DNA of 64,000 nt from an uncultured Candidatus Rokubacteria bacterium (GTDB lineage: Bacteria; Methylomirabilota; Methylomirabilia; Rokubacteriales; CSP1-6), in contig CAVYTA010000007.1 of the NCBI GenBank assembly GCA_963771355.1, positions 288,001 to 352,000 on the forward strand, read 5' to 3'. A program made the position numbers and the translations under genes. This document shows, in pieces, positions 1 to 64,000 of this stretch (its first letter is position 1; each line of letters opens with the position of its first letter). Under the pieces are notes generated by a model that searched no databases, had not been told where the DNA came from, and saw only the letters and a list, made by a program, of their open reading frames with translations.

Positions 1-147
1 CTCGGGCAAGGCAGGGCCCGCTACCGCGCGCGCGGCTGACGGCACGGGCGTTCCGGCGGTGATGCGATCCCGGACGAGGTAGCCGGTGAGGGCAGACGCC
101 AGCACCAGGATGAAGCCGATGAGTCCACCGAGGAGGGCGCGGTTCAT
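1..147 (-). CDS. Hypothetical membrane-anchored or exported protein, 5' part only (runs off window)
   Basis: Manual translation from ATG at 147: MNRALLGGLIGFILVLASALTGYLVRDRITAGTPVP... with an N-terminal hydrophobic helix; sigma-70-like promoter upstream. Confidence 0.6.
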   Translation of the reverse strand, partial: MNRALLGGLIGFILVLASALTGYLVRDRITAGTPVPSAARAVAGPALPE

Positions 148-168
148 GTCACTGGCTGCGGGTGGGCG

Positions 169-198
169 ATGATACTCACCGCCCGCGCGGGGTGTCAA
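169..198 (-). promoter_or_regulatory. Sigma-70-like promoter for the leftward gene
   Basis: Minus strand TTGACA (198-193), 18 bp spacer, TATCAT (174-169). Confidence 0.55.
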
Positions 199-289
199 GC
201 AACGCCCCCCATCGTCTCGCTCGACGATTTTTGAAGTCAGCACCCCAAATTGTGGCTGCCGGCGACTTCACGCCTGGCGGAGCAATGTC

Positions 290-302
290 CAACTGAATGA
301 TT
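290..302 (-). promoter_or_regulatory. IHF-like site upstream of the pilA sigma-54 promoter
   Basis: Minus strand AATCATTCAGTTG vs consensus WATCAANNNNTTR (1 mismatch), in an AT-rich patch. Confidence 0.35.
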
Positions 303-339
303 TCCCTGGATTATTTCAGGTCGAATAAGCTTCGATGAC

Positions 340-355
340 GGGCATGGCACTTGCT
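340..355 (+). promoter_or_regulatory. Sigma-54 (-24/-12) promoter of the major pilin
   Basis: GGGCATGGCACTTGCT: GG(341-342)-N10-GC(353-354), close to TGGCACG-N4-TTGCW; a sigma-54 activator is encoded in the same island. Confidence 0.7.
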
Positions 356-435
356 AGCATTGAGGACCGTACAGGTCGGCGACGCAGCTTGCGTACCGAC
401 CGAACTTATAAACCTAATTGAATGTGGGAGGATCG

Positions 436-936
436 ATGATGTTCACCTCAATGATGAAGGCGTTTCGCAGGACGGGGCGCGAGGAGGGATTCACCCTCGT
501 CGAGCTTCTGATCGTGATCCTCATCGTCGGCATTCTCGCGGCGGTGGCAATTCCTCTGTACCTGGGGTACACGAAGGATGCCAAGCTGGCTGAAGGCAAG
601 GCGCTCCTGGGCTCGGTGATGACGGCACTGCAGGGATGCGTGCAGGCCAAGGGCTCCGGGCAGAGCTGCTCGGTCAGCGAGATCGTCAATCGCGTCGGTG
701 TCAGCACGGCCGGCGTGACGGGCGATGGGCGGTGGACGGTGACGACCTCGGGGAGCCTCGCGGTGTCCTCGACCTCGCCGCCGACCTTCAGCGGTACCAT
801 TCAGGCGGTCGGCACGGGTGCCGACACGGCCGCGCTCTCGCTGGGCATGTTCCCGACCACGACCGGTGTCTTCCTCCGTTGCAACTCCTCCAGCAGCACG
901 CCGCCGTCGGGTCCCACCGCCGGCGAGCCCTGCTAG
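436..936 (+). CDS. pilA: Type IV major pilin
   Basis: Class III signal REEG|FTLVELLIVILIVGILAAVAIP with Glu5; GGAGG RBS at 427-431; C-terminal Cys pair; start at ATG 436 or 439. Confidence 0.9.
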   Translation: MMFTSMMKAFRRTGREEGFTLVELLIVILIVGILAAVAIPLYLGYTKDAKLAEGKALLGSVMTALQGCVQAKGSGQSCSVSEIVNRVGVSTAGVTGDGRWTVTTSGSLAVSSTSPPTFSGTIQAVGTGADTAALSLGMFPTTTGVFLRCNSSSSTPPSGPTAGEPC

Positions 937-955
937 CCGAATTTCGTCGCAGCAC

Positions 956-988
956 CCGGGGGTGACGGGGATGACCCGCCACCCCCGG
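956..988 (+). terminator. GC-rich stem-loop after pilA (terminator or mRNA stabiliser)
   Basis: CCGGGGGTGACGGG (956-969) pairs with CCCGCCACCCCCGG (975-988), 1 mismatch; no U-tract. Confidence 0.45.
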
Positions 989-1014
989 CGTCATTCCCCC
1001 TCCTCTCGTCACCC

Positions 1015-2982
1015 ATGACCCCGCCCGGCACCGCCCCGATCGTCCGTGGCTTTCCGCGCTGGATCGACGGCACCCTCGTCATCCTCGCGGCGGTCGCCGC
1101 GTTTCTCCCCGGCATATTCGGCGGCTTCCTCGGCTGGGACGACGATCAGAACTTTCTCGAGAATCCCGGCTATCGGGGCCTGGGTCCCCGCCAGCTCGGG
1201 TGGATGCTCACCACCTTCCACATGGGGCACTGGAAGCCGCTCACCTGGCTCACCCATGGCGTGGACTGGGCGCTGTGGGGGATGCACCCGCTCGGCTACA
1301 AGGCGGGGAGCATCGCGCTGCACGTCGCCGCCACCCTGGCGTTTCTCGCGCTGGCGCGTCGGCTCCTGCGCCTGGCGCAGCCGGGGTACCCGCTCGACGC
1401 GGTGCGAGCGGGAGCTCTCGGCGCCGCGCTGCTCTTTGCCGTGCATCCGTTGCGCGTGGAGCCGGTGGCCTGGCTGAGCGCGCGCGGCGATCTCGTGGCC
1501 GGGCTCGTCGCATTCCTCAGCGTGCTGGCATATCTCCGGGGGACGCGGGCCGGGTACTGGATGTCCGTCGGCCTGTTCGCGGTGGCGCTCACGGGGAAAT
1601 CCATGCCCGTGACCCTGCCGCTCGTGCTCCTCGTCCTCGATGTCTACCCGCTCCGCCGGCTCGGCCCCTTCGCGGAAGGCGGCCCGTCCATCGGCGGCTG
1701 GTGGAATCCGCCGGCCCGGCGGATCTATCTCGAGAAGGCGCCTTTCCTCGTCCTGTCCGCCGCGGCCACCATCATGGCTGTCCTCGCGCGGATCGAGTTC
1801 GGAAGCCTCGCCGAGGTCAACGAGGTGGGGTGGGGCGCGCGCCTGGCTGCCAGCGTGTACGCGCTTGCCTTCCCCCTCTGGAAGATGGTGATCCCCGTAG
1901 GTCTCTCGCCTCTCTACGACCTCCGGGCGGCGCTGGGCCGCGGCCCCTGGCCCTTCGTCATGGCCGGCACGGCCGTCGCCGGGCTCACCGCGCTGGCGGT
2001 GGCGCGCGCCCGCCGCTGGCCGGCCTTCGCGGCGGTGTGGGCGTCCTACGTGATCATGCTGCTGCCGGTGTCGGGCCTCGTCCAGAACGGCCCTCAGATC
2101 GCAGCGGACCGCTATACCTATCTGGCCGGCGGAGGCTGGGCGCTGCTCGCCGGCGGTGGGCTCGCCTGGTGCGCCGCGCACGTGACGGCCCGCTCGCCGC
2201 GCGCCGCGCTCGCGCGGGGCGTGCTGGGTCTCATGGTGGCCGCCACGCTCGTCCTGGTGAGCGCAAGCGCGTGGCAGGCCCTCATCTGGCACAACTCGGT
2301 CACGCTCTGGTCGCGCGTGGTGGAGCTGGAGCCGGACGGCGCCATCGCGCGGACCGGGCTCGGCACCGCGCTGCTGGCCGACGGCCGGCCGCTCGAGGCC
2401 GCGGCCCACTACCGCCGCGCGCTGGAGATCTTCCCGCGGCTGCCCGAGGCGAATCTCGGGCTGGCTCTGATCCTGGCCGGCGAGGGCCGGGGCGCGGAGG
2501 CGCTGCTCCACGGGCGCCAGGCGGTGGCGCGTCAGCCGCAGCGGGCGGGATTCCGGATGGTGTTCGCCGAGATCCTCTGGGGCGCGGACCGGCGCGAGGA
2601 GTCGCTCGCCGAGCTGCGCGAAGGCGCGCGGCTGGCCCCCGCTGTCCCGCTCTTTCCCTACCTGCTCGCGGTCAAGCTCGCCCGGATGGGACGGGGACCG
2701 GAGGCCATCGCCGCGCTCGAGGAGGGCCGCCGGCTCGAGCGCGCCGCGTACCTCTCGGGTCTCGAGGGCGATCGATTCACGGCGCTGGTGTACGAGTCGA
2801 TCGATCCCCCCACCGCCGTGGCCGCCTGGCAGCGCTACGTGATCGCGCTGAGCCGGGTGCCGCGGCCGACGGCGCTGCAGCTCAGCCAGCTTGCGTATGG
2901 TATCGCCGCGCTCGACGCGCTCACGAAGAGCTCGGCGCCGCCCCGGGCGCTCCCCCCGGCGCCCTCAGGGACCTCTCGGTAG
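1015..2982 (+). CDS. TMTC-like GT-C glycosyltransferase (multi-TM) with C-terminal TPRs
   Basis: WDD after TM1, LLFAVHPLRVEPVAWLSAR, ADRYTYL, W..SVTLW, then TPR-like helices; motifs typical of TMTC/DUF1736 O-mannosyltransferase-like proteins. Confidence 0.8.
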   Translation: MTPPGTAPIVRGFPRWIDGTLVILAAVAAFLPGIFGGFLGWDDDQNFLENPGYRGLGPRQLGWMLTTFHMGHWKPLTWLTHGVDWALWGMHPLGYKAGSIALHVAATLAFLALARRLLRLAQPGYPLDAVRAGALGAALLFAVHPLRVEPVAWLSARGDLVAGLVAFLSVLAYLRGTRAGYWMSVGLFAVALTGKSMPVTLPLVLLVLDVYPLRRLGPFAEGGPSIGGWWNPPARRIYLEKAPFLVLSAAATIMAVLARIEFGSLAEVNEVGWGARLAASVYALAFPLWKMVIPVGLSPLYDLRAALGRGPWPFVMAGTAVAGLTALAVARARRWPAFAAVWASYVIMLLPVSGLVQNGPQIAADRYTYLAGGGWALLAGGGLAWCAAHVTARSPRAALARGVLGLMVAATLVLVSASAWQALIWHNSVTLWSRVVELEPDGAIARTGLGTALLADGRPLEAAAHYRRALEIFPRLPEANLGLALILAGEGRGAEALLHGRQAVARQPQRAGFRMVFAEILWGADRREESLAELREGARLAPAVPLFPYLLAVKLARMGRGPEAIAALEEGRRLERAAYLSGLEGDRFTALVYESIDPPTAVAAWQRYVIALSRVPRPTALQLSQLAYGIAALDALTKSSAPPRALPPAPSGTSR

Positions 2983-3089
2983 GGCAACTCGCCACCACCT
3001 CGGGCGCAGCTCCACGTGCTCTCCGATACGCCGCAGCGGCCGTCACGCCGCCGACCCAGCGCAACCGGCGGGCGGGCGGGGAGCCACGC

Positions 3090-5069
3090 TCAGCTCGGCT
3101 CCGCCGCGCAGCCGTCCAGCTCGACCGGCCGTACGCCCAGCGCGGCCGCGGCACGCCGCGCATTGGCACAGGCGTCGGTCGCGCGCGGCACCAGGCGCAG
3201 CGCGTGGACGAAGGCGTCCATGGCCTCCGCGTAGCGGCCGCGCGCTGCGTAGGTGACGCCGAGGTTGTTCCAGGCGGCCGCGAGCTGCGGATCGAGCCGG
3301 ACGGCGAGCCGGTACAGCTCCTCCGCCTCGGCATCGCCCCGATACTGCTGGAGCAGCACGGCGAGCAGGAAGGCCAGACGGGCCCGCGCGTCCGGGATCT
3401 CCTCTGGCACCGCCAGGATCGCCGCGCGCAGCTCCCAGACGTGATAGCGGGACCAGACCGACGCGCGCTCGACCGCGGCGGCGAGCGCGGCCGCGGCCTC
3501 GCTGCGCGCGCCGTGGGCCTGTAGCAGCGTGCCCAGACGGATCCAGGCCACGGGGTGGTCGGGGTCCAAGGTGAGCGCCTCGCGAAGGCGGCGCTCCGCC
3601 TCCACGGGCCGCCCGGCCTGCTGCTCCACGAGGCCGACGTGCAGGACGAACTGGGCGCGCAGCGCCGGCAGGGTGACGGGCACCCGCGCGAGCGAGGCCT
3701 CGAAGTGCGCGCGGGCCTCGTCGAAGCGGCGGGCCTCGGCCAGCGCCCAGCCGAGGTAGAAGAGCGGGACGTCGCTGTCCGGGTCCGCCCAGGCGGCATG
3801 GCGCCAGAGCGCCACGGAGTCGTGCCAGACCGCGAGCTGTCGCTGCGTGAGGAGGCCGAGCCCGACGAGCAGCAGGAGCGTGGCGACCAGCGCGAGGCGG
3901 CCGAGGCGTGTGGTCAGTCGCCCGGCGCGCCAGGCGCGCCACCCCCAGGGCAGCCCCGCGCCCGCCACGATCGCCCAGCCGATCAAGGGCAGGTAGGAGT
4001 AGCGATCGGCCGCGATCTGCGGGCCGTTCGGCAAGATGCCCGCCGCGGGAATGAGCAAGGCGACATAGGCCACCCAGGCCGTGAGGCCCGCCGGCCAACG
4101 GCGGCGCAGGGCCATCAGGGCCACGGTGAGCGCGAGCGTGACCGCGCCCGGCACGAGGTAGCGGGCGGTGAGGGGCTCGACGGGATGGTAGAGGGTGTAG
4201 AGCGGTGACAGGGGCCACGGCCACAGCGTCTTGCCCAGATAGAACGCGAGGCCGTAGCCGGTGAGCGCCAGCCGCGGGGGAAGGCTGGCCGCCTCCACGG
4301 GCGCGAGGATGCCCCGGCCGAAGGCGATCGCCAGCATGATCCCCGCCGCGGCGACGGCCACCACCACGAAGGGGAGCTTCTCGACGAGTACGGGGACGAG
4401 GGTCCGCCGGGAGAGCCGTCGCAGCGGATAGATGTCGAGGGCCAGCAGGACAATCGGCAAACCCACCACGATGGACTTGGCGAACGCGGCCAGGAGGAAG
4501 GCCCCCGCCGAGGCAGCCAGCCAGCCCGCGTGCGCCCGGCCCGATGGCCCTGCGCGCCGCGCCGCGGTCAGGTAGGCGAGGACGGAGACCAGAGCGAAGC
4601 ATCCGCTCACCACATCGCGGCGCTCGGTGACCCACGCCACCGATTCCACGCGCAGCGGGTGCAGCGCGAAGAGGAGCGCGGCGGAGGCGGCGCCGAGGTG
4701 AAGGGGGAATCGATCGTCGTCACGGATGGGGGCGAAGCCGAGCGCGAGGAGCTGGAGGGCCACGGCATAGACCAGCACCGCGTTGGTGGCGTGGAACATG
4801 AGGGAGGTCAGATGGTAGCCCGCCGGATTCATGCCCCAGAGGGCATGGTCCAGGCCCAGGGTCAGCCACGTCACCGGGATGTAGTGCCCCATGTGGACGG
4901 CGGTGAGCATCCACCGGAGCTCGGCCGCGCCGAGGCCGCGATAGTGCGGGTTGCCCAGGAAGTTCTCGGCGTCGTCCCAGTTGAGGAAGTCCGCGTCGAG
5001 GGCGGGCAGGAAGGCAGCGAGAGCCCCCGCGAAGACCAGGACGGGAAGGCTTCTCACGAGCGCGCGCAC
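3090..5069 (-). CDS. Second TMTC-like GT-C glycosyltransferase with TPRs (paralogue)
   Basis: WDDAENFLGNPHYRG, LLFALHPLRVESVAWVTERRD, ADRYSYL, and clear TPRs (AWNNLGVTYAARGRYAEA). Confidence 0.82.
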   Translation of the reverse strand: MRALVRSLPVLVFAGALAAFLPALDADFLNWDDAENFLGNPHYRGLGAAELRWMLTAVHMGHYIPVTWLTLGLDHALWGMNPAGYHLTSLMFHATNAVLVYAVALQLLALGFAPIRDDDRFPLHLGAASAALLFALHPLRVESVAWVTERRDVVSGCFALVSVLAYLTAARRAGPSGRAHAGWLAASAGAFLLAAFAKSIVVGLPIVLLALDIYPLRRLSRRTLVPVLVEKLPFVVVAVAAAGIMLAIAFGRGILAPVEAASLPPRLALTGYGLAFYLGKTLWPWPLSPLYTLYHPVEPLTARYLVPGAVTLALTVALMALRRRWPAGLTAWVAYVALLIPAAGILPNGPQIAADRYSYLPLIGWAIVAGAGLPWGWRAWRAGRLTTRLGRLALVATLLLLVGLGLLTQRQLAVWHDSVALWRHAAWADPDSDVPLFYLGWALAEARRFDEARAHFEASLARVPVTLPALRAQFVLHVGLVEQQAGRPVEAERRLREALTLDPDHPVAWIRLGTLLQAHGARSEAAAALAAAVERASVWSRYHVWELRAAILAVPEEIPDARARLAFLLAVLLQQYRGDAEAEELYRLAVRLDPQLAAAWNNLGVTYAARGRYAEAMDAFVHALRLVPRATDACANARRAAAALGVRPVELDGCAAEPS

Positions 5070-5090
5070 GACGATCCTATTTTAACGTTG

Positions 5091-5119
5091 TTGACCCTTC
5101 CCGCGCCGGGCGTTAAGAT
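5091..5119 (+). promoter_or_regulatory. Sigma-70-like promoter in a divergent intergenic region
   Basis: TTGACC (5091-5096), 17 bp, TAAGAT (5114-5119); a minus-strand TAAAAT at 5084-5079 faces the second GT gene. Confidence 0.55.
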
Positions 5120-5128
5120 TCCGCCAGG

Positions 5129-5512
5129 TTGGCCACGAGTGCGGGCAAAATTCTGGTGGTGGACGACGAGCCCGAGGTGCGGCTCGTGCTCACCGAATTC
5201 CTCGAGAGCCGGGGCTATGAAGTCGCGGTGGCCGCGAGCGGCGCCGAGGCCCTCGCCATGGTGGACGCCGCCAAGCCGCACGTGGTCCTGCTGGACGTGA
5301 CCATGCCCGAGATGGACGGCATGGAGACCCTCAAGCGCCTGGCCGCCGACAACCCCGGGCTGCCCATCATCATGGTGACGGCCAATGCGGACGTGGACGT
5401 CACCTCGCGACTCCTCGCGCTGGGCGCCGCCGACTATATCCCGAAGCCGTTCGACCTCGACTATCTCGGCCAGGCGGTCAGCATCCAGGTCTCGGCCGCG
5501 CTCGACCTCTGA
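5129..5512 (+). CDS. Single-domain response regulator (receiver)
   Basis: ILVVDDE, LLDVTMPEMDG, IIMVTA, DYIPKPF. Confidence 0.9.
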   Translation: MATSAGKILVVDDEPEVRLVLTEFLESRGYEVAVAASGAEALAMVDAAKPHVVLLDVTMPEMDGMETLKRLAADNPGLPIIMVTANADVDVTSRLLALGAADYIPKPFDLDYLGQAVSIQVSAALDL

Positions 5513-5997
5513 TCCTCGCCCTGCTGGTCGGGGCCCTCCTGATACTGGGGGGCTGCGCCTCGATCAACGAAGTTCCGGTCCAGCGCGCCACCATCGGGCC
5601 CCGGGCGGACTCGATCTACAATGCCCGGTTCGTCCGCGGCTACGCGCGCCTGCCCACCTTCGACGAGACGTCCAAGTTTCGCGACGACCTCGCCAGGCGG
5701 GTGAGCGACTACTTGACCAAGCATCCGGACATCGCCACCTCGCCCCGCGCCAGCCAGTTCCGCTTCGAGCGGCGCGTCGACCTCGGCATGAACAAGGAGG
5801 AGGTCACCCTGCTGCTCGGGGCGCCGGACGCGGTGACCGCCGATGCCGAGCGGATGAAGGCCTCGGCGGCGATCTTCTGGCCGGAGGTCTCGAAGCAGGC
5901 GAAGGAGATGTGGACGTATCCGTCCGGCTGGTCGCTCTATTTCGACGCGGACCGTCTGGTGGACATCACCGTGACGGGGAAGCCGCCGATCGAGTAG
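5509..5997 (+). CDS. Putative lipoprotein with an SmpA/OmlA(BamE)-like motif; start uncertain (CTG 5509?)
   Basis: The frame upstream of GTG 5701 is open and reads ILALLVGALLILGG|C (lipobox); later LGMNKEEVTLLLGAPD. Confidence 0.55.
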   Translation: MILALLVGALLILGGCASINEVPVQRATIGPRADSIYNARFVRGYARLPTFDETSKFRDDLARRVSDYLTKHPDIATSPRASQFRFERRVDLGMNKEEVTLLLGAPDAVTADAERMKASAAIFWPEVSKQAKEMWTYPSGWSLYFDADRLVDITVTGKPPIE

Positions 5998-7900
5998 GGT
6001 CCGCCTCCTCGAGAACGGTGTAGATCTTCACCGGCACTTCCTTGCCCTTCACCGTGACCTCGCCGAGGTAGCGCGTCCGGAAGAGGTCCTTCACCTCCAT
6101 CCACGTCGCCTCGCTGATCACGATGGGCACGTCGAAGTCCTTGGTGATGCTCTCCAGCCGCGAGCCGAGGTTGACGGTATCGCCGATGGCGGTGTACTCC
6201 AGCCGCTGCTCGGAGCCGAGCGTGCCCACCACCGCGTCCCCGGTGTGGATGCCGACCCCGCACCGGAGGGGGGCGCCGAGCCGGGGGCCGAAGCGCGCCG
6301 CCAGCCCCTCCAGCCGGCGCTGGAACTCCAGCGCGGTGCGCACGGCCTGGGCGGCGTGATCCGGCGCCTCGAAGGGCACGTTGTAGAGCGCCATGATGGC
6401 GTCGCCGATGTACTTGTCCACGGTGCCGCCGTGCGTGAACACCGCGTCCGTCATCACGGTGAGGTACTCGCGCAGGAACTCCACCACGTCCTCGGGTGCG
6501 AGCCGCTCCGACAGGGTGGTGAAGCCGCGGATGTCGGAGAAGAGCACGGTCAGACGCCGCCGGCCGGACTGCAGCGACTCGCCGGCGTCCTGGCTGCGCA
6601 CGATCTCGCGCACCACCGAGGGCGAGAAGAAGCGCGAGAGCCGGCGCTTCTCGCGCTGCTCGCTGACGAAGTTCCGCACGGCGGCGCCGGTGTACGCCAG
6701 CGGCAAGGGCCAGGGGCACCGTCACCACCCCCATCCACAGATGCCCCAGGCGGAAGACGCGATGGGTCGAGGCCGAGATAGACGACACAGAGCGCCCGCG
6801 ACGGCGGCGAAGGCCGGGGACGGGCCGCATCGTGCGCGCCACCAGCACCGCCACCGCTCCCGCCGCCACCGTGAGCGCGTCGACGATGCGCGGGACGGAT
6901 CGGGCGGATGGGCGCGCCGGTCAGCAGGGTCTCGAGCACGTTGGCGTGGATCTCCACGCCCGGCATGTTCGTCCGCGGCGCGAAGGGCGTGGCGAAGAGA
7001 TCGTGCAGCGTCGGGGTCGTCGCGCCGACGAGGACGATCTTGCCGGTGAAGGTATCGGGCGCGACCTCGCCGGCCAGGACGCGGTGGTAGGAGATGGTGA
7101 GGAACGTTCGCGGCGCGCCCGCGATAGTTGATGAGGAACTCGTCCGCCGGCAGCGGACGGGGCGGAACGAGGCCGCTCCGCGCGGCCTGCTCGAGGAGCA
7201 GCAGGCTGAAGCTCGGCAGCTCGATCTCCGGCACCTCGGTCTCCGGCACCTCGAAGTCGGGCCGCACGCGCAGGAGCAGCGACACGCGACGCACGAAGGC
7301 GTCGGCGTCGAAGTCGAAGTTGACGAAGCCGAAGCCGCAGGGCAGGCGGTGGGCGCCGGCCGAGGCGCCGGGCCGCGGGGGCGCGGGCCGTGCGCAGTCC
7401 GCGGTGGCGTCGCGGAAGAGCTTGATGGGCGGGATTGAAGTCGAGCCTGGTGAACCCGGGCTCGACGACCTGGCCTGTAGGCGGCGGCGAGGACGACGCT
7501 CTGCGCTCGCGCGATGGCGGCGGCGAGCGCGGCGTCGTCCGCCGGATCCCCGGGCCGAGGGCTCCGCGAAGAGGAGTCGAGACCGATGGCGACGGGCCGC
7601 GCGCGGCTGACGATCTCGATGAACTTGCGCGTGCTCGGTCCGGGGCCAGGGCCAGGCAATGTCGCGCGCGCCGTACGATCGAAGGAGTCGTCGTCGATCG
7701 CCGACGATCACGATGGGGGACGCCGGGGAGCGAGGCCCGCGCAGATCGAACTGGCTATCCAGCGCCTTGAGCTCGGCGACGTTGAAGTAGCTGAAATAGC
7801 CGAAATAGCCCAGGGGGTCCACCCACGAGGCCAGCACGACCACCAGGCCCAGGAGGCCACCCGCGAGGAGGTGCCGCGCGGCCGGGCCGAGGAATCTCAC
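5966..7900 (-). pseudogene. CHASE2-domain class III adenylate/guanylate cyclase, broken by several frameshifts (probably sequencing errors)
   Basis: Pieces in different frames: IVIV-AIDDDS, WPWPR, D.D.FVRR, GKIVLVGAT, MPGVEIHAN (CHASE2); intact catalytic domain LTVLFSDIRGFT, DKYIGDAIMA, YTAIGDTVNLGSRLE. Confidence 0.8.
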
Positions 7901-7985
7901 CGGGCTCAGACTAGCACGCGGCCGGAGGCCTCCCAAGGAAGCACGGATCTTGGAGGCAGCGCGGGGACCGCGCTACAGTGGGCGC

Positions 7986-8378
7986 ATGCGATTCGCGACC
8001 CTGCTCCGCGTGGTGATCTTCCTCGCGGTCTTCGGGTGGGCCGGCTACACGGCGGCGATGATCGCCATGGACTACTTCAGCACGTCGGGCATGGTGGGCC
8101 AGATCGTGGTCGACGCCGTCACCAAGCGCAAGGTCGGCGTGGCCGCGGGCGGCTCGACCGCCGCCACGCCGGAGATCGCGAACGACGTGCGCGGGATGAT
8201 CGTGCGCGAGTCGCGGCGGCTCGGGCTGCCGGTGGAGGAGGCGACGATCAAGGTCACGCCGGCGTCCTATGCCGTCCAGGTCGCCATGCAGTGGAAGCAT
8301 CCGGTCGTCCTCTACGGAGACACCCGGCTCTTCGACGTCACGCTCTGGATGGACCGGAGCTTCGATACGGGTTTCTAG
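7986..8378 (+). CDS. Hypothetical protein with a single N-terminal TM helix (DUF4845-like size and layout)
   Basis: MRFATLLRVVIFLAVFGWAGY...; good codon bias; TACAGT 6 nt before ATG. Confidence 0.6.
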   Translation: MRFATLLRVVIFLAVFGWAGYTAAMIAMDYFSTSGMVGQIVVDAVTKRKVGVAAGGSTAATPEIANDVRGMIVRESRRLGLPVEEATIKVTPASYAVQVAMQWKHPVVLYGDTRLFDVTLWMDRSFDTGF

Positions 8379-8521
8379 TTCCCCCGGTCGACCGCGGAAT
8401 TTCTGCGCGGAAGGGATCTCGACGGTCCTCGTGGACGTAAGGCCTTGAATTGGTTCGTGAAACCAGCCTGTCTTCTCTTGCTCAGCGCTCGAGGTGTGTG
8501 ACAGCTCGAGCGATTCATAGG

Positions 8522-8537
8522 TGGCACACGACTTGCT
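8522..8537 (+). promoter_or_regulatory. Sigma-54 promoter of the PEP-CTERM gene
   Basis: TGGCACACGACTTGCT, near-perfect TGGCAC-N5-TTGCW; IHF-like ATTCAAGGCCTTA on the minus strand at 8450-8438. Confidence 0.85.
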
Positions 8538-8577
8538 CTTCTCTTGGTAAGACGTCCATTTTCAGAGGAGCGCACAC

Positions 8578-9273
8578 ATGAGGATTACCAAGGTAATAGT
8601 CGGCGGGGCCCTCGGTCTCGCCTTGCTGGCGGGGGCTCTTTCGAGCCCGGCGGCCGCGGTCCCCCTCGTCTTGACGTTCGAGGGATTGCAGAACACCGAA
8701 GACGTGAACGCATTCTACAACGGCGGGACGGGAAGCCTCGGGAGCGGTCCCGGAACCAATTTCGGGATCCAGTTCAGCAACGCCGTCGCGTTCATCGATA
8801 GCGATGCGGGGGGGACGGGCAATTTCGGCGGCGAGCCCTCGCCCTCGACGGCAATCACGTTCCTCGGCGCCAGCGCGACCACCATGAACGTCGCGGCGGG
8901 ATTCGACACCGGGTTTTCGTTCTTCTACTCGGCGATCGCCGCCCCCGGGGTGGTGCGAGTCTGGAGCGATCTGGATGGGACCGGCACTCTGCTGGTCGAG
9001 CTGGATCTGGCGCTCACGCCGTTCCAAGGCGCGCCGGATCCGACCGGCGCCTTCAGCCCGTTCCTCCCCTTTGGCGTGACCTTCGATGGGATCGCCCGCT
9101 CCGTGGACTTTTCCGGGTCGTCCAACCAGATCGGGTTCGACAACATCACGCTCGGCTCCGAGCGCCCCATCGGCGCGGCCCAAGCGGTCCCCGAACCTGG
9201 TAGCCTCCTCCTCCTGGCTGCGGGCCTCGCCGGGGTCGGACTCCTCGCCAGGCTGAGGGCGTTCTGTAAATAA
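8578..9273 (+). CDS. PEP-CTERM sorting-domain surface protein
   Basis: Sec signal (...SPAAA); Gly/Ser/Thr-rich body; C-terminus VPEPGSLLLLAAGLAGVGLLARLR; GAGGAG RBS. Confidence 0.92.
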   Translation: MRITKVIVGGALGLALLAGALSSPAAAVPLVLTFEGLQNTEDVNAFYNGGTGSLGSGPGTNFGIQFSNAVAFIDSDAGGTGNFGGEPSPSTAITFLGASATTMNVAAGFDTGFSFFYSAIAAPGVVRVWSDLDGTGTLLVELDLALTPFQGAPDPTGAFSPFLPFGVTFDGIARSVDFSGSSNQIGFDNITLGSERPIGAAQAVPEPGSLLLLAAGLAGVGLLARLRAFCK

Positions 9274-9380
9274 GGGACTACACAACGATATTTTCGCTCG
9301 ATCGGACGCCGGGGCTCGGCCGGCGCCGCTGTGTTCCCGGGGACCTCCTTTGCTACACTCGACAGAGAGGTAATTCGGCC

Positions 9381-9857
9381 ATGGGATCTCGCGCCGGAGC
9401 ATCGCGGATCACACTGCAAGACCAGCGCGGCGTCTCGATTCTCGAGGTGCTGATCGCCGCGCTGCTCCTCGGCATGGCCTCGGCGGGCGTCGCCGTCATG
9501 TTCGGCACCGGCCAGGCCTTCATCGTGGGCGAGGGCGATAACCGCATTGCGGCCGCGCTGGCGCGGCAAGCGGTCGAGCAAGTGCGCGCGTCCGGCTTCG
9601 GGAACCCCCTGGTCGCCGTCGATCCGCGCGAGGAGCTGACCTTCACCGCGGTGCCCTATGCCGGCGTCCATCCCGGCTATGAGCGGACCATCACCATCAC
9701 GTCCGTGTGCGCCAACAACTATCTGCCCGCCTGCTCGCCGCCCACGCCGATCGAGGCCAAGCTCATCACCGTCACCGTGCGGGCGACCCAGGGCGTGCAG
9801 GGTGCCGACGTGTCGGCTTCACCGGTGGTCTTGCGCTCGGTCATGGTGCTCAAGTGA
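9381..9857 (+). CDS. Minor pilin, PilV-like
   Basis: QRG|VSILEVLIAALLL class III signal; first gene of the minor-pilin trio. Confidence 0.8.
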   Translation: MGSRAGASRITLQDQRGVSILEVLIAALLLGMASAGVAVMFGTGQAFIVGEGDNRIAAALARQAVEQVRASGFGNPLVAVDPREELTFTAVPYAGVHPGYERTITITSVCANNYLPACSPPTPIEAKLITVTVRATQGVQGADVSASPVVLRSVMVLK

Positions 9858-10495
9858 TCAAGGGCCTCGCACGGCTCTGGCGTGACCGTCGGGGCGTGAC
9901 CCTGGTCGAGCTGCTCATCGCCACCGCCATCTTCACCATCGTGGCCGTCGCCATCGGGTCCCTCTACGTCTCGACCCAGCGCGCCTTCGACTACGGCAGC
10001 GCCCAGGCCTACGCGCAACGGCAGGGCACCATGATTCAGGAGGACCTCCAGCGCCGGCTCCAGCGCGCGGTGGACTTCGCCGTCACCGGATGCGGATCCG
10101 CCACCGCCACCGCCTCCGTCCGCTACAGCCTCCCCGACGGAACCGACTGGTGCCTCCACCAGGACCAGAAAGTGGGCGACACCTTCCCCCAGCTCTATGT
10201 CTGCTCGCTCAACTCGGCGATTCCCCTCTTCAGCGGTGGCTTCGCCTGCAGCTCCACCTCGGTTCAGAGCCTCACCGGCCAGGCCCAGGCGATGAACGAG
10301 TCCGCCCGCAAGCTCGGCACTCAGCTCCGCGTCGCGAGCAGCACCTTCGTCAGCGTGTCCACCATGAACGGCTCCGCCATGGCGGGGCGTGCGCTCGACG
10401 TGCGCTTCGACCTCTACGACGGCGTCATGTACAACCTGAATCCGGCCAGCTACACGGGCATGCGCTTCGGCTTCACCACCACGCTGAGGAACTGA
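9854..10495 (+). CDS. Minor pilin, PilW-like
   Basis: GTGA overlap; RRG|VTLVELLIATAIFTIV. Confidence 0.8.
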   Translation: MIKGLARLWRDRRGVTLVELLIATAIFTIVAVAIGSLYVSTQRAFDYGSAQAYAQRQGTMIQEDLQRRLQRAVDFAVTGCGSATATASVRYSLPDGTDWCLHQDQKVGDTFPQLYVCSLNSAIPLFSGGFACSSTSVQSLTGQAQAMNESARKLGTQLRVASSTFVSVSTMNGSAMAGRALDVRFDLYDGVMYNLNPASYTGMRFGFTTTLRN

Positions 10496-12603
10496 TGACC
10501 CGCCCGACCCCGCCGTCCCCGTGTGCGCTCGCCGGCCAGCGGGGCAGCGTCATCCTGATCAGCATCGTGCTCGTCTTCGTGATGACCCTGCTCGGCCTTG
10601 CGCTCTTCGAGCTGGGCGCGATCGAGAACCGCATGTCGCTCTCCAGCGCCGCCGACGCGCGCGCGTTCGAGGTGGCGCAGGGGGGGATCGAGCGGGCCCT
10701 CCGCGAGCTCCAGGATGGCTTCGACGCTGACACCCAGGGGAGCGAGAGCTGGGCCGACAACGACGGCGTGCGGGCCCCCATCTGCTCCGCGTCCTGCGTC
10801 ACCGGGGCGTATCGGCCGATGACCCTCGCCAATACCAGCTTCCCCGGCGGAGGCAGCTACGCCGTTGAGATCATGCTGGTGACGGTGGCGCAGGCCAACG
10901 CGACCTCGCCGTATCCGATCGGCCTCAGCTGCTTCAGCAACGCGGCCAATGTCTGCACGAACCTCGTCTTCGTCCGCAGCACGGGAACGGTGACGGACAG
11001 CCCGGCGGGGGGCGCCACCTCGCCCGCGCCGGCCGGCTATACCGCGGTGAAGACGCTCCAGGTGCTGGCCCGGGCCTATGCGCCGTCCGTGTTCGCCAAT
11101 GGCGTCGTGGCCGGCACGCCCTCCGCGCTCCAGCCGGTGAACGGTAATGTCCTCATCTCGGGCTCGGCGCAGATTCTCGGCGCCCCCGTGGGGGCCCTGT
11201 CCGCCATCAACTGGAACGGCGTGAACGCCGGCTTGCGAAATGATCTGAGCAATCTGATCGCCGACGCTCAGATCCTTCGCCGGCTGCCCGCCCAGCAAGC
11301 CGTTTGCGCGCCTACCGCCGTGCCGTGCGCCGTGCCGAACGTGTACTCGCTCGGGGCCGGGGCCCAGGTGGCCCGCCCGACCGGCATCGCCGCGATCACC
11401 CTCGCGGGCGGGGCCGCCATCGGCGGGGCCGCCGGCGCCGCCTACGCTACCGGCGGCAGCACGCCCGGCTCGCTCGCGGGCAAGGGGCCGCTCGATTCCA
11501 TCTTCGTCGCCGATGGCTGCCAGAACAGCACGTGCGCCGATAGCTACGCGGTCACTGCCCCCTCGCAGCTTCCGATCGTCGACATGGGGGCCATCGGCCG
11601 CGCGTATCCCGAGAACCCGGTGGCGCCGTTCCCCACGCTGACGAGCCCGGTGCGCATCGCCGGCGTCACTTACGGGACCGGGCTCCAGAACTACTTCTCG
11701 ACACGCGCGGCCAACATGACGGCCATGCTGTCCGCCAACGACATGCCCGGAACCGTTGGCGGTCTTACCTCGAGTACCAGCAACTGCTCCAATTCGGCGT
11801 GCAGTCCCATCACCGGCTTCACGAACAAAGATGGCGCGGCACGGCTGGGGCGGATCTGCTGGACTCGCAATTCGGGGACCCTCACCTTCGGCGTGTCCAC
11901 CGCCGGCGATCCCTGCAACTCGCCCGCTACCGCGGCCGACCCGCTGCTGGTCTACAACACCAGCGCGAACGGCTGGCGAATCGATCGAGGAGCCTTCTCC
12001 CGGTCCGACACCACCTGTCCAGGGACGCAGATCTGCTACACCGGCGTTGCGATCATCTACAATGCCAACTCGGTGTCGATCGAGGAGACGGTGACGAGCC
12101 TCTGCGGCGTCGCCAATTCGAACTGCACCGCCGGGAACGAGAAGTTTCCGACCAACGATCTCATGGCGCTCCTCACGCCCGGCAATGTCAGCGTGGCCGC
12201 GACGACGACCAATGTCGTCGCGCGCGTGATGGCCATGCTCTACGCGGGGACGGACTTCGTCTCGCGCTCGGTGGTGCCGGCGACCCCCACGCGTATCGTG
12301 GGCGGCGTGGCAGCCAGTCGCTTCTGTTTCGGTGGCGGGGGGGCCTGCCCCGGCGGTACCTCGAACGCCCCCGAGATCTACCAGGCGCCACTGAACGGCT
12401 CGTCGTTGAACGCGACCCCGCCGGTGGCCCATGACGCACGTGGGCTGCCCAATGAGCTCCTCGCCCTAGCGCCGTCGCTCAATGGTCAGGCGCCGAAGCA
12501 CTGGCGGGTGGAAAGCGTGCCCCGCCTGTGGCTCGAGTGCCGGCCCATCGCGCCCTCGGCGACCCTGCCCACCACGCCCACCGGCGCCTGCGGCTACAAC
12601 TAG
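10495..12603 (+). CDS. Large PilX-like minor pilin (~702 aa) with a Cys-paired C-terminal domain
   Basis: TGATG overlap; QRG|SVILISIVLVFVMTLLG lacking Glu5; ARAFEVAQGGIERA (PilX N-terminal pattern); VRSTG. Confidence 0.78.
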   Translation: MTRPTPPSPCALAGQRGSVILISIVLVFVMTLLGLALFELGAIENRMSLSSAADARAFEVAQGGIERALRELQDGFDADTQGSESWADNDGVRAPICSASCVTGAYRPMTLANTSFPGGGSYAVEIMLVTVAQANATSPYPIGLSCFSNAANVCTNLVFVRSTGTVTDSPAGGATSPAPAGYTAVKTLQVLARAYAPSVFANGVVAGTPSALQPVNGNVLISGSAQILGAPVGALSAINWNGVNAGLRNDLSNLIADAQILRRLPAQQAVCAPTAVPCAVPNVYSLGAGAQVARPTGIAAITLAGGAAIGGAAGAAYATGGSTPGSLAGKGPLDSIFVADGCQNSTCADSYAVTAPSQLPIVDMGAIGRAYPENPVAPFPTLTSPVRIAGVTYGTGLQNYFSTRAANMTAMLSANDMPGTVGGLTSSTSNCSNSACSPITGFTNKDGAARLGRICWTRNSGTLTFGVSTAGDPCNSPATAADPLLVYNTSANGWRIDRGAFSRSDTTCPGTQICYTGVAIIYNANSVSIEETVTSLCGVANSNCTAGNEKFPTNDLMALLTPGNVSVAATTTNVVARVMAMLYAGTDFVSRSVVPATPTRIVGGVAASRFCFGGGGACPGGTSNAPEIYQAPLNGSSLNATPPVAHDARGLPNELLALAPSLNGQAPKHWRVESVPRLWLECRPIAPSATLPTTPTGACGYN

Positions 12604-12608
12604 CCGCT

Positions 12609-12633
12609 CGGGAGCCCGTCCGCTCCGGTTTTT
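12609..12633 (+). terminator. Weak intrinsic terminator after the minor-pilin operon
   Basis: GGAGC-ccgtcc-GCTCC stem followed by ggTTTTT. Confidence 0.35.
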
Positions 12634-12720
12634 CCTTGGGAGTCCGCAGTTTACGTTGATATCATCGGTCACCTTGGTACCGCTGTCTCCGCCGACGCTA
12701 AACGTCTGTCCCGAGATCCC

Positions 12721-13752
12721 ATGACCCCCAATTTCCTTCGCCGGCACCGGGTGGTGGGGCTGGACGTCGGCCACGGGTCCGTCAAGGCGCTGGCGCTGGA
12801 GCGTCGAGGCTCCCAAGAGATCGTGGTGGGGCGTGGGCTGACCCGGCTGGAGGGCAATCCCGACTCGCGACAGGTCGGGCAGGCCATCCACGCGGCACTT
12901 GCCGCCGCGGGGGCGGACGGCCAGCCGGTGATCGCGGCCGTGGGTGGTCCCGAGGTGGTCATCCGCCAGGTGTCGCTGCCGCCGGTGCCGCTCGCCCGCA
13001 TCCTCCCCGCGCTGGAGATCCAGCACCGCGAGCTCGGCCTGCTCCCGCCCGCCGAGTCCGTGATGGACGCCCAGGTGCTCCGCCGCGCCAAGGATGGCGT
13101 CACGTCCGAGATCCTCGCCATCTGCGCGCCGCGCGTCCTGGTCGACGAGCGTACGAAGCTCCTCCAGCAGGCGGGCGTGAGGCTCCAGACGCTCGACGTG
13201 GAGCCGCTCGCGCTGCTGAACGCGGCGATCTACATCACCCAGCTCGAGCCGGGCGAGCTCCTGGTCCTGCTCAATGTCGGCCGACGGTCGTCCTCGCTCT
13301 GTCTCTTCAGCGAGCAGGGGCCGGTGGTCTCGCGCTACCTCGACATCGGCGCCGAGGCCTTCTTCGAGCAGCTGCGCGGTCCCGGCGGAGGAGCGGTCTA
13401 CTCCCCCGAGGCGATGGCGCGGGCGCTGGCGCCCAGCGAGCTGGAGGGAGCCCAGTTCGCCTGCCGCGATCTCGTCGATCGCATCGCCGAGGACATCCGC
13501 CTCTCGCTGACGTTCTACCGGACCGAGTACGACCGCGAGAGCCTGCCCCGCTACGCCATCGGCGGGTGGACGGAGCTGCCCCCCCTGGGCCGCTGGCTCG
13601 CGCAGCGAATCGGGCTCAACGCGCCGCTCGAGGTGATGGACCCGTTCAGGGCGGTGGAGGTGAAGATCACGCCGGCGGCGCCGGCGCGGGAGACCGGTGA
13701 CACCGGCCCCCAGTACCTCCAGGCCTTCGGGCTCGCATTGAGGGGCCTGTGA
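12721..13752 (+). CDS. pilM: Type IV pilus assembly protein PilM
   Basis: VGLDVGHGSVKAL, LDVEPLALLNA, LLNVG, C-terminal AFGLALRG. Confidence 0.85.
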   Translation: MTPNFLRRHRVVGLDVGHGSVKALALERRGSQEIVVGRGLTRLEGNPDSRQVGQAIHAALAAAGADGQPVIAAVGGPEVVIRQVSLPPVPLARILPALEIQHRELGLLPPAESVMDAQVLRRAKDGVTSEILAICAPRVLVDERTKLLQQAGVRLQTLDVEPLALLNAAIYITQLEPGELLVLLNVGRRSSSLCLFSEQGPVVSRYLDIGAEAFFEQLRGPGGGAVYSPEAMARALAPSELEGAQFACRDLVDRIAEDIRLSLTFYRTEYDRESLPRYAIGGWTELPPLGRWLAQRIGLNAPLEVMDPFRAVEVKITPAAPARETGDTGPQYLQAFGLALRGL

Positions 13753-14384
13753 CTCGCCGCTTCAGCATCGACCTCATTCATCCCGGCCAGCTCTCCCTGA
13801 CCTGGCAGGAATGGTTCGTCGGCAATCAGGGCGCGCGGCGCCTGGCGGCGGTCGCCCTCGCCGGCATCCTCGTGCTGGTGCTCATCATGGTCGGCGGCAT
13901 CCTGCCGACCTACTGGCGCCTGTCGTCGGATCTCAACGCCATCCCGCGCCTCCAGAAGGACCTGGCGGCGTCGGAGGGCGACCTCAATGTCCTGCGGACC
14001 AACCTGCAGGCTCTCACGCTGGAGGCGCGGCGCCAGGTGCGCTGGGCCGGGCTCCTGGGCGCCCTCAGCCAGCACATTCCGCCCACCATACGCCTGCAGA
14101 CGGTGGAGGCGTCGCGGCCCGCGCCGGCGGCGGGCGCCGCTCAGCCGCCCCCGGACGCGAAGGCGGAGGGCGTGCTGCGCATCGAGTCGGTCACGCCGGT
14201 GCGCTCGGGCAGCCAGCCGCTCCTGGAGGTGGCGCAGTTCATGGCCGGGCTCATGCGCGATCCCGCCGTGAATAAGCGGTTCCAGCTCAAGAGCTGGGAC
14301 ATCAAGCCGCCCGGCGGCGGGAGCGCGGAAGACGAGACCCAGTACCTCAACATCACCATCCTGCTCTCGGAGCGCGCCCAGTGA
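13749..14384 (+). CDS. pilN: PilN-like alignment protein
   Basis: IDLI (INLL-like) N-terminus, TM, coiled coil, W..LL.ALS..IP; position after pilM. Confidence 0.7.
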   Translation: MTRRFSIDLIHPGQLSLTWQEWFVGNQGARRLAAVALAGILVLVLIMVGGILPTYWRLSSDLNAIPRLQKDLAASEGDLNVLRTNLQALTLEARRQVRWAGLLGALSQHIPPTIRLQTVEASRPAPAAGAAQPPPDAKAEGVLRIESVTPVRSGSQPLLEVAQFMAGLMRDPAVNKRFQLKSWDIKPPGGGSAEDETQYLNITILLSERAQ

Positions 14385-15365
14385 GAGGCCGCCCGCTCGC
14401 CCTCGCCTGGGTCGCGCTGGCGGTCGTCCTCGTGGTCCTCATCGGGGTGGCGCTCACGCAGTGGCGCTCGCTGGCCAGCCGCGGCCAGCGCGCATCGACC
14501 GAGCGGGTCCTCCTCGCCAATGAGATCCGGGCGAAGGAAGACCAGATCGTCACCTTGATGCGCGCCAACGTGGGATTGCTCCAGGAGATGCAGTGGACGT
14601 CGGCGGGCGGCGACCCGGCCGCCTTTCTCACCCGGCTGGCCGACCTCGCGCGCGAGAAGCGCATGAAGGTGATCGGCATCGGTCCCCTCGAGCGGTCCGC
14701 CACCGCGCAGTTCAACAAGTCGTGGCACACCATCCAGGTCGTGGGCCCCTACCGCGAGCTGCGCGACCTCGCCGGGCGCGTGGAGACGGAGAAGGGCATC
14801 CTCGAGGACGTCACGGTGACGGCGATCAAGGATGGAGGCCGCCTGGGCGCGTCGCGGGCGGACGAGATCGAGGCTCGCTTCAAGATGACCGCGCTCGAGC
14901 TGACGCCGGACGCGCGCAAGGTGTTCGAGCGCGCGATGGCGGCGAGTGGCGGGGCGGCCGCGGGCGCGACCGCCCCGTCGCTGGCGCTGCCCCTGCCGGC
15001 GGCGCCGGCGGAGGTCGGGAGCGATGCGCGCGATCCCTTCGCCATGACTACGGCGATGCGCCGTCCGGCGCCGCCGGCAGGGGGCCGCCCGGCCGGCCGG
15101 CCCCTCCGCGGCCGGCCCCTCTCCGGCGGGGCCGGCCAGCGAGCCGCGCCCGGTGGGGTTCGAGCTGAAGGGGATCGTGGCCTTTCCCGGCGGCTATCTC
15201 GCCATCGTGAACAATCAGATCGTCAAGACCGGCGACACGGTCCTGGGCCACCGCGTCGAGCGGATCGCCGAGGACATGGTCGTCTTTCGCGAACCGGGCG
15301 GCGGCACCCGACAGGTGACCCTTCCCGGCCTGACCGAGGGGCCCCCCGGCGGGCCGAGGAGGTGA
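14381..15365 (+). CDS. PilO-like domain followed by a PilP-like domain, with a +1 frameshift near 15070-15150
   Basis: TM, coiled coil and IQVVGPYRELRDL (PilO), then RDPF; the +1 frame continues ELKGIVAFPGGYLAIVNNQIVKTGD.V.G.RVERI to TGA 15365 (PilP/GspC HR-like). Confidence 0.65.
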
Positions 15366-15373
15366 GGGACGCC

Positions 15374-17053
15374 ATGCAGGTCCGCATCCGTCGACTGGTG
15401 GGATTGCTCGTTCTCGCCCTGCTGGCGCTGCCCGCCGCCGCCCTCGCCCAGGGGCCGTGCGCCGATCGGCTGCCGACCGAGCGCATCACGCTCAACCTGC
15501 GCGATGCCAACGTCCAGACCACGCTGCGCCTCCTCGCCCAGCAGTACCGCGTCAACATGGTCGTCACCGACGAGGTGAAGGGCACCATCACGCTCGACTT
15601 CTACCAGGTGCCCGCGCGTGACATCTTCCAGGTGGTGATCGACGCCGCCAATCTCCAGTGCGTGGAGGTCGGCGGCGTGCTGCGCGTGTCGAGCTTCTCC
15701 CGCCTCCGCGCGGAGGACGAGGAGCGGCGTAACGCGGCCGCGGAGCGCGGGCGGCGAGAGGCGGAGGCGGCCAAGAAGCAGGTGGAGGCCGACCGCGACC
15801 GGGACGACTTCGAGAAGGTGAAGGCGCGCGGCGCGGTCAAGGAGAAAACTATCCGCCTCTCCTACGCGAATGCGGAGGAGGTGGCCAAGACCATCCTCGG
15901 CATCCTCGGCCTGCCGCCGGAAGGTGCGCTGCCGCCCGCGGCGCCCATTCCCGGCGCGTACCTGCCGCCGCCCCCCATCAATATCCCGTCCACGCCGCCG
16001 CCCCCGCCCACCTCGCCCTTCGCGTCCACCGCCCTGGTCTCGCTCCCGGCCGAGGCCCTGGCCAAGGGGCTCACCGTGCGGGCCTACAAGCCCACCAATT
16101 CGGTGTTCATCCGCTACTACGAGCACGACCTCGAGCGGATCGAGAAGCTGATCAAGGAGCAGCTCGACATCCCGCTGCCCCAGGTGCAGATCGCCGCCAC
16201 CATGGTCATCACCACCCAGAACGCGCTGGAGCAGCTGGGCGTGCAATGGGGCGGCGCGGCCATCGGGAAGACGGCCGACGGCCGGGGACCCGCGGTGGTG
16301 GGCTCCGGCTTCGCCACCCCGCGCACCACCGGGACCGCGGGAACCGGCGTGGTGAACGGCCCCTTCAGCCCCAACACCAACTTCACCGGCTCCGATCTCC
16401 TGCCGGTGGCGCCCTCCACCGGGCTGCCCCTCGGCCAGAACCTCGTCAACCTCCCCACCTCGTTCCTGCCCACCCTGGCCAACCCCGCGATGGGAGTGCT
16501 CTTCGGCCTGGTGGGCGCGAACTACAACGTGAGCCTCGCCATCCAGGCCCTCGAGCTGCAGGGGAAGGCCCGGAAGATCTCGGAGCCCAAGATCGTCACG
16601 GTGGAGAACGCCACCGCCGAGATCTCCCGCGGATTCGAGGTGCCGTTCACGAGCTCCCCCACCGCGGACGTCTCCAACGTGCAGTTCAAGGACGCCCTGC
16701 TGCGATTGCAGGTGACGCCCAACGTGATCTACGCCGACGGCGTGACCAAGATCCGCATGAAGATCCTCGTGGAGAACAACGAGCCGGACTTCACGCGGTC
16801 CATCAGCGGCAACCCGCCCATCTTCAAGCGGCGGACCGAGACGGAGGTGGTGGTGCAGGAGGGCGAGAAGCTGGTGATCGGCGGCGTCATGCTCGACAAC
16901 TCGTCCAAGACCATCCGCAGCGTGCCGGTGCTGAGCAGGATCCCCATTTTCGGCTGGCTGTTCAAGTCCCGCGAGCTCAACTCCGACGGCGAGGAGCTGG
17001 TGGTCGTGCTGACGCCTTCGGTGGTCTCCTCCGGCCAGACGGCGGGGAGGTAG
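15374..17053 (+). CDS. pilQ: Type IV pilus secretin
   Basis: Own RBS (GAGGG) and signal peptide; ITLNLRDANVQTTLRLLA; QVQIAA; PKIVTVEN; VPVLSRIPIFGWLFKS; ELVVVLTP. Confidence 0.9.
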   Translation: MQVRIRRLVGLLVLALLALPAAALAQGPCADRLPTERITLNLRDANVQTTLRLLAQQYRVNMVVTDEVKGTITLDFYQVPARDIFQVVIDAANLQCVEVGGVLRVSSFSRLRAEDEERRNAAAERGRREAEAAKKQVEADRDRDDFEKVKARGAVKEKTIRLSYANAEEVAKTILGILGLPPEGALPPAAPIPGAYLPPPPINIPSTPPPPPTSPFASTALVSLPAEALAKGLTVRAYKPTNSVFIRYYEHDLERIEKLIKEQLDIPLPQVQIAATMVITTQNALEQLGVQWGGAAIGKTADGRGPAVVGSGFATPRTTGTAGTGVVNGPFSPNTNFTGSDLLPVAPSTGLPLGQNLVNLPTSFLPTLANPAMGVLFGLVGANYNVSLAIQALELQGKARKISEPKIVTVENATAEISRGFEVPFTSSPTADVSNVQFKDALLRLQVTPNVIYADGVTKIRMKILVENNEPDFTRSISGNPPIFKRRTETEVVVQEGEKLVIGGVMLDNSSKTIRSVPVLSRIPIFGWLFKSRELNSDGEELVVVLTPSVVSSGQTAGR

Positions 17054-17057
17054 CGCG

Positions 17058-18791
17058 ATGTACGAAGCCTTCTTCAGCCTCGACGACTCGCCCTTCGTCC
17101 TCACGCCCGATCCTCGGTTCCTGCTCCGCTCGAAGAGCCATCACGAGATCCTCTCCACCCTCCTCTACGGGATCACCAGCCAGAAGGGCCTGATCGCCCT
17201 CATCGGCGACGTGGGGACCGGGAAGACCACGCTGTGCCGGGCCCTGCTGCGCGAGCTGCCCGGCGAGGTGCAGAGCGCGCTGGTCCTCAACCCGCACCTC
17301 TCGGAGGCCGAGCTGGTGGGGACCATCCTCGACGACCTCGGGATCGAGCGGCGCGGATCCACCAAGGGTGAGCTCATGACCACCCTGAACCAGCACCTCC
17401 TCGCCGCGGGGGCGGACGGCAAGACGGTGGTGGTCGTCCTCGACGAGGCCCAGCAGATGACCGACGAGGCCCTCGAGCAGATCCGCATCCTCTCCACGCT
17501 GGAGACGGCCACCCGCAAGCTGCTCCAGATCGTGCTCGCCGGGCAACCGGAGCTGGAGGAAAAGCTCCAGCGTCGCGAGCTGCGGCAGCTCGACCAGCGG
17601 ATCGGCATCCGCTGCTACCTCGAGCCCCTGAGCCGGAAGGATACGTATCGCTACATCGAGCACCGGCTGCGCGTCGCCGGACTCCCCGGCTCGGTGCCCT
17701 TCACCCGCGCGGCGATGGCGCGCATCTTCCACTACAGCGGGGGCGTGCCCCGCGTCATCAACCTCGTGTGCGACCGGGCCCTCATGGCCGCCTTCGGCGC
17801 GCGCGCGCGCGAGATCACGCCGGCCATGGTGCGTACGGCGGCGCGGAACCTGGAGGGGCGGAGCGGGGGGCGGCGACGACGGGCCCGCGTTCCCCAGCGG
17901 CCCATCCTTCGCCGGCTCGCGACGGCGGCGGGGCTCACCGGGCTCGTGGTCCTGGGCGGTGCGGCGGCCGGCTCGCAGCTCTCGGGCTGGACCCTGCCGT
18001 CGCTGCGGCTGGGCGCCGCCGACTCCACGGCGTCGGCGCCGCCGTCCCCGTCCGCTCCCGTCGCGCTCGCCGCGCTGGTGCCGGTGACGACCGCACCCGC
18101 AGCTCCCCTCCTGCCCGCGTCCCCGGTACCGGTCTCGCCGCCGGAGGCGACGTCACCGGCGGAGCCGGCGCGGAGCCTCCTCGCGCGGCTGCTGCGCCTC
18201 TGGGGCGTGAGCGACGAGCTCGGCGCGCCCGTCGTCGCCGCGTGGCCGGTGGACGCGGGCGGAGGGCCGGACATCGCGGCGGTGGCCGGGCGCTATCACC
18301 TCACCGCCACCGTGCTCCGCGACGTCTCCGTGAGCGACCTGCGCGCGGTGGGCTTGCCCGCGATCGTCGAGCTCGGCGAGCGCGGCGCCGTGCGCCCGTA
18401 TCTCGTACGCCGGCTCGAGCGGGACGCCGCCACCCTCATCGCCCCGACGGGTGAGGAGTCGCGAGTGCCCCTCGAGCGACTGGAGGCGGCGTGGACCCGC
18501 TCCGCCTGGGTGCTCTGGCGGAACGTCGATCTGCTGCCCGTCGATCCCGCCGAGGCGATGTCGCCCACGGTGGTGGCCACGGTGGCGCTGCGCCTTGCCA
18601 AGCTCGGGCATCTCACGGGGGCGCTGTCCACCGTCCCCGATGGGCGCTTCCAGGCGGCGGTGCGCAGCTTCCAGCGCGCGGCCGGCCTCCAGGAGGATGG
18701 CGTGGTGGGGCCGCGCACGACCCTGGCCCTCGCCCGCGCCACCACGGCGCCGTTCGGGCCCAGTCTCATCGATCGCCGGCCATCCGGATGA
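17058..18791 (+). CDS. ExeA/MshM-like AAA ATPase with a C-terminal peptidoglycan-binding domain
   Basis: MYEAFFSL...PF.LTPDPRF, GDVGTGKT, VVLDEAQ, LAGQPEL, GVPRVINL; C-terminal AVRSFQRAAGLQEDGVVGPRT. Confidence 0.88.
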   Translation: MYEAFFSLDDSPFVLTPDPRFLLRSKSHHEILSTLLYGITSQKGLIALIGDVGTGKTTLCRALLRELPGEVQSALVLNPHLSEAELVGTILDDLGIERRGSTKGELMTTLNQHLLAAGADGKTVVVVLDEAQQMTDEALEQIRILSTLETATRKLLQIVLAGQPELEEKLQRRELRQLDQRIGIRCYLEPLSRKDTYRYIEHRLRVAGLPGSVPFTRAAMARIFHYSGGVPRVINLVCDRALMAAFGARAREITPAMVRTAARNLEGRSGGRRRRARVPQRPILRRLATAAGLTGLVVLGGAAAGSQLSGWTLPSLRLGAADSTASAPPSPSAPVALAALVPVTTAPAAPLLPASPVPVSPPEATSPAEPARSLLARLLRLWGVSDELGAPVVAAWPVDAGGGPDIAAVAGRYHLTATVLRDVSVSDLRAVGLPAIVELGERGAVRPYLVRRLERDAATLIAPTGEESRVPLERLEAAWTRSAWVLWRNVDLLPVDPAEAMSPTVVATVALRLAKLGHLTGALSTVPDGRFQAAVRSFQRAAGLQEDGVVGPRTTLALARATTAPFGPSLIDRRPSG

Positions 18792-18801
18792 GGCGCCGCG
18801 C

Positions 18802-19449
18802 GTGAGCCGGCTCTTCGACAGGCTCGCCGGGCTCGACCGGGGCCGCGCGCGCCCGGCGGGAATGGGTAACCTCTCGATTCTAGAGCCGTCCCGGGGACGC
18901 AGAGGGTCATGGCGTCTGATCGGCTCTTTGGTTATCCTACTGTGTATGGTCGCCGTCCTGGCTGCGGTGTCGGCTCGCCTTCTGAACCCGGCGGCCGTAC
19001 CGGCCAGCCCCGTCCCCCCCGCCCCCTCCGTGCCGGTCTCCGAAACCGAGAGCCCCGTGGAACCGCTGCGCGCCTCCGTCTCCCCGCTGCTCGCCCAGGG
19101 CCTCGAGGCAGCGCAGCGAGGCGAGCTGGCCGATGCCGAGGGCTATTTCCGCCGGGCGGTGGCGCAGGACGCGGGAGACGCGGAGGCGTGGAACAGCCTC
19201 GGGGTGGTGCTCGTTCGCCAGGGGGAGCAAGCGCAGGGGGTGGAGGCGCTGCGGAAGGCCCTGCGGATGCAGCCGTCGCACATCGAGGCGCATCGGAATC
19301 TCGGCGTGGCGCTCGATCGACAGGGCCGGGCGGGAGAGGCCGCGGAGCACTACCGCTTCTTCCTCTCGCTCACCACCGATGCCCATCCCGGCCGCGGCGA
19401 CGTGCGCCGCCGGCTCCTCGAGCTGGGCTCGGTCCGCACCGGCGTATGA
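18802..19449 (+). CDS. Membrane-anchored TPR protein (MshN-like position)
   Basis: GTG start MSRLFDRL; TM; Pro-rich linker; TPRs AWNSLGVVL, AHRNLGVAL. Confidence 0.7.
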   Translation: MSRLFDRLAGLDRGRARPAGMGNLSILEPSRGRRGSWRLIGSLVILLCMVAVLAAVSARLLNPAAVPASPVPPAPSVPVSETESPVEPLRASVSPLLAQGLEAAQRGELADAEGYFRRAVAQDAGDAEAWNSLGVVLVRQGEQAQGVEALRKALRMQPSHIEAHRNLGVALDRQGRAGEAAEHYRFFLSLTTDAHPGRGDVRRRLLELGSVRTGV

Positions 19450-21176
19450 GCCTGGCCCCCGAACGCCGGGGCTGGATCACGCTGGGCCAGATGCTGGTCC
19501 AGGACGGAATCCTGACCGACCAGCAGGTCTCCGCCGCGCTCGAGCGGCAGCGGAAGAGCAAGGAGCGGCTCGGACAGGTCCTCATCGAGATGCGCCTCAT
19601 CGACGAGGAGGTCCTCCTCAAGTATCTCGGCGCCCAGTTCCGCAAGGAGCCGATCACCCGGCAGGAGCTCGCCGCCCTCGACCTGGACGTGGTGAAGCTC
19701 ATTCCCGAGGAAGTGGCGCGCCAGCACCGCGTGATCGCCGCCGAGCGCAACGGGCGCCGCCTCATCGTCGCCACCGCCGACCCGCTCAACGTGGTGGCCA
19801 TCGACGATCTCCGTCGCGCCACCGGCCTGGAGATCGACTTCCGTATCGGGCCCGGCAGCGCCATCCAGGAGGCCATCGAGCGCACCTACCGCCGGATGAT
19901 CTCCACCGAGGGCATCGACGAGGCGCTCCGCCAGGACCTGGGCCTCTCGGTGGGGCTCGCGGCCGCCGCCGAGGAGGCGGTGGACATCAAGCAGCTCCGC
20001 ACCCAGGCCGACGACCCGCCGGTGGTCAAGGTCGTGAACTACGTGCTGGGCCGGGCCGCCAGCGACACCGCCTCCGACATCCACGTGGAGCCCCACGAGG
20101 ATCGCACGCGCGTCCGCTATCGCGTCGACGGGCTACTCTTCGATCTCCTGGAGGTCCCGCGCGCGCTGCACCTGGCGGTGGTGTCGCGGCTCAAGATCAT
20201 CTCCCGGCTCGACATCGCCGAGCGGCGGCTACCCCAGGACGGCAGCTTCGCCTCCAAGATCCACGGCCGTGAGATCGACTTCCGCGTCTCCACGCTGCCC
20301 ACCATCTACGGCGAGAAGGTGGTGCTCCGGCTCCTGGAGAAGGAGGCGGTGGTCCAGCACTACACGCTGGAGAACCTGGGCTTCGAGCCGGACCAGCTCG
20401 ATTACTTCATGAAAGGCATCCGGCGGCCGTGGGGCATGGTGCTCCTCACCGGGCCCACCGGCAGCGGCAAGTCCACCACCCTGCACACCGCGATCAAGGC
20501 GATCAAGTCCCCCCGCAAGAACATCATCACCGTCGAGGACCCGGTGGAGTACCGGCAGCCGGGCATCCAGCAGGTGCAGGTCAAGACCGACATCGGCTTC
20601 GACTTCGCGCGGTCGCTCCGGTCCATCTTGCGGCAGGACCCCGACATCATCATGATCGGCGAGGTTCGCGACCAGGAGACGGCGCAGATCGCGGTGCGGG
20701 CGGCGCTCACCGGCCACCTCGTGCTCACGACCTTGCACACCAACGACGCGGTCTCCACCGTCACCCGCCTGATCAATATCGGCGTGGAGCCCTTCCTCGT
20801 CGCCACCGCGGTCAACGTGGCGGCGGCGCAGCGGCTGGTCCGGAAGATCTGTGCGGCCTGCAAGGAGGCCTACCGGCCCTCGGCCGAGGAAGCGGCCCTC
20901 TTCGGCCGTGACCCGGTCCCCGAGGTGCTCTACCGCGGGCGGGGCTGCAAGGCCTGCCGCAACATGGGGTTCTCGGGCCGCATGGCGCTCTACGAGGTGT
21001 TCTGGCTCAATGCCGCCGTCCGGCGCATGGTGCTCGACGGCGTCGACGGCGATACCCTTCGCCGCCACGCGATCGAAGGCGGCATGGTGACGCTCCGCCA
21101 GGCGGGATTCCGCCGGGCCGTCCAGGGGCACACGACGATCGAGGAGATCCTGGCCGTCGTGGCGGACCAGGAGTAG
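19446..21176 (+). CDS. pilB: Pilus extension ATPase (PilB/GspE) with an N-terminal MshEN-like motif
   Basis: LGQMLVQDGIL...RLGQVLIEMRLI; ASDIHVEP; GPTGSGKST; LRQDPDIIMIGEVRD; CxxC...CxxC. Confidence 0.92.
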   Translation: MSLAPERRGWITLGQMLVQDGILTDQQVSAALERQRKSKERLGQVLIEMRLIDEEVLLKYLGAQFRKEPITRQELAALDLDVVKLIPEEVARQHRVIAAERNGRRLIVATADPLNVVAIDDLRRATGLEIDFRIGPGSAIQEAIERTYRRMISTEGIDEALRQDLGLSVGLAAAAEEAVDIKQLRTQADDPPVVKVVNYVLGRAASDTASDIHVEPHEDRTRVRYRVDGLLFDLLEVPRALHLAVVSRLKIISRLDIAERRLPQDGSFASKIHGREIDFRVSTLPTIYGEKVVLRLLEKEAVVQHYTLENLGFEPDQLDYFMKGIRRPWGMVLLTGPTGSGKSTTLHTAIKAIKSPRKNIITVEDPVEYRQPGIQQVQVKTDIGFDFARSLRSILRQDPDIIMIGEVRDQETAQIAVRAALTGHLVLTTLHTNDAVSTVTRLINIGVEPFLVATAVNVAAAQRLVRKICAACKEAYRPSAEEAALFGRDPVPEVLYRGRGCKACRNMGFSGRMALYEVFWLNAAVRRMVLDGVDGDTLRRHAIEGGMVTLRQAGFRRAVQGHTTIEEILAVVADQE

Positions 21177-21180
21177 GGCG

Positions 21181-22443
21181 ATGCCCGTGTTCGAGTACGA
21201 GGTGGCGGACAGCGCGGGCGCGCTCTCGCGCGGCCGCGAGCAGGCGGAGAACGCGGGGGACCTCATCCACCGCTTTCGCGAGCAGGGGCGCTTCGTGCTG
21301 GCCATCCGTCCCACCTCCGGAGAGGGGGCCTTCGGCCGCGCCGCCTCGCTCGCCCTCGGCGAGTCCTTCCGCACCACCCTCCGGCGCCTGTCGAGCGGGG
21401 TGGGGCTGCCCACCATCGTCCTCTTCACCGGACAGCTCGCGGCCATGCTGGGCGGCGGCCTCCACCTCGTGCGCATCCTCACCTCGCTGGCGGCGGAGAC
21501 CACCAACGAGAAGTTCCGCAAGGTTCTCGCGGGCGTGCGCGACTCGATCACTTCGGGGTCGAGCTTCGCCGACGCGCTGGCCCTGCACCCGCACATCTTC
21601 GACCGCCTCTTCGTCGCGGTGGTGCGGGCGGGGGAGCTCTCCGGCTCGCTCCCGGTGGTGCTGGACACCCTCACCGTGTACCTCGAAAAAACGGCGAACC
21701 TCCGCCGTAAGGTCCGGGGCGCGATCGCGTATCCGGTGGTGATCCTCACCGTGGCCCTGGGCGTGGTCTTCATCATGGTCGTCAAGATCGTGCCCATCTT
21801 CGAGAACGTCTACGCGCGCGCCAACGCGGTGTTGCCGGCCCCCACGCGAACGCTCATCTGGGTGAGCGGCCTCGTCCGCGAGTACACGCTCCTGGTGTTC
21901 CTGGCCATCGTCCTCGGCCTCGTCGGCTTCTACTTCGCGCTGCAGACGGACGCGGGCCGCCGCCTCTTCGACCGCGGCAAGCTCTCGGTGCCGATGTTCG
22001 GGGGGCTCGTCCGCAAGGCCATCATGGCGCGGGTGTGCCGCACGCTCGGCGTGCTGCTCAACAGCGGCATCCCGCTCATCGAGGCCATGGAGACGGTATC
22101 CAAGGTGGCGGGCAACCGCATCATCGAGAACGCCCTCGTCACCGCCACGCAGCGGATGCGCGACGGCGGGACCATCGCCGCCACCCTGCGCGAGACCGGC
22201 CAGTTCCCGAGCATGGTCGTCCAGCTCGTGGCCACCGGCGAGGAGAGCGGCACGCTGCCGGCCATGCTCGGCAAGGCGGCGCTCTACTACGAGCAGCAGG
22301 TGGACAATGCGGTGGCCACGCTTTCCACCCTCATCGAGCCGGTGATGATCGTCGTGATGGGCGCCATCGCGGGCAGCATCATCTTCGCCCTGTACCTGCC
22401 CATCTTCACCCTCGGCCAGGCCCTCCGGGGCGGGGTGAGGTAG
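21181..22443 (+). CDS. pilC: Pilus platform protein PilC (GspF family)
   Basis: MPVFEYE, QLAAML..G, GE.SG.L, AIAYP, IEPVMIV, LYLPIF. Confidence 0.92.
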   Translation: MPVFEYEVADSAGALSRGREQAENAGDLIHRFREQGRFVLAIRPTSGEGAFGRAASLALGESFRTTLRRLSSGVGLPTIVLFTGQLAAMLGGGLHLVRILTSLAAETTNEKFRKVLAGVRDSITSGSSFADALALHPHIFDRLFVAVVRAGELSGSLPVVLDTLTVYLEKTANLRRKVRGAIAYPVVILTVALGVVFIMVVKIVPIFENVYARANAVLPAPTRTLIWVSGLVREYTLLVFLAIVLGLVGFYFALQTDAGRRLFDRGKLSVPMFGGLVRKAIMARVCRTLGVLLNSGIPLIEAMETVSKVAGNRIIENALVTATQRMRDGGTIAATLRETGQFPSMVVQLVATGEESGTLPAMLGKAALYYEQQVDNAVATLSTLIEPVMIVVMGAIAGSIIFALYLPIFTLGQALRGGVR

Positions 22444-22450
22444 GGAGGGC

Positions 22451-23911
22451 ATGGCGGCCTTCGATCCGTTCCGGCCGATGCGCGGCAGCTCGGCGCGGCT
22501 CTACGTCGTGATGCCGCTGCTCATGGCGGCGGCGGCGGCCGCGTCCGGTCTCTACGTGCTCTTCCTGGCGCGCCCGTTCATCAACAGCCTCAACGCCCAG
22601 CTCGCCGAGCGCGCGGCGGCGTGGCTCTTCTTCGGCACCGCGGCGGCGGGCAGCCTGGGCGCGCTGGCCGGCCTCGTCATCGGGCTCCGGGTGGCCGGGC
22701 GCATCCGCGGCATCACCCAGCGCGCGGAGGCGCTCACCGCCCGCGTGGACGACGGACCGGTCCCGTCCCGGCCCGCCGACGAGATCGGCGCTCTGGATGC
22801 CGCCGTCGGCCGGCTCACGCTCTCCATGGACCGCTTCATCCGCGACAGCGATATCCTCGCCCGGCTTCCCGAAGGCATGCTCCTCATGGGGCCGGGCGGC
22901 GACCTCCTCTCGTTCAACACCACCGCGGAGGTCGTTCTGGAATCCGCGCTGGAGCCGTTCCGCGGGGCTCCGCTGCTGTCCCCGCGCGGCCTCTTTCCGG
23001 TGGCGAACGGCAACGGCCAGCTCGCGCGCCTCCTCGACGACGCGCTGCTCGAGGAGCGCTCGCTGCACGTGGGCGAGGTGCACGTGTCGCCGGCCTCGGG
23101 CCGGGAGTTCGTGCTCGAGGTGACGGTGCAGCACCGCGAGTGGCGCCGCGACTCCACCGCGCTGATTCTTCTCTTTCGCGACGCCTCCGAGAAGCGGCGC
23201 ATCCGCGAGGAGATCCGCCGCGCGGACCAGCTCGCCTTCCTCGGCGGCATGGCCGCTCGGGTGGCGCACGAGATCCGGACCCCCATGGCCACCGTGCGGG
23301 GGCTGGTGGAGCTGCTCCAGTCGGACCTCCCCCAGGGGGACAGCACTCGCCGGGAGTACATCGACCGGGTGCTGCAGGCGGTGGACCGGCAGGATCGGCT
23401 CGTGGAAGACATGCTGACCCTGTCCCATCCCGAGCCCGAGAGCCTGGCGCCGGTGAACCTGCGTGAGCTGGTGGACGAGATCGTCCGCGACATGCCGAAG
23501 GACCCGCGCCTGCGCGTGCAGGGCCCGGCCGCGAGCGCGATCCCCGCCATCCCCGGCGACGCCTTCCGACTGCACGAGGTGTTCAACAACCTCATCCGGA
23601 ACGCGGTGGAGGCCACGCCGCCCAGCGGCGTGGTGGACGTGCGGGTGGAGGCGCCCGGGCGCGGGCTGGTGCGGGTCGTGGTCCGGAACACCGGCGGCGG
23701 CGTCCCCGTGGAGCTCCGGGAGCGGATCTTCCAGCCCTTCTTCACCACCAAGGTCAAGGGCACCGGGCTGGGGCTGGCCATCGCCAAGCACATCGTGGAC
23801 GCGCACCGCGGCACCCTCCGCGTGGAGAGCGACGGCAGCACCGAGACGCTCTTCGTGGTGGAGCTGCCGACAACGCAGCCCGCTTCCCCGTCGTCCGTAG
23901 TAAAGTCATGA
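22451..23911 (+). CDS. Membrane sensor histidine kinase (TM-HAMP-PAS-HisKA-HATPase), PilS-like position
   Basis: VAHEIRTP H-box, NLIRNAVEA, IFQPFFTTK..GTGLGL. Confidence 0.85.
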   Translation: MAAFDPFRPMRGSSARLYVVMPLLMAAAAAASGLYVLFLARPFINSLNAQLAERAAAWLFFGTAAAGSLGALAGLVIGLRVAGRIRGITQRAEALTARVDDGPVPSRPADEIGALDAAVGRLTLSMDRFIRDSDILARLPEGMLLMGPGGDLLSFNTTAEVVLESALEPFRGAPLLSPRGLFPVANGNGQLARLLDDALLEERSLHVGEVHVSPASGREFVLEVTVQHREWRRDSTALILLFRDASEKRRIREEIRRADQLAFLGGMAARVAHEIRTPMATVRGLVELLQSDLPQGDSTRREYIDRVLQAVDRQDRLVEDMLTLSHPEPESLAPVNLRELVDEIVRDMPKDPRLRVQGPAASAIPAIPGDAFRLHEVFNNLIRNAVEATPPSGVVDVRVEAPGRGLVRVVVRNTGGGVPVELRERIFQPFFTTKVKGTGLGLAIAKHIVDAHRGTLRVESDGSTETLFVVELPTTQPASPSSVVKS

Positions 23912-23938
23912 TCGGGCTCGAAAGAAAGGTGAGGTCCC

Positions 23939-25312
<1,374 letters not shown>

Positions 25313-25339
25313 GCGGACCCGTTGGCCCAAGTCCCCCCC

Positions 25340-26203
25340 ATGACCGTCCGTAAAGCCGTCTTTCCCGCCGCCGGGCTCGGCACCCGGTTCCTCCCCGCCA
25401 CCAAGGCGCAGCCGAAGGAGATGCTGCCCCTGGTGGACAAGCCCACCATCCAGTACGTGGTGGAGGAGGCGGTGGCGTCGGGGCTCAACGAGCTGGTGCT
25501 GGTCACCGGCCGCAACAAGCGCGCCATCGAGGACCACTTCGACGCCGCCTTCGAGCTCGAGTACTACCTGCAGGACCGCGGCAAGACCGAGGAGCTCGCC
25601 CAGATCAAGACCATCTCGGAGCTGGCCACCGTCTCCTACGTCCGCCAGAAGGAGCCCCTCGGGCTCGGGCACGCCATCCTCTGCGCGCGCACCCTGGTGG
25701 GCGACGAGCCGTTCGGAGTCTTCCTCGGCGACGACATCATCGTGTCCCGCACCCCGTGCATGCGCCAGCTCCTGGACGTCTACGCGCGCTACCAGGGCCC
25801 CGTGGTCGCGGTCATGCGCATCCCGGGGCCGGACATCGGCCGCTACGGGGTGATCGTGCCCAAGCCCCTCGGCGGCAATGTCTACGAGGTGCTCGACATG
25901 GTGGAGAAGCCCGCGCCCGCGGACGCGCCGTCGGACCTGGCCATCATCGGACGCTATGTCCTCACGCCGGATCTCTTTCCCATCCTTGCCGAGACGCCGC
26001 CGGACTCGCGGGGCGAGGTCCAGCTCACCAACGGCCTCCGCACCCTGCAGCAGCGGCGCCCCATCTACGCGGTGGAATTCGAGGGGACCCGCTACGACAC
26101 CGGCGACAAGCTCGGCTTCCTCAAGGCCACCGTGGCCTTCGCCCTGGCGCGGCCCGATCTCGCCGACGATTTCCGGGCCTACCTCAAGGGCCTGGGCTTG
26201 TAG
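25340..26203 (+). CDS. galU: UTP--glucose-1-phosphate uridylyltransferase
   Basis: KAVFPAAGLGTRFLPATKAQPKEMLPLVDKP. Confidence 0.95.
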   Translation: MTVRKAVFPAAGLGTRFLPATKAQPKEMLPLVDKPTIQYVVEEAVASGLNELVLVTGRNKRAIEDHFDAAFELEYYLQDRGKTEELAQIKTISELATVSYVRQKEPLGLGHAILCARTLVGDEPFGVFLGDDIIVSRTPCMRQLLDVYARYQGPVVAVMRIPGPDIGRYGVIVPKPLGGNVYEVLDMVEKPAPADAPSDLAIIGRYVLTPDLFPILAETPPDSRGEVQLTNGLRTLQQRRPIYAVEFEGTRYDTGDKLGFLKATVAFALARPDLADDFRAYLKGLGL

Positions 26204-26334
26204 GGACGAGGAAGTGCTTAGATGACGCGGAGTTCGCGCTCAATTCACCGGCCGGGTGGTTTGACTTCCCCCGGGCTTTCTGGGAAAATTCGCGCATCCG
26301 GAAGGGGTCCGGCCGGGCCGGCCTCCTGAATCCA

Positions 26335-27552
26335 ATGGCAAATCATCCCAAGCGGGCCTTCCACATCGCCTCCGAGCCCGACATCAAGTCGGGGGAGGTG
26401 TCGGACGTCTACTTCGCCCGCACCGTCGAGATCCTCCGCGCCAAGGGCATCAACAAGCGGGTCAAGGCCGAGATTCGCCTCAAGAGCTTCCCCCAGGCCG
26501 ACTGGTCCTTCGGCATCCTCGCCGGCATCGAGGAGGCGGCAATGCTCCTCGAGGGCATCCCCATCAACGTGTGGACCATGGACGAGGGCACCATCTTCGC
26601 GCCGTACGAGCCGGTGGTGGTGGTGGAGGGGAACTACCTCGACTGGGCCGTGTACGAGACCGCCCTCCTGGGCTTTCTCTGCCAGGCCTCCGGCATCGCC
26701 ACCAAGGCGGCGCGCTGCAAGCGCGCGGCGGGGGAGCGGCAGGTGATCTCCTTCGGGGCGCGTCGCATGCATCCGGCGCTGGCGCCCATGATCGAGCGCA
26801 ACGCCTTCATCGGCGGCTGCGACGGGGTGGCGGTGACCAAGGCCGCCGAGCTCATCGAGGCCGATCCCATGGGAACCATTCCCCATGCCCTCGTGCTCAT
26901 GTTCGGCGACACGGTGGAGGCGCTGCGCGCCTTCCACGAGGTGGTGGATCCCAAGGTGCGGCGCGTGGCCCTCATCGACACGCTGCAGGACGAGAAGTTC
27001 GAGGCCATCCGGGTGGCGGAGGCGCTGGGCAAGGATCTCTACGCGGTCCGGCTGGACACGCCGTCCTCCCGGCGCGGCGACTTCTTCCGCATCCTGGAGG
27101 AGGTGCGGTGGGAGCTGGACTTCCGCGGCTTCGAGCACGTCAAGATCCTCGCCTCGGGCGGTATCGACGAGTACGAGATCCTCAAGCTCAATTCCCTCGT
27201 GGACGGCTATGGTGTGGGGACCTCGATCGCCAACGCGCCGGTGCTGTCCTTCGCGCTGGACATCATGGAGATCGAGGGCCGGCCGATGGCCAAGCGCGGC
27301 AAGCAATCCGGCGCCAAGCAGGTGTGGCGCGTGCCCGGCACCGTGCAGAACCTGGTCCTGCCCGCGCACAAGCCGGCGCCCCGGGGTCCGGATGGCCGGT
27401 CCGCCGAGGCCCTCCTCAAGCCCCTCCTCACCGGCGGCCGCCTCGTCCGCGACCTCCCGCCCCCGCGCACGATCCGGGACTACGTGCTGGAGCAGATGGC
27501 GAAGATCGACATCGGCGCCTCCCGGGAGCGCGGCCTGCGCGGGGACTACTGA
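26335..27552 (+). CDS. pncB: Nicotinate phosphoribosyltransferase
   Basis: SDVYF, ETALLG, SFGARRMHP, GTIPHAL, VRLDTP, ILASGG, YGVGT; TTGACT-N17-GAAAAT upstream. Confidence 0.88.
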   Translation: MANHPKRAFHIASEPDIKSGEVSDVYFARTVEILRAKGINKRVKAEIRLKSFPQADWSFGILAGIEEAAMLLEGIPINVWTMDEGTIFAPYEPVVVVEGNYLDWAVYETALLGFLCQASGIATKAARCKRAAGERQVISFGARRMHPALAPMIERNAFIGGCDGVAVTKAAELIEADPMGTIPHALVLMFGDTVEALRAFHEVVDPKVRRVALIDTLQDEKFEAIRVAEALGKDLYAVRLDTPSSRRGDFFRILEEVRWELDFRGFEHVKILASGGIDEYEILKLNSLVDGYGVGTSIANAPVLSFALDIMEIEGRPMAKRGKQSGAKQVWRVPGTVQNLVLPAHKPAPRGPDGRSAEALLKPLLTGGRLVRDLPPPRTIRDYVLEQMAKIDIGASRERGLRGDY

Positions 27553-27569
27553 GGGCCGGGCCCCACGCC

Positions 27570-28355
27570 ATGGGCGTGCTCGATGAGATCGTCGCCCACA
27601 AGCGTGAGGAGGTCGCGGCCCGCCGGGTCGCCCGCCCGCGCCGCGCCCTCGAGGCGGCGTGCCGGGAGCTCGCTCCCGCGCGCGATTTCGCGGAGGCGCT
27701 GGCGCCGGGCGGGGGCCGCCGCGTCCGCCTCATCGCCGAGGTGAAGAAGGCCTCGCCGTCCAAGGGCGTGCTCGACGCCGCCCTCGATCCCGCGGCCCAG
27801 GCGCGGACCTATGCCGACGCCGGCGCCGACGCGGTGTCCGTGCTCACCGATGCCCGCTGGTTCAAGGGCAGCCTCGACGACCTGGTGGCGGCGCGCGCGG
27901 CGGTGCCGGTCCCGGTGCTCCGGAAGGACTTCACGGTGGACGAGTATCAGCTCTGGGAGGCCCGCGCGGCGGGGGCCGATGCGGCGCTGCTCATCGTGGC
28001 CGCGCTCGACCGCGAGACCCTTCGCGATCTGCACTCGGCGGCCAAGGGCATCGGGCTGCACACGCTGGTGGAGGCGCATACCGCCGCGGAGCTGGAGGAG
28101 GCGCTGGCGCTGGGCGCGCGGGTGGTGGGCGTGAACAACCGCGACCTCCAATCGCTCCAGACGGACCTCGCCACCGCGCTCCGGCTCCTGCCCCTGGTGC
28201 CGCCGGGGCACGTGGCGGTGGCGGAGAGCGGCATCTTCACCCGCGACGACGTCGCGCGCATGGTCGGCGCGGGGGCGCACGCCGTGCTGGTGGGCGAGGC
28301 GCTGGTGCGCGCCGGCGACGTGGCCGCGAAGGTCCGCGAGCTCACGCTCGCGTGA
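27570..28355 (+). CDS. trpC: Indole-3-glycerol phosphate synthase
   Basis: IAEVKKASPSKG, LRKDF, GVNNRDL, AESGI. Confidence 0.95.
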   Translation: MGVLDEIVAHKREEVAARRVARPRRALEAACRELAPARDFAEALAPGGGRRVRLIAEVKKASPSKGVLDAALDPAAQARTYADAGADAVSVLTDARWFKGSLDDLVAARAAVPVPVLRKDFTVDEYQLWEARAAGADAALLIVAALDRETLRDLHSAAKGIGLHTLVEAHTAAELEEALALGARVVGVNNRDLQSLQTDLATALRLLPLVPPGHVAVAESGIFTRDDVARMVGAGAHAVLVGEALVRAGDVAAKVRELTLA

Positions 28356-28366
28356 GGGCCGTCAGC

Positions 28367-28984
28367 ATGGTGCGGGTCAAAATCTGCGGGATCACGCGGG
28401 TCGAGGACGCCCGGCTCTGCGTGGAGGCGGGTGTCCACGCGCTGGGCTTCATCTTCGTCGAGAAGACGCCTCGCTTCGTCACCGCCGCCCAGGCTCGGGC
28501 CATCATTGCCACGCTCCCGCCCTTCGTGACCCCGGTGGGCATCTTCTGGGACCATGCCCCGGGCCACGTGAAGGCCGTCGCCGAGGAGTGCGGGCTGGCC
28601 GCGCTACAGTTCCACGGTGACGAAGCGCCGGAGGATCTCGCGCAGTACCGGCTGCCCGTGATCAAGACGGTCAAGGTGGACGGGCCCATTGCCCCCGAGC
28701 GCCTCGCGCGCTACCAGGTCGCCGCCTTCTTGCTCGACTCGCCCACGCGCTGGAGCGAGGGCGAGGCCCGGGTGCCCATCTCGTGGGAGGTGGCGCGGGA
28801 TGCCGCCGCCGCCGGGCACCGCATCGTGCTGTCGGCCGGTCTCACCCCGGACAACGTGGCCGCGGCGATCCGCGTGGCACGCCCCTACGCGGTGGACGTG
28901 AACTCCGGCGTCGAGGCGCGGCCGGGGGCGAAGGATCCCGACAAGGTGCGCCGCTTCATCGCCGCGGCGCGGGACGCGGGATGA
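28367..28984 (+). CDS. trpF: Phosphoribosylanthranilate isomerase
   Basis: [21 protein letters not shown]. Confidence 0.93.
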
Positions 28985-30207
28985 CGGCGCGCGCCGTGGA
29001 CCCCGCCGCGCTTCCCGACGCCGACGGCCACTTCGGCCGCTTCGGCGGGCGCTTCGTCCCCGAGACGCTCATGGCGCCCCTCATCGAGCTGGAGCGCGCC
29101 TTCCGCGCCGCGCGCAAGGACCCCCGCTTCCGGCGCCGCCTGGGCGACCTCCTCCGGCACTACGCGGGCCGGCCCACCCCGCTCTACTTCGCCGAGCGCC
29201 TCACCCGGCACTGTGGCGGCGCGCGCATCTACCTCAAGAGAGAAGACCTCTGCCACACCGGGGCCCACAAGATCAACAATGTCCTGGGCCAGGCGCTCCT
29301 CGCCCAGCGCATGGGCAAGCAGCGCATCATCGCCGAGACCGGTGCCGGCCAGCACGGGGTGGCCTCGGCCACCGCCGCCGCGCTCCTCGGGCTGGACTGC
29401 GAGGTGTACATGGGGACCGTGGACGTCGAGCGCCAGGCGCTCAACGTCTTCCGCATGCGGCTCCTCGGCGCCAAGGTCATTCCCGTGGAGAGCGGCTCCC
29501 GGACGCTGAAGGACGCCGTCAACGAGGCCCTCCGCGACTGGGTCACCAATGTCCGCACGACCTATTACCTGCTCGGCTCGGTGATGGGACCGCATCCCTA
29601 CCCCATGATGGTGCGCGATTTCCACCGCGTGATCGGCGAGGAGACGCGCGTCCAGGTGCGCCGGCAGGCGGGACGGCTGCCCGATCTGCTGGTGGCCTGC
29701 GTGGGCGGCGGCTCCAATGCCATCGGGCTCTTCTGGCCCTTCATCAAGGACCGGCGCGTGCGCGTGGTGGGAGTGGAGCCCGGCGGCCACGGGCTCAAGA
29801 GCGGCAAGCATGGCGCGTCCATCACCGCGGGGGCGGTGGGCGTGCTCCACGGGAGCATGTCCTATCTGCTCCAGAACGACGACGGGCAGGTGACGGAGGC
29901 GCACTCGATCTCGGCCGGCCTCGACTATCCCGGCGTGGGTCCCGAGCACGCGTACTACAAGGACGCGGGGCGCTTCGAGTACGAGTCGTGCACCGATGAC
30001 GAAGCCCTGGAGGCGTTCCAGATTCTCACGCGGCTCGAGGGGCTCATGCCCGCGCTGGAGTCGGCGCACGCCATCGCGTACGCGATGCGGGCGGCGCGCG
30101 GGATGAAGAAGAGCGAGATCGTGGTGGTGGGGCTGTCGGGGCGCGGCGACAAGGACGTCCACACCGTCGGCCAGGTGCTGGACGGGCGAGGAAACGGGCA
30201 CCCATGA
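28981..30207 (+). CDS. trpB: Tryptophan synthase beta chain
   Basis: [35 protein letters not shown]. Confidence 0.97.
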
Positions 30208-31016
30208 GCCGCCTGGACGACACCTTCGCCGCCCTGCGCGCGCGCGGTGAGCGCGCCCTCGTCCCGTACTTCACCGCGGGCGATCCGTCGCTGGCCGTCA
30301 GCGCGCGACTCATCGTCGAGGCGGCGCGCCAGGGTGCCGACGTCATCGAGCTGGGCGTGCCGTTCTCGGACCCGGTCGCGGACGGGCCGGTGATCCAGCG
30401 GGGTACCCAGCGCGCGCTCGCCGCCGGCTCCACGCTCCCGCGCGTGCTCGAGATGGTCCGTGATCTCCGCGGCGAGGTCGCGGTCCCCATCGTCTTCTTC
30501 ACCTACTACAATCCCATCCTTGCCTTCGGCCTCAAGGCGTTCTGCCGGACCGCGGCGGAGGCCGGCGTCGCCGGCGTGTTCGTGGTCGACCTGCCCCCCG
30601 AGGAAGCGGGGCCGCTCCACGCCGAGGCCGATCCGCTGGGCTTCGATCTCATGCACTTCGTGGCCCCCACCACCCCGCCCGCGCGGATGCGGAAGATCGC
30701 CCAGGCCACCCGCGGCTTCATCTACCTCGTCTCGCTCACCGGGGTCACCGGCGTCCGCTCCGCCCTGCCGCCCGACCTGGTGGCGCTGCTCCGCACCCTG
30801 CGCGGCGTGACCACCAAGCCGGTCTGCGTGGGCTTCGGGATCGCGACGCCCGAGCAGGCGGAGATGGTGGGGCGCGTCGCGGACGGCGTGATCGTGGGCT
30901 CCGCCATCGTCCACCTCGTCGAGCGCCATGCCGGGTCCGCCGAGCTCGTGCCCGAGGTCGGTCGCTTCATCGCCTCCCTCAAGGCCCCGCTGCGGGCCCT
31001 CGGCGGCGGACGGTAG
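30204..31016 (+). CDS. trpA: Tryptophan synthase alpha chain
   Basis: [26 protein letters not shown]. Confidence 0.96.
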
Positions 31017-31021
31017 CCGCC

Positions 31022-31888
31022 ATGGCCTGGTTCTGGAAGAAGAAGGAAGAGGGGGAGGACGCGCCGCGCAAGAAGGTCCAGATCGCCGAGGGGCTCTGGG
31101 TCAAGTGCGACTCCTGCAAGGAGATCGTCTACCGCGCCGAGGTGGACCGGGCCGGGCGAGTCTGCCCCCGCTGCAAGTATCCCTTCCGCATCTCCGCCCG
31201 CGAGCGCATCGCCGCCATCCTGGACGCCGATTCCTTCGAGGAGCGCGACGTCGGGCTCACCTCGCGCGACCCCCTGGAGTTCAAGGACACCAAGCGCTAC
31301 AGCGACCGCGTCAAGTCCGCCCGCAAGTCCACCGGACTCGAGGAGGCGGTGATCACCGGCATGGGCCGCGTGGGCGGGCTCCCGGTGGTGCTGGCCGTCT
31401 TCGAGTTCGGCTTCCTGGGGGGCAGCATGGGCTCGGTGGTGGGGGAGAAGCTCACGCGGGCCATCGAGCTGGCCACGCAGAAGCGGGCGCCGCTCATCAT
31501 CGTGTCGGCCTCCGGCGGCGCCCGCATGCAGGAAGGCATTCTCTCGCTCATGCAGATGGCCAAGACCTCGGCGGCGCTGAACCGGCTCGCCGAGGAGCGC
31601 GTGCCCTATCTCTCGCTCCTCACCGATCCGACCACCGGCGGCGTCACCGCCAGCTTCGCCATGCTGGGGGACGTCATCCTCGCCGAGCCCCGCGCCCTCA
31701 TCGGCTTCGCGGGACCGCGCGTGATCGCCGAGACCATACGGCAGCCGCTCCCCGACGGCTTCCAGCGCTCGGAGTTCCTCCTCGAGCACGGCCAGCTCGA
31801 CATGGTCGTCGAGCGCCGCGAGCTCCGCGACACGCTCCGCCGCATCATCGCCTTCTTCGGAACAGGCCCCGTCCAGCCGTCTCCATGA
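31022..31888 (+). CDS. accD: Acetyl-CoA carboxylase carboxyltransferase beta
   Basis: LWVKC..C zinc finger, GGSMGSVVGEK, SGGARMQEG. Confidence 0.96.
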   Translation: MAWFWKKKEEGEDAPRKKVQIAEGLWVKCDSCKEIVYRAEVDRAGRVCPRCKYPFRISARERIAAILDADSFEERDVGLTSRDPLEFKDTKRYSDRVKSARKSTGLEEAVITGMGRVGGLPVVLAVFEFGFLGGSMGSVVGEKLTRAIELATQKRAPLIIVSASGGARMQEGILSLMQMAKTSAALNRLAEERVPYLSLLTDPTTGGVTASFAMLGDVILAEPRALIGFAGPRVIAETIRQPLPDGFQRSEFLLEHGQLDMVVERRELRDTLRRIIAFFGTGPVQPSP

Positions 31889-33189
31889 CGTATCGCGAGG
31901 CCGTGGCCCGGCTCCTCGCGCTGCGGGGCGGGGAGATGGCGGGCATGCGGCCGGGGCTGGCCCCCATCCAGGCCCTGCTCGACGCCGTCGGCAATCCCGA
32001 GAGCCGGATGCGGCTCGTCCAGATCGGCGGCACCAATGGCAAGGGATCCGCCTCGGCCATGCTGGCGGCCATGCTCCACTCGGCCGGCCTCCGCACCGGG
32101 CTCTACACGTCCCCGCATCTCCGCTCCGTGCGCGAGCGCATCCGGGTGGACGGCCGCTGCATCGCCGAGGACGACCTGGCGGACGGTGTGGACGCCCTCG
32201 GCACGCTCTTCGCGCGGCTGGACGCCACCGTCTTCGAGGCCACCACCGCGCTCGCCCTCGATCACTTCGCGCGGGCGGGCGTCGAGGTGGCGGTGCTGGA
32301 GGTGGGCCTGGGCGGCCGGCTCGACGCCACCACCGTCGGGCGCCCCCACGTGAGCGTGCTGACCCGCATCGACTATGACCACCAGGCGCTCCTGGGCGAT
32401 ACCCTGGCGCGGATCGCCTGGGACAAGGCGCATATCATCCGCAGCGGGGTGGCGGTGTCGGCGCGCCAGGAGCCCGAGGCGGAGACGCCCATCCTGGAGC
32501 GCGCGGCCGCGGTCGGCGTGCCGCTCCTTCTGGAGGGACGCGAGCTCGGCGTCTCGGTGCGCGAGGCGTCCCTCGACGGGCAGCGGCTCGACCTGACCGG
32601 GCCCGACTGGCGCATCGAGGACGCGCGCTGTGCGCTGCTGGGTCCCCATCAGCCGAGCAATGCGCTGGTGGCGGTGGCCGCCGCGCGCGTCATGGGCGCG
32701 GGCGAGGCGGCGATACGGCGGGGGCTCGCGGAGGTGCGCTGGCCGGGGCGCTTTCAGGTGCTCGCCGGCTCGCCCACCGTGATCCTGGACGGCGCCCACA
32801 ATCCCGGCGGCGCCCGGGCGCTGGCCGCCTCGCTCCGCGCGTATTTTCCCGGGCGCCCGGTCGCCTTCGTGCTGGGCATCTCCGCCGACAAGGACCTGGC
32901 CGGCATTCTCTCCCCGCTCCTGCCCCTGGCCGAGCGTGTCGTCTTCACGGCGGCGAACTCGCCGCGCGCGGCCGACCCCGAATCCCTCCGTGAGCTCGCG
33001 CGGCACCTGGGGCCGTTGCCCGGGGAGCGCCTTGCCGTCGCCGCTCGGCCGGCCGACGCCCTCGCCCGGCTACGACGGGAGAGCCCCGACGCGCTGGTGT
33101 GCGCGGCCGGCTCCCTGTTCCTGCTCGGCGAGCTCCTGTCCGACCGCCCGGAAACGCTCGATATGCTTTGCGGAATTGACGCCGGCTGA
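31885..33189 (+). CDS. folC: Folylpolyglutamate/dihydrofolate synthase
   Basis: GTNGKGS, YTSPHL, EVGLGGRLDAT, WPGRF, LDGAHNP. Confidence 0.95.
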   Translation: MTYREAVARLLALRGGEMAGMRPGLAPIQALLDAVGNPESRMRLVQIGGTNGKGSASAMLAAMLHSAGLRTGLYTSPHLRSVRERIRVDGRCIAEDDLADGVDALGTLFARLDATVFEATTALALDHFARAGVEVAVLEVGLGGRLDATTVGRPHVSVLTRIDYDHQALLGDTLARIAWDKAHIIRSGVAVSARQEPEAETPILERAAAVGVPLLLEGRELGVSVREASLDGQRLDLTGPDWRIEDARCALLGPHQPSNALVAVAAARVMGAGEAAIRRGLAEVRWPGRFQVLAGSPTVILDGAHNPGGARALAASLRAYFPGRPVAFVLGISADKDLAGILSPLLPLAERVVFTAANSPRAADPESLRELARHLGPLPGERLAVAARPADALARLRRESPDALVCAAGSLFLLGELLSDRPETLDMLCGIDAG

Positions 33190-33211
33190 TATAGCATGTG
33201 CGCTGAGCTCA

Positions 33212-35407
33212 ATGCCGTCCACACGCGCGCGTGCAGTCTGGGGCGCCCTGCTCCTCGTCCTGCCGCTGGTCCTGGGTTCGCCCGGAGCCGGCCTTGCCCA
33301 GTCCCCCCGGTCTCCCGTCACGATTCAGCAGGAGGGGGCCGGCGAGGTGACCGTGATCGCGGATCAGATGCAGCAGGTGACCGGCCCTCCCGATCTGCTC
33401 ATCGCGGTCGGCAATGTCGAGATCGTGCGCGGGGGCTCCCGACTCCTCGCCGACCGGGTGGAGCTCAATCGCGATACGGGCGAGGCGATCGCGCAGGGCA
33501 AGGTCGTCTTCTACGACGGCCAGGACCGGCTGGTCGGCGATCGTGTGGACTACAATCTCAAGACCGGCACCGGCGTCGTCTACAACGCCAACGCCTTCGC
33601 CGCGCCGTACTACTCGTTGAGCGGGCAGCGTCTCGACCGCATCGGCGAGGGCGTCTATGCGGCGCAGGACGCGGTCTTCACCACCTGCGAGGGTGACAAC
33701 CCGGCCTGGTCCTTCCGGGTGGGCTCGTGTGTGGCGGACCTCAATGACATCGTGACCGGCCGGGATGCCTCGTTCTGGGTGGGCAAGGTCCCCCTCATCC
33801 CGTGGTTCCCGTGGTTCGCCGCCGCCATCCGGCGCGAGCGGCAGTCCGGCTTCCTCTTCCCGCAGGTGGGCATCTCCAGCAACAAGGGCTTCTTCACGCG
33901 GGTGCCCTATTACTGGGCCATCGACGACAGTCAGGATCTCACGGTGTCGCTGGACACCTTCACCTCCCGCGGGGTGGGATCGAGCATCGAGTACCGCTAT
34001 ATCCAGTCCCAGAACGCCGCCGGCTCGCTGACTGGCTTCTTCGTCCACGAGGCCTTCGACGATAACGAGACGCGCGGCGTCGGTATTGCCAAGCACACCT
34101 GGGACATCGCGCCGGGGCTCTCTTTCAAGGTGGACGCCAACGTCACCACCGACGACAAGGTGTACCGCGAGTACGGCGACCGGCTCCAGGAGCGCTCGAA
34201 CCAGCGGGCGGAGACCAATGTCTTCGTCACCAAGCGCTGGGATACCTGGAATCTCGTCGGCAATATCCTCTGGTACCAGGACTTGACCGTCGACCGGCCG
34301 GTGGAGCTCCAGCGCGTGCCGGAGATCCGTCTCGACGGGTTGCGTCAGCCCATTCCGGGGATGCCCGGGTTCTTCTACGAGACCCAGGCCTCCTTCACGA
34401 ACTTCATCCGGGAGGTGGGTTCCAGTGGGCTGCGCACCGATCTGCACCCCCGCGTGTCCTATCCGATCCCGGTGGGCGGATACTTCACGGTGACGCCCTT
34501 CGCCGGCGGGCGCGCCACCTACTACGACAAGCGCGTGGTGGGGACGCGGGTGACGCGGATAAATGACTCCGAGGGGATCGAGATCGAGGAGACGGTGGAC
34601 GACCCCCGGGTCCGCGCCCAGATAGAGGGCGGCGTCGAGCTGGAGACCCGGCTCACGCGCGTCTGGGCGGTGGACGGGACCTGGGGCCTGTCCGCGCTGC
34701 AACACGTGATCGAGCCCCGCGCCACCTGGACGGAGATCCGCGGGGTGAACCAGAAGGACAATCCCCAGTACGATCCCGTCATCGACGACATCGGCAAGAC
34801 GAGCCAGGTGACGTACTCCATCACCCAGCGGCTCAACGCCAAGACGGTGGCCGGCCCCAACCAGGAAGCGGTGCGCTGGGAGGCCGTGCGCTTCGTCCTG
34901 GCCCAGACCTACAACCTCCTCCCCGCCGCGGACCAGCCCTTCAAGGACCTCAGGGCCGAGGTCATCTTGCGACCCAATCAAATGTTCGGCTTTCGCGGGG
35001 ACGCGGCCTGGAACCTCTACGGGCTGGGGCTGCGCACCGCCACCGCCGACGTCAACGGGACCTACAAAGACGTCACCGCCGCGCTGGGCGTACGCTACAA
35101 CGACATCAACGTGGACCCCCCGGTTGGAACGCGCCTCGACGACGAGCTCGAGCCGAGGTACTCCAACGTCAATGCCGAGGTCGCGGCCCGGATCACGACA
35201 CACGTCAATGCGCGCGCCTCGAGCCACTGGGACCTGAGGAAAGGCACCAAGGTCGAGAATCGCTTCGGGGTGGACATCCACTTCCAGTGTTGGGCTATCC
35301 TGCTGGAGTACGTGGATCGGCACAAGGACGAGGACGAGTTCCGCTTCTCGATCAACCTGCTCGGGATAGGACAGACGGGCACGCGCTTCGGGACGGGAAT
35401 CCGCTAG
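33212..35407 (+). CDS. lptD: LPS-assembly outer-membrane protein LptD
   Basis: Signal peptide, beta-jellyroll repeats, FTTC, RQSGFLFP, PYYWAI, LQRVPE, HVIEPR, QCW near the C-terminus. Confidence 0.88.
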   Translation: MPSTRARAVWGALLLVLPLVLGSPGAGLAQSPRSPVTIQQEGAGEVTVIADQMQQVTGPPDLLIAVGNVEIVRGGSRLLADRVELNRDTGEAIAQGKVVFYDGQDRLVGDRVDYNLKTGTGVVYNANAFAAPYYSLSGQRLDRIGEGVYAAQDAVFTTCEGDNPAWSFRVGSCVADLNDIVTGRDASFWVGKVPLIPWFPWFAAAIRRERQSGFLFPQVGISSNKGFFTRVPYYWAIDDSQDLTVSLDTFTSRGVGSSIEYRYIQSQNAAGSLTGFFVHEAFDDNETRGVGIAKHTWDIAPGLSFKVDANVTTDDKVYREYGDRLQERSNQRAETNVFVTKRWDTWNLVGNILWYQDLTVDRPVELQRVPEIRLDGLRQPIPGMPGFFYETQASFTNFIREVGSSGLRTDLHPRVSYPIPVGGYFTVTPFAGGRATYYDKRVVGTRVTRINDSEGIEIEETVDDPRVRAQIEGGVELETRLTRVWAVDGTWGLSALQHVIEPRATWTEIRGVNQKDNPQYDPVIDDIGKTSQVTYSITQRLNAKTVAGPNQEAVRWEAVRFVLAQTYNLLPAADQPFKDLRAEVILRPNQMFGFRGDAAWNLYGLGLRTATADVNGTYKDVTAALGVRYNDINVDPPVGTRLDDELEPRYSNVNAEVAARITTHVNARASSHWDLRKGTKVENRFGVDIHFQCWAILLEYVDRHKDEDEFRFSINLLGIGQTGTRFGTGIR

Positions 35408-35411
35408 CCCC

Positions 35412-36530
35412 ATGACCGAGATCCGGGTTCCGCAGATCGACCTCAAGCGCCAGCACGCGGCCCTGCGCGCCGAGCTGCTGGAGGCGACGGAGCGCGTGCT
35501 CACCTCGGCGTGGTTCATCATGGGGCCGGAAGGCCGGGCGCTGGAGGAGGAGCTGGCGACGGCCTCCGGGGCGCGGTTCGGGGTGGGCCTCAATTCCGGC
35601 ACCGACGCCCTGCTCCTCGCGCTCCGGGCGCTGGGCATCGGGCCCGGCGACGAGGTCATCACCTCGGCCTTCTCGTTCGTGGCGTCCGGGAGCACCATCG
35701 CGCTCGCGGGCGCCACCCCCGTCTTCGTGGACATCGATCCCGCGACCTATAATCTCGATCCCGCGGCAGTCGCCCGTGCCGTCACCCCGCGCACGCGGGC
35801 GGTGGTGCCCGTGCATCTCTACGGCCAGCTCGCCGACATGGTGGCCCTCGAGGCCATCGCGCGGCCGCGCGGGCTCGCGGTGATCGCCGACGCCGCCCAG
35901 GCGGTGGGCGCCGCCTGGGGCGACCGCCCGGTGGGCGCGTGGGGGGACGCGGTGTGCCTGTCGTTCTACCCCACCAAGAACCTCGGCGCCTGCGGGGACG
36001 GCGGCATGCTCCTCACCTCCCGGGAGGACGTGGCGCAGCGGGTGCGCCGGCTCCGCGATCACGGCTCACCGCGGAAGTACGAGCACGTGGAGCTGGGGCA
36101 GTCGAGCCGGCTCGATGATCTCCAGGCGGCCCTGCTTCGCGTCAAGCTGCGCCGGCTGGGCGAGTGGACCGCGGCCCGCCGCCGCCTGGCCGCGCGCTAC
36201 CGCGAGCTCCTGGCCGGCCTGCCCCTCGAGCTGCCCGTCGAGCGGCCCCCCGCTTTCCACGTCTATCACCAGTTCACGGTGCGGGTGGCGCGCCGGGACG
36301 CGGTGGCCCGCCGGCTCGCGGAGCTCGGCATCGGCACCACCGTGCACTACCCGCTGACGATTCCCGCCCAGCCGCTCTTCTGCCCGCTCGACGGGGCGGC
36401 CAAGGTGGCCGCCGAATTTCCGGAGTCCACGCGCGCCGCGCGCGAGGTGCTCTCCCTCCCGTGCTTTCCGGAGCTGACGGACGCCGAGCTCGCCGAGGTG
36501 GCCGCCGCCCTGCGCATCGCGCTGGGCTAG
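35412..36530 (+). CDS. DegT/DnrJ/EryC1/StrS sugar aminotransferase
   Basis: NSGTDAL, VHLYGQ, DAAQA, SFYPTKNLGACGDGG. Confidence 0.92.
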   Translation: MTEIRVPQIDLKRQHAALRAELLEATERVLTSAWFIMGPEGRALEEELATASGARFGVGLNSGTDALLLALRALGIGPGDEVITSAFSFVASGSTIALAGATPVFVDIDPATYNLDPAAVARAVTPRTRAVVPVHLYGQLADMVALEAIARPRGLAVIADAAQAVGAAWGDRPVGAWGDAVCLSFYPTKNLGACGDGGMLLTSREDVAQRVRRLRDHGSPRKYEHVELGQSSRLDDLQAALLRVKLRRLGEWTAARRRLAARYRELLAGLPLELPVERPPAFHVYHQFTVRVARRDAVARRLAELGIGTTVHYPLTIPAQPLFCPLDGAAKVAAEFPESTRAAREVLSLPCFPELTDAELAEVAAALRIALG

Positions 36531-36537
36531 GCGCGCC

Positions 36538-37422
36538 ATGGGACTGGTCGCTGCCGTCCTCGCCTCGCTGCGCCCGCGGCAGTGGGCGAAGAACCTCTTC
36601 GTCTTCGCGGGCGTCATCTTCTCGCAACAGCTGTTCACTCCCCAGGTGTGGCGGGCGGTGGCCGCGTTCGCGCTCTTCTGCGCGCTCTCCGGCGCCATCT
36701 ACCTCCTGAACGACGTGGCGGACGCGGAGAAAGACCGCCTGCATCCCACCAAGCGCCGCCGGCCGGTGGCCTCGGGCGCGCTGTCCCGCGGGCTCGCGCT
36801 GGGCATCGGCGTCGCCCTCCTCGCGGCGAGCGTGGTGGTGTCGTTCGGCCTGGGGGTCCCCTTCGGCCTGGTGGCGGTCAGCTACGGGGTGCTCCTCACC
36901 GCGTACTCTGTGTGGCTGAAGCACCTCGTCATCCTCGACGTGCTCACGGTGGCGGTGGGCTTCGTGCTCCGGGCGGTGGCGGGGGCGGTGGCGGTGGGCG
37001 CGGACATCTCCGGGTGGCTGCTCATCTGCACCGTGCTCATCGCGCTCTTCCTCGCGCTGGGCAAGCGCCGGCACGAGTACCTCATGTTGAAGGGAGCCGC
37101 CGCCGCCCATCGACCCATCCTGGCCGAGTACAGCGAGGGGTTCATCGACCAGATGATCGCGGTGGTCACGTCCTCGGCGGTGACCGCTTACGCGCTCTAC
37201 ACCATGTCGCCGGAGACGGTGGCCAAGTTCCATACCCGGCTGCTGCCGCTCACGCTGCCCTTCGTGCTCTACGGGATCTTCCGCTACCTCTACCTCCTCT
37301 ACCGCCGTGAGCTGGGCGGCAATCCCTCGGACCTCGTCCTGTCCGACCGCTCGCTCCTGCTGAACACCACCCTCTGGATGGCCGCCGTCCTCGTGCTGAT
37401 CTACGGCCCGTGGGGACGTTGA
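36538..37422 (+). CDS. Polyprenyl-phosphate phosphoribosyltransferase (UbiA family, Rv3806c-like)
   Basis: LRPRQWAKN, YLLNDVADAEKDRLHPTKRRRPVASG, YS..LKH...LD, LGKRRHE. Confidence 0.88.
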   Translation: MGLVAAVLASLRPRQWAKNLFVFAGVIFSQQLFTPQVWRAVAAFALFCALSGAIYLLNDVADAEKDRLHPTKRRRPVASGALSRGLALGIGVALLAASVVVSFGLGVPFGLVAVSYGVLLTAYSVWLKHLVILDVLTVAVGFVLRAVAGAVAVGADISGWLLICTVLIALFLALGKRRHEYLMLKGAAAAHRPILAEYSEGFIDQMIAVVTSSAVTAYALYTMSPETVAKFHTRLLPLTLPFVLYGIFRYLYLLYRRELGGNPSDLVLSDRSLLLNTTLWMAAVLVLIYGPWGR

Positions 37423-39620
37423 CCCTCCCGGTCGCGCGCGCGGCCGTGGCGGGGTGGGGCCGCTTTCCCGTCCGTCCCGGGCGGGTGGTGCGTCCCGAGC
37501 GGCTGGAGCTTCCCGCGGGCGAGTCCCTGGTGCTGCCGCGCGGACTGGGTCGCGCCTACGGCGACGCGGCGGTGCCCTGGCGCGAGGCGACCCTGGTGCT
37601 GGAGACCGGGCGCGCCGACCGCATCCTCGACTGGGATCCCGTGACCGGCCGGCTCACTGCGGAAGCGGGGCTGTCCCTGTCCGAGGTGCTGCGGCTCTTC
37701 GTCCCCCGCGGCTGGTTCCCGCCCGTGACCCCGGGGACCAAGTTCGTGACCCTGGGCGGGTGCGTGGCCACGGACGTGCACGGCAAGAACCACCACCGAG
37801 ACGGCTCCTTCGCCAGCTTCGTGGACCGGCTCACCCTGCTGACCGCGGAGGGGAAGACGGTGGCATGCGGGCCCGACCTCGAGCGGGAGCTCTTCCTCGC
37901 CACCGTGGGCGGGATGGGGCTCACCGGCCTCATCACCGAGGTGACCCTCCGCCTGCGGCCGGTCGAGTCGGGCTGGATCGTCATGGAGAGCGAGGGCGTG
38001 CCGGACCTCGATCACATGGTGAGCGCCCTGGAATCGAGCGGCCGGGACTGGCCCTATACCGTGGGCTGGATCGACTGCCTGGCCTCGGGCGCCGGGCTGG
38101 GGCGCGGCGTGCTGCTGCGCGGCCGTCACGCCGCGCGCGCGGAGGTCCCGGGCGACGATCCGCGCGCGCGGCGCACCCTGCGCGTGCCCCTGGACGCCCC
38201 CGAGTGGCTCCTCAGCCCGCCCGCCATGCGCGCCTTCAACGGGCTTTACTACTGGCTCAAGGCCGGCCGGCGCGGCGGCGGCCGCGCGGGGGCCCGGCCC
38301 CACCTCGTCTCCTACGAGTCCTTCTTCTACCCGCTGGACGCGCTCGGCGACTGGAATCGCCTCTACGGCCGGCGCGGCTTTCTCCAGTACCAGTGCGTGG
38401 TGCCCCGGGCGGTCGGGCGGGCGGCGACGCGCGAGCTCCTGGAGCGTCTCGCGCACGCGGGGGCGGCGTCCTTCCTCGCCGTGATCAAGGACTGCGGGCC
38501 TGCCGGCCCCGCGCCCCTCTCGTTCCCGCTGGAGGGAATCACCCTGGCGCTGGACTTGCCCCACCGGGGGCCGCCCACCGTGGCCCTCGTGCATGAGCTC
38601 AACGCCACCGTGATGGCGGCGGGCGGCCGCATCTATCTCGCCAAGGATGCCGTCACGCGCGCGGAGGACTTCGCGCGCATGACCCCGCGCCTGGCCGAAT
38701 GGCAGGCGCTCCGGGACCGCTGGGATCCCGCGCGGCGCTTCCGCTCCGCCATGTCGGTGCGCCTCTTCGGTGACGGAGTTGATTGGCGAGCCGCAGCCGC
38801 AGGCGAGGCGAGCGGATATGGTGGAGCTTTCCGAGCGGAGCGAGGGGGGCGAGCCGCAGCCGCAGGCGAGGCGAGCGGATACATGAAAGCGGTGTTCGTG
38901 GGCGCCACGCGCGGCATGGGCAAGGCGCTCGCCCGGCGTATGGCCGAGCGGGCCGACGCACTGTACCTCCTGGGCCGCGACGCGGAGGGGCTGGCCCTCG
39001 CCGCGCGCGACCTGGAGGCACGCGGAGCCCGCGCCCCGGTGCGGTCGGGCCCGCTGGACCTGGGCGATCCCGGAGGCTTCGTGGCCGCCCTCGACGCGGC
39101 CGACGCGGCCCTCGATCGCTTCGACACCCTGGTGATCACCGCCGGGCTCTTCGGCGCCCAGGACGCCCTCGCCGCGGACGCGGCGCGGCTCGAGCGGCTG
39201 TTCAGCGTCAACTTCACGGGCACCGCGCTGCTGTGCCAGCTCGCCGCCGACCGCTTGGCCGAGCGCGGGGGCGGGGTCATCTGCGCCTTCAGCTCGGTGG
39301 CGGGGGATCGCGCGCGGGCCGCCAACTACCTCTACGGCGCCTCCAAGGCGGGGCTCTCGGCCTTTCTTGACGGGCTGGGTCTCGCCTACGCCGACCGCGA
39401 CGTCCGGGTGGTCTGCGTGCGGCCCGGCTTCGTGCGCACGGAGATGACCGCCGGCCTGCCCGAGCCTCCCTTCGCGGGCGAGCCGGACACGGTGGCGACG
39501 TCGGCGCTCCGGGCCATGGACGCGGGATCCCCTCGGGTCTACAGCCCCGGCATCTGGCGCTGGATCATGGGCGTGATCCGCGCCTTGCCGCGGTCGGTGG
39601 TGCGACGGCTGCGCGTCTAG
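37419..39620 (+). CDS. DprE1-like FAD oxidoreductase fused in frame to a DprE2-like SDR (internal ATG 38883)
   Basis: PRGLGRAYGDAA, PVTPGT..VTLGG..A.DVHGKNHH, FFYPLD...WNR.YG..GFLQYQ, GGRIYLAKD; then GATRGMG, SSVAGDR.R..NY.YGASKA, VRPGFVRT.MT. Confidence 0.88.
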   Translation: MTLPVARAAVAGWGRFPVRPGRVVRPERLELPAGESLVLPRGLGRAYGDAAVPWREATLVLETGRADRILDWDPVTGRLTAEAGLSLSEVLRLFVPRGWFPPVTPGTKFVTLGGCVATDVHGKNHHRDGSFASFVDRLTLLTAEGKTVACGPDLERELFLATVGGMGLTGLITEVTLRLRPVESGWIVMESEGVPDLDHMVSALESSGRDWPYTVGWIDCLASGAGLGRGVLLRGRHAARAEVPGDDPRARRTLRVPLDAPEWLLSPPAMRAFNGLYYWLKAGRRGGGRAGARPHLVSYESFFYPLDALGDWNRLYGRRGFLQYQCVVPRAVGRAATRELLERLAHAGAASFLAVIKDCGPAGPAPLSFPLEGITLALDLPHRGPPTVALVHELNATVMAAGGRIYLAKDAVTRAEDFARMTPRLAEWQALRDRWDPARRFRSAMSVRLFGDGVDWRAAAAGEASGYGGAFRAERGGRAAAAGEASGYMKAVFVGATRGMGKALARRMAERADALYLLGRDAEGLALAARDLEARGARAPVRSGPLDLGDPGGFVAALDAADAALDRFDTLVITAGLFGAQDALAADAARLERLFSVNFTGTALLCQLAADRLAERGGGVICAFSSVAGDRARAANYLYGASKAGLSAFLDGLGLAYADRDVRVVCVRPGFVRTEMTAGLPEPPFAGEPDTVATSALRAMDAGSPRVYSPGIWRWIMGVIRALPRSVVRRLRV
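38785..38881 (+). repeat. Two identical 34-bp direct repeats separated by 29 bp (period 63)
   Basis: GGCGAGCCGCAGCCGCAGGCGAGGCGAGCGGATA at 38785-38818 and 38848-38881. Confidence 0.9.
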
Positions 39621-39664
39621 GCGGTCCCGGAGCGGGCGGTTGCGAGTCGAGTACAATGGTCACC

Positions 39665-41086
39665 ATGCTGGAGCCCGTGCGCGTCCGCTTTGCGCCCAGT
39701 CCCACCGGCCACCTCCACGTGGGCGGGGCCCGCACTGCGCTGTTCAACTGGGCCTTCGCGCGGCGCCACGGAGGCGTCTTCATCCTCCGGATCGAAGACA
39801 CCGATCGCGAGCGCTCCACCCAGGAGTCTCTCGAGGGGATCCTCGACGCCCTGACGTGGCTCGGGCTCGATTGGGACGAGGGGCCGCCGACGGCCGGCTA
39901 TCGGCAGACCGAGCGCAACGATATCTATCGCGCCCATGCCGACCGGCTGCTCGCCGAGGGCAAGGCCTATCGCTGTCGGTGCACGCCGGCCCTGCTCGAT
40001 TCCCTGCGTACGGCGGCCCAGGCGCGCGGCGAGACCTTCCGCTATCCCGGCACCTGTCGTGACGCGCAGGTGCCCGCCGGCGAGCCGCACGCGCTGCGGC
40101 TCCGCATCCCGGACACCGGGCAAACCGTGGTGGAGGACGTGCTCCACGGGACGGTGGTCTTCGATCATAGCCAGCTCGACGACTGGATCATCGTGCGCAC
40201 GGACGGAACGCCCACCTACAACTTCTGCGCGGTGGTGGACGACGTGACCATGAAGATCACCCACGTGATCCGGGGCGACGACCATCTGTCCAATACGCCG
40301 AAGCAGGTGCAGTGCTATCAGGCGCTCGGCTACCCGACTCCCGTCTTCGCGCATATCCCGCTCATCCTCGGCCCCGACAAGCGCCGGCTCTCGAAGCGCC
40401 ACGGAGCCAGCAGCGTGCAGGCGTTCCGCGAGGAGGGGGTTCTCACCGAGGCGCTCTTCAACTACCTGGCGCGGCTCGGCTGGTCGCACGGCGATCAGGA
40501 GGTCTTCTCGCGCGAGGACGTGGCGGCGCACTTCGATCTCGCCCACGTAGGGCAGGGGGCGGCCGTCTTCGACCGCGCCAAGCTGGAGTGGCTCAACCAG
40601 CACTGGATCAAGACGCTGCCGCCGGAGCAGGTCGTCGAGCGGCTGGTGCCGTTCCTCGAGCGGGCGGGGCTGCCGGTGCCCGCCGACCGCGCCTGGCTCG
40701 CCCGGGTGGTGATCACGCTCCGCGAGCGCGCCCGGACCCTGGTGGAGATGGCGGAGGCCGCGCGCTTCTACTTCGAGCCGCCGGCCGCGTACGATCCCGC
40801 CGCGGTGGCGAAGTTCTGGACCCCGGAGGCACCCGCGCGCTACGCCCTCCTCATCAAGCGCCTCGAGGCCGCGCCGCTCCTGGATCCCCCGGATCTCGAG
40901 GCGTTGTATCGCGGGCTGGCCGCCGAGCTGGAGCTCAAGCTCGTGGACCTCGCCCAGCTCACGCGCATCGCGCTGACCGGCCGCGCGGCCAGCCCGCCCA
41001 TCTTCGAGGTGGTCGCCCTCGTGGGCCGCGACGAGACCCTCCGCCGGCTGCGCGCCGCCCAGGCCGCCGCCGAGGCGCGCCGGTGA
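39665..41086 (+). CDS. gltX: Glutamate--tRNA ligase
   Basis: VRFAPSPTGHLHVGG, LRIEDTD, RLSKRHG; TACAAT 7 nt before ATG 39665. Confidence 0.96.
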   Translation: MLEPVRVRFAPSPTGHLHVGGARTALFNWAFARRHGGVFILRIEDTDRERSTQESLEGILDALTWLGLDWDEGPPTAGYRQTERNDIYRAHADRLLAEGKAYRCRCTPALLDSLRTAAQARGETFRYPGTCRDAQVPAGEPHALRLRIPDTGQTVVEDVLHGTVVFDHSQLDDWIIVRTDGTPTYNFCAVVDDVTMKITHVIRGDDHLSNTPKQVQCYQALGYPTPVFAHIPLILGPDKRRLSKRHGASSVQAFREEGVLTEALFNYLARLGWSHGDQEVFSREDVAAHFDLAHVGQGAAVFDRAKLEWLNQHWIKTLPPEQVVERLVPFLERAGLPVPADRAWLARVVITLRERARTLVEMAEAARFYFEPPAAYDPAAVAKFWTPEAPARYALLIKRLEAAPLLDPPDLEALYRGLAAELELKLVDLAQLTRIALTGRAASPPIFEVVALVGRDETLRRLRAAQAAAEARR

Positions 41087-41721
41087 GGCGGCTGCTGCTC
41101 GCCCGCCACGGCCAGTCCGTGTCGAATGCGGTGCGGCGCTTCCAGGGCGTGCAGGACGTGCCGCTGTCCGAGCTGGGGCGCCGGCAGGCGGAGGCGCTGG
41201 CGGGCGCGCTCCGCGGGCGCCGCATCGCCGCCGTCTACTCGAGCCCGCTGCTGCGCGCCCGCCACACCGCGGAGCTGGCCGCCGCCGCCGTCCAGGCCCC
41301 GCTCGAGTACGTGGACGATCTGCGCGAGCTCTCACTGGGCGAGTGGGAAGGCTGCACGGTGGAGGAGGTCCAGGCCCGGCCCGGCAATCCCTACGCGTGC
41401 TGGGTGCGCGACCCGGTGGGATCGCTCCCGCCCGGCTCGGAGCCCCTGGCCGCCGTGCAGGCGCGCGTGGTCCGTGCCCTCGCCGACATCGAGCGCGCGC
41501 ATCCCAACGGGGACGACGTGCTGGTGGTCTGCCACGGCGGGGTGATCAGCGCCTATCTCGCGCACTGCCTGGGGCTGCCGCTGTCGTCCATCTGGCGCCT
41601 CACGCTCTCGAACTGCTCCATCACCGAGCTGGCGCCGCCGCGCCTGCTCTCGATGAACGTCACCGCGCACCTGGCGGAGGTCGCGGCGCCGCTGAGCGGC
41701 TTCCCGACGCTGTCCCCATGA
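41083..41721 (+). CDS. Histidine phosphatase family protein
   Basis: LARHGQS, YSSPLLRA, LRE..LGEWEG, VVCHGGVI. Confidence 0.9.
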   Translation: MRRLLLARHGQSVSNAVRRFQGVQDVPLSELGRRQAEALAGALRGRRIAAVYSSPLLRARHTAELAAAAVQAPLEYVDDLRELSLGEWEGCTVEEVQARPGNPYACWVRDPVGSLPPGSEPLAAVQARVVRALADIERAHPNGDDVLVVCHGGVISAYLAHCLGLPLSSIWRLTLSNCSITELAPPRLLSMNVTAHLAEVAAPLSGFPTLSP

Positions 41722-41731
41722 GGGGGCGGCC

Positions 41732-43336
41732 GTGACCGTCCTCTCGCTGCTCGGCGGCCTCGCGCTGCTCCTCTATGGCATGCAGCTGTCCGGCGAAGGG
41801 CTGCAGCGCGCGGCGGGCGGGCACCTGCGCCACCTGCTCACCAGCATGACGCGGACCCGCCTCTCCGCGGTAGGGGCGGGGGCCCTGGTGACCGCCCTCA
41901 TCCAGTCCTCCTCCGCGACCACGCTGATGCTCATCGGCTTCGTCTCGGCCGGCCTGATGACCTTCCGCCAGTCCCTCGGCATCATCCTCGGCGCCGACAT
42001 CGGCACCACCCTCACCGTGCAGCTGCTCGCCTTCAACATCCGCGACCTCGCCCTCCTGCTGGTCGCGCTGGGCTTCGCCATGTCCTTCTTCGGGCGGCGG
42101 GGCCTCGTCAAGAACATCGGCCACGCCGTGCTCGGCTTCGGCTTCCTCTTCCTCGGCATGCGGCTCATGACGGACGGCATCGCCCCCATGGCCGAGCACC
42201 CGCTGGCCCGTCAGGTCCTGGTGGCCTTCGCGTCGAATCCGCCGGTGGGGGCGCTGGCCGGCGCGCTGCTGAGCGCGGGCATGGCCTCCTCCGCCGCCAC
42301 CATCGGGGTCCTCCTCTCCCTCGCCCATCAGGGATTGCTCCCCCTGGAGGGCGCGCTGCCGGTGGTGCTGGGCGCCAATGTCGGGACGTGCGCGATCGCG
42401 CTGGCGGCGAGCATGCGCTCGACGGCGGATGCCCGCCGGGTGGCGGTGGCCCACATCGCCTTCAAGGTGCTCGGGGTGGCGCTCGTCTTCCCCTTCATCC
42501 AGGCGCTGACCGCGATGGTGGCCCAGACCGCCGCCGATCCGGCCCGGCAGATCGCCAATGCGCACACGCTGTTCAACGTGGCCATCAGCGCGCTCTTCCT
42601 GCCCTTCGCGCCCCTGGCCGCGCGCGCCATCACCGCGCTGGTACCCGAGCAGGAGCGCGGCGACAACCCGTTCAAGACGCGCTACCTCGACGACCGGTAC
42701 CTCGATCAGCCGTCCCTTGCCCTCGGCCAGGCCACCCGCGAGGCCCTCCGCATGGGGGACGTGGCGCAGAGCATGCTGCGCGACGCGCTGGTGGTCCTCC
42801 GTCGTGACGACCCGGAGCTCCTCGAGGAGGTCGAGCGCCGCGACGATCAGCTCGACTACCTCGAGCGCCAGATCAAGATCTTCCTGGCCCGCCTCGGCCG
42901 CGAGACCATGAGCTCGGACATGGCCGCCCGCGAGATCGCGCTCATCTCCTTCATCGGGAATCTAGAAAATATCGGCGACATCGTGGACAAGAACCTGATG
43001 GAGCTGGCGCGGAAGAAGCTCTACCAGGGCCGGCGCTTCTCGGAGGCGGGCGAGCTCGAGCTGACGGAGTTCCACGAGATGGTGTCCAAGAATCTCGAGC
43101 GCGCCATCGCCGCCTTCGCCTCCGCCGACCGCGCGCTGGCCCAGGAGGTGCTCGACCATCGGCCGCTCATCCGGCAGCGGGAGCGCGAGCTGCGCGAGTC
43201 GCATCTCTCCCGGCTGCGGCGCGGGCTCGCGGAGTCGCTGGAGACCTCGGAGATCCACCTCGACGTCCTCACCAACCTCAAGCGCATCTCCTCGCACGCC
43301 ACCGCCCTGGTCTTCCCCATTCTCGAAGAGGAGTGA
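41732..43336 (+). CDS. Na/Pi cotransporter family protein with PhoU-like C-terminus
   Basis: IQSSSATT, GADIGTT, GANVGT, RQIANAHTLFN, LENIGD. Confidence 0.9.
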   Translation: MTVLSLLGGLALLLYGMQLSGEGLQRAAGGHLRHLLTSMTRTRLSAVGAGALVTALIQSSSATTLMLIGFVSAGLMTFRQSLGIILGADIGTTLTVQLLAFNIRDLALLLVALGFAMSFFGRRGLVKNIGHAVLGFGFLFLGMRLMTDGIAPMAEHPLARQVLVAFASNPPVGALAGALLSAGMASSAATIGVLLSLAHQGLLPLEGALPVVLGANVGTCAIALAASMRSTADARRVAVAHIAFKVLGVALVFPFIQALTAMVAQTAADPARQIANAHTLFNVAISALFLPFAPLAARAITALVPEQERGDNPFKTRYLDDRYLDQPSLALGQATREALRMGDVAQSMLRDALVVLRRDDPELLEEVERRDDQLDYLERQIKIFLARLGRETMSSDMAAREIALISFIGNLENIGDIVDKNLMELARKKLYQGRRFSEAGELELTEFHEMVSKNLERAIAAFASADRALAQEVLDHRPLIRQRERELRESHLSRLRRGLAESLETSEIHLDVLTNLKRISSHATALVFPILEEE

Positions 43337-43340
43337 GGCG

Positions 43341-45172
<1,832 letters not shown>

Positions 45173-45193
45173 CGGGTTTGACCATTACCATCA

Positions 45194-45216
45194 TCAACAT
45201 GCCTTTGGCATGTTGA
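45194..45216. repeat. Perfect 10-bp inverted repeat between glnB and glnE
   Basis: TCAACATGCC-TTT-GGCATGTTGA. Confidence 0.8.
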
Positions 45217-45279
45217 CCGTGGCCCGATCGGATAGGGCGACCCGCGGCGTGCGCGTTACCGACGGCTGGCGACCGGCTG

Positions 45280-48200
45280 ATGGTTGATCTCCTTCGCGCG
45301 GCGCCGCGTGATCGGAAGGCCCTCGCCGAGCTCCGGCGGCGGGGCTTCACGGAGCCGGGGACGGCGCTGGCGAACCTGCACGGGCTGGCGCCCTCCCCCG
45401 CCGAGGGCGCGCTGCTGGAGCCACTGCTGCCGCGCCTGCTGGCGGAGCTGGCGGCGGCGCCGGACCCGGACATGGCGCTGAACAACCTCGAGCGCCTCGC
45501 CGCCCAGGGCGACCGCGCCGCGCTCCTCCGCACCCTGGGCGGCCACCCGGGCGCCATCCATCTCCTCGCGCGTCTCGGCGGGACCAGCCAGTTCCTCGCC
45601 GACACCCTGCGGCGCTATCCGCAGCTCCTCGCCTGGCTGCTCGAGCCGAGCATCATGCGGCAGTGGCTCGCCGATGATTTCGAGGCCGAGCTCACCGCCA
45701 GCCTCGCCCCGTTCACGCGCCGCGAGGCGCGCTGGAACGCGCTCCGCCGCTTCAAGTACCGGCAGCTCCTGCGCATCGGCAGCCGCGACATCCTGGGCGA
45801 CGCCGATCTCACCGTCACCACCGAGGAGCTCTCGCGCCTCGCCGACGTCTGCCTGGCCGCCGCCTGCCGCTGGGCCGAGGAGGCCCTCGAGCCGCGCTAC
45901 GGCGTCCCCCTCGCGCCCGACGGCACGCGCACGGGGTTCGCCGTGATCGGCATGGGCAAGCTGGGGGGCGACGAGCTCAACTATTCCTCCGACATCGACC
46001 TCATCTTCGTCTACGGCGACGACGGCGAGACCAGCGGCGGGAGCGAGGGGCCGGTGCCCAACGGCCACTACTTCGCGGAAGCGGCCAAGGCGGTGGTGGC
46101 GGCGGTGGAGTCGATGACCGACGAGGGCTATGCCTTCCGCGTGGACCTGCGGCTCCGCCCCGAGGGCCGCTCGGGCGCCCTCATCCTGTCGCTGGAGGGC
46201 TATCGCGCCTACTTCGCCGATCGCGCCGAGCTGTGGGAGCGTCAGGCCCTCATCAAGGCGCGCCTCGCCGCGGGGGATGGCGCGGTGGCGGCTCGCTTCT
46301 TCCAGCTGGTCCGGCCCTTCGTGTTCCGGCCCGGCCTCGACGAGGCCATCGTCGCCGACGTCCGCCGCATGAAGCAGGAGATCGACCGGGCGCAGCGGGC
46401 CAAGGGCGCCGAGCGGCGCAACGTGAAGCTCGGACGCGGCGGGATCCGCGAGGTGGAGTTCCTGGCCCAGGCGCTGCAGCTGCTCTACGCGGGCGACGAC
46501 CCGTGGCTGCGCGGCGGGAACACGCTGCGCACCCTGTTCCGTCTCACCGAGCGCGGCTATCTGTCCCCGGGGCAGGGCCGTATGCTGGGGGACGCCCTGG
46601 TCTTCCTCCGAAATGTGGAGCATCGGCTGCAGATTCTCCACGAGTTCCAGACCCACACGTTGCCCGAGGACCCGCGCGCGCTGGGCCTGCTCGCCCGCCG
46701 CATGGGGGTCGCGCTCCCGCCGGACGCCGCCCGGCGGCGCTTCCTCGCCGAGTACCGGCGGGTCACCAACGGCGTCCACGCGGCCTTCCGCGAGTTCTTC
46801 GAGGCGCGCGCGATCCCGCGCGGAGTGACGCCGCCCCGCATTCCCACCTTCACCGCGCTCAAGGCCACCGGCTTCGCCGATCCCGACCGCGCGCGGCAGA
46901 ACCTTCGCCTGGTGCTGGAGGGCCGGCCGCTCCTGCCGTACCCCGCGCGGGCGGGCGCGGCGCTGGCCCGGATGCTGCCGGTGCTGCTCGACGCGCTCTG
47001 GCAGAGCCCGGATCCGGACGAGGCCCTCAACCAGTTCGAGCGCTTCGTGTCCGCGGCGGGCCCGCGCACCGCCTGGCTCGAGCTCCTCGCCGACCATCCC
47101 GCGCTGCTCACCAACCTGGTCCGGCTCTGCGCGCGGGGCGAGCTTGTCACCCAGATGCTCCTCACCCAGCCGGAGCTGCTGGGCGGCCTCGCGGACCCCG
47201 CCACCTTCGCCGCGCAGAAGACGGGGCGGGAGTTCCGGGCCGCGCTGGCCCCCGTGCTCGCTCCCGCGACGCTCCCCGAACGAAAAGACCTCCTGCGCCG
47301 GCTCAAGGGGGCGGAGGAGCTGCGCGCGACCTGGCGCATGCTGCTCGGCGTGACGGACGCCGAGCGCTTCTCGACCGAGCTCACCGCGCTGGCCCAGGCC
47401 GCGCTGGCCACCGCGTGGCTGATGGCGGTAACGGACGAGGCACGGCGGCACGGCGTGCCGCGCGACGCGGCCGGCCGCTTCATCGACGCGGTGATCGTGG
47501 GGGTGGGGAAGCTCGGCGGCCGCGAGCTCACCACCGGATCCGACCTCGACCTCTTCGTGATCTTCGACCGGGACGGCATGACCGACGGCGCCCTGCCCAT
47601 CGAGGCCGCCGTCTTCTATCATCAGGCGGTGGAGATGCTCCAATCGCTCCTGGGCGACATCACCGCGGCGGGCATCGTCTTCCCGGTGGACCTGCGGCTC
47701 CGACCCGGCTCCAAGGGCAGCACCTTCGCGGCCAGCGTCGACTCCATGGCGCAGTATTATCGCGAGTGGGCCGACCCCTGGGAGCGACAGACGCTCACGC
47801 GGGCCCGGCTGGTCGCGGGGGACCCCGGCGTGGGCCGCCGGGTGCGCCGCCTCGTGAGCGAGCTGCTCTACGGGCCGACGGCGGCGGCGCCTGATCTCAA
47901 GGAGATGCGCATGTTGCGCGAGCGGATGGAGAAGGAGCTGGGCAAGGAGACCCCCGGGCTCTATCACGTGAAGTTCGGCCGGGGAGGCCTGGTGGACGTG
48001 GAGTTCATCACCCAGGCGATCCAGCTGGTCCATGGCCGGCGCCACCCCGGGATCCGGCGGCCGAACACGCTGCAGGCCATCCGGGCCATCGGCGCCGCCG
48101 GGCTCCTGCCCGCCGAGGACGTCGCCGCCCTGGCCGAGCAGTATCGCTTCCTCCGCCGCGTGTCGGCGAGCCTGCGCCTGTTCGGCGTGCGGCCGTCGGA

Positions 48201-48339
48201 CACGCTCGAGCTGGCGGGTCCGTTCCCCGCGCGCGTGGCGAAGAGCCTCGACTATCCGTCGCGGAAGGACTTCCTCGAGGACTACCGGAAGCGCACCGCG
48301 TGGGTGCGCGCGCTGTGGAGCCGCGTGGTGCCGGCATGA
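45280..48339 (+). CDS. glnE: Glutamine synthetase adenylyltransferase/adenylyl-removing enzyme
   Basis: Two nucleotidyltransferase domains: GMGKLGGDELNYSSDIDL, GVGKLGGRELTTGSDLDL; VDLRLRP twice. Confidence 0.93.
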   Translation: MVDLLRAAPRDRKALAELRRRGFTEPGTALANLHGLAPSPAEGALLEPLLPRLLAELAAAPDPDMALNNLERLAAQGDRAALLRTLGGHPGAIHLLARLGGTSQFLADTLRRYPQLLAWLLEPSIMRQWLADDFEAELTASLAPFTRREARWNALRRFKYRQLLRIGSRDILGDADLTVTTEELSRLADVCLAAACRWAEEALEPRYGVPLAPDGTRTGFAVIGMGKLGGDELNYSSDIDLIFVYGDDGETSGGSEGPVPNGHYFAEAAKAVVAAVESMTDEGYAFRVDLRLRPEGRSGALILSLEGYRAYFADRAELWERQALIKARLAAGDGAVAARFFQLVRPFVFRPGLDEAIVADVRRMKQEIDRAQRAKGAERRNVKLGRGGIREVEFLAQALQLLYAGDDPWLRGGNTLRTLFRLTERGYLSPGQGRMLGDALVFLRNVEHRLQILHEFQTHTLPEDPRALGLLARRMGVALPPDAARRRFLAEYRRVTNGVHAAFREFFEARAIPRGVTPPRIPTFTALKATGFADPDRARQNLRLVLEGRPLLPYPARAGAALARMLPVLLDALWQSPDPDEALNQFERFVSAAGPRTAWLELLADHPALLTNLVRLCARGELVTQMLLTQPELLGGLADPATFAAQKTGREFRAALAPVLAPATLPERKDLLRRLKGAEELRATWRMLLGVTDAERFSTELTALAQAALATAWLMAVTDEARRHGVPRDAAGRFIDAVIVGVGKLGGRELTTGSDLDLFVIFDRDGMTDGALPIEAAVFYHQAVEMLQSLLGDITAAGIVFPVDLRLRPGSKGSTFAASVDSMAQYYREWADPWERQTLTRARLVAGDPGVGRRVRRLVSELLYGPTAAAPDLKEMRMLRERMEKELGKETPGLYHVKFGRGGLVDVEFITQAIQLVHGRRHPGIRRPNTLQAIRAIGAAGLLPAEDVAALAEQYRFLRRVSASLRLFGVRPSDTLELAGPFPARVAKSLDYPSRKDFLEDYRKRTAWVRALWSRVVPA

Positions 48340-51300
48340 GCCCGCGCCTCTTCATCCTCGACGGGCCCGGGTTCCTCTTCCGCGCCTATCACGCGCTGCC
48401 GTATCTCTCCACGTCGCGTGGCATGCCGGTGAACGCGATACTGGGCATGTCCACCATGCTGTGGAAGCTGCTCCGGGAAGAGCAGCCGGACTACTTCGCG
48501 GTGGCGTGGGACCCGCCCGGCCCGACCTTTCGAGATGAGAAATTCGCCGCCTACAAGGAGACGCGCGCGGCCACGCCGGACGACCTGCGGCGCCAGATCC
48601 CCGTGGTCATGCAGCTGTTCGAGGCCCTTCGGCTGCCCCTGCTCGAGGTGCCGGGCTTCGAGGCCGACGACGTGCTGGGCACCGTGGTGGACCGGGCCCG
48701 CGCGCAGGATCTCGACGTGGTGCTCGTCACCAGCGACAAGGACATGCTCCAGCTCGTCGGGCCGCGGGTGCGCGTGCTCGCGCCGGGCGCGCGCGCGGGC
48801 GAGCAGGTCCTCTACGACGCGGACAAGGTCCGCGAGAAGTGGGGCGTGGGGCCCGAGCAGATTCCTGATCTCCTCGCGCTGATGGGCGACTCCATCGACA
48901 ATATCCCCGGCGTGCCCGGCGTGGGCCAGAAGACCGCGGTCAAGCTCATCGGCCAGTTCGGCTCGGTGGACGGGCTCTACGACCACCTCACCCTCGTGCC
49001 CGGCAAGCTGCGCGAGACGCTGGCCGCCAATCGCAAGCAGGCGCTGCTCTCGCGCGAGCTGGCCACCGTGAGCACCCGCGTGCCTCTGCCCGAGGATCTC
49101 GAGGGCCTGCGGCGCCAGGAGCCGGACTGGGAGCGCCTGCGCGCGCTGTGGACCGAGCTCGAGCTGCGCACCTTGCTCCGCCAGCTCCCGGAGCAGCCCG
49201 GCGCGCCGGTGGAGATGGCGGACGAGCTGCCCGTCGACAGCCCCGAGGCCCTGGCCGCCTTTCTGGCCAAGGTTCCCGCGGGCGAGCCGCTCGCGGTGGA
49301 CTGGATGGGGGAGGGAGGGCCGCCGAGTCCCGAGGTCACGCGCGTGGGCCTGCATCACCCGGCCGCCGGCGACGTGCTCGTGGCCGCGGAGACCCTCGGG
49401 CCGCTGGCCGGCCGCACCCTCATCGGGCACGACCTGAAGCCCCTGCTGGAGTGGTGGCTCGCGCGCGGGGAGCCGGCCCCTCCGGTGGAGGACACCGCGG
49501 TGGCCGCGTACCTCCTCAACTCGGCGCGCAGCAACTACAAGCTCGAGGAAGTGTGCGCCGAGCACCTGGGCGAGGGGCCGGGGCTCGCGCGCCCGGGCGG
49601 CCGGGCGCGCTGGGTGTGGCAGCTCTGGGAGCAGGAGGCGCGCGAGCTGCGGGAGGCCACCCTCCGCGCGCTCTACGACGAGATCGAGCGCCCCCTCATC
49701 CCCGTCCTCGCCTCCATGGAGCGCCACGGCGTCACCGTGGATCCCGCCCGCCTCGCCGAGTTCTCGAAGGAGCTGGATCGCAGCCTCGGCAACCTGACGG
49801 GGGAGATCTACACGCTCGCCGGCGAGCAGTTCAACCTGGGCTCGCCCAAGCAGCTCGCCACCATCCTCTTCGAGAAGCTGCGGCTGCCGCCGGTGCGGAA
49901 GACCAAGACCGGCTACTCCACCGACGCCGACGTGCTCGAGCAGCTCGCGCTGAGCCACGCGCTGCCCGCCAAGATCATCGAGCACCGCACGCTGGCCAAG
50001 CTCAAGTCGACCTACGCGGACGCGCTGCCCCTCATGATCAACGCCGAGACCGGGCGCATCCACACGTCGCTGAACCAGCTCGTGGCGGCGACGGGGCGGC
50101 TCTCCTGCCTGCCCGCGGGCACGCTGGTCAATACCCGGAGAGGGCTGGTCGGAATCGAGACGGTGCGACCCGGTGAGCACATCCATACCTCACGCGGCAT
50201 GCAGATCGTCCAGGCCTCGGAGTGCACGGGAGTGAAGCCGGTCGTCGCCCTCCACCTGTCCAACGGGACGATCTTTCGATGCAGTCCGGAACACCGGCTC
50301 CGGAGCAAGGGGGTCTGGAAGACCGCCGAAGAGATCGGGGCCGGAGACCCGCTCTACATGACGTTTCGCGAAGGCATGTTCGGGGATCGCCTCCGGCTCG
50401 ACGTGGCGCGGACCGCCGACTATGAAACGCGGAAGTCTCCTCGAATTCCGGCGGAATGGTCGGTGGAGCTCGCCGAGCTGGTCGGCTATGCGATGGCGGA
50501 CGGCCACATCGCCCGGAGCAACTACAACGGTAAGCCGGCCAAGCTCGTTCTCGCGTTCGGGTGGGATGAAGACGCGCTCGAGCAGCGGATGGCCCAGCAC
50601 ATCGTCAAGCTCTTCGGCAAGGAGCCTACCTTCAGGGTCACTCGCACCTGCCCGGTTCTGGAAGTGTCCGGCGTGGACATCGGGGGCTTCATCGAGCAGA
50701 TAGGCGCGGGCGGGTTGTCGGGTGCGCTGAGAGTGCCGCCGTCCTTGTTCCAGGCTCCGAAAGGGCGTGGTGGCGCGCATTTCTTCGAGGATACTTCGAG
50801 GGGGATGGCTCCGCTGATCCACTGAGTGTTCGATCCGTCTCGAGGGGGATGCTGGAGGATGTCCACTACCTCCTGACGCTGTTCGGCATTCCGAGCCGCA
50901 TTCGAGAGGGAGAGCTCGATCCTCGAGGCTACGCGCCGCGCCACACGCTCAGGATTCTGGGAGATCGCTCCAAGCGGACATTCCTCGGGAGTATCGGGTT
51001 CCTGAGCTCGAGGAAGATCGAGCGACTCGCGGAGTTCGCGAATCGACCGAAGGCGAAGAGCAAGAGTGAGCTGCTCACGCTCAGAGATCCGGCCGACGTT
51101 CTGGACCTCATGCCGACCATCTTCGAAGCCGCACGCTCATCCGATGGAGGAGTGTCGCCGTCACTCTATCAGTTTGCCCACACGTTCGCGGCGGGGCGCA
51201 CGACGATCACGCTGGGCCGGGCCGAGCAGATCCGGCGAGCAATCCGGCTACGAGTATCGACTCCACCGGCCTATCTCGCCGAGATCGTCGGCAGTCAGTA

Positions 51301-52180
51301 CTTCGAGGTTCACGTCGAGCGTGTCGAGTTCGAGGCGTCGGTACCGATGTACGACATCGCAGTGTCCGGTGAACAATACATGGCGCAGGGCATCGTCGTG
51401 CACAATTCCGCCCTGCCCAATTTACAAAACATACCCGTGCGCACCGAGCTGGGCCGGCGCATCCGCGCCGCGTTCGTGCCCGCGCCGGGCTGGCGCTTCG
51501 TGGCCGCGGACTACTCGCAGATCGAGCTGCGCCTGCTCGCCCACGTCTCCGGCGAGGAGAGCCTGGTGGAGGCCTTCCGGAACGGCGAGGACATTCATCG
51601 GCGCACGGCCGCGGAGGTGTTCGGCGTACCGCTCGCGGAGGTGACGTCCACCCAGCGCGACGCCGCCAAGACCACCAACTTCTCCGTGATCTACGGGGTC
51701 ACCGCCTTCGGGCTCGCCCGCGGGCTCGGCATCTCCTCCCGCGAGGCGCAGGACTTCCTCGACCGCTTCTTCGCGCGGCACCCCAAGGTGCGGGCGTACC
51801 TCGACGCCACCGTCAAGGAAGGGCGCAGCAAGGGCTTCGTGCAGACGCTCTTCGGCCGGCGGCGGTACCTGCCCGAGCTGCGGAGCGGCAACCCCAACCT
51901 GCGCGGCTTCGCGGAGCGGATGGCCACGAACGCTCCCATCCAGGGCACCGCCGCCGACCTCATCAAGATCGCCATGATCCGGATGGCGCGGGCGCTGGAG
52001 GCGGGGCGCTTCGCGACCCGCATGCTGCTCCAGGTGCACGACGAGCTGCTCTTCGAGGCGCCGCCGGACGAGGAGAAGCGCCTCGAGGCGCTCGCCGCCG
52101 AGGTGATGGAGGGCGCGATGACGCTGGACGTCCCCCTCAAGGTGGACGTCAAGGTCGGGGCCGACTGGGCCGAGGTGTGA
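48336..52180 (+). CDS. polA: DNA polymerase I, intein-containing (apparent frameshift inside the intein)
   Basis: 5'-3' exonuclease (FRAYHA, EADD, GD..DNIPGVPGVG.KTA); TGRLS|intein|SALPNLQNIP; ADYSQIELR; LLQVHDEL. Confidence 0.93.
50106..51406 (+). mobile_element. Intein with LAGLIDADG homing endonuclease in polA
   Basis: Starts CLPAGTLV; block B CSPEH; LVGYAMADG and FLRGYFEGDG; ends YDIAV...VVHN followed by Ser; codon usage more A/T-rich than host. Confidence 0.93.
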
Positions 52181-52824
52181 GCGCGCCGCGGACCTTTCTC
52201 CTCGCCGGGCTCACCGGCGGCATCGCCACCGGCAAGAGCACGGTGAGCGCCCTCTTCACGCATCTGGGGGCCCGGGTCACCGACGCCGACCAGCTCGCCC
52301 GCGAGGTGGTGGCGCCGGGCCAGCCCGCCCACGCCGCCATCGTGAAGGAGTTCGGCCGCGAGGTGCTGCAGCCCGACGGCTACCTCGACCGCAAGCGGCT
52401 CGGCGCGCTGGTGTTCTCCGACGCCGAGAAGCGCAAGCGGCTGGAGGCCATCACCCATCCCGCCATCCGGACGCGCTGGGATCGCATCCTCTCCGTCTAC
52501 GACGAGGAGGAGTTCGCGGGCATCGTCTTCTGGGATGCGGCGCTGCTCTACGAGACGGGGGGCGCCCGGTTGATGGACACCATGGTGGTGGTCACCGCCG
52601 AGCCCGACGTGCAGATGGCCCGGCTCATCGCCCGCGACGGGTGCACCGAGGCGGACGCGCGGGCGCGCATCGCGAGCCAGATGCCGGTGGCGGACAAGGC
52701 ACAGCGGGCCGACTACGTGATCGACAACTCCGGCCCGCGTGCCGAGACGGAGCGCCAGGTGCGGGAGGTGTATCGCGCGCTCCTCGCCGACCTCGCCGCC
52801 CGCCGCGCCGGCGCTCCTCGATGA
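52177..52824 (+). CDS. coaE: Dephospho-CoA kinase
   Basis: GLTGGIATGKSTV, DAD..AREVV, LEAITHP, ADYVIDN. Confidence 0.95.
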   Translation: MSAPRTFLLAGLTGGIATGKSTVSALFTHLGARVTDADQLAREVVAPGQPAHAAIVKEFGREVLQPDGYLDRKRLGALVFSDAEKRKRLEAITHPAIRTRWDRILSVYDEEEFAGIVFWDAALLYETGGARLMDTMVVVTAEPDVQMARLIARDGCTEADARARIASQMPVADKAQRADYVIDNSGPRAETERQVREVYRALLADLAARRAGAPR

Positions 52825-52837
52825 GCGCCGCGCGCGC

Positions 52838-53725
52838 ATGAGCCCGCGCCGGAACGCGCGCGCGGGCACCCGGCCGGCCATTCGCCACGGGCGGGCGGGG
52901 TCCACCTCCGGCAAGCGGCGTGCCCTGGGGCAGCATTTTCTCCGCGACGAGGCGGCGGCGGCCCGCATCGTGGCGCTGGTATCGCCCACCGCGCGCGACC
53001 TCGTCGTCGAGATCGGGCCCGGCGAGGGCGCGCTCACCGCGCATCTCGCGCGTGCGGCGGGCCGGCTGGTGGCGGTGGAGGTGGACGCGGAGCTGGCCGC
53101 GCGGCTCACCGCGCGCTTCGCCGGCTCGGGGGCGGAGATCCTCCGCGCCGACGCGCTGGAGTTCGACTGGGCGGCGCTGCCCGCCCGGCGTCCCGATCCG
53201 GGCGGGCGCATCCTCATCGTGGGCAATCTCCCCTACAGCGTGGGCAAGCCCATCCTGATGGCGCTGGCCGGGGCCGCCCCCGCGCTCGCCGCCGCCGCGC
53301 CCACCGAGCTCGCCCTCATGCTCCAGAAGGAGGTCGCGGAGCGGGTGGCGGCGGAGCCGGGCGGGCGGACCTATGGGAGTCTCTCGGTGTTGAGCCAGCT
53401 CGTCTTCGAGGTGCGCCTTGCCTTCACCGTGCCGCCGGGCGCCTTCCGCCCGCCGCCCCTGGTGGACTCCGCGGTGCTACATCTCCGCGCGCTGACGGAG
53501 CCGCCGGTTCCCGTCGCCGATCCGCGCCGGCTGCGCGCGGTGGTGCGCGCGGCCTTCGCCCAGCGCCGAAAAAGCCTCGCCAACGCGCTCGCGGGCGGCC
53601 TCGGTCTTCCCGCCGAGCGGGGCCGGGCCGTCCTCGCCGACCTCCGCATCGATCCCACCCGCCGCGCGGAAACCCTGTCGCTCGCAGAGTTCGCGCGCCT
53701 GGCCGCCGCCCTGGAGACCGCATGA
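52838..53725 (+). CDS. rsmA: 16S rRNA (adenine-N6) dimethyltransferase
   Basis: LGQHFL, VEIGPGEGALT, GNLPY, MLQKEVA, F.QRRK.L.N. Confidence 0.95.
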   Translation: MSPRRNARAGTRPAIRHGRAGSTSGKRRALGQHFLRDEAAAARIVALVSPTARDLVVEIGPGEGALTAHLARAAGRLVAVEVDAELAARLTARFAGSGAEILRADALEFDWAALPARRPDPGGRILIVGNLPYSVGKPILMALAGAAPALAAAAPTELALMLQKEVAERVAAEPGGRTYGSLSVLSQLVFEVRLAFTVPPGAFRPPPLVDSAVLHLRALTEPPVPVADPRRLRAVVRAAFAQRRKSLANALAGGLGLPAERGRAVLADLRIDPTRRAETLSLAEFARLAAALETA

Positions 53726-56085
53726 ACGACCTCGACTTCGACCGCTCGCTGCCCGACACCTCGTCCACCGTGCGCGTCCACGGGCTCGGCGCCCGCGCCG
53801 AGATCTGGCGGGACGCGGAGGGGATCCCGCACGCCCGCGCGGCGTCCGAAGCCGACGCCTTCTTCGCCCAGGGCTGGGTGCACGCGCAGGACCGCCTCTG
53901 GCAGATGGAGTACGATCGGCGCCGCGCCTATGGCCGCTGGGCCGAGCTGGCCGGGCCCGCCGCCCTCGCCCAGGACGTCCAGATGCGCCGCTTTCGTCTG
54001 GAGGCGAGCGCCCGCGCGGACTACGCCGCCGCGAGCGCGGACACGCGCGTCATGCTCGACGCCTACGCGGCGGGCGTCAACGCGCTCCTCGGGAGCGCGC
54101 GGGCGCTGCCGGTGGAGTTCGGGCTCGTCGGCGCCCGGCCCGAGCCCTGGCAGCCGTGGGACAGCGCCGCCGTCTTCAAGGTGCGCCATATCCTCATGGG
54201 CATCTGGCAGGTCAAGGCCTGGCGGGCGCGGCTGGTGCGCCATCTGGGCGCGGTGCGTGCCGCCGCCCTCTGCCCCGGCACCCAGGACAACCCCCTCCTG
54301 ATCATCCCGCCCGGGATCGAGTACACGGGGCCGGGCGATCACGCCGCCGCCGCCGGGCTCGCCGAGCTGAGCGCGGGCGAAGCCGCGCTGCCCGCCCTGC
54401 CCGAATGGGAAGTGGGCAGCAACAACTGGGCGGTGTCGGGACGGCGCACCGCGTCCGGCAAGCCCCTGGTGGCGGGTGATCCGCATCGCCCGCTCGACGT
54501 GCCGTCCGTGTATTACCAGAATCACCTCGCCTGTCCGGAGTGGGACGCCATCGGTCTCTCCTTCCCCGGGGTGCCGGGCCTGCCGCACTTCGGTCACACC
54601 GCGCACGTCGCCTGGTGCGTCACCCATGCCCAGGCCGACTATCAGGACCTCTACGTCGAGCGCTTCGATCCCGCGGACCCGCGCCGCTACGCGTTCGAGA
54701 ACGGCTGGCGCGTGGCCGAGATGACCCATGAGACCGTCGCGGTGCGCGGCGCCGCGCCGGTGACGCTCGAGCTCACGGTGACGCATCACGGGCCCATCGT
54801 GCTGGGCGATCCGCGTCGCGGCGCCGCCATCGCGTTCCGCTATACCGCGACCGCCCGCCCCAACTCCACCTTCGAGGCCCTGCTGCCCATGCTGCGGGCC
54901 CGCAACGCGGACGAGTTCGAGGAGGCGCAGCGCCCCTGGGTGGATCCCGCCAACAACCTCGTCTACGCCGACGTCCACGGCGCCATCGGCTACCGCACGC
55001 GCGGCGAAATCCCCGTGCGCGCCCGCGCGAATGCCTGGCTGCCGGTGCCGGGCTGGGACGGCGCGCACGAGTGGCAGGGCGCGGTGCCCTTCGAGGAGAT
55101 GCCGGCGCTCCGCGACCCCGCGGTGGGCTTCGTGGCCACCGCCAATAGCCGCATCGAGGGCGAGGGGTACCCGCACTATCTGAGCCTGGACTGGAGTCCC
55201 GATTTCCGCACCCGCCGCGTGGTCGAGCGGCTCCGGCCGCTCACGCGGGCCACCGTGGCCGACATGGCGGCCATCCACGGAGATCGCGTGTCCATCCCGG
55301 CGCGTGAGCTGATCGAGATACTCACCGCGCGGCTGCCCGAGCTGCGCGCGGCGGACCCATCGCTGTCGAGCGACGTCGTGGTGCGGGATGCGCTGGACCG
55401 ATTCCTGGCCTGGGACGGCGTCATGGATGGGGCGGTGGTGGCGCCGACCATCTACAGCGCGTTCCGCGAGCGGCTGCTGCACGACCTCATGGAGCCCATC
55501 CTGGGCCCGCTCGCCGCCGAGGCGTTCGCCGGCACGCCGCGCGGCGCCGTGGGTCACATGGCGCGGCTGCGCTCGCTTCTCACCGCCATGATCCGTCGTG
55601 ACGATCGCACCCTGCTGCCGGACGGCGACGCGTGGCCGGCCGCCCTCGCGCGTGCCTTCGCGGGCGCGGTGGCCGAGCTCCGGGCGGAGCTCGGCGGCGA
55701 CGTGGCGTCCTGGCGCTGGGCACGCGTGCACACCACCAGGCCCGAGCATCCCCTGGCCGCCGCCTTCCCCGCCGCGGCGGCGCGGCTCAACCCGCCCGCC
55801 GTCGCCATCGGCGGCGACGGCGACACCGTGCAGGCCGCATCCTTCATCGCCGCCGCCGGCTACGGGCTCACCTCGACCTCGGTGGCGCGCTACGTCTTCG
55901 ATCTCGGGGATTGGGAGCAGAGCGCCTGGATCGTGCCGCTGGGCGCCTCCGGCCATCCCGGGAGCCCACACTATGCCGATCAGGCGCCGGCCTGGGCGGA
56001 GTGCCGGCTGCTCCCGATGCGCTACGGCTGGGCGGGCATCGCGCGCGACGCGGAGTCGCGACAGACGCTCGAGCCCGCCGGCTGA
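53722..56085 (+). CDS. Penicillin acylase family Ntn hydrolase
   Basis: RDAEGIPH, HAQDRLWQM, GSNNWAV, DPH, GASGHPGSPHYADQ. Confidence 0.9.
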   Translation: MNDLDFDRSLPDTSSTVRVHGLGARAEIWRDAEGIPHARAASEADAFFAQGWVHAQDRLWQMEYDRRRAYGRWAELAGPAALAQDVQMRRFRLEASARADYAAASADTRVMLDAYAAGVNALLGSARALPVEFGLVGARPEPWQPWDSAAVFKVRHILMGIWQVKAWRARLVRHLGAVRAAALCPGTQDNPLLIIPPGIEYTGPGDHAAAAGLAELSAGEAALPALPEWEVGSNNWAVSGRRTASGKPLVAGDPHRPLDVPSVYYQNHLACPEWDAIGLSFPGVPGLPHFGHTAHVAWCVTHAQADYQDLYVERFDPADPRRYAFENGWRVAEMTHETVAVRGAAPVTLELTVTHHGPIVLGDPRRGAAIAFRYTATARPNSTFEALLPMLRARNADEFEEAQRPWVDPANNLVYADVHGAIGYRTRGEIPVRARANAWLPVPGWDGAHEWQGAVPFEEMPALRDPAVGFVATANSRIEGEGYPHYLSLDWSPDFRTRRVVERLRPLTRATVADMAAIHGDRVSIPARELIEILTARLPELRAADPSLSSDVVVRDALDRFLAWDGVMDGAVVAPTIYSAFRERLLHDLMEPILGPLAAEAFAGTPRGAVGHMARLRSLLTAMIRRDDRTLLPDGDAWPAALARAFAGAVAELRAELGGDVASWRWARVHTTRPEHPLAAAFPAAAARLNPPAVAIGGDGDTVQAASFIAAAGYGLTSTSVARYVFDLGDWEQSAWIVPLGASGHPGSPHYADQAPAWAECRLLPMRYGWAGIARDAESRQTLEPAG

Positions 56086-56092
56086 CTCGACC

Positions 56093-57637
56093 TCAGGCCG
56101 CCGGCAGGGTGAAGGTGAACGTGCTGCCCTTGCCCTCCTCGCTCTCGACCCAGATGCGGCCGCCGTGCGCCTCGATCACGCTCCGGGTGATGGCCAGCCC
56201 GAGCCCCGTGCCCTCGATGTCGCGGGTGGCCTTGCTCTTCACCCGGTAGAACTTGTCGAAGACATAGGGCAGGTCGGCGGCCGGAATGCCGAGGCCGGTA
56301 TCCGTCACGGAGACGGTGACGACCGAGGCGGCGGCGCCTTCCGGCGCGCCTCCCGCCGTCACGGTCACCGCGATCCGCGCGCGCCCGCCGGCCGGCGTGT
56401 ACTTCACGGCATTGCCCGCGAGATTCGACAGCGCCTGGGTGAGCCGACCCGGCGTGGCCAGGACGGGCACGCGCTCCGGCGTCTCCACCGCGAGCGCGAT
56501 GTTCTTGGCCTCGGCCTGCACCTGCAGCGAGGTGGCCACGTCGTGCACGAGCGGAACCAGGTCCACCGCCTCGCGGGGAGCCTCCAGCCCGGACTCGATC
56601 TTGCCGAGATCGAGGAGGTCGATGATGAGCTCGTTCATGGACCGGGCCACCCGGAGAATGCTCTCGCACCGCGGCGCATAGCGCGCATCGGTGGGGCCCG
56701 ACCGGAGCATCAACTCGGCGGTCAGGACGATGGCGCCGAGCGGGTTCTTGAGATCGTGCGAGACCGTGTTCACGAAGGTGTTCTTCATCCCCTCCAGCTC
56801 CTTGAGGAGCGTGATGTCACGGAGGATGGCGGCGACGCCCACCGCCTCGCCATAGGCGGTGCGCACCGGGACCACGCTGGCCAGCGCGGTGCGGCCGTCG
56901 GGCAGCCCAAGCTCGGTGGTGGCGGGCTCGCCCGCCTCGAGGAGCGGGCGCAGCGGTCCCTCCGCGAGCGGCGCGGGCAGGGGGGCGCCCCCGAGCGCCT
57001 CGGGCTCGAGCCCCAGCATGGAGCGGACGGCGGGATTGGCGAGGAGCACGATCCCGTCGGGATTCACCATCACCACCGCATCCTGGGTGCTGCCGAGCAC
57101 GGCCGCGAGCGTGCTGCGCTCATCGGACAGCGACTGGTAGATGCGCGAGGTCTCGAAGCCCGCGCCGAGCCCCGCCGCCACCAGCGAGGCCACCTGCACG
57201 TCGTCGGGGCCATAGACACTTCGGCCGCGCGCCGCGAAGACGAGGGCGCCCAGCACCTCGAGGCCCCGCCGGACGGGAGCGATGAGGGCGGCGTGAAGAC
57301 CCAGCGCCGTCCAGCGCCCCTCGAGATCGGGGACGGGGTTCGGTTCCGCGGCGAGGTCGTCGATGAGCACCACGCGGCCAGTGGCAATAGCGCGTGCAGG
57401 CAGCCCCTCGCCCAGCGCGAAGGGCCGCTCTGCATACGCCTCCGCCGAGTCGCCCGTGAGCGGGTGCACGAGATACGCCTCGCTCTCCGCGTCCCGCAGG
57501 CAGACCGCCAGGTAATCGAAGGCGATGGCCGTCTCCGCCTGGTCGGCGAGGGTCTGGAACACGTGGGTGGGAATGGGCGAGCCGGCCAGCGCGATCAGGA
57601 GCTCGGATACGCGGCCGAGCCGATCCGCGAGGGTCAC
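56093..57637 (-). CDS. Soluble GAF-PAS sensor histidine kinase
   Basis: GAF-like N-terminus, PAS, VSHDLKNPL, NLAGNAVKYT, GTGLGLAI; GTG start overlaps the upstream stop. Confidence 0.85.
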   Translation of the reverse strand: MTLADRLGRVSELLIALAGSPIPTHVFQTLADQAETAIAFDYLAVCLRDAESEAYLVHPLTGDSAEAYAERPFALGEGLPARAIATGRVVLIDDLAAEPNPVPDLEGRWTALGLHAALIAPVRRGLEVLGALVFAARGRSVYGPDDVQVASLVAAGLGAGFETSRIYQSLSDERSTLAAVLGSTQDAVVMVNPDGIVLLANPAVRSMLGLEPEALGGAPLPAPLAEGPLRPLLEAGEPATTELGLPDGRTALASVVPVRTAYGEAVGVAAILRDITLLKELEGMKNTFVNTVSHDLKNPLGAIVLTAELMLRSGPTDARYAPRCESILRVARSMNELIIDLLDLGKIESGLEAPREAVDLVPLVHDVATSLQVQAEAKNIALAVETPERVPVLATPGRLTQALSNLAGNAVKYTPAGGRARIAVTVTAGGAPEGAAASVVTVSVTDTGLGIPAADLPYVFDKFYRVKSKATRDIEGTGLGLAITRSVIEAHGGRIWVESEEGKGSTFTFTLPAA

Positions 57638-58263
57638 GTCGTCGCTTCCCCGTATCCGCAGTGGGCGGCCACCAGCGCCGCCAGCGCGATCCCACCGGGG
57701 ATGGTGTCCACGGGCCCCACCACCGCGCGATGGCGGATCACGCCGGCCTTGTCCACGACGTAGAGACCCTGTTCCACCGCGGTCATCGCATGGTGGTGGA
57801 GGCGGCGCACGAAGTTCCGGTTCACCACGTCCAGCCATGCGCCGCGAATCTGGGGCCCGCTATCCCCAGTGGTGAAGGCACGGGCAAAGCTCACGAGCCC
57901 AGTGCGCGTGGCTACCAGCGCGCCCCGATCTCCCAGGCCATAGACGGCATAGAGGCGCTTGTCGGGATCGCACACGACGGGGTAGGGGACCGGCGCAGGC
58001 CGGAAAAAGCTCCGCGCCGCCTCCAGGAGATTGGGCGCGACCTGGATGACCTCGGCCTCGGCGGCGAGGAGGCCCTGGTAGCCCTCGATGATCCCCTGCA
58101 TGTAGCCGCGGCAGAATGGGCAGGTGAACCCGCGTGAGAACCACACGATGACGTTCTGGCGCCCGCGATAGGCAGCCAGGTCGACGGTGGCGCCTCGTAC
58201 CGAGGGCAGCGAGAAGAGCGGCGCCGGCTGGCCGACCGCCGCCGGTAGAGCGTCGAGGGCCAT
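57634..58263 (-). CDS. AhpC/TSA redoxin-like protein
   Basis: VGQPAPLFSL, FTCPFCR, DPDKRLYAVYGL, YVVDKAGVIR. Confidence 0.8.
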   Translation of the reverse strand: MALDALPAAVGQPAPLFSLPSVRGATVDLAAYRGRQNVIVWFSRGFTCPFCRGYMQGIIEGYQGLLAAEAEVIQVAPNLLEAARSFFRPAPVPYPVVCDPDKRLYAVYGLGDRGALVATRTGLVSFARAFTTGDSGPQIRGAWLDVVNRNFVRRLHHHAMTAVEQGLYVVDKAGVIRHRAVVGPVDTIPGGIALAALVAAHCGYGEATT

Positions 58264-58271
58264 CGTCTCAT

Positions 58272-59198
58272 CTAGGACTTGGCGGCGGGACTTGTCAACG
58301 GAGTCGGAGCCGCCGCGGGCGCGCTGCGTCCTGCCCCGGTGACCAGCCGCAGGAAGCCGGGCGACAGGCGCGGGTCGAGCGTGTCGCGGATCCCGTCGCC
58401 GAGGAGGTTGAAGGCGAGGACGGTGACGGTGATGGCGAGGCCCGGGAAGAAGGCCAGCCACCACGGCGGGACCAGGGCGGTGATCGAGTCCGCCAGCATA
58501 TTGCCCCAGGTGGGGGTGGGCGGCGGCACTCCCACGCCGAGGAAGCCCAGGGCGGCCTCGATGACGATGGCGACCCCGAGGTGAGTCGTGGCGAGCACGA
58601 GATACGGGGCCACGCACTGGGGCAGCACGTGAACGGCCATTACCCGCAGTGCAGAGCCGCCGTTGGCCCGGCCCGCCTCCACGAAGGGCATCTCGCGCAC
58701 GGAGAGCGCCACCGAGCGAATGACGCGGCCGCCGAAGGGGATGCGCGTGATGGCGATGGCGAAGATGACGGCCTGCAGGCCGGTTCCGATGGCCATGGAG
58801 ATGGCCATGGCGAGGATCAGGTCGGGGAAGGACTGAAGGACTTCCATGATGCGCTGGCTCACGAGATCGAAGCGTCCCCGCAGGTAGCCACACGCCACGC
58901 CCCAGAGCGAGCCGACCGTGGTCCCCAGCAGCACCGCGGAGAACGCGACGAAGAGCGACGTCCGCGCTCCGTAGATCACCCGGCTGAGGGTGTCGCGGCC
59001 GACCTGATCAGTGCCGAGAAGGCTCTGGGCATCGGGCGGCTTGTTCATGCGTCGGAAGTCCGCCTTGAGCGGATCGCGTGGGGCAAGAACGGGCGCGGCC
59101 AGGGCCACGACGATGATGAGGAGTCCCACCACCCCGCCGATGGCGGAGAGCGTGTTGCGCCGGGTGAACCGGCCCAGCTCCCGCAGGATCGCGCGCAT
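58272..59198 (-). CDS. Peptide/nickel ABC transporter permease (DppC-like)
   Basis: LGTDQVGRDTLSRVIYGARTSL, FVEAGRANG, EAALGFLG.G, WGNML. Confidence 0.9.
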   Translation of the reverse strand: MRAILRELGRFTRRNTLSAIGGVVGLLIIVVALAAPVLAPRDPLKADFRRMNKPPDAQSLLGTDQVGRDTLSRVIYGARTSLFVAFSAVLLGTTVGSLWGVACGYLRGRFDLVSQRIMEVLQSFPDLILAMAISMAIGTGLQAVIFAIAITRIPFGGRVIRSVALSVREMPFVEAGRANGGSALRVMAVHVLPQCVAPYLVLATTHLGVAIVIEAALGFLGVGVPPPTPTWGNMLADSITALVPPWWLAFFPGLAITVTVLAFNLLGDGIRDTLDPRLSPGFLRLVTGAGRSAPAAAPTPLTSPAAKS

Positions 59199-60155
59199 CA
59201 GCCGTACCGGATACGCGGGTCGAGCCACGCGTAGCTGAGGTCCACGAGGACGTTGACCGCCACGAAGATCACCGCGTAGAGCAGCACGAGGTTCTGCACG
59301 ACGATGATGTCGCGCTCGATCACGGCAACGACGAGCGCGCGCCCCAGCCCGGGCACGCCGAAGGCCTGCTCCACCGCCACCGAGCCGCCCAGCACGAAGC
59401 CCAGCAACACTCCCGAGATCGTGACCACCGGGAGCAGCGCGTTGGGGAGGGCGTGCCGGAGGACCACGAGACGTTCCCGCAGCCCCTTGGCGCGAGCGGT
59501 GCGCACGAAGTCCTCGCCGATCACCTCGAGGAGGCAGGACCGCGACATGCGTGCGATGTAGGCGCCCTGCGCGAGCCCCAGCACCAGCGCGGGGCCGATG
59601 ACGATCTGAAAATTCTGCCAGGGATCTTCCCAGAAGTGGACGATCAGGATGGGCGCCTTGTAGCCGAACCAGAAGAGGAGGGCGAGGACGACCAGCATGC
59701 CGAGCCAGAAGCCCGGGATGGCGATAAACAGGACCGACAGCGAGCGCGCCACGCTGTCGGGCAGGCTATTGGGCTTGAATGCGCTGAGGACTCCTACCGG
59801 GAGGCCAACCAGCCAGGAGATGATGAAGGACAGGAAGCGCGATCTCGGCGCTGATCGGGCCGCGGTGGAGGATCAGGTCGGCCACGGTGTCGCCCCGGAA
59901 GAAGGACTTGCCCAGCCGCCCCGCTCCGATGTCGACGAGCCAGCGGCCGTACTGGACGGGCAGGGGCGCGCTCAGCCCGAGATCGGCCATGATGCGCACG
60001 CGGTCTTCCGGCTTCATCTGCGCGTGGCCTTCGACACCCAGGATGGCCACCAGCGGGTCCCCGGGAATCACCCGCAGGACCAGGAAGATGATGACGGAGA
60101 CCCCGATGAAGGTCCCCAGGGCGAAGAGCGCCCGCCGGGCGAGGTATTTCTGCAT
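59198..60155 (-). CDS. Peptide/nickel ABC transporter permease (DppB-like), single frameshift near 59835
   Basis: YLARR...IPGDP, QY..W; after one extra base LSFIISWLVGLPVGVLSA...PGFW, EDFVRTARAKGL, HALPNA. Confidence 0.85.
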
Positions 60156-60209
60156 GGGTCTGGGCCGTCGCTCTCGGCGTTCTCGTCCGGCGGGCGGTGA
60201 CCCCCTCGG

Positions 60210-61898
60210 CTAGCCCTGAGCCATCCAGACGTTGTCCCAGCGGACCACGTCGTAGATCCCGAAGAACGTGGACGGGTTCTGTCCGCGCACCCGATTGTAG
60301 TAGGCGTCGTAGATCTGCTCGTACGCCACCGGGATCAACGGCGGGTCGTCCTCAAGAATCTCTTCCGCCTTGCGTACCAGGGTCTTGCGCCGGTTGTCGT
60401 CGAGCTCGCGATCCACCTGGGCCGCTAGATCGTGGAAGGCCGGGTTCGTCCACCGTGAGTAGTTCTGCGGGCCGCCCTTGCCATACCAGGCGCTGAAGAT
60501 GTCGGACGGGTCCATGAGGGTGGAGACGATGGCGCTGATGGCGAGGTCGAAGTTGCCCGCCTGGGCCTCGTCGAACCACACGGAGGTCTGTACCACGCGC
60601 AGGTTGCACTCGATGTTGAGGTGCTCCTTCAGCATGGCCTGGATGGCCACCGCCCAGAGCTTGAAGGTCGGAATGTCGCGCACGCAGAAGTCGAGGTTCT
60701 TGAGCCCCTGGCCGTAGCCCGCTGCCTGCATGAGCTTCCGGGCTTCCTGCACCGCGGGCTTGACGTCCTTCTGGTAGCCGAGCTTCTTCTCGAGCTCCGC
60801 CCGCGGCGTGGACATCTCATGGAAGGGATAGACGAAGCCGCCCACCTGCATGGGGGCGGCATCCTTCACCACTTCGATCAGCGTGGGGCGATCCATGGCG
60901 AGATGAATGGCCCGCCGCACCCGCTTGTCGGCCAGCGCCTTGTTCTTCTCCATGTTCATCCAGAAGGCCTGGATGACCGACTGATTGAAATTCGCCGCCG
61001 TCACGCCGGGCATCTCCTTGGCCTTGCGCCAGGTGACCGGGTCGAGCAGCCGGGCGTAGTCGACCCGCCCGGACAGGAAGGTCGCGCCGAGCTCCGGCGT
61101 GAAGGGCAGGAAGTGGTAGATCTCCAGCTTGTCCACGAGCGGGAGCCCCTTGTTCCAGTAGTCGGGGTTCCGCTCCTGGATCCAGATCTCCTTGTCCTTC
61201 CGCGAGACGTGGCGGAAGGGCCCCGTGCCCGGATAGTTCATCACCTGCCGGAGGTTGCCTTGGTTATCGTCGAGGGTCTTCTTCCGCACGATGATGTTCC
61301 AGCCGCTCGCGAAGGCGCCCAGCATGTAGGCCTTCGGCCGCGCCTCGGTGAGCCGGAACTCGACCTTGTGCGGGTCCAGCACCACGATGTCGCCCACGGT
61401 GGCGAAGAGCGGCGTGCGCGGGATGACCACGCCCTTGGGCGGATGCGCGATGCGGTCGTAGGTCGCCTTGACGTCGTCGGCGGTGAAGTCGGCGCCGTCG
61501 TGGAACTTCACGCCCTTGCGGAGATGGAAGGTGTAGCGCTTCCCGTCCGGCGAGATGTCGTACTTCCAGGCCAGATCCGGGATGATGGTCTGCCCATCCT
61601 TTGGGCTGCGACGAAGCAGGGTGTCGTACATCGGGCTCTGGGGCCCGATATTGGCCACCGTGCCCGACTGGTGGACGTCGAAGTGGGCGGGCGCATTGTG
61701 CACCGCGTAGCGAAGAGTGCCGCCCCGCTTGGCCGCCGGATCGGGCCGGACGGGCGAGGGGGTTTCCTGCGCCTCCGCCCGCCCGCGCAGGACGGCGGGA
61801 CCAAGGGCGGCGGCCCCGCCGACCACTCCCGCGGTGCGGAGGAAGGCGCGACGGCTGACGGATCTCTTCGAGTGGCCGGAGTTAGTCGGGTCGGACAT
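60210..61898 (-). CDS. Family 5 ABC substrate-binding protein with Tat signal
   Basis: SRRAFLR twin-arginine; KRGGTLR; YTFHLRKGVKFHDG; GTGPF; D.RVRRAI. Confidence 0.92.
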   Translation of the reverse strand: MSDPTNSGHSKRSVSRRAFLRTAGVVGGAAALGPAVLRGRAEAQETPSPVRPDPAAKRGGTLRYAVHNAPAHFDVHQSGTVANIGPQSPMYDTLLRRSPKDGQTIIPDLAWKYDISPDGKRYTFHLRKGVKFHDGADFTADDVKATYDRIAHPPKGVVIPRTPLFATVGDIVVLDPHKVEFRLTEARPKAYMLGAFASGWNIIVRKKTLDDNQGNLRQVMNYPGTGPFRHVSRKDKEIWIQERNPDYWNKGLPLVDKLEIYHFLPFTPELGATFLSGRVDYARLLDPVTWRKAKEMPGVTAANFNQSVIQAFWMNMEKNKALADKRVRRAIHLAMDRPTLIEVVKDAAPMQVGGFVYPFHEMSTPRAELEKKLGYQKDVKPAVQEARKLMQAAGYGQGLKNLDFCVRDIPTFKLWAVAIQAMLKEHLNIECNLRVVQTSVWFDEAQAGNFDLAISAIVSTLMDPSDIFSAWYGKGGPQNYSRWTNPAFHDLAAQVDRELDDNRRKTLVRKAEEILEDDPPLIPVAYEQIYDAYYNRVRGQNPSTFFGIYDVVRWDNVWMAQG

Positions 61899-62039
61899 GG
61901 GACACCCTCCTCTGGGCTCTTCCCGCGCTTCGGTGCGCAAGGTGGGGGAAACATACACGAGGGTCCCGGGGGATACAAGAGCGCCGCCCAGGCGCTTTTT
62001 GGCCGCGCCGGACGCGGATGATACCCTGGCGGCACCGCC

Positions 62040-63743
62040 GTGAGCATCCCGTACCGCCGAGAGCCCGTCCCGATCGACTTGCCCGCCGAGCCCGCGGTCC
62101 GGCTGATCCCGCTCGGGGGGCTGGGGGAAATCGGGCTGAACATGATGCTGGTCGAGTCCGGCGACGACATCGTGGCGGTGGACTGCGGCCTGCTCTTTCC
62201 CGACGACGAGATGCCCGGAGTGGACTACGTCATTCCCGACTTCACCTATCTCCACGAGCATCGCGAGGCCTTCCGCGGGGTGGTGCTGACCCACGGGCAC
62301 GAGGACCACATCGGTGCGCTCTCGTACCTCCTGCGCGACTTCGACGTGCCCGTGTACGGGACGCCGCTGACCCTGGCCATCGCGCGGCACCGGCTCGCGG
62401 AGCACGGGCTCCTCGACCGCGCGGACCTGCGCCCCTACCGGCCGGGGGACACGATCACCCTCGGCTGCTTCCAGATCGTTCCCATCCGGGTGACGCACTC
62501 CATCGCCGACGGCATCGGGCTGGCCATCGAAACCCCCGCCGGCACCGTGGTCCACACGGGCGACTTCAAGCTCGACCCGGATCCCGTGGACCATCAGCAG
62601 CCCGACTACGCGCAGTTCGCCGCGCTGGGCGACCGCGGGGTGCTCTGCCTCTGCTCGGACTCCACCAACGTGGGGCGCCCGGGGCGCACGGGCTCGGAGA
62701 CCGAGGTGGGCGCCGCGCTGCGCGGGCGCTTCGACGCGGCCACCGGGCGCATCATCGTGGCCACCTTCGCCTCGCACATCCACCGCATCCAGCAGGTGCT
62801 GGATCTCACGGCCGCGTGCTCCCGCAAGATCGGGCTGCTCGGGCGCAGCATGGCGGCGAATGTGGCGGTGGCGGCGGAGCTGGGCTATCTCCACCTGCCG
62901 GAGGGCGTGCTGCTGCCGCTGGAGGAGCTGGCCGACTTGCCCGCCGACCACCAGGTGATCCTGTCCACCGGCAGCCAGGGCGAGCAGAACTCCGCGCTGT
63001 CGCTGATGGCGGCCGGTGAGCACCGGCACTTCACGGTCGGCGCGGGGGACCTCGTCATCTTCTCCTCGCGGGTGATCCCCGGCAACGAGCGGGTGATCGG
63101 CCGGCTCATCAATGCGCTCCTGCGGCGCGGCGCCGAGGTGCTGTGGGAGGACGTGGCCTTCGTGCACGTCTCCGGCCACGCGAGCCAGGAGGATCTCAAG
63201 CACATGCTTGCCCTGACCCGGCCGCGGTACTTCATGCCCGTCCACGGCGAGTATCGTCACCTCCTCCAGCACGCGCGGCTGGCCACGGAGGCGGGCGTGC
63301 CGGCGGACCGGGTGTTCCTGGTGGAGGACGGGGTCGGCCTCGAGCTGACCAAGTCGGGCGCGCGCGTGCTCGGTCCCTATCCGGCGGGGCGGGTGTTCGT
63401 GGACGGCAAAGGCATCGGCGACGTGGGCTCGGTGGTGCTGCGCGACCGCCAGATCCTCGCCGAGGCGGGGATGGTGGTGGTGGCGCTCACCATCGACAAG
63501 GCCACCGGCACCATCGTGGCGGGCCCCGAGATCGCCTCGCGCGGATTCGTCTACATGAAGGAGTCGGATGACCTCATGGACGAGGTGAAGGAAGCGGTCC
63601 GCGAGGCGATGGCCTATCGCGAGGATCCGGAGGTCCTGGACCGCGAGCTGTTCGGCGCGCGGGTGCGCAGCGCGGTGCGCCGCTTCATCAACCAGCGCTT
63701 CCAGCGCAAGCCCATCGTGATTCCCGTGATCCTGGAAGTCTGA
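62040..63743 (+). CDS. rnj: Ribonuclease J
   Basis: PLGGLGEIGLNM, THGHEDHIG, HTGDFK, DSTN, HVSGH, PVHGE. Confidence 0.95.
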   Translation: MSIPYRREPVPIDLPAEPAVRLIPLGGLGEIGLNMMLVESGDDIVAVDCGLLFPDDEMPGVDYVIPDFTYLHEHREAFRGVVLTHGHEDHIGALSYLLRDFDVPVYGTPLTLAIARHRLAEHGLLDRADLRPYRPGDTITLGCFQIVPIRVTHSIADGIGLAIETPAGTVVHTGDFKLDPDPVDHQQPDYAQFAALGDRGVLCLCSDSTNVGRPGRTGSETEVGAALRGRFDAATGRIIVATFASHIHRIQQVLDLTAACSRKIGLLGRSMAANVAVAAELGYLHLPEGVLLPLEELADLPADHQVILSTGSQGEQNSALSLMAAGEHRHFTVGAGDLVIFSSRVIPGNERVIGRLINALLRRGAEVLWEDVAFVHVSGHASQEDLKHMLALTRPRYFMPVHGEYRHLLQHARLATEAGVPADRVFLVEDGVGLELTKSGARVLGPYPAGRVFVDGKGIGDVGSVVLRDRQILAEAGMVVVALTIDKATGTIVAGPEIASRGFVYMKESDDLMDEVKEAVREAMAYREDPEVLDRELFGARVRSAVRRFINQRFQRKPIVIPVILEV

Positions 63744-63758
63744 GGCGAGGGAGGTCCC

Positions 63759-64000
63759 ATGGCGGCGGGCAAGATCGTGGACGCGGGCGAAGCAACCGGG
63801 CGGCCGGCGGGGCCGGGAAGCGCGCGGCGCCGCCGCGCCCGCGCGCGCCGGCCCGGTGGCGACGGACGCTGGGTGCGCGAGGTCAAGGGCATCCTGGCCC
63901 TGGCGCTGGCGGGATTCGGGCTGGTGGCGCTCTACGCCTTCGATCCCACCCGGCATCCACTTGACCAGTCGAGCCCGGTGGGGCCGGTGGGGCTCTGGCT
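63759..64000 (+). CDS. ftsK: Probable DNA translocase FtsK, N-terminal 4TM region (partial)
   Basis: GGAGG RBS; basic N-terminus, then REVKGILALALAGFGLVALYAFDP...GPVG; follows rnj. Confidence 0.6.
   Translation, partial: MAAGKIVDAGEATGRPAGPGSARRRRARARRPGGDGRWVREVKGILALALAGFGLVALYAFDPTRHPLDQSSPVGPVGLW

Follow-up and report, generated by a model that had tools for sequence, protein, structure and literature searches.

In the window analysed here, a 64,000-nucleotide stretch of a contig from an uncultured Candidatus Rokubacteria bacterium, three adjacent genes form a cassette that likely produces a lipid-linked sugar donor. The cassette occupies a slot bounded by lptD and a DegT-family aminotransferase gene on one side and by gltX on the other, and a pilin-like gene with two putative glycosyltransferase genes lies at the far end of the window. 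The features are as follows.

436..936, + strand: Ser/Thr-rich type IV pilin-like gene (29% Ser + Thr in the body), the acceptor proposed earlier
1015..2982, + strand: TMTC-like GT-C and TPR protein, with no co-occurrence link to the donor
3090..5069, - strand: second TMTC-like GT-C and TPR protein
32936..36530, + strand: lptD and DegT-family aminotransferase, upstream landmarks of the slot, retained when the module is deleted
36538..37422, + strand: DPPR synthase or Rv3806c-like polyprenyl-phosphate phosphoribosyltransferase of the UbiA family, 294 aa (by homology)
37410..38783 (end at about 38780), + strand: DprE1-like FAD oxidase (by homology)
38785..38881, no strand: dispersed intergenic repeat, two 34-nt direct copies 63 nt apart, 80 BLAST matches in the genome
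38883..39620, + strand: DprE2-like SDR reductase with its own ATG (by homology)
39656..41086, + strand: gltX, downstream landmark of the slot

Results

The donor cassette

A first-pass annotation of this DNA had recognised adjacent Rv3806c-like, DprE1-like and DprE2-like sequences with lptD two genes upstream of the synthase, and both observations are confirmed. The synthase scores 276.6 bits against NCBIfam PRK12324, over the cut-off of 234 bits, and its best structure match is DPPR synthase (PDB 8j8j, E 1e-34). The best PDB match of the DprE1-like protein is 4aut (E 8e-75), while the DprE2-like protein matches only DprE2 in the PDB at E<=1e-18. The scores of the two proteins fall below the NCBIfam equivalog cut-offs, at 371 of 500 bits for DprE1 (NF053785) and 164 of 250 bits for DprE2 (NF053786); among solved structures they match DprE1 and DprE2 best, along their full length, and both genes adjoin the synthase. 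Each of the three genes has a single copy in the genome (phmmer). Because the homology of the three proteins to DPPR synthase, DprE1 and DprE2 is real, the cassette likely makes polyprenyl-phospho-D-arabinofuranose, and this part of the first-pass annotation is well supported by homology. The DprE1/DprE2 pair would epimerise polyprenyl-phosphoribose at C2'. Donor pathways of this kind are already known. The synthase is near-core in the order, being found in 37 of 41 relatives, and it occurs in 101 of 161 genomes of the phylum Methylomirabilota; DprE1 is present in 32 of these 161.

No GtrA/Rv3789-like gene was found in the genome and no flippase or phosphatase was identified; the operon contains no GT-C gene and the cassette no phosphatase gene. 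A histidine phosphatase encoded 3' of gltX was considered as a candidate 5'-phosphatase and set aside as unspecific, because it is kept in two relatives, G012 and G019, that lack the module.

In the source assembly, DprE1 and DprE2 are read as one 736-aa ORF, with the dispersed repeat between them and an in-frame linker. Read literally, this would be a genuine fusion enzyme, or else a cassette impaired by insertion of the repeat; either is hardly credible. A stop codon ends DprE1 in all 11 relatives that have the gene, a few codons past the conserved C-terminus, and the extra base that gives the stop is present in contigs from two independent studies. Two further contigs, which lack the repeat, join directly to the start of DprE2, and DprE2 has kept its own ATG. 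The single ORF is thus produced by the repeat together with a one-base difference near position 38776, a combination of insertion and indel that is absent from every relative and read set examined. The relatives' stop codons and the independent contigs largely refute a bona fide fusion.

TMTC-like genes and the donor module

The first-pass annotation had proposed that the donor, about 11 kb from a pilus island, serves the two TMTC-like enzymes beside pilA. The distance is right for the pilR-like end of the island (25312), but pilA and the TMTC-like genes (436-5069) lie 31-35 kb from the cassette, separated from it by a galU-trp-accD-folC-lptD housekeeping run. The two genes do stand beside pilA; they are, however, only two of six TMTC-like paralogues in the genome, which also encodes at least seven other GT-C candidates (six PMT_2 matches and an AftB-like gene).

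The TMTC-like proteins have the DD, HPxxxE, RxD and RY/RF motifs, the GT-C fold and the TPR tail of TMTC (GT105). The source annotation names the gene 'protein O-mannosyl-transferase', and the protein matches a DUF1736 cluster in Atlas (0.93). Sequence searches with the TMTC domain gave no matches in the PDB, NCBIfam or plasmids. Pfam DUF1736 did not match the TMTC-like proteins in a search whose control likewise matched in no genome. With the structural model, Foldseek returned nothing at E<=0.001; the 13 best matches are of GT-C type or related membrane folds, among them ArnT, Pmt4, OST and a GPI transamidase subunit. In one family (f4), TMTC genes lie inside a run of lar genes, beside larC, an arrangement that we treated as incidental.

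Arabinofuranose from the cassette could go to the TMTC-like enzymes linked to pilA, whether as its sole users or alongside others, and they would attach it to pilin Ser/Thr residues as TfpW does. The described architecture of TfpW matches, in that a pilA-adjacent GT-C with a DD motif and a C-terminal TPR domain is present, and the TfpW donor genes also form a separate cluster, of seven genes. The pilins are rich in Ser/Thr, and the pilA-linked paralogue on contig C6, which holds the main type IV pilus locus, has the Y-X6-P-F motif. TMTC-like genes occur in 11 of 12 DprE1-positive relatives, often in 6-9 copies, and near DUF362 in 3 of 80 DUF362 loci. Their absence from five of six synthase-only genomes and the larger copy number in the large DprE clade hint at some tie with TMTC.

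Gene content across relatives argues against this use of the donor, which we regard as unlikely. The whole module has been lost by contiguous deletion in eight relatives, and all eight keep TMTC-like genes, one of them (G063) with 10. In three of these genomes (G012, G060 and G113) pilA-TMTC-pilD is intact. TMTC-like genes are found in 107 of the 161 phylum genomes, against 32 with DprE1, and 28 of the 107 have no synthase match, including one genome that is one-contig and 100% complete. Of the 93 genomes of the order that carry TMTC-like genes, 78 have the synthase, as do 21 of the 25 that lack them (Fisher p=1.0), although Fisher and hypergeometric values overstate here because related genomes are not independent. 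Furthermore, hexose lipid donors could come from GT2 enzymes, which are present. We also considered whether loss of the donor leaves pilins low in Ser/Thr. G012 has 14-15%, but G060 (23-24%, a normal value), G063 (18-21%) and G113 (18-22%) do not show this, and the idea was dropped. A link of the donor cassette to pilin is not supported, and the retention of these genes shows that a pentose donor is not generally needed by bacterial pilin-linked TMTC-like enzymes.

An unlinked GT-C pair

Co-occurrence of the cassette with pilA-TMTC pairs, proposed as a check in the first-pass annotation, fails; instead, a different GT-C pair tracks the module. The pair, gtA and gtB, is unlinked to the cassette, and one member, gtB, is AftB-like. 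Among 16 hand-picked related genomes, the pair is present in seven of eight module-bearing genomes (G000, G020, G056, G094, G111, G134 and G034, but not G016) and in none of the eight deletion genomes; the query was DNA spanning gtA and gtB for five of the latter and the gtA protein alone for the other three. Where metagenome loci extend far enough downstream, gtB follows gtA directly in 65 of 67. The gtB HMM matches ORFs in 4 of 80 DUF362 loci, and the pair adjoins the synthase at none of 86 loci.

The gtB family profile (A4), which takes in the gtB relative L105 and four other distant relatives, has the mycobacterial arabinosyltransferase AftB as its sole PDB match (9dlf, E 2e-14), with DD, GxE, RPE and GR motifs aligned. 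By itself, gtB matches neither the PDB nor the AftB family NF041481 of NCBIfam; L105 matches NF041481 at E 1e-8, far under the cut-off. The gtA/gtB pair is probably a user of the arabinose donor.

Exchange of DprE1/DprE2 and DUF362

What lies in the slot, between the synthase and gltX, differs among genomes: DprE1/DprE2, a DUF362 protein or nothing (synteny, about 40 loci). Among the 161 Methylomirabilota genomes, 32 have DprE1, 69 have DUF362 and none has both, with 13.7 expected. The 101 synthase-positive genomes comprise 30 with DprE1, 65 with DUF362 and six with neither. Among 221 Acidobacteriota genomes, DUF362 occurs in 73, DprE1 in 41 and both in two (13.5 expected); in one of these two the DprE1 match is in two pieces and in the other it is 34% identical. 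A flanking-gene tree places DUF362 as ancestral in the slot, with two independent in-place replacements by DprE1/DprE2, one in a large clade (support 1.0) and one in G020, which stands beside the DUF362-bearing G050 (0.993). In 80 DUF362 loci from many phyla, the synthase is within the locus in 54 and DprE1 in none.

The DUF362 protein has no PDB matches by sequence. Its predicted model (pLDDT 91) has LarA-family structures as first matches (Foldseek E 1e-5), with Z scores of 14.3-16.6 at 9-12% identity and 5.5 for the next best structure, which predicts a lactate-racemase (LarA) fold for the slot protein of the relatives. All 59 DUF362 sequences compared share residues H157, K167, H179, H182 and H186. 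The larC gene, common whatever the state of the slot, is found in 36 of 41 relatives and, in other phyla, in 8 of 10 genomes with DUF362. Because the slot was replaced twice and DUF362 and DprE1/DprE2 almost never co-occur, DUF362 is likely a one-protein alternative epimerase to DprE1/DprE2. Our literature search, which covered the main texts of papers readable without subscription, found no report of a DUF362 function or of an alternative DprE epimerase.

DUF362 might instead make a different product, such as the C3 epimer xylofuranose or another modified pentose, while the cassette makes arabinofuranose; exclusivity would then reflect alternative sugar types that share a substrate and a promiscuous transferase and compete for both. 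A study of Citrobacter O1/O2 (PMC11127046) describes such a switch, in which the sugar is either Ribf or Xylf, the epimerase is optional and the GT-C promiscuous. Synthase-only genomes exist, of which at least G134 retains the GT-C pair, and known LarA substrates are 2-hydroxy acids rather than lipid-linked furanoses. However, the same AftB-related transferase is retained with either DprE1/DprE2 or DUF362, and LarA chemistry proceeds by transient oxidation and re-reduction through hydride transfer, analogous to DprE1/DprE2. We regard a different product as rather improbable.

Discussion

The explanation that we favour, with some confidence, is that the cassette makes a donor for a cell-envelope glycan and that DprE1/DprE2 replaced a DUF362 protein of likely the same function. 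The gene distributions and the exchange at the slot are observed, and the activities that we infer for the cassette, DUF362 and the GT-C pair would combine as follows. The three cassette genes would produce undecaprenyl-phospho-D-arabinofuranose, and the unlinked GT-C pair, one member of which is AftB-related, would act as the acceptor enzymes, placing the sugar on an envelope glycan rather than on pilin. DprE1/DprE2 are the replacement part, and the ancestral occupant, DUF362 with its predicted LarA fold, would epimerise the same lipid-linked ribose as a single protein.

More tentatively, DUF362 may be a nickel-pincer epimerase of polyprenyl-phosphoribose that does the work of both DprE1 and DprE2 in many bacterial phyla and some archaea, was exchanged in place twice in Rokubacteriales, and acts with a retained AftB-like transferase to build arabinofuranose-containing envelope glycans far outside Actinobacteria; we hold this to be possible, somewhat short of an even chance. 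The value of the cassette is comparative, as a natural gene-displacement experiment that assigns DUF362 a function that can be tested; this sister family of lactate racemase is widespread and uncharacterised. If the assignment is true, nickel-pincer chemistry would act on lipid-linked sugars as well as on small hydroxy acids, and there would be a second route to what the well-studied DprE1/DprE2 step produces. A specific AftB-related transferase pair is also named as the probable donor user in an abundant uncultured soil lineage.

Comparison with known systems

TfpW has 11 TM helices, DDX and YX6PF motifs and a C-terminal TPR domain (bioRxiv 2020.04.19.049825). The TfpW system of P. aeruginosa Pa5196/PA7 draws its donor genes from the three families represented in the cassette, and the pilA-adjacent GT-C here resembles TfpW in its DD motif, about 11 TM helices and C-terminal TPR, as compared by described motifs only. 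A difference is that the pilA-adjacent GT-C genes here outlast deletion of the donor module. Because TfpW already has the TMTC architecture, use of arabinofuranose would probably not be new for this design, and the new donor specificity suggested in the first-pass annotation is doubtful. No report linking TfpW with TMTC was found in the main texts covered by our search.

All three cassette proteins have their best PDB matches in the mycobacterial DPA pathway (Rv3806c, Rv3807c, DprE1/Rv3790, DprE2/Rv3791, Rv3789, with AftB), and the genome also has a GT-C whose family profile matches AftB only. In contrast to mycobacteria, the host is an LPS-type diderm in which no GtrA/Rv3789-like gene was found, the cassette has no phosphatase, and the module is dispensable, being deleted in at least eight relatives. 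The cysteine of 'NVCVDF' in M. smegmatis DprE1, which we take to be the benzothiazinone-reactive one, aligns with Ala in the DprE1-like protein here.

DprE1/DprE2 homologues also occur in three-component glycan systems that add arabinofuranose, according to the paper on the pentofuranose systems of Citrobacter youngae O1/O2 (Kelly et al. 2024, PMC11127046). As described there, these systems share with the locus a polyprenyl-phosphoribose synthase, an optional epimerase and a GT-C, and the three slot states (DprE1/DprE2, another enzyme, empty) parallel their Araf, Xylf and Ribf versions. Compared with that description, the synthase here has no fused HAD domain and the operon has no MATE flippase or GT-C; flippase and GT-C are thus not encoded with the synthase, and the candidate GT-C pair is unlinked. 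The alternative enzyme also differs from Citrobacter ORF13, an SDR, in its predicted LarA fold.

The LarA superfamily and DUF362 belong to Pfam clan CL0471 (PMC11770544), and no characterised DUF362 member was found in the main texts that we searched. The slot gene of the relatives resembles this superfamily in its predicted LarA fold and invariant His and Lys residues, and it would differ from LarA in its substrate, which we propose to be a lipid-linked sugar.

The donor cassette

The genome of the window (5.5 Mb, 8 contigs, 99.8% complete) carries the cassette in a housekeeping run, which is composed of galU, nicotinate phosphoribosyltransferase, trpFBA, accD, folC, lptD, degT, the cassette and gltX. 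The adjacent Rv3806c-like, DprE1-like and DprE2-like sequences described in the first-pass annotation are borne out by NCBIfam, for the synthase, and by PDB matches. The synthase (294 aa) is above the NCBIfam cut-off for decaprenyl-phosphate phosphoribosyltransferase and matches PDB 8j8j. The following ORF is DprE1-like towards its N-terminus (PDB 4aut, E 8e-75) and DprE2-like towards its C-terminus (PDB 21gq_C, E 2e-31), both parts falling short of the NCBIfam equivalog cut-offs.

36538-37422: synthase, UbiA family
38785-38881: dispersed intergenic repeat, 80 BLAST hits genome-wide

The cassette very probably makes the arabinofuranose (Araf) donor. PAP2 and LPG-synthase-type proteins encoded elsewhere in the genome are candidates for the missing steps, and a genome search for a GtrA flippase found none. 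DprE1 homologues also occur on 50 plasmid records.

A biological DprE1-DprE2 fusion was rejected, as the linker is the dispersed repeat and relatives have a stop. This stop codon ends DprE1 in each of the 11 relatives that match DprE1 in full. In four runs from four studies, compared as contigs rather than raw reads, two contigs (depth <5) have a single additional base behind position 38776 that creates a stop; in the other two, DprE1 runs straight into the start of DprE2 with no repeat in between. The single ORF most likely reflects an indel in the assembly or an accident in this strain. G003, G004 and G007 also carry the repeat at the DprE1-DprE2 junction, in differing copy numbers, and the junctions of other relatives lack it. 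Elsewhere in the window, CHASE2 and adenylate-cyclase domains are split between two successive ORFs (5966-7936, minus strand), possibly through a frameshift.

TMTC-like genes and the donor module

The 11 kb first given between cassette and pilus island holds for the pilR-like end; pilA and the TMTC-like genes are 31-35 kb away. The pilus cluster includes a PEP-CTERM protein (8578-9273). The main type IV pilus locus is outside the window (contig C6, 2099-2121 kb; L032, L033), in the order pilB-pilT-pilC-pilS-pilR-pilA-TMTC-pilD-pilMNOPQ-aroC-TMTC, and more pilA copies are scattered over the genome. The six TMTC-like paralogues of the genome share the motifs WDD, HPxxxE, RxD and RY/RF, which match those quoted for animal TMTCs in an excerpt of PMC7801869, where uncharacterised prokaryotic homologues are also mentioned. 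A model from their six-sequence alignment (pLDDT 74) resembles ArnT, Pmt4 and OST, and a structure search with it returned zero matches at E<=0.001.

The cassette had been proposed to supply the pilA-linked TMTC-like enzymes. Among 161 phylum genomes (completeness at least 85%), DprE1 was found in 32, the synthase in 101 and TMTC-like genes in at least 107, with 11 candidates per genome being scored and negatives being soft. By a tally of the survey tables, 28 TMTC-positive genomes had no synthase match, some owing to assembly gaps. Within the order, the co-occurrence check showed no tie: the synthase is present in 78/93 TMTC-positive and 21/25 TMTC-negative genomes (p=1.0; TMTC negatives soft). 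To rule out assembly gaps, the slot between synthase and gltX was read directly in relatives. In G012, G060, G063, G090, G096, G113, G133 and G142 it is contiguous and either has no gene at all or is occupied by no more than remnants or an unrelated gene. TMTC-like genes remain in all eight, and three of them (G012, G060 and G113) retain pilA-TMTC-pilD. G019 has also lost the module and gave zero TMTC matches; G102 has an empty slot and DprE genes elsewhere; G002 and G015 were left out as gaps, since gltX is missing as well. Remnants cutting into the synthase and/or DUF362 are seen in L230 (G113), L082 (G019) and L189 (G104).

These deletions and the order-level result argue against the proposed supply, and transfer of Araf to pilin by TMTC-like enzymes is unlikely. 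A TMTC match is missing in five of the six synthase-only genomes and the large DprE clade is rich in TMTC copies, which would favour it; however, this is a single clade, and the module-less G063 carries 10 copies.

DUF362 in the slot

In relatives without DprE1/2, a DUF362 protein of ~358 aa sits between synthase and gltX. The two are nearly exclusive.

DprE1 and DUF362, in numbers of genomes
Relatives (41): DprE1 12, DUF362 24, both 0
Phylum (161): DprE1 32, DUF362 69, both 0 (expected 13.7)
Synthase-positive (101): DprE1 30, DUF362 65, neither 6
Acidobacteriota (221): DprE1 41, DUF362 73, both 2 (expected 13.5)

Where neither occurs, the synthase directly precedes gltX in 4/6. A tree built from six flanking genes, restricted to genomes that carry two or more of these, places DUF362 as ancestral in the slot and replaced in place twice; DprE1 of G020 has just 48% identity to that of the window. 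GTDB contigs gave 587 DUF362 matches; the best 80 have the synthase in 54 loci, DprE1 in none and a TMTC-like gene in 3. Membrane proteins encoded beside these 80 include GT-Cs (PMT_2, TMEM260-like and YfhO-type) and proteins of the LPG-synthase type. The L166 operon (G049:C43) is a complete three-component system, made up of synthase, TMEM260-like GT-C, DUF362 and a flippase candidate of the LPG-synthase type; its GT-C is protein-glycosyltransferase-like.

In some DUF362 genes of relatives (L179:7871-10516, minus; L180:8161-10803, plus), an intein-like insert of ~520 aa (C...HN) interrupts the invariant K-T-H motif between K155 and T156, and ~9 of 69 DUF362 genomes give split matches with frames of 870-890 aa. 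In the window, polA is split into two ORFs (48300-52180), the second of which begins with a LAGLIDADG match; this suggests an intein with a break.

An epimerase role appears to fit DUF362 better than a phosphatase role, because DprE genomes without DUF362 still need the phosphatase. A run presumed to be larE-larB-larC-like (nickel-pincer cofactor synthesis; larE and larB named by motif) is at C6:874592-877384 and persists despite the loss of DUF362 from the slot. The predicted DUF362 model (pLDDT 91) has LarA racemases/epimerases as top structural matches, in agreement with the Pfam clan common to both (PMC11770544, in part). Tentatively, DUF362 could be a nickel-pincer C2 epimerase.

A candidate acceptor pair

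C7:122399-125627 (L040:8400-11625): GT-C pair gtA/gtB, conserved, before aspartyl protease, ileS and lspA

This pair, outside the window, was chosen among the other GT-C candidates of the genome because one member resembled DUF362 neighbours in other phyla, and it alone among them was put to the deletion-genome test. It was found in 0/8 module-deleted genomes, searched by DNA spanning gtA and gtB in five and by gtA protein in three, and in 7/8 module genomes representing all three slot states (G016 is the miss). G111 and G134, both without a TMTC match, have it. Of 67 metagenome loci that extend far enough downstream, 65 have gtB directly after gtA; the gtB HMM matches ORFs in four DUF362 loci. 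The check for other Araf transferases in the genome gave gtB as a candidate: against PDB, its 23-sequence profile has the mycobacterial arabinosyltransferase AftB as sole match (E 2e-14). gtA scores with PMT_2/TMEM260-like clusters. We consider gtA/gtB the probable main user of the donor. A more distant gtB paralogue is at C7:723355-725682.

Comparison with known systems

Mycobacteria and P. aeruginosa are already known to have the donor pathway, and PMC11127046 covers DprE1/E2 in three-component systems of Gram-negative bacteria. As first written, the finding adds one more member to this pathway, and the acceptor proposed for it is not supported; added interest comes from the AftB-like pair and from the evidence that DUF362 was displaced. 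The new donor specificity suggested for TMTC-like enzymes is doubtful, because the pilin arabinosyltransferase TfpW, as published (646 aa, 11 TM helices, DDX, YX6PFX7P, C-terminal TPR domain; bioRxiv 2020.04.19.049825), is alike in architecture and already uses Araf. According to PMC12611868, LarA forms a keto intermediate and acts by proton-coupled hydride transfer, and its net chemistry is that of DprE1/DprE2.
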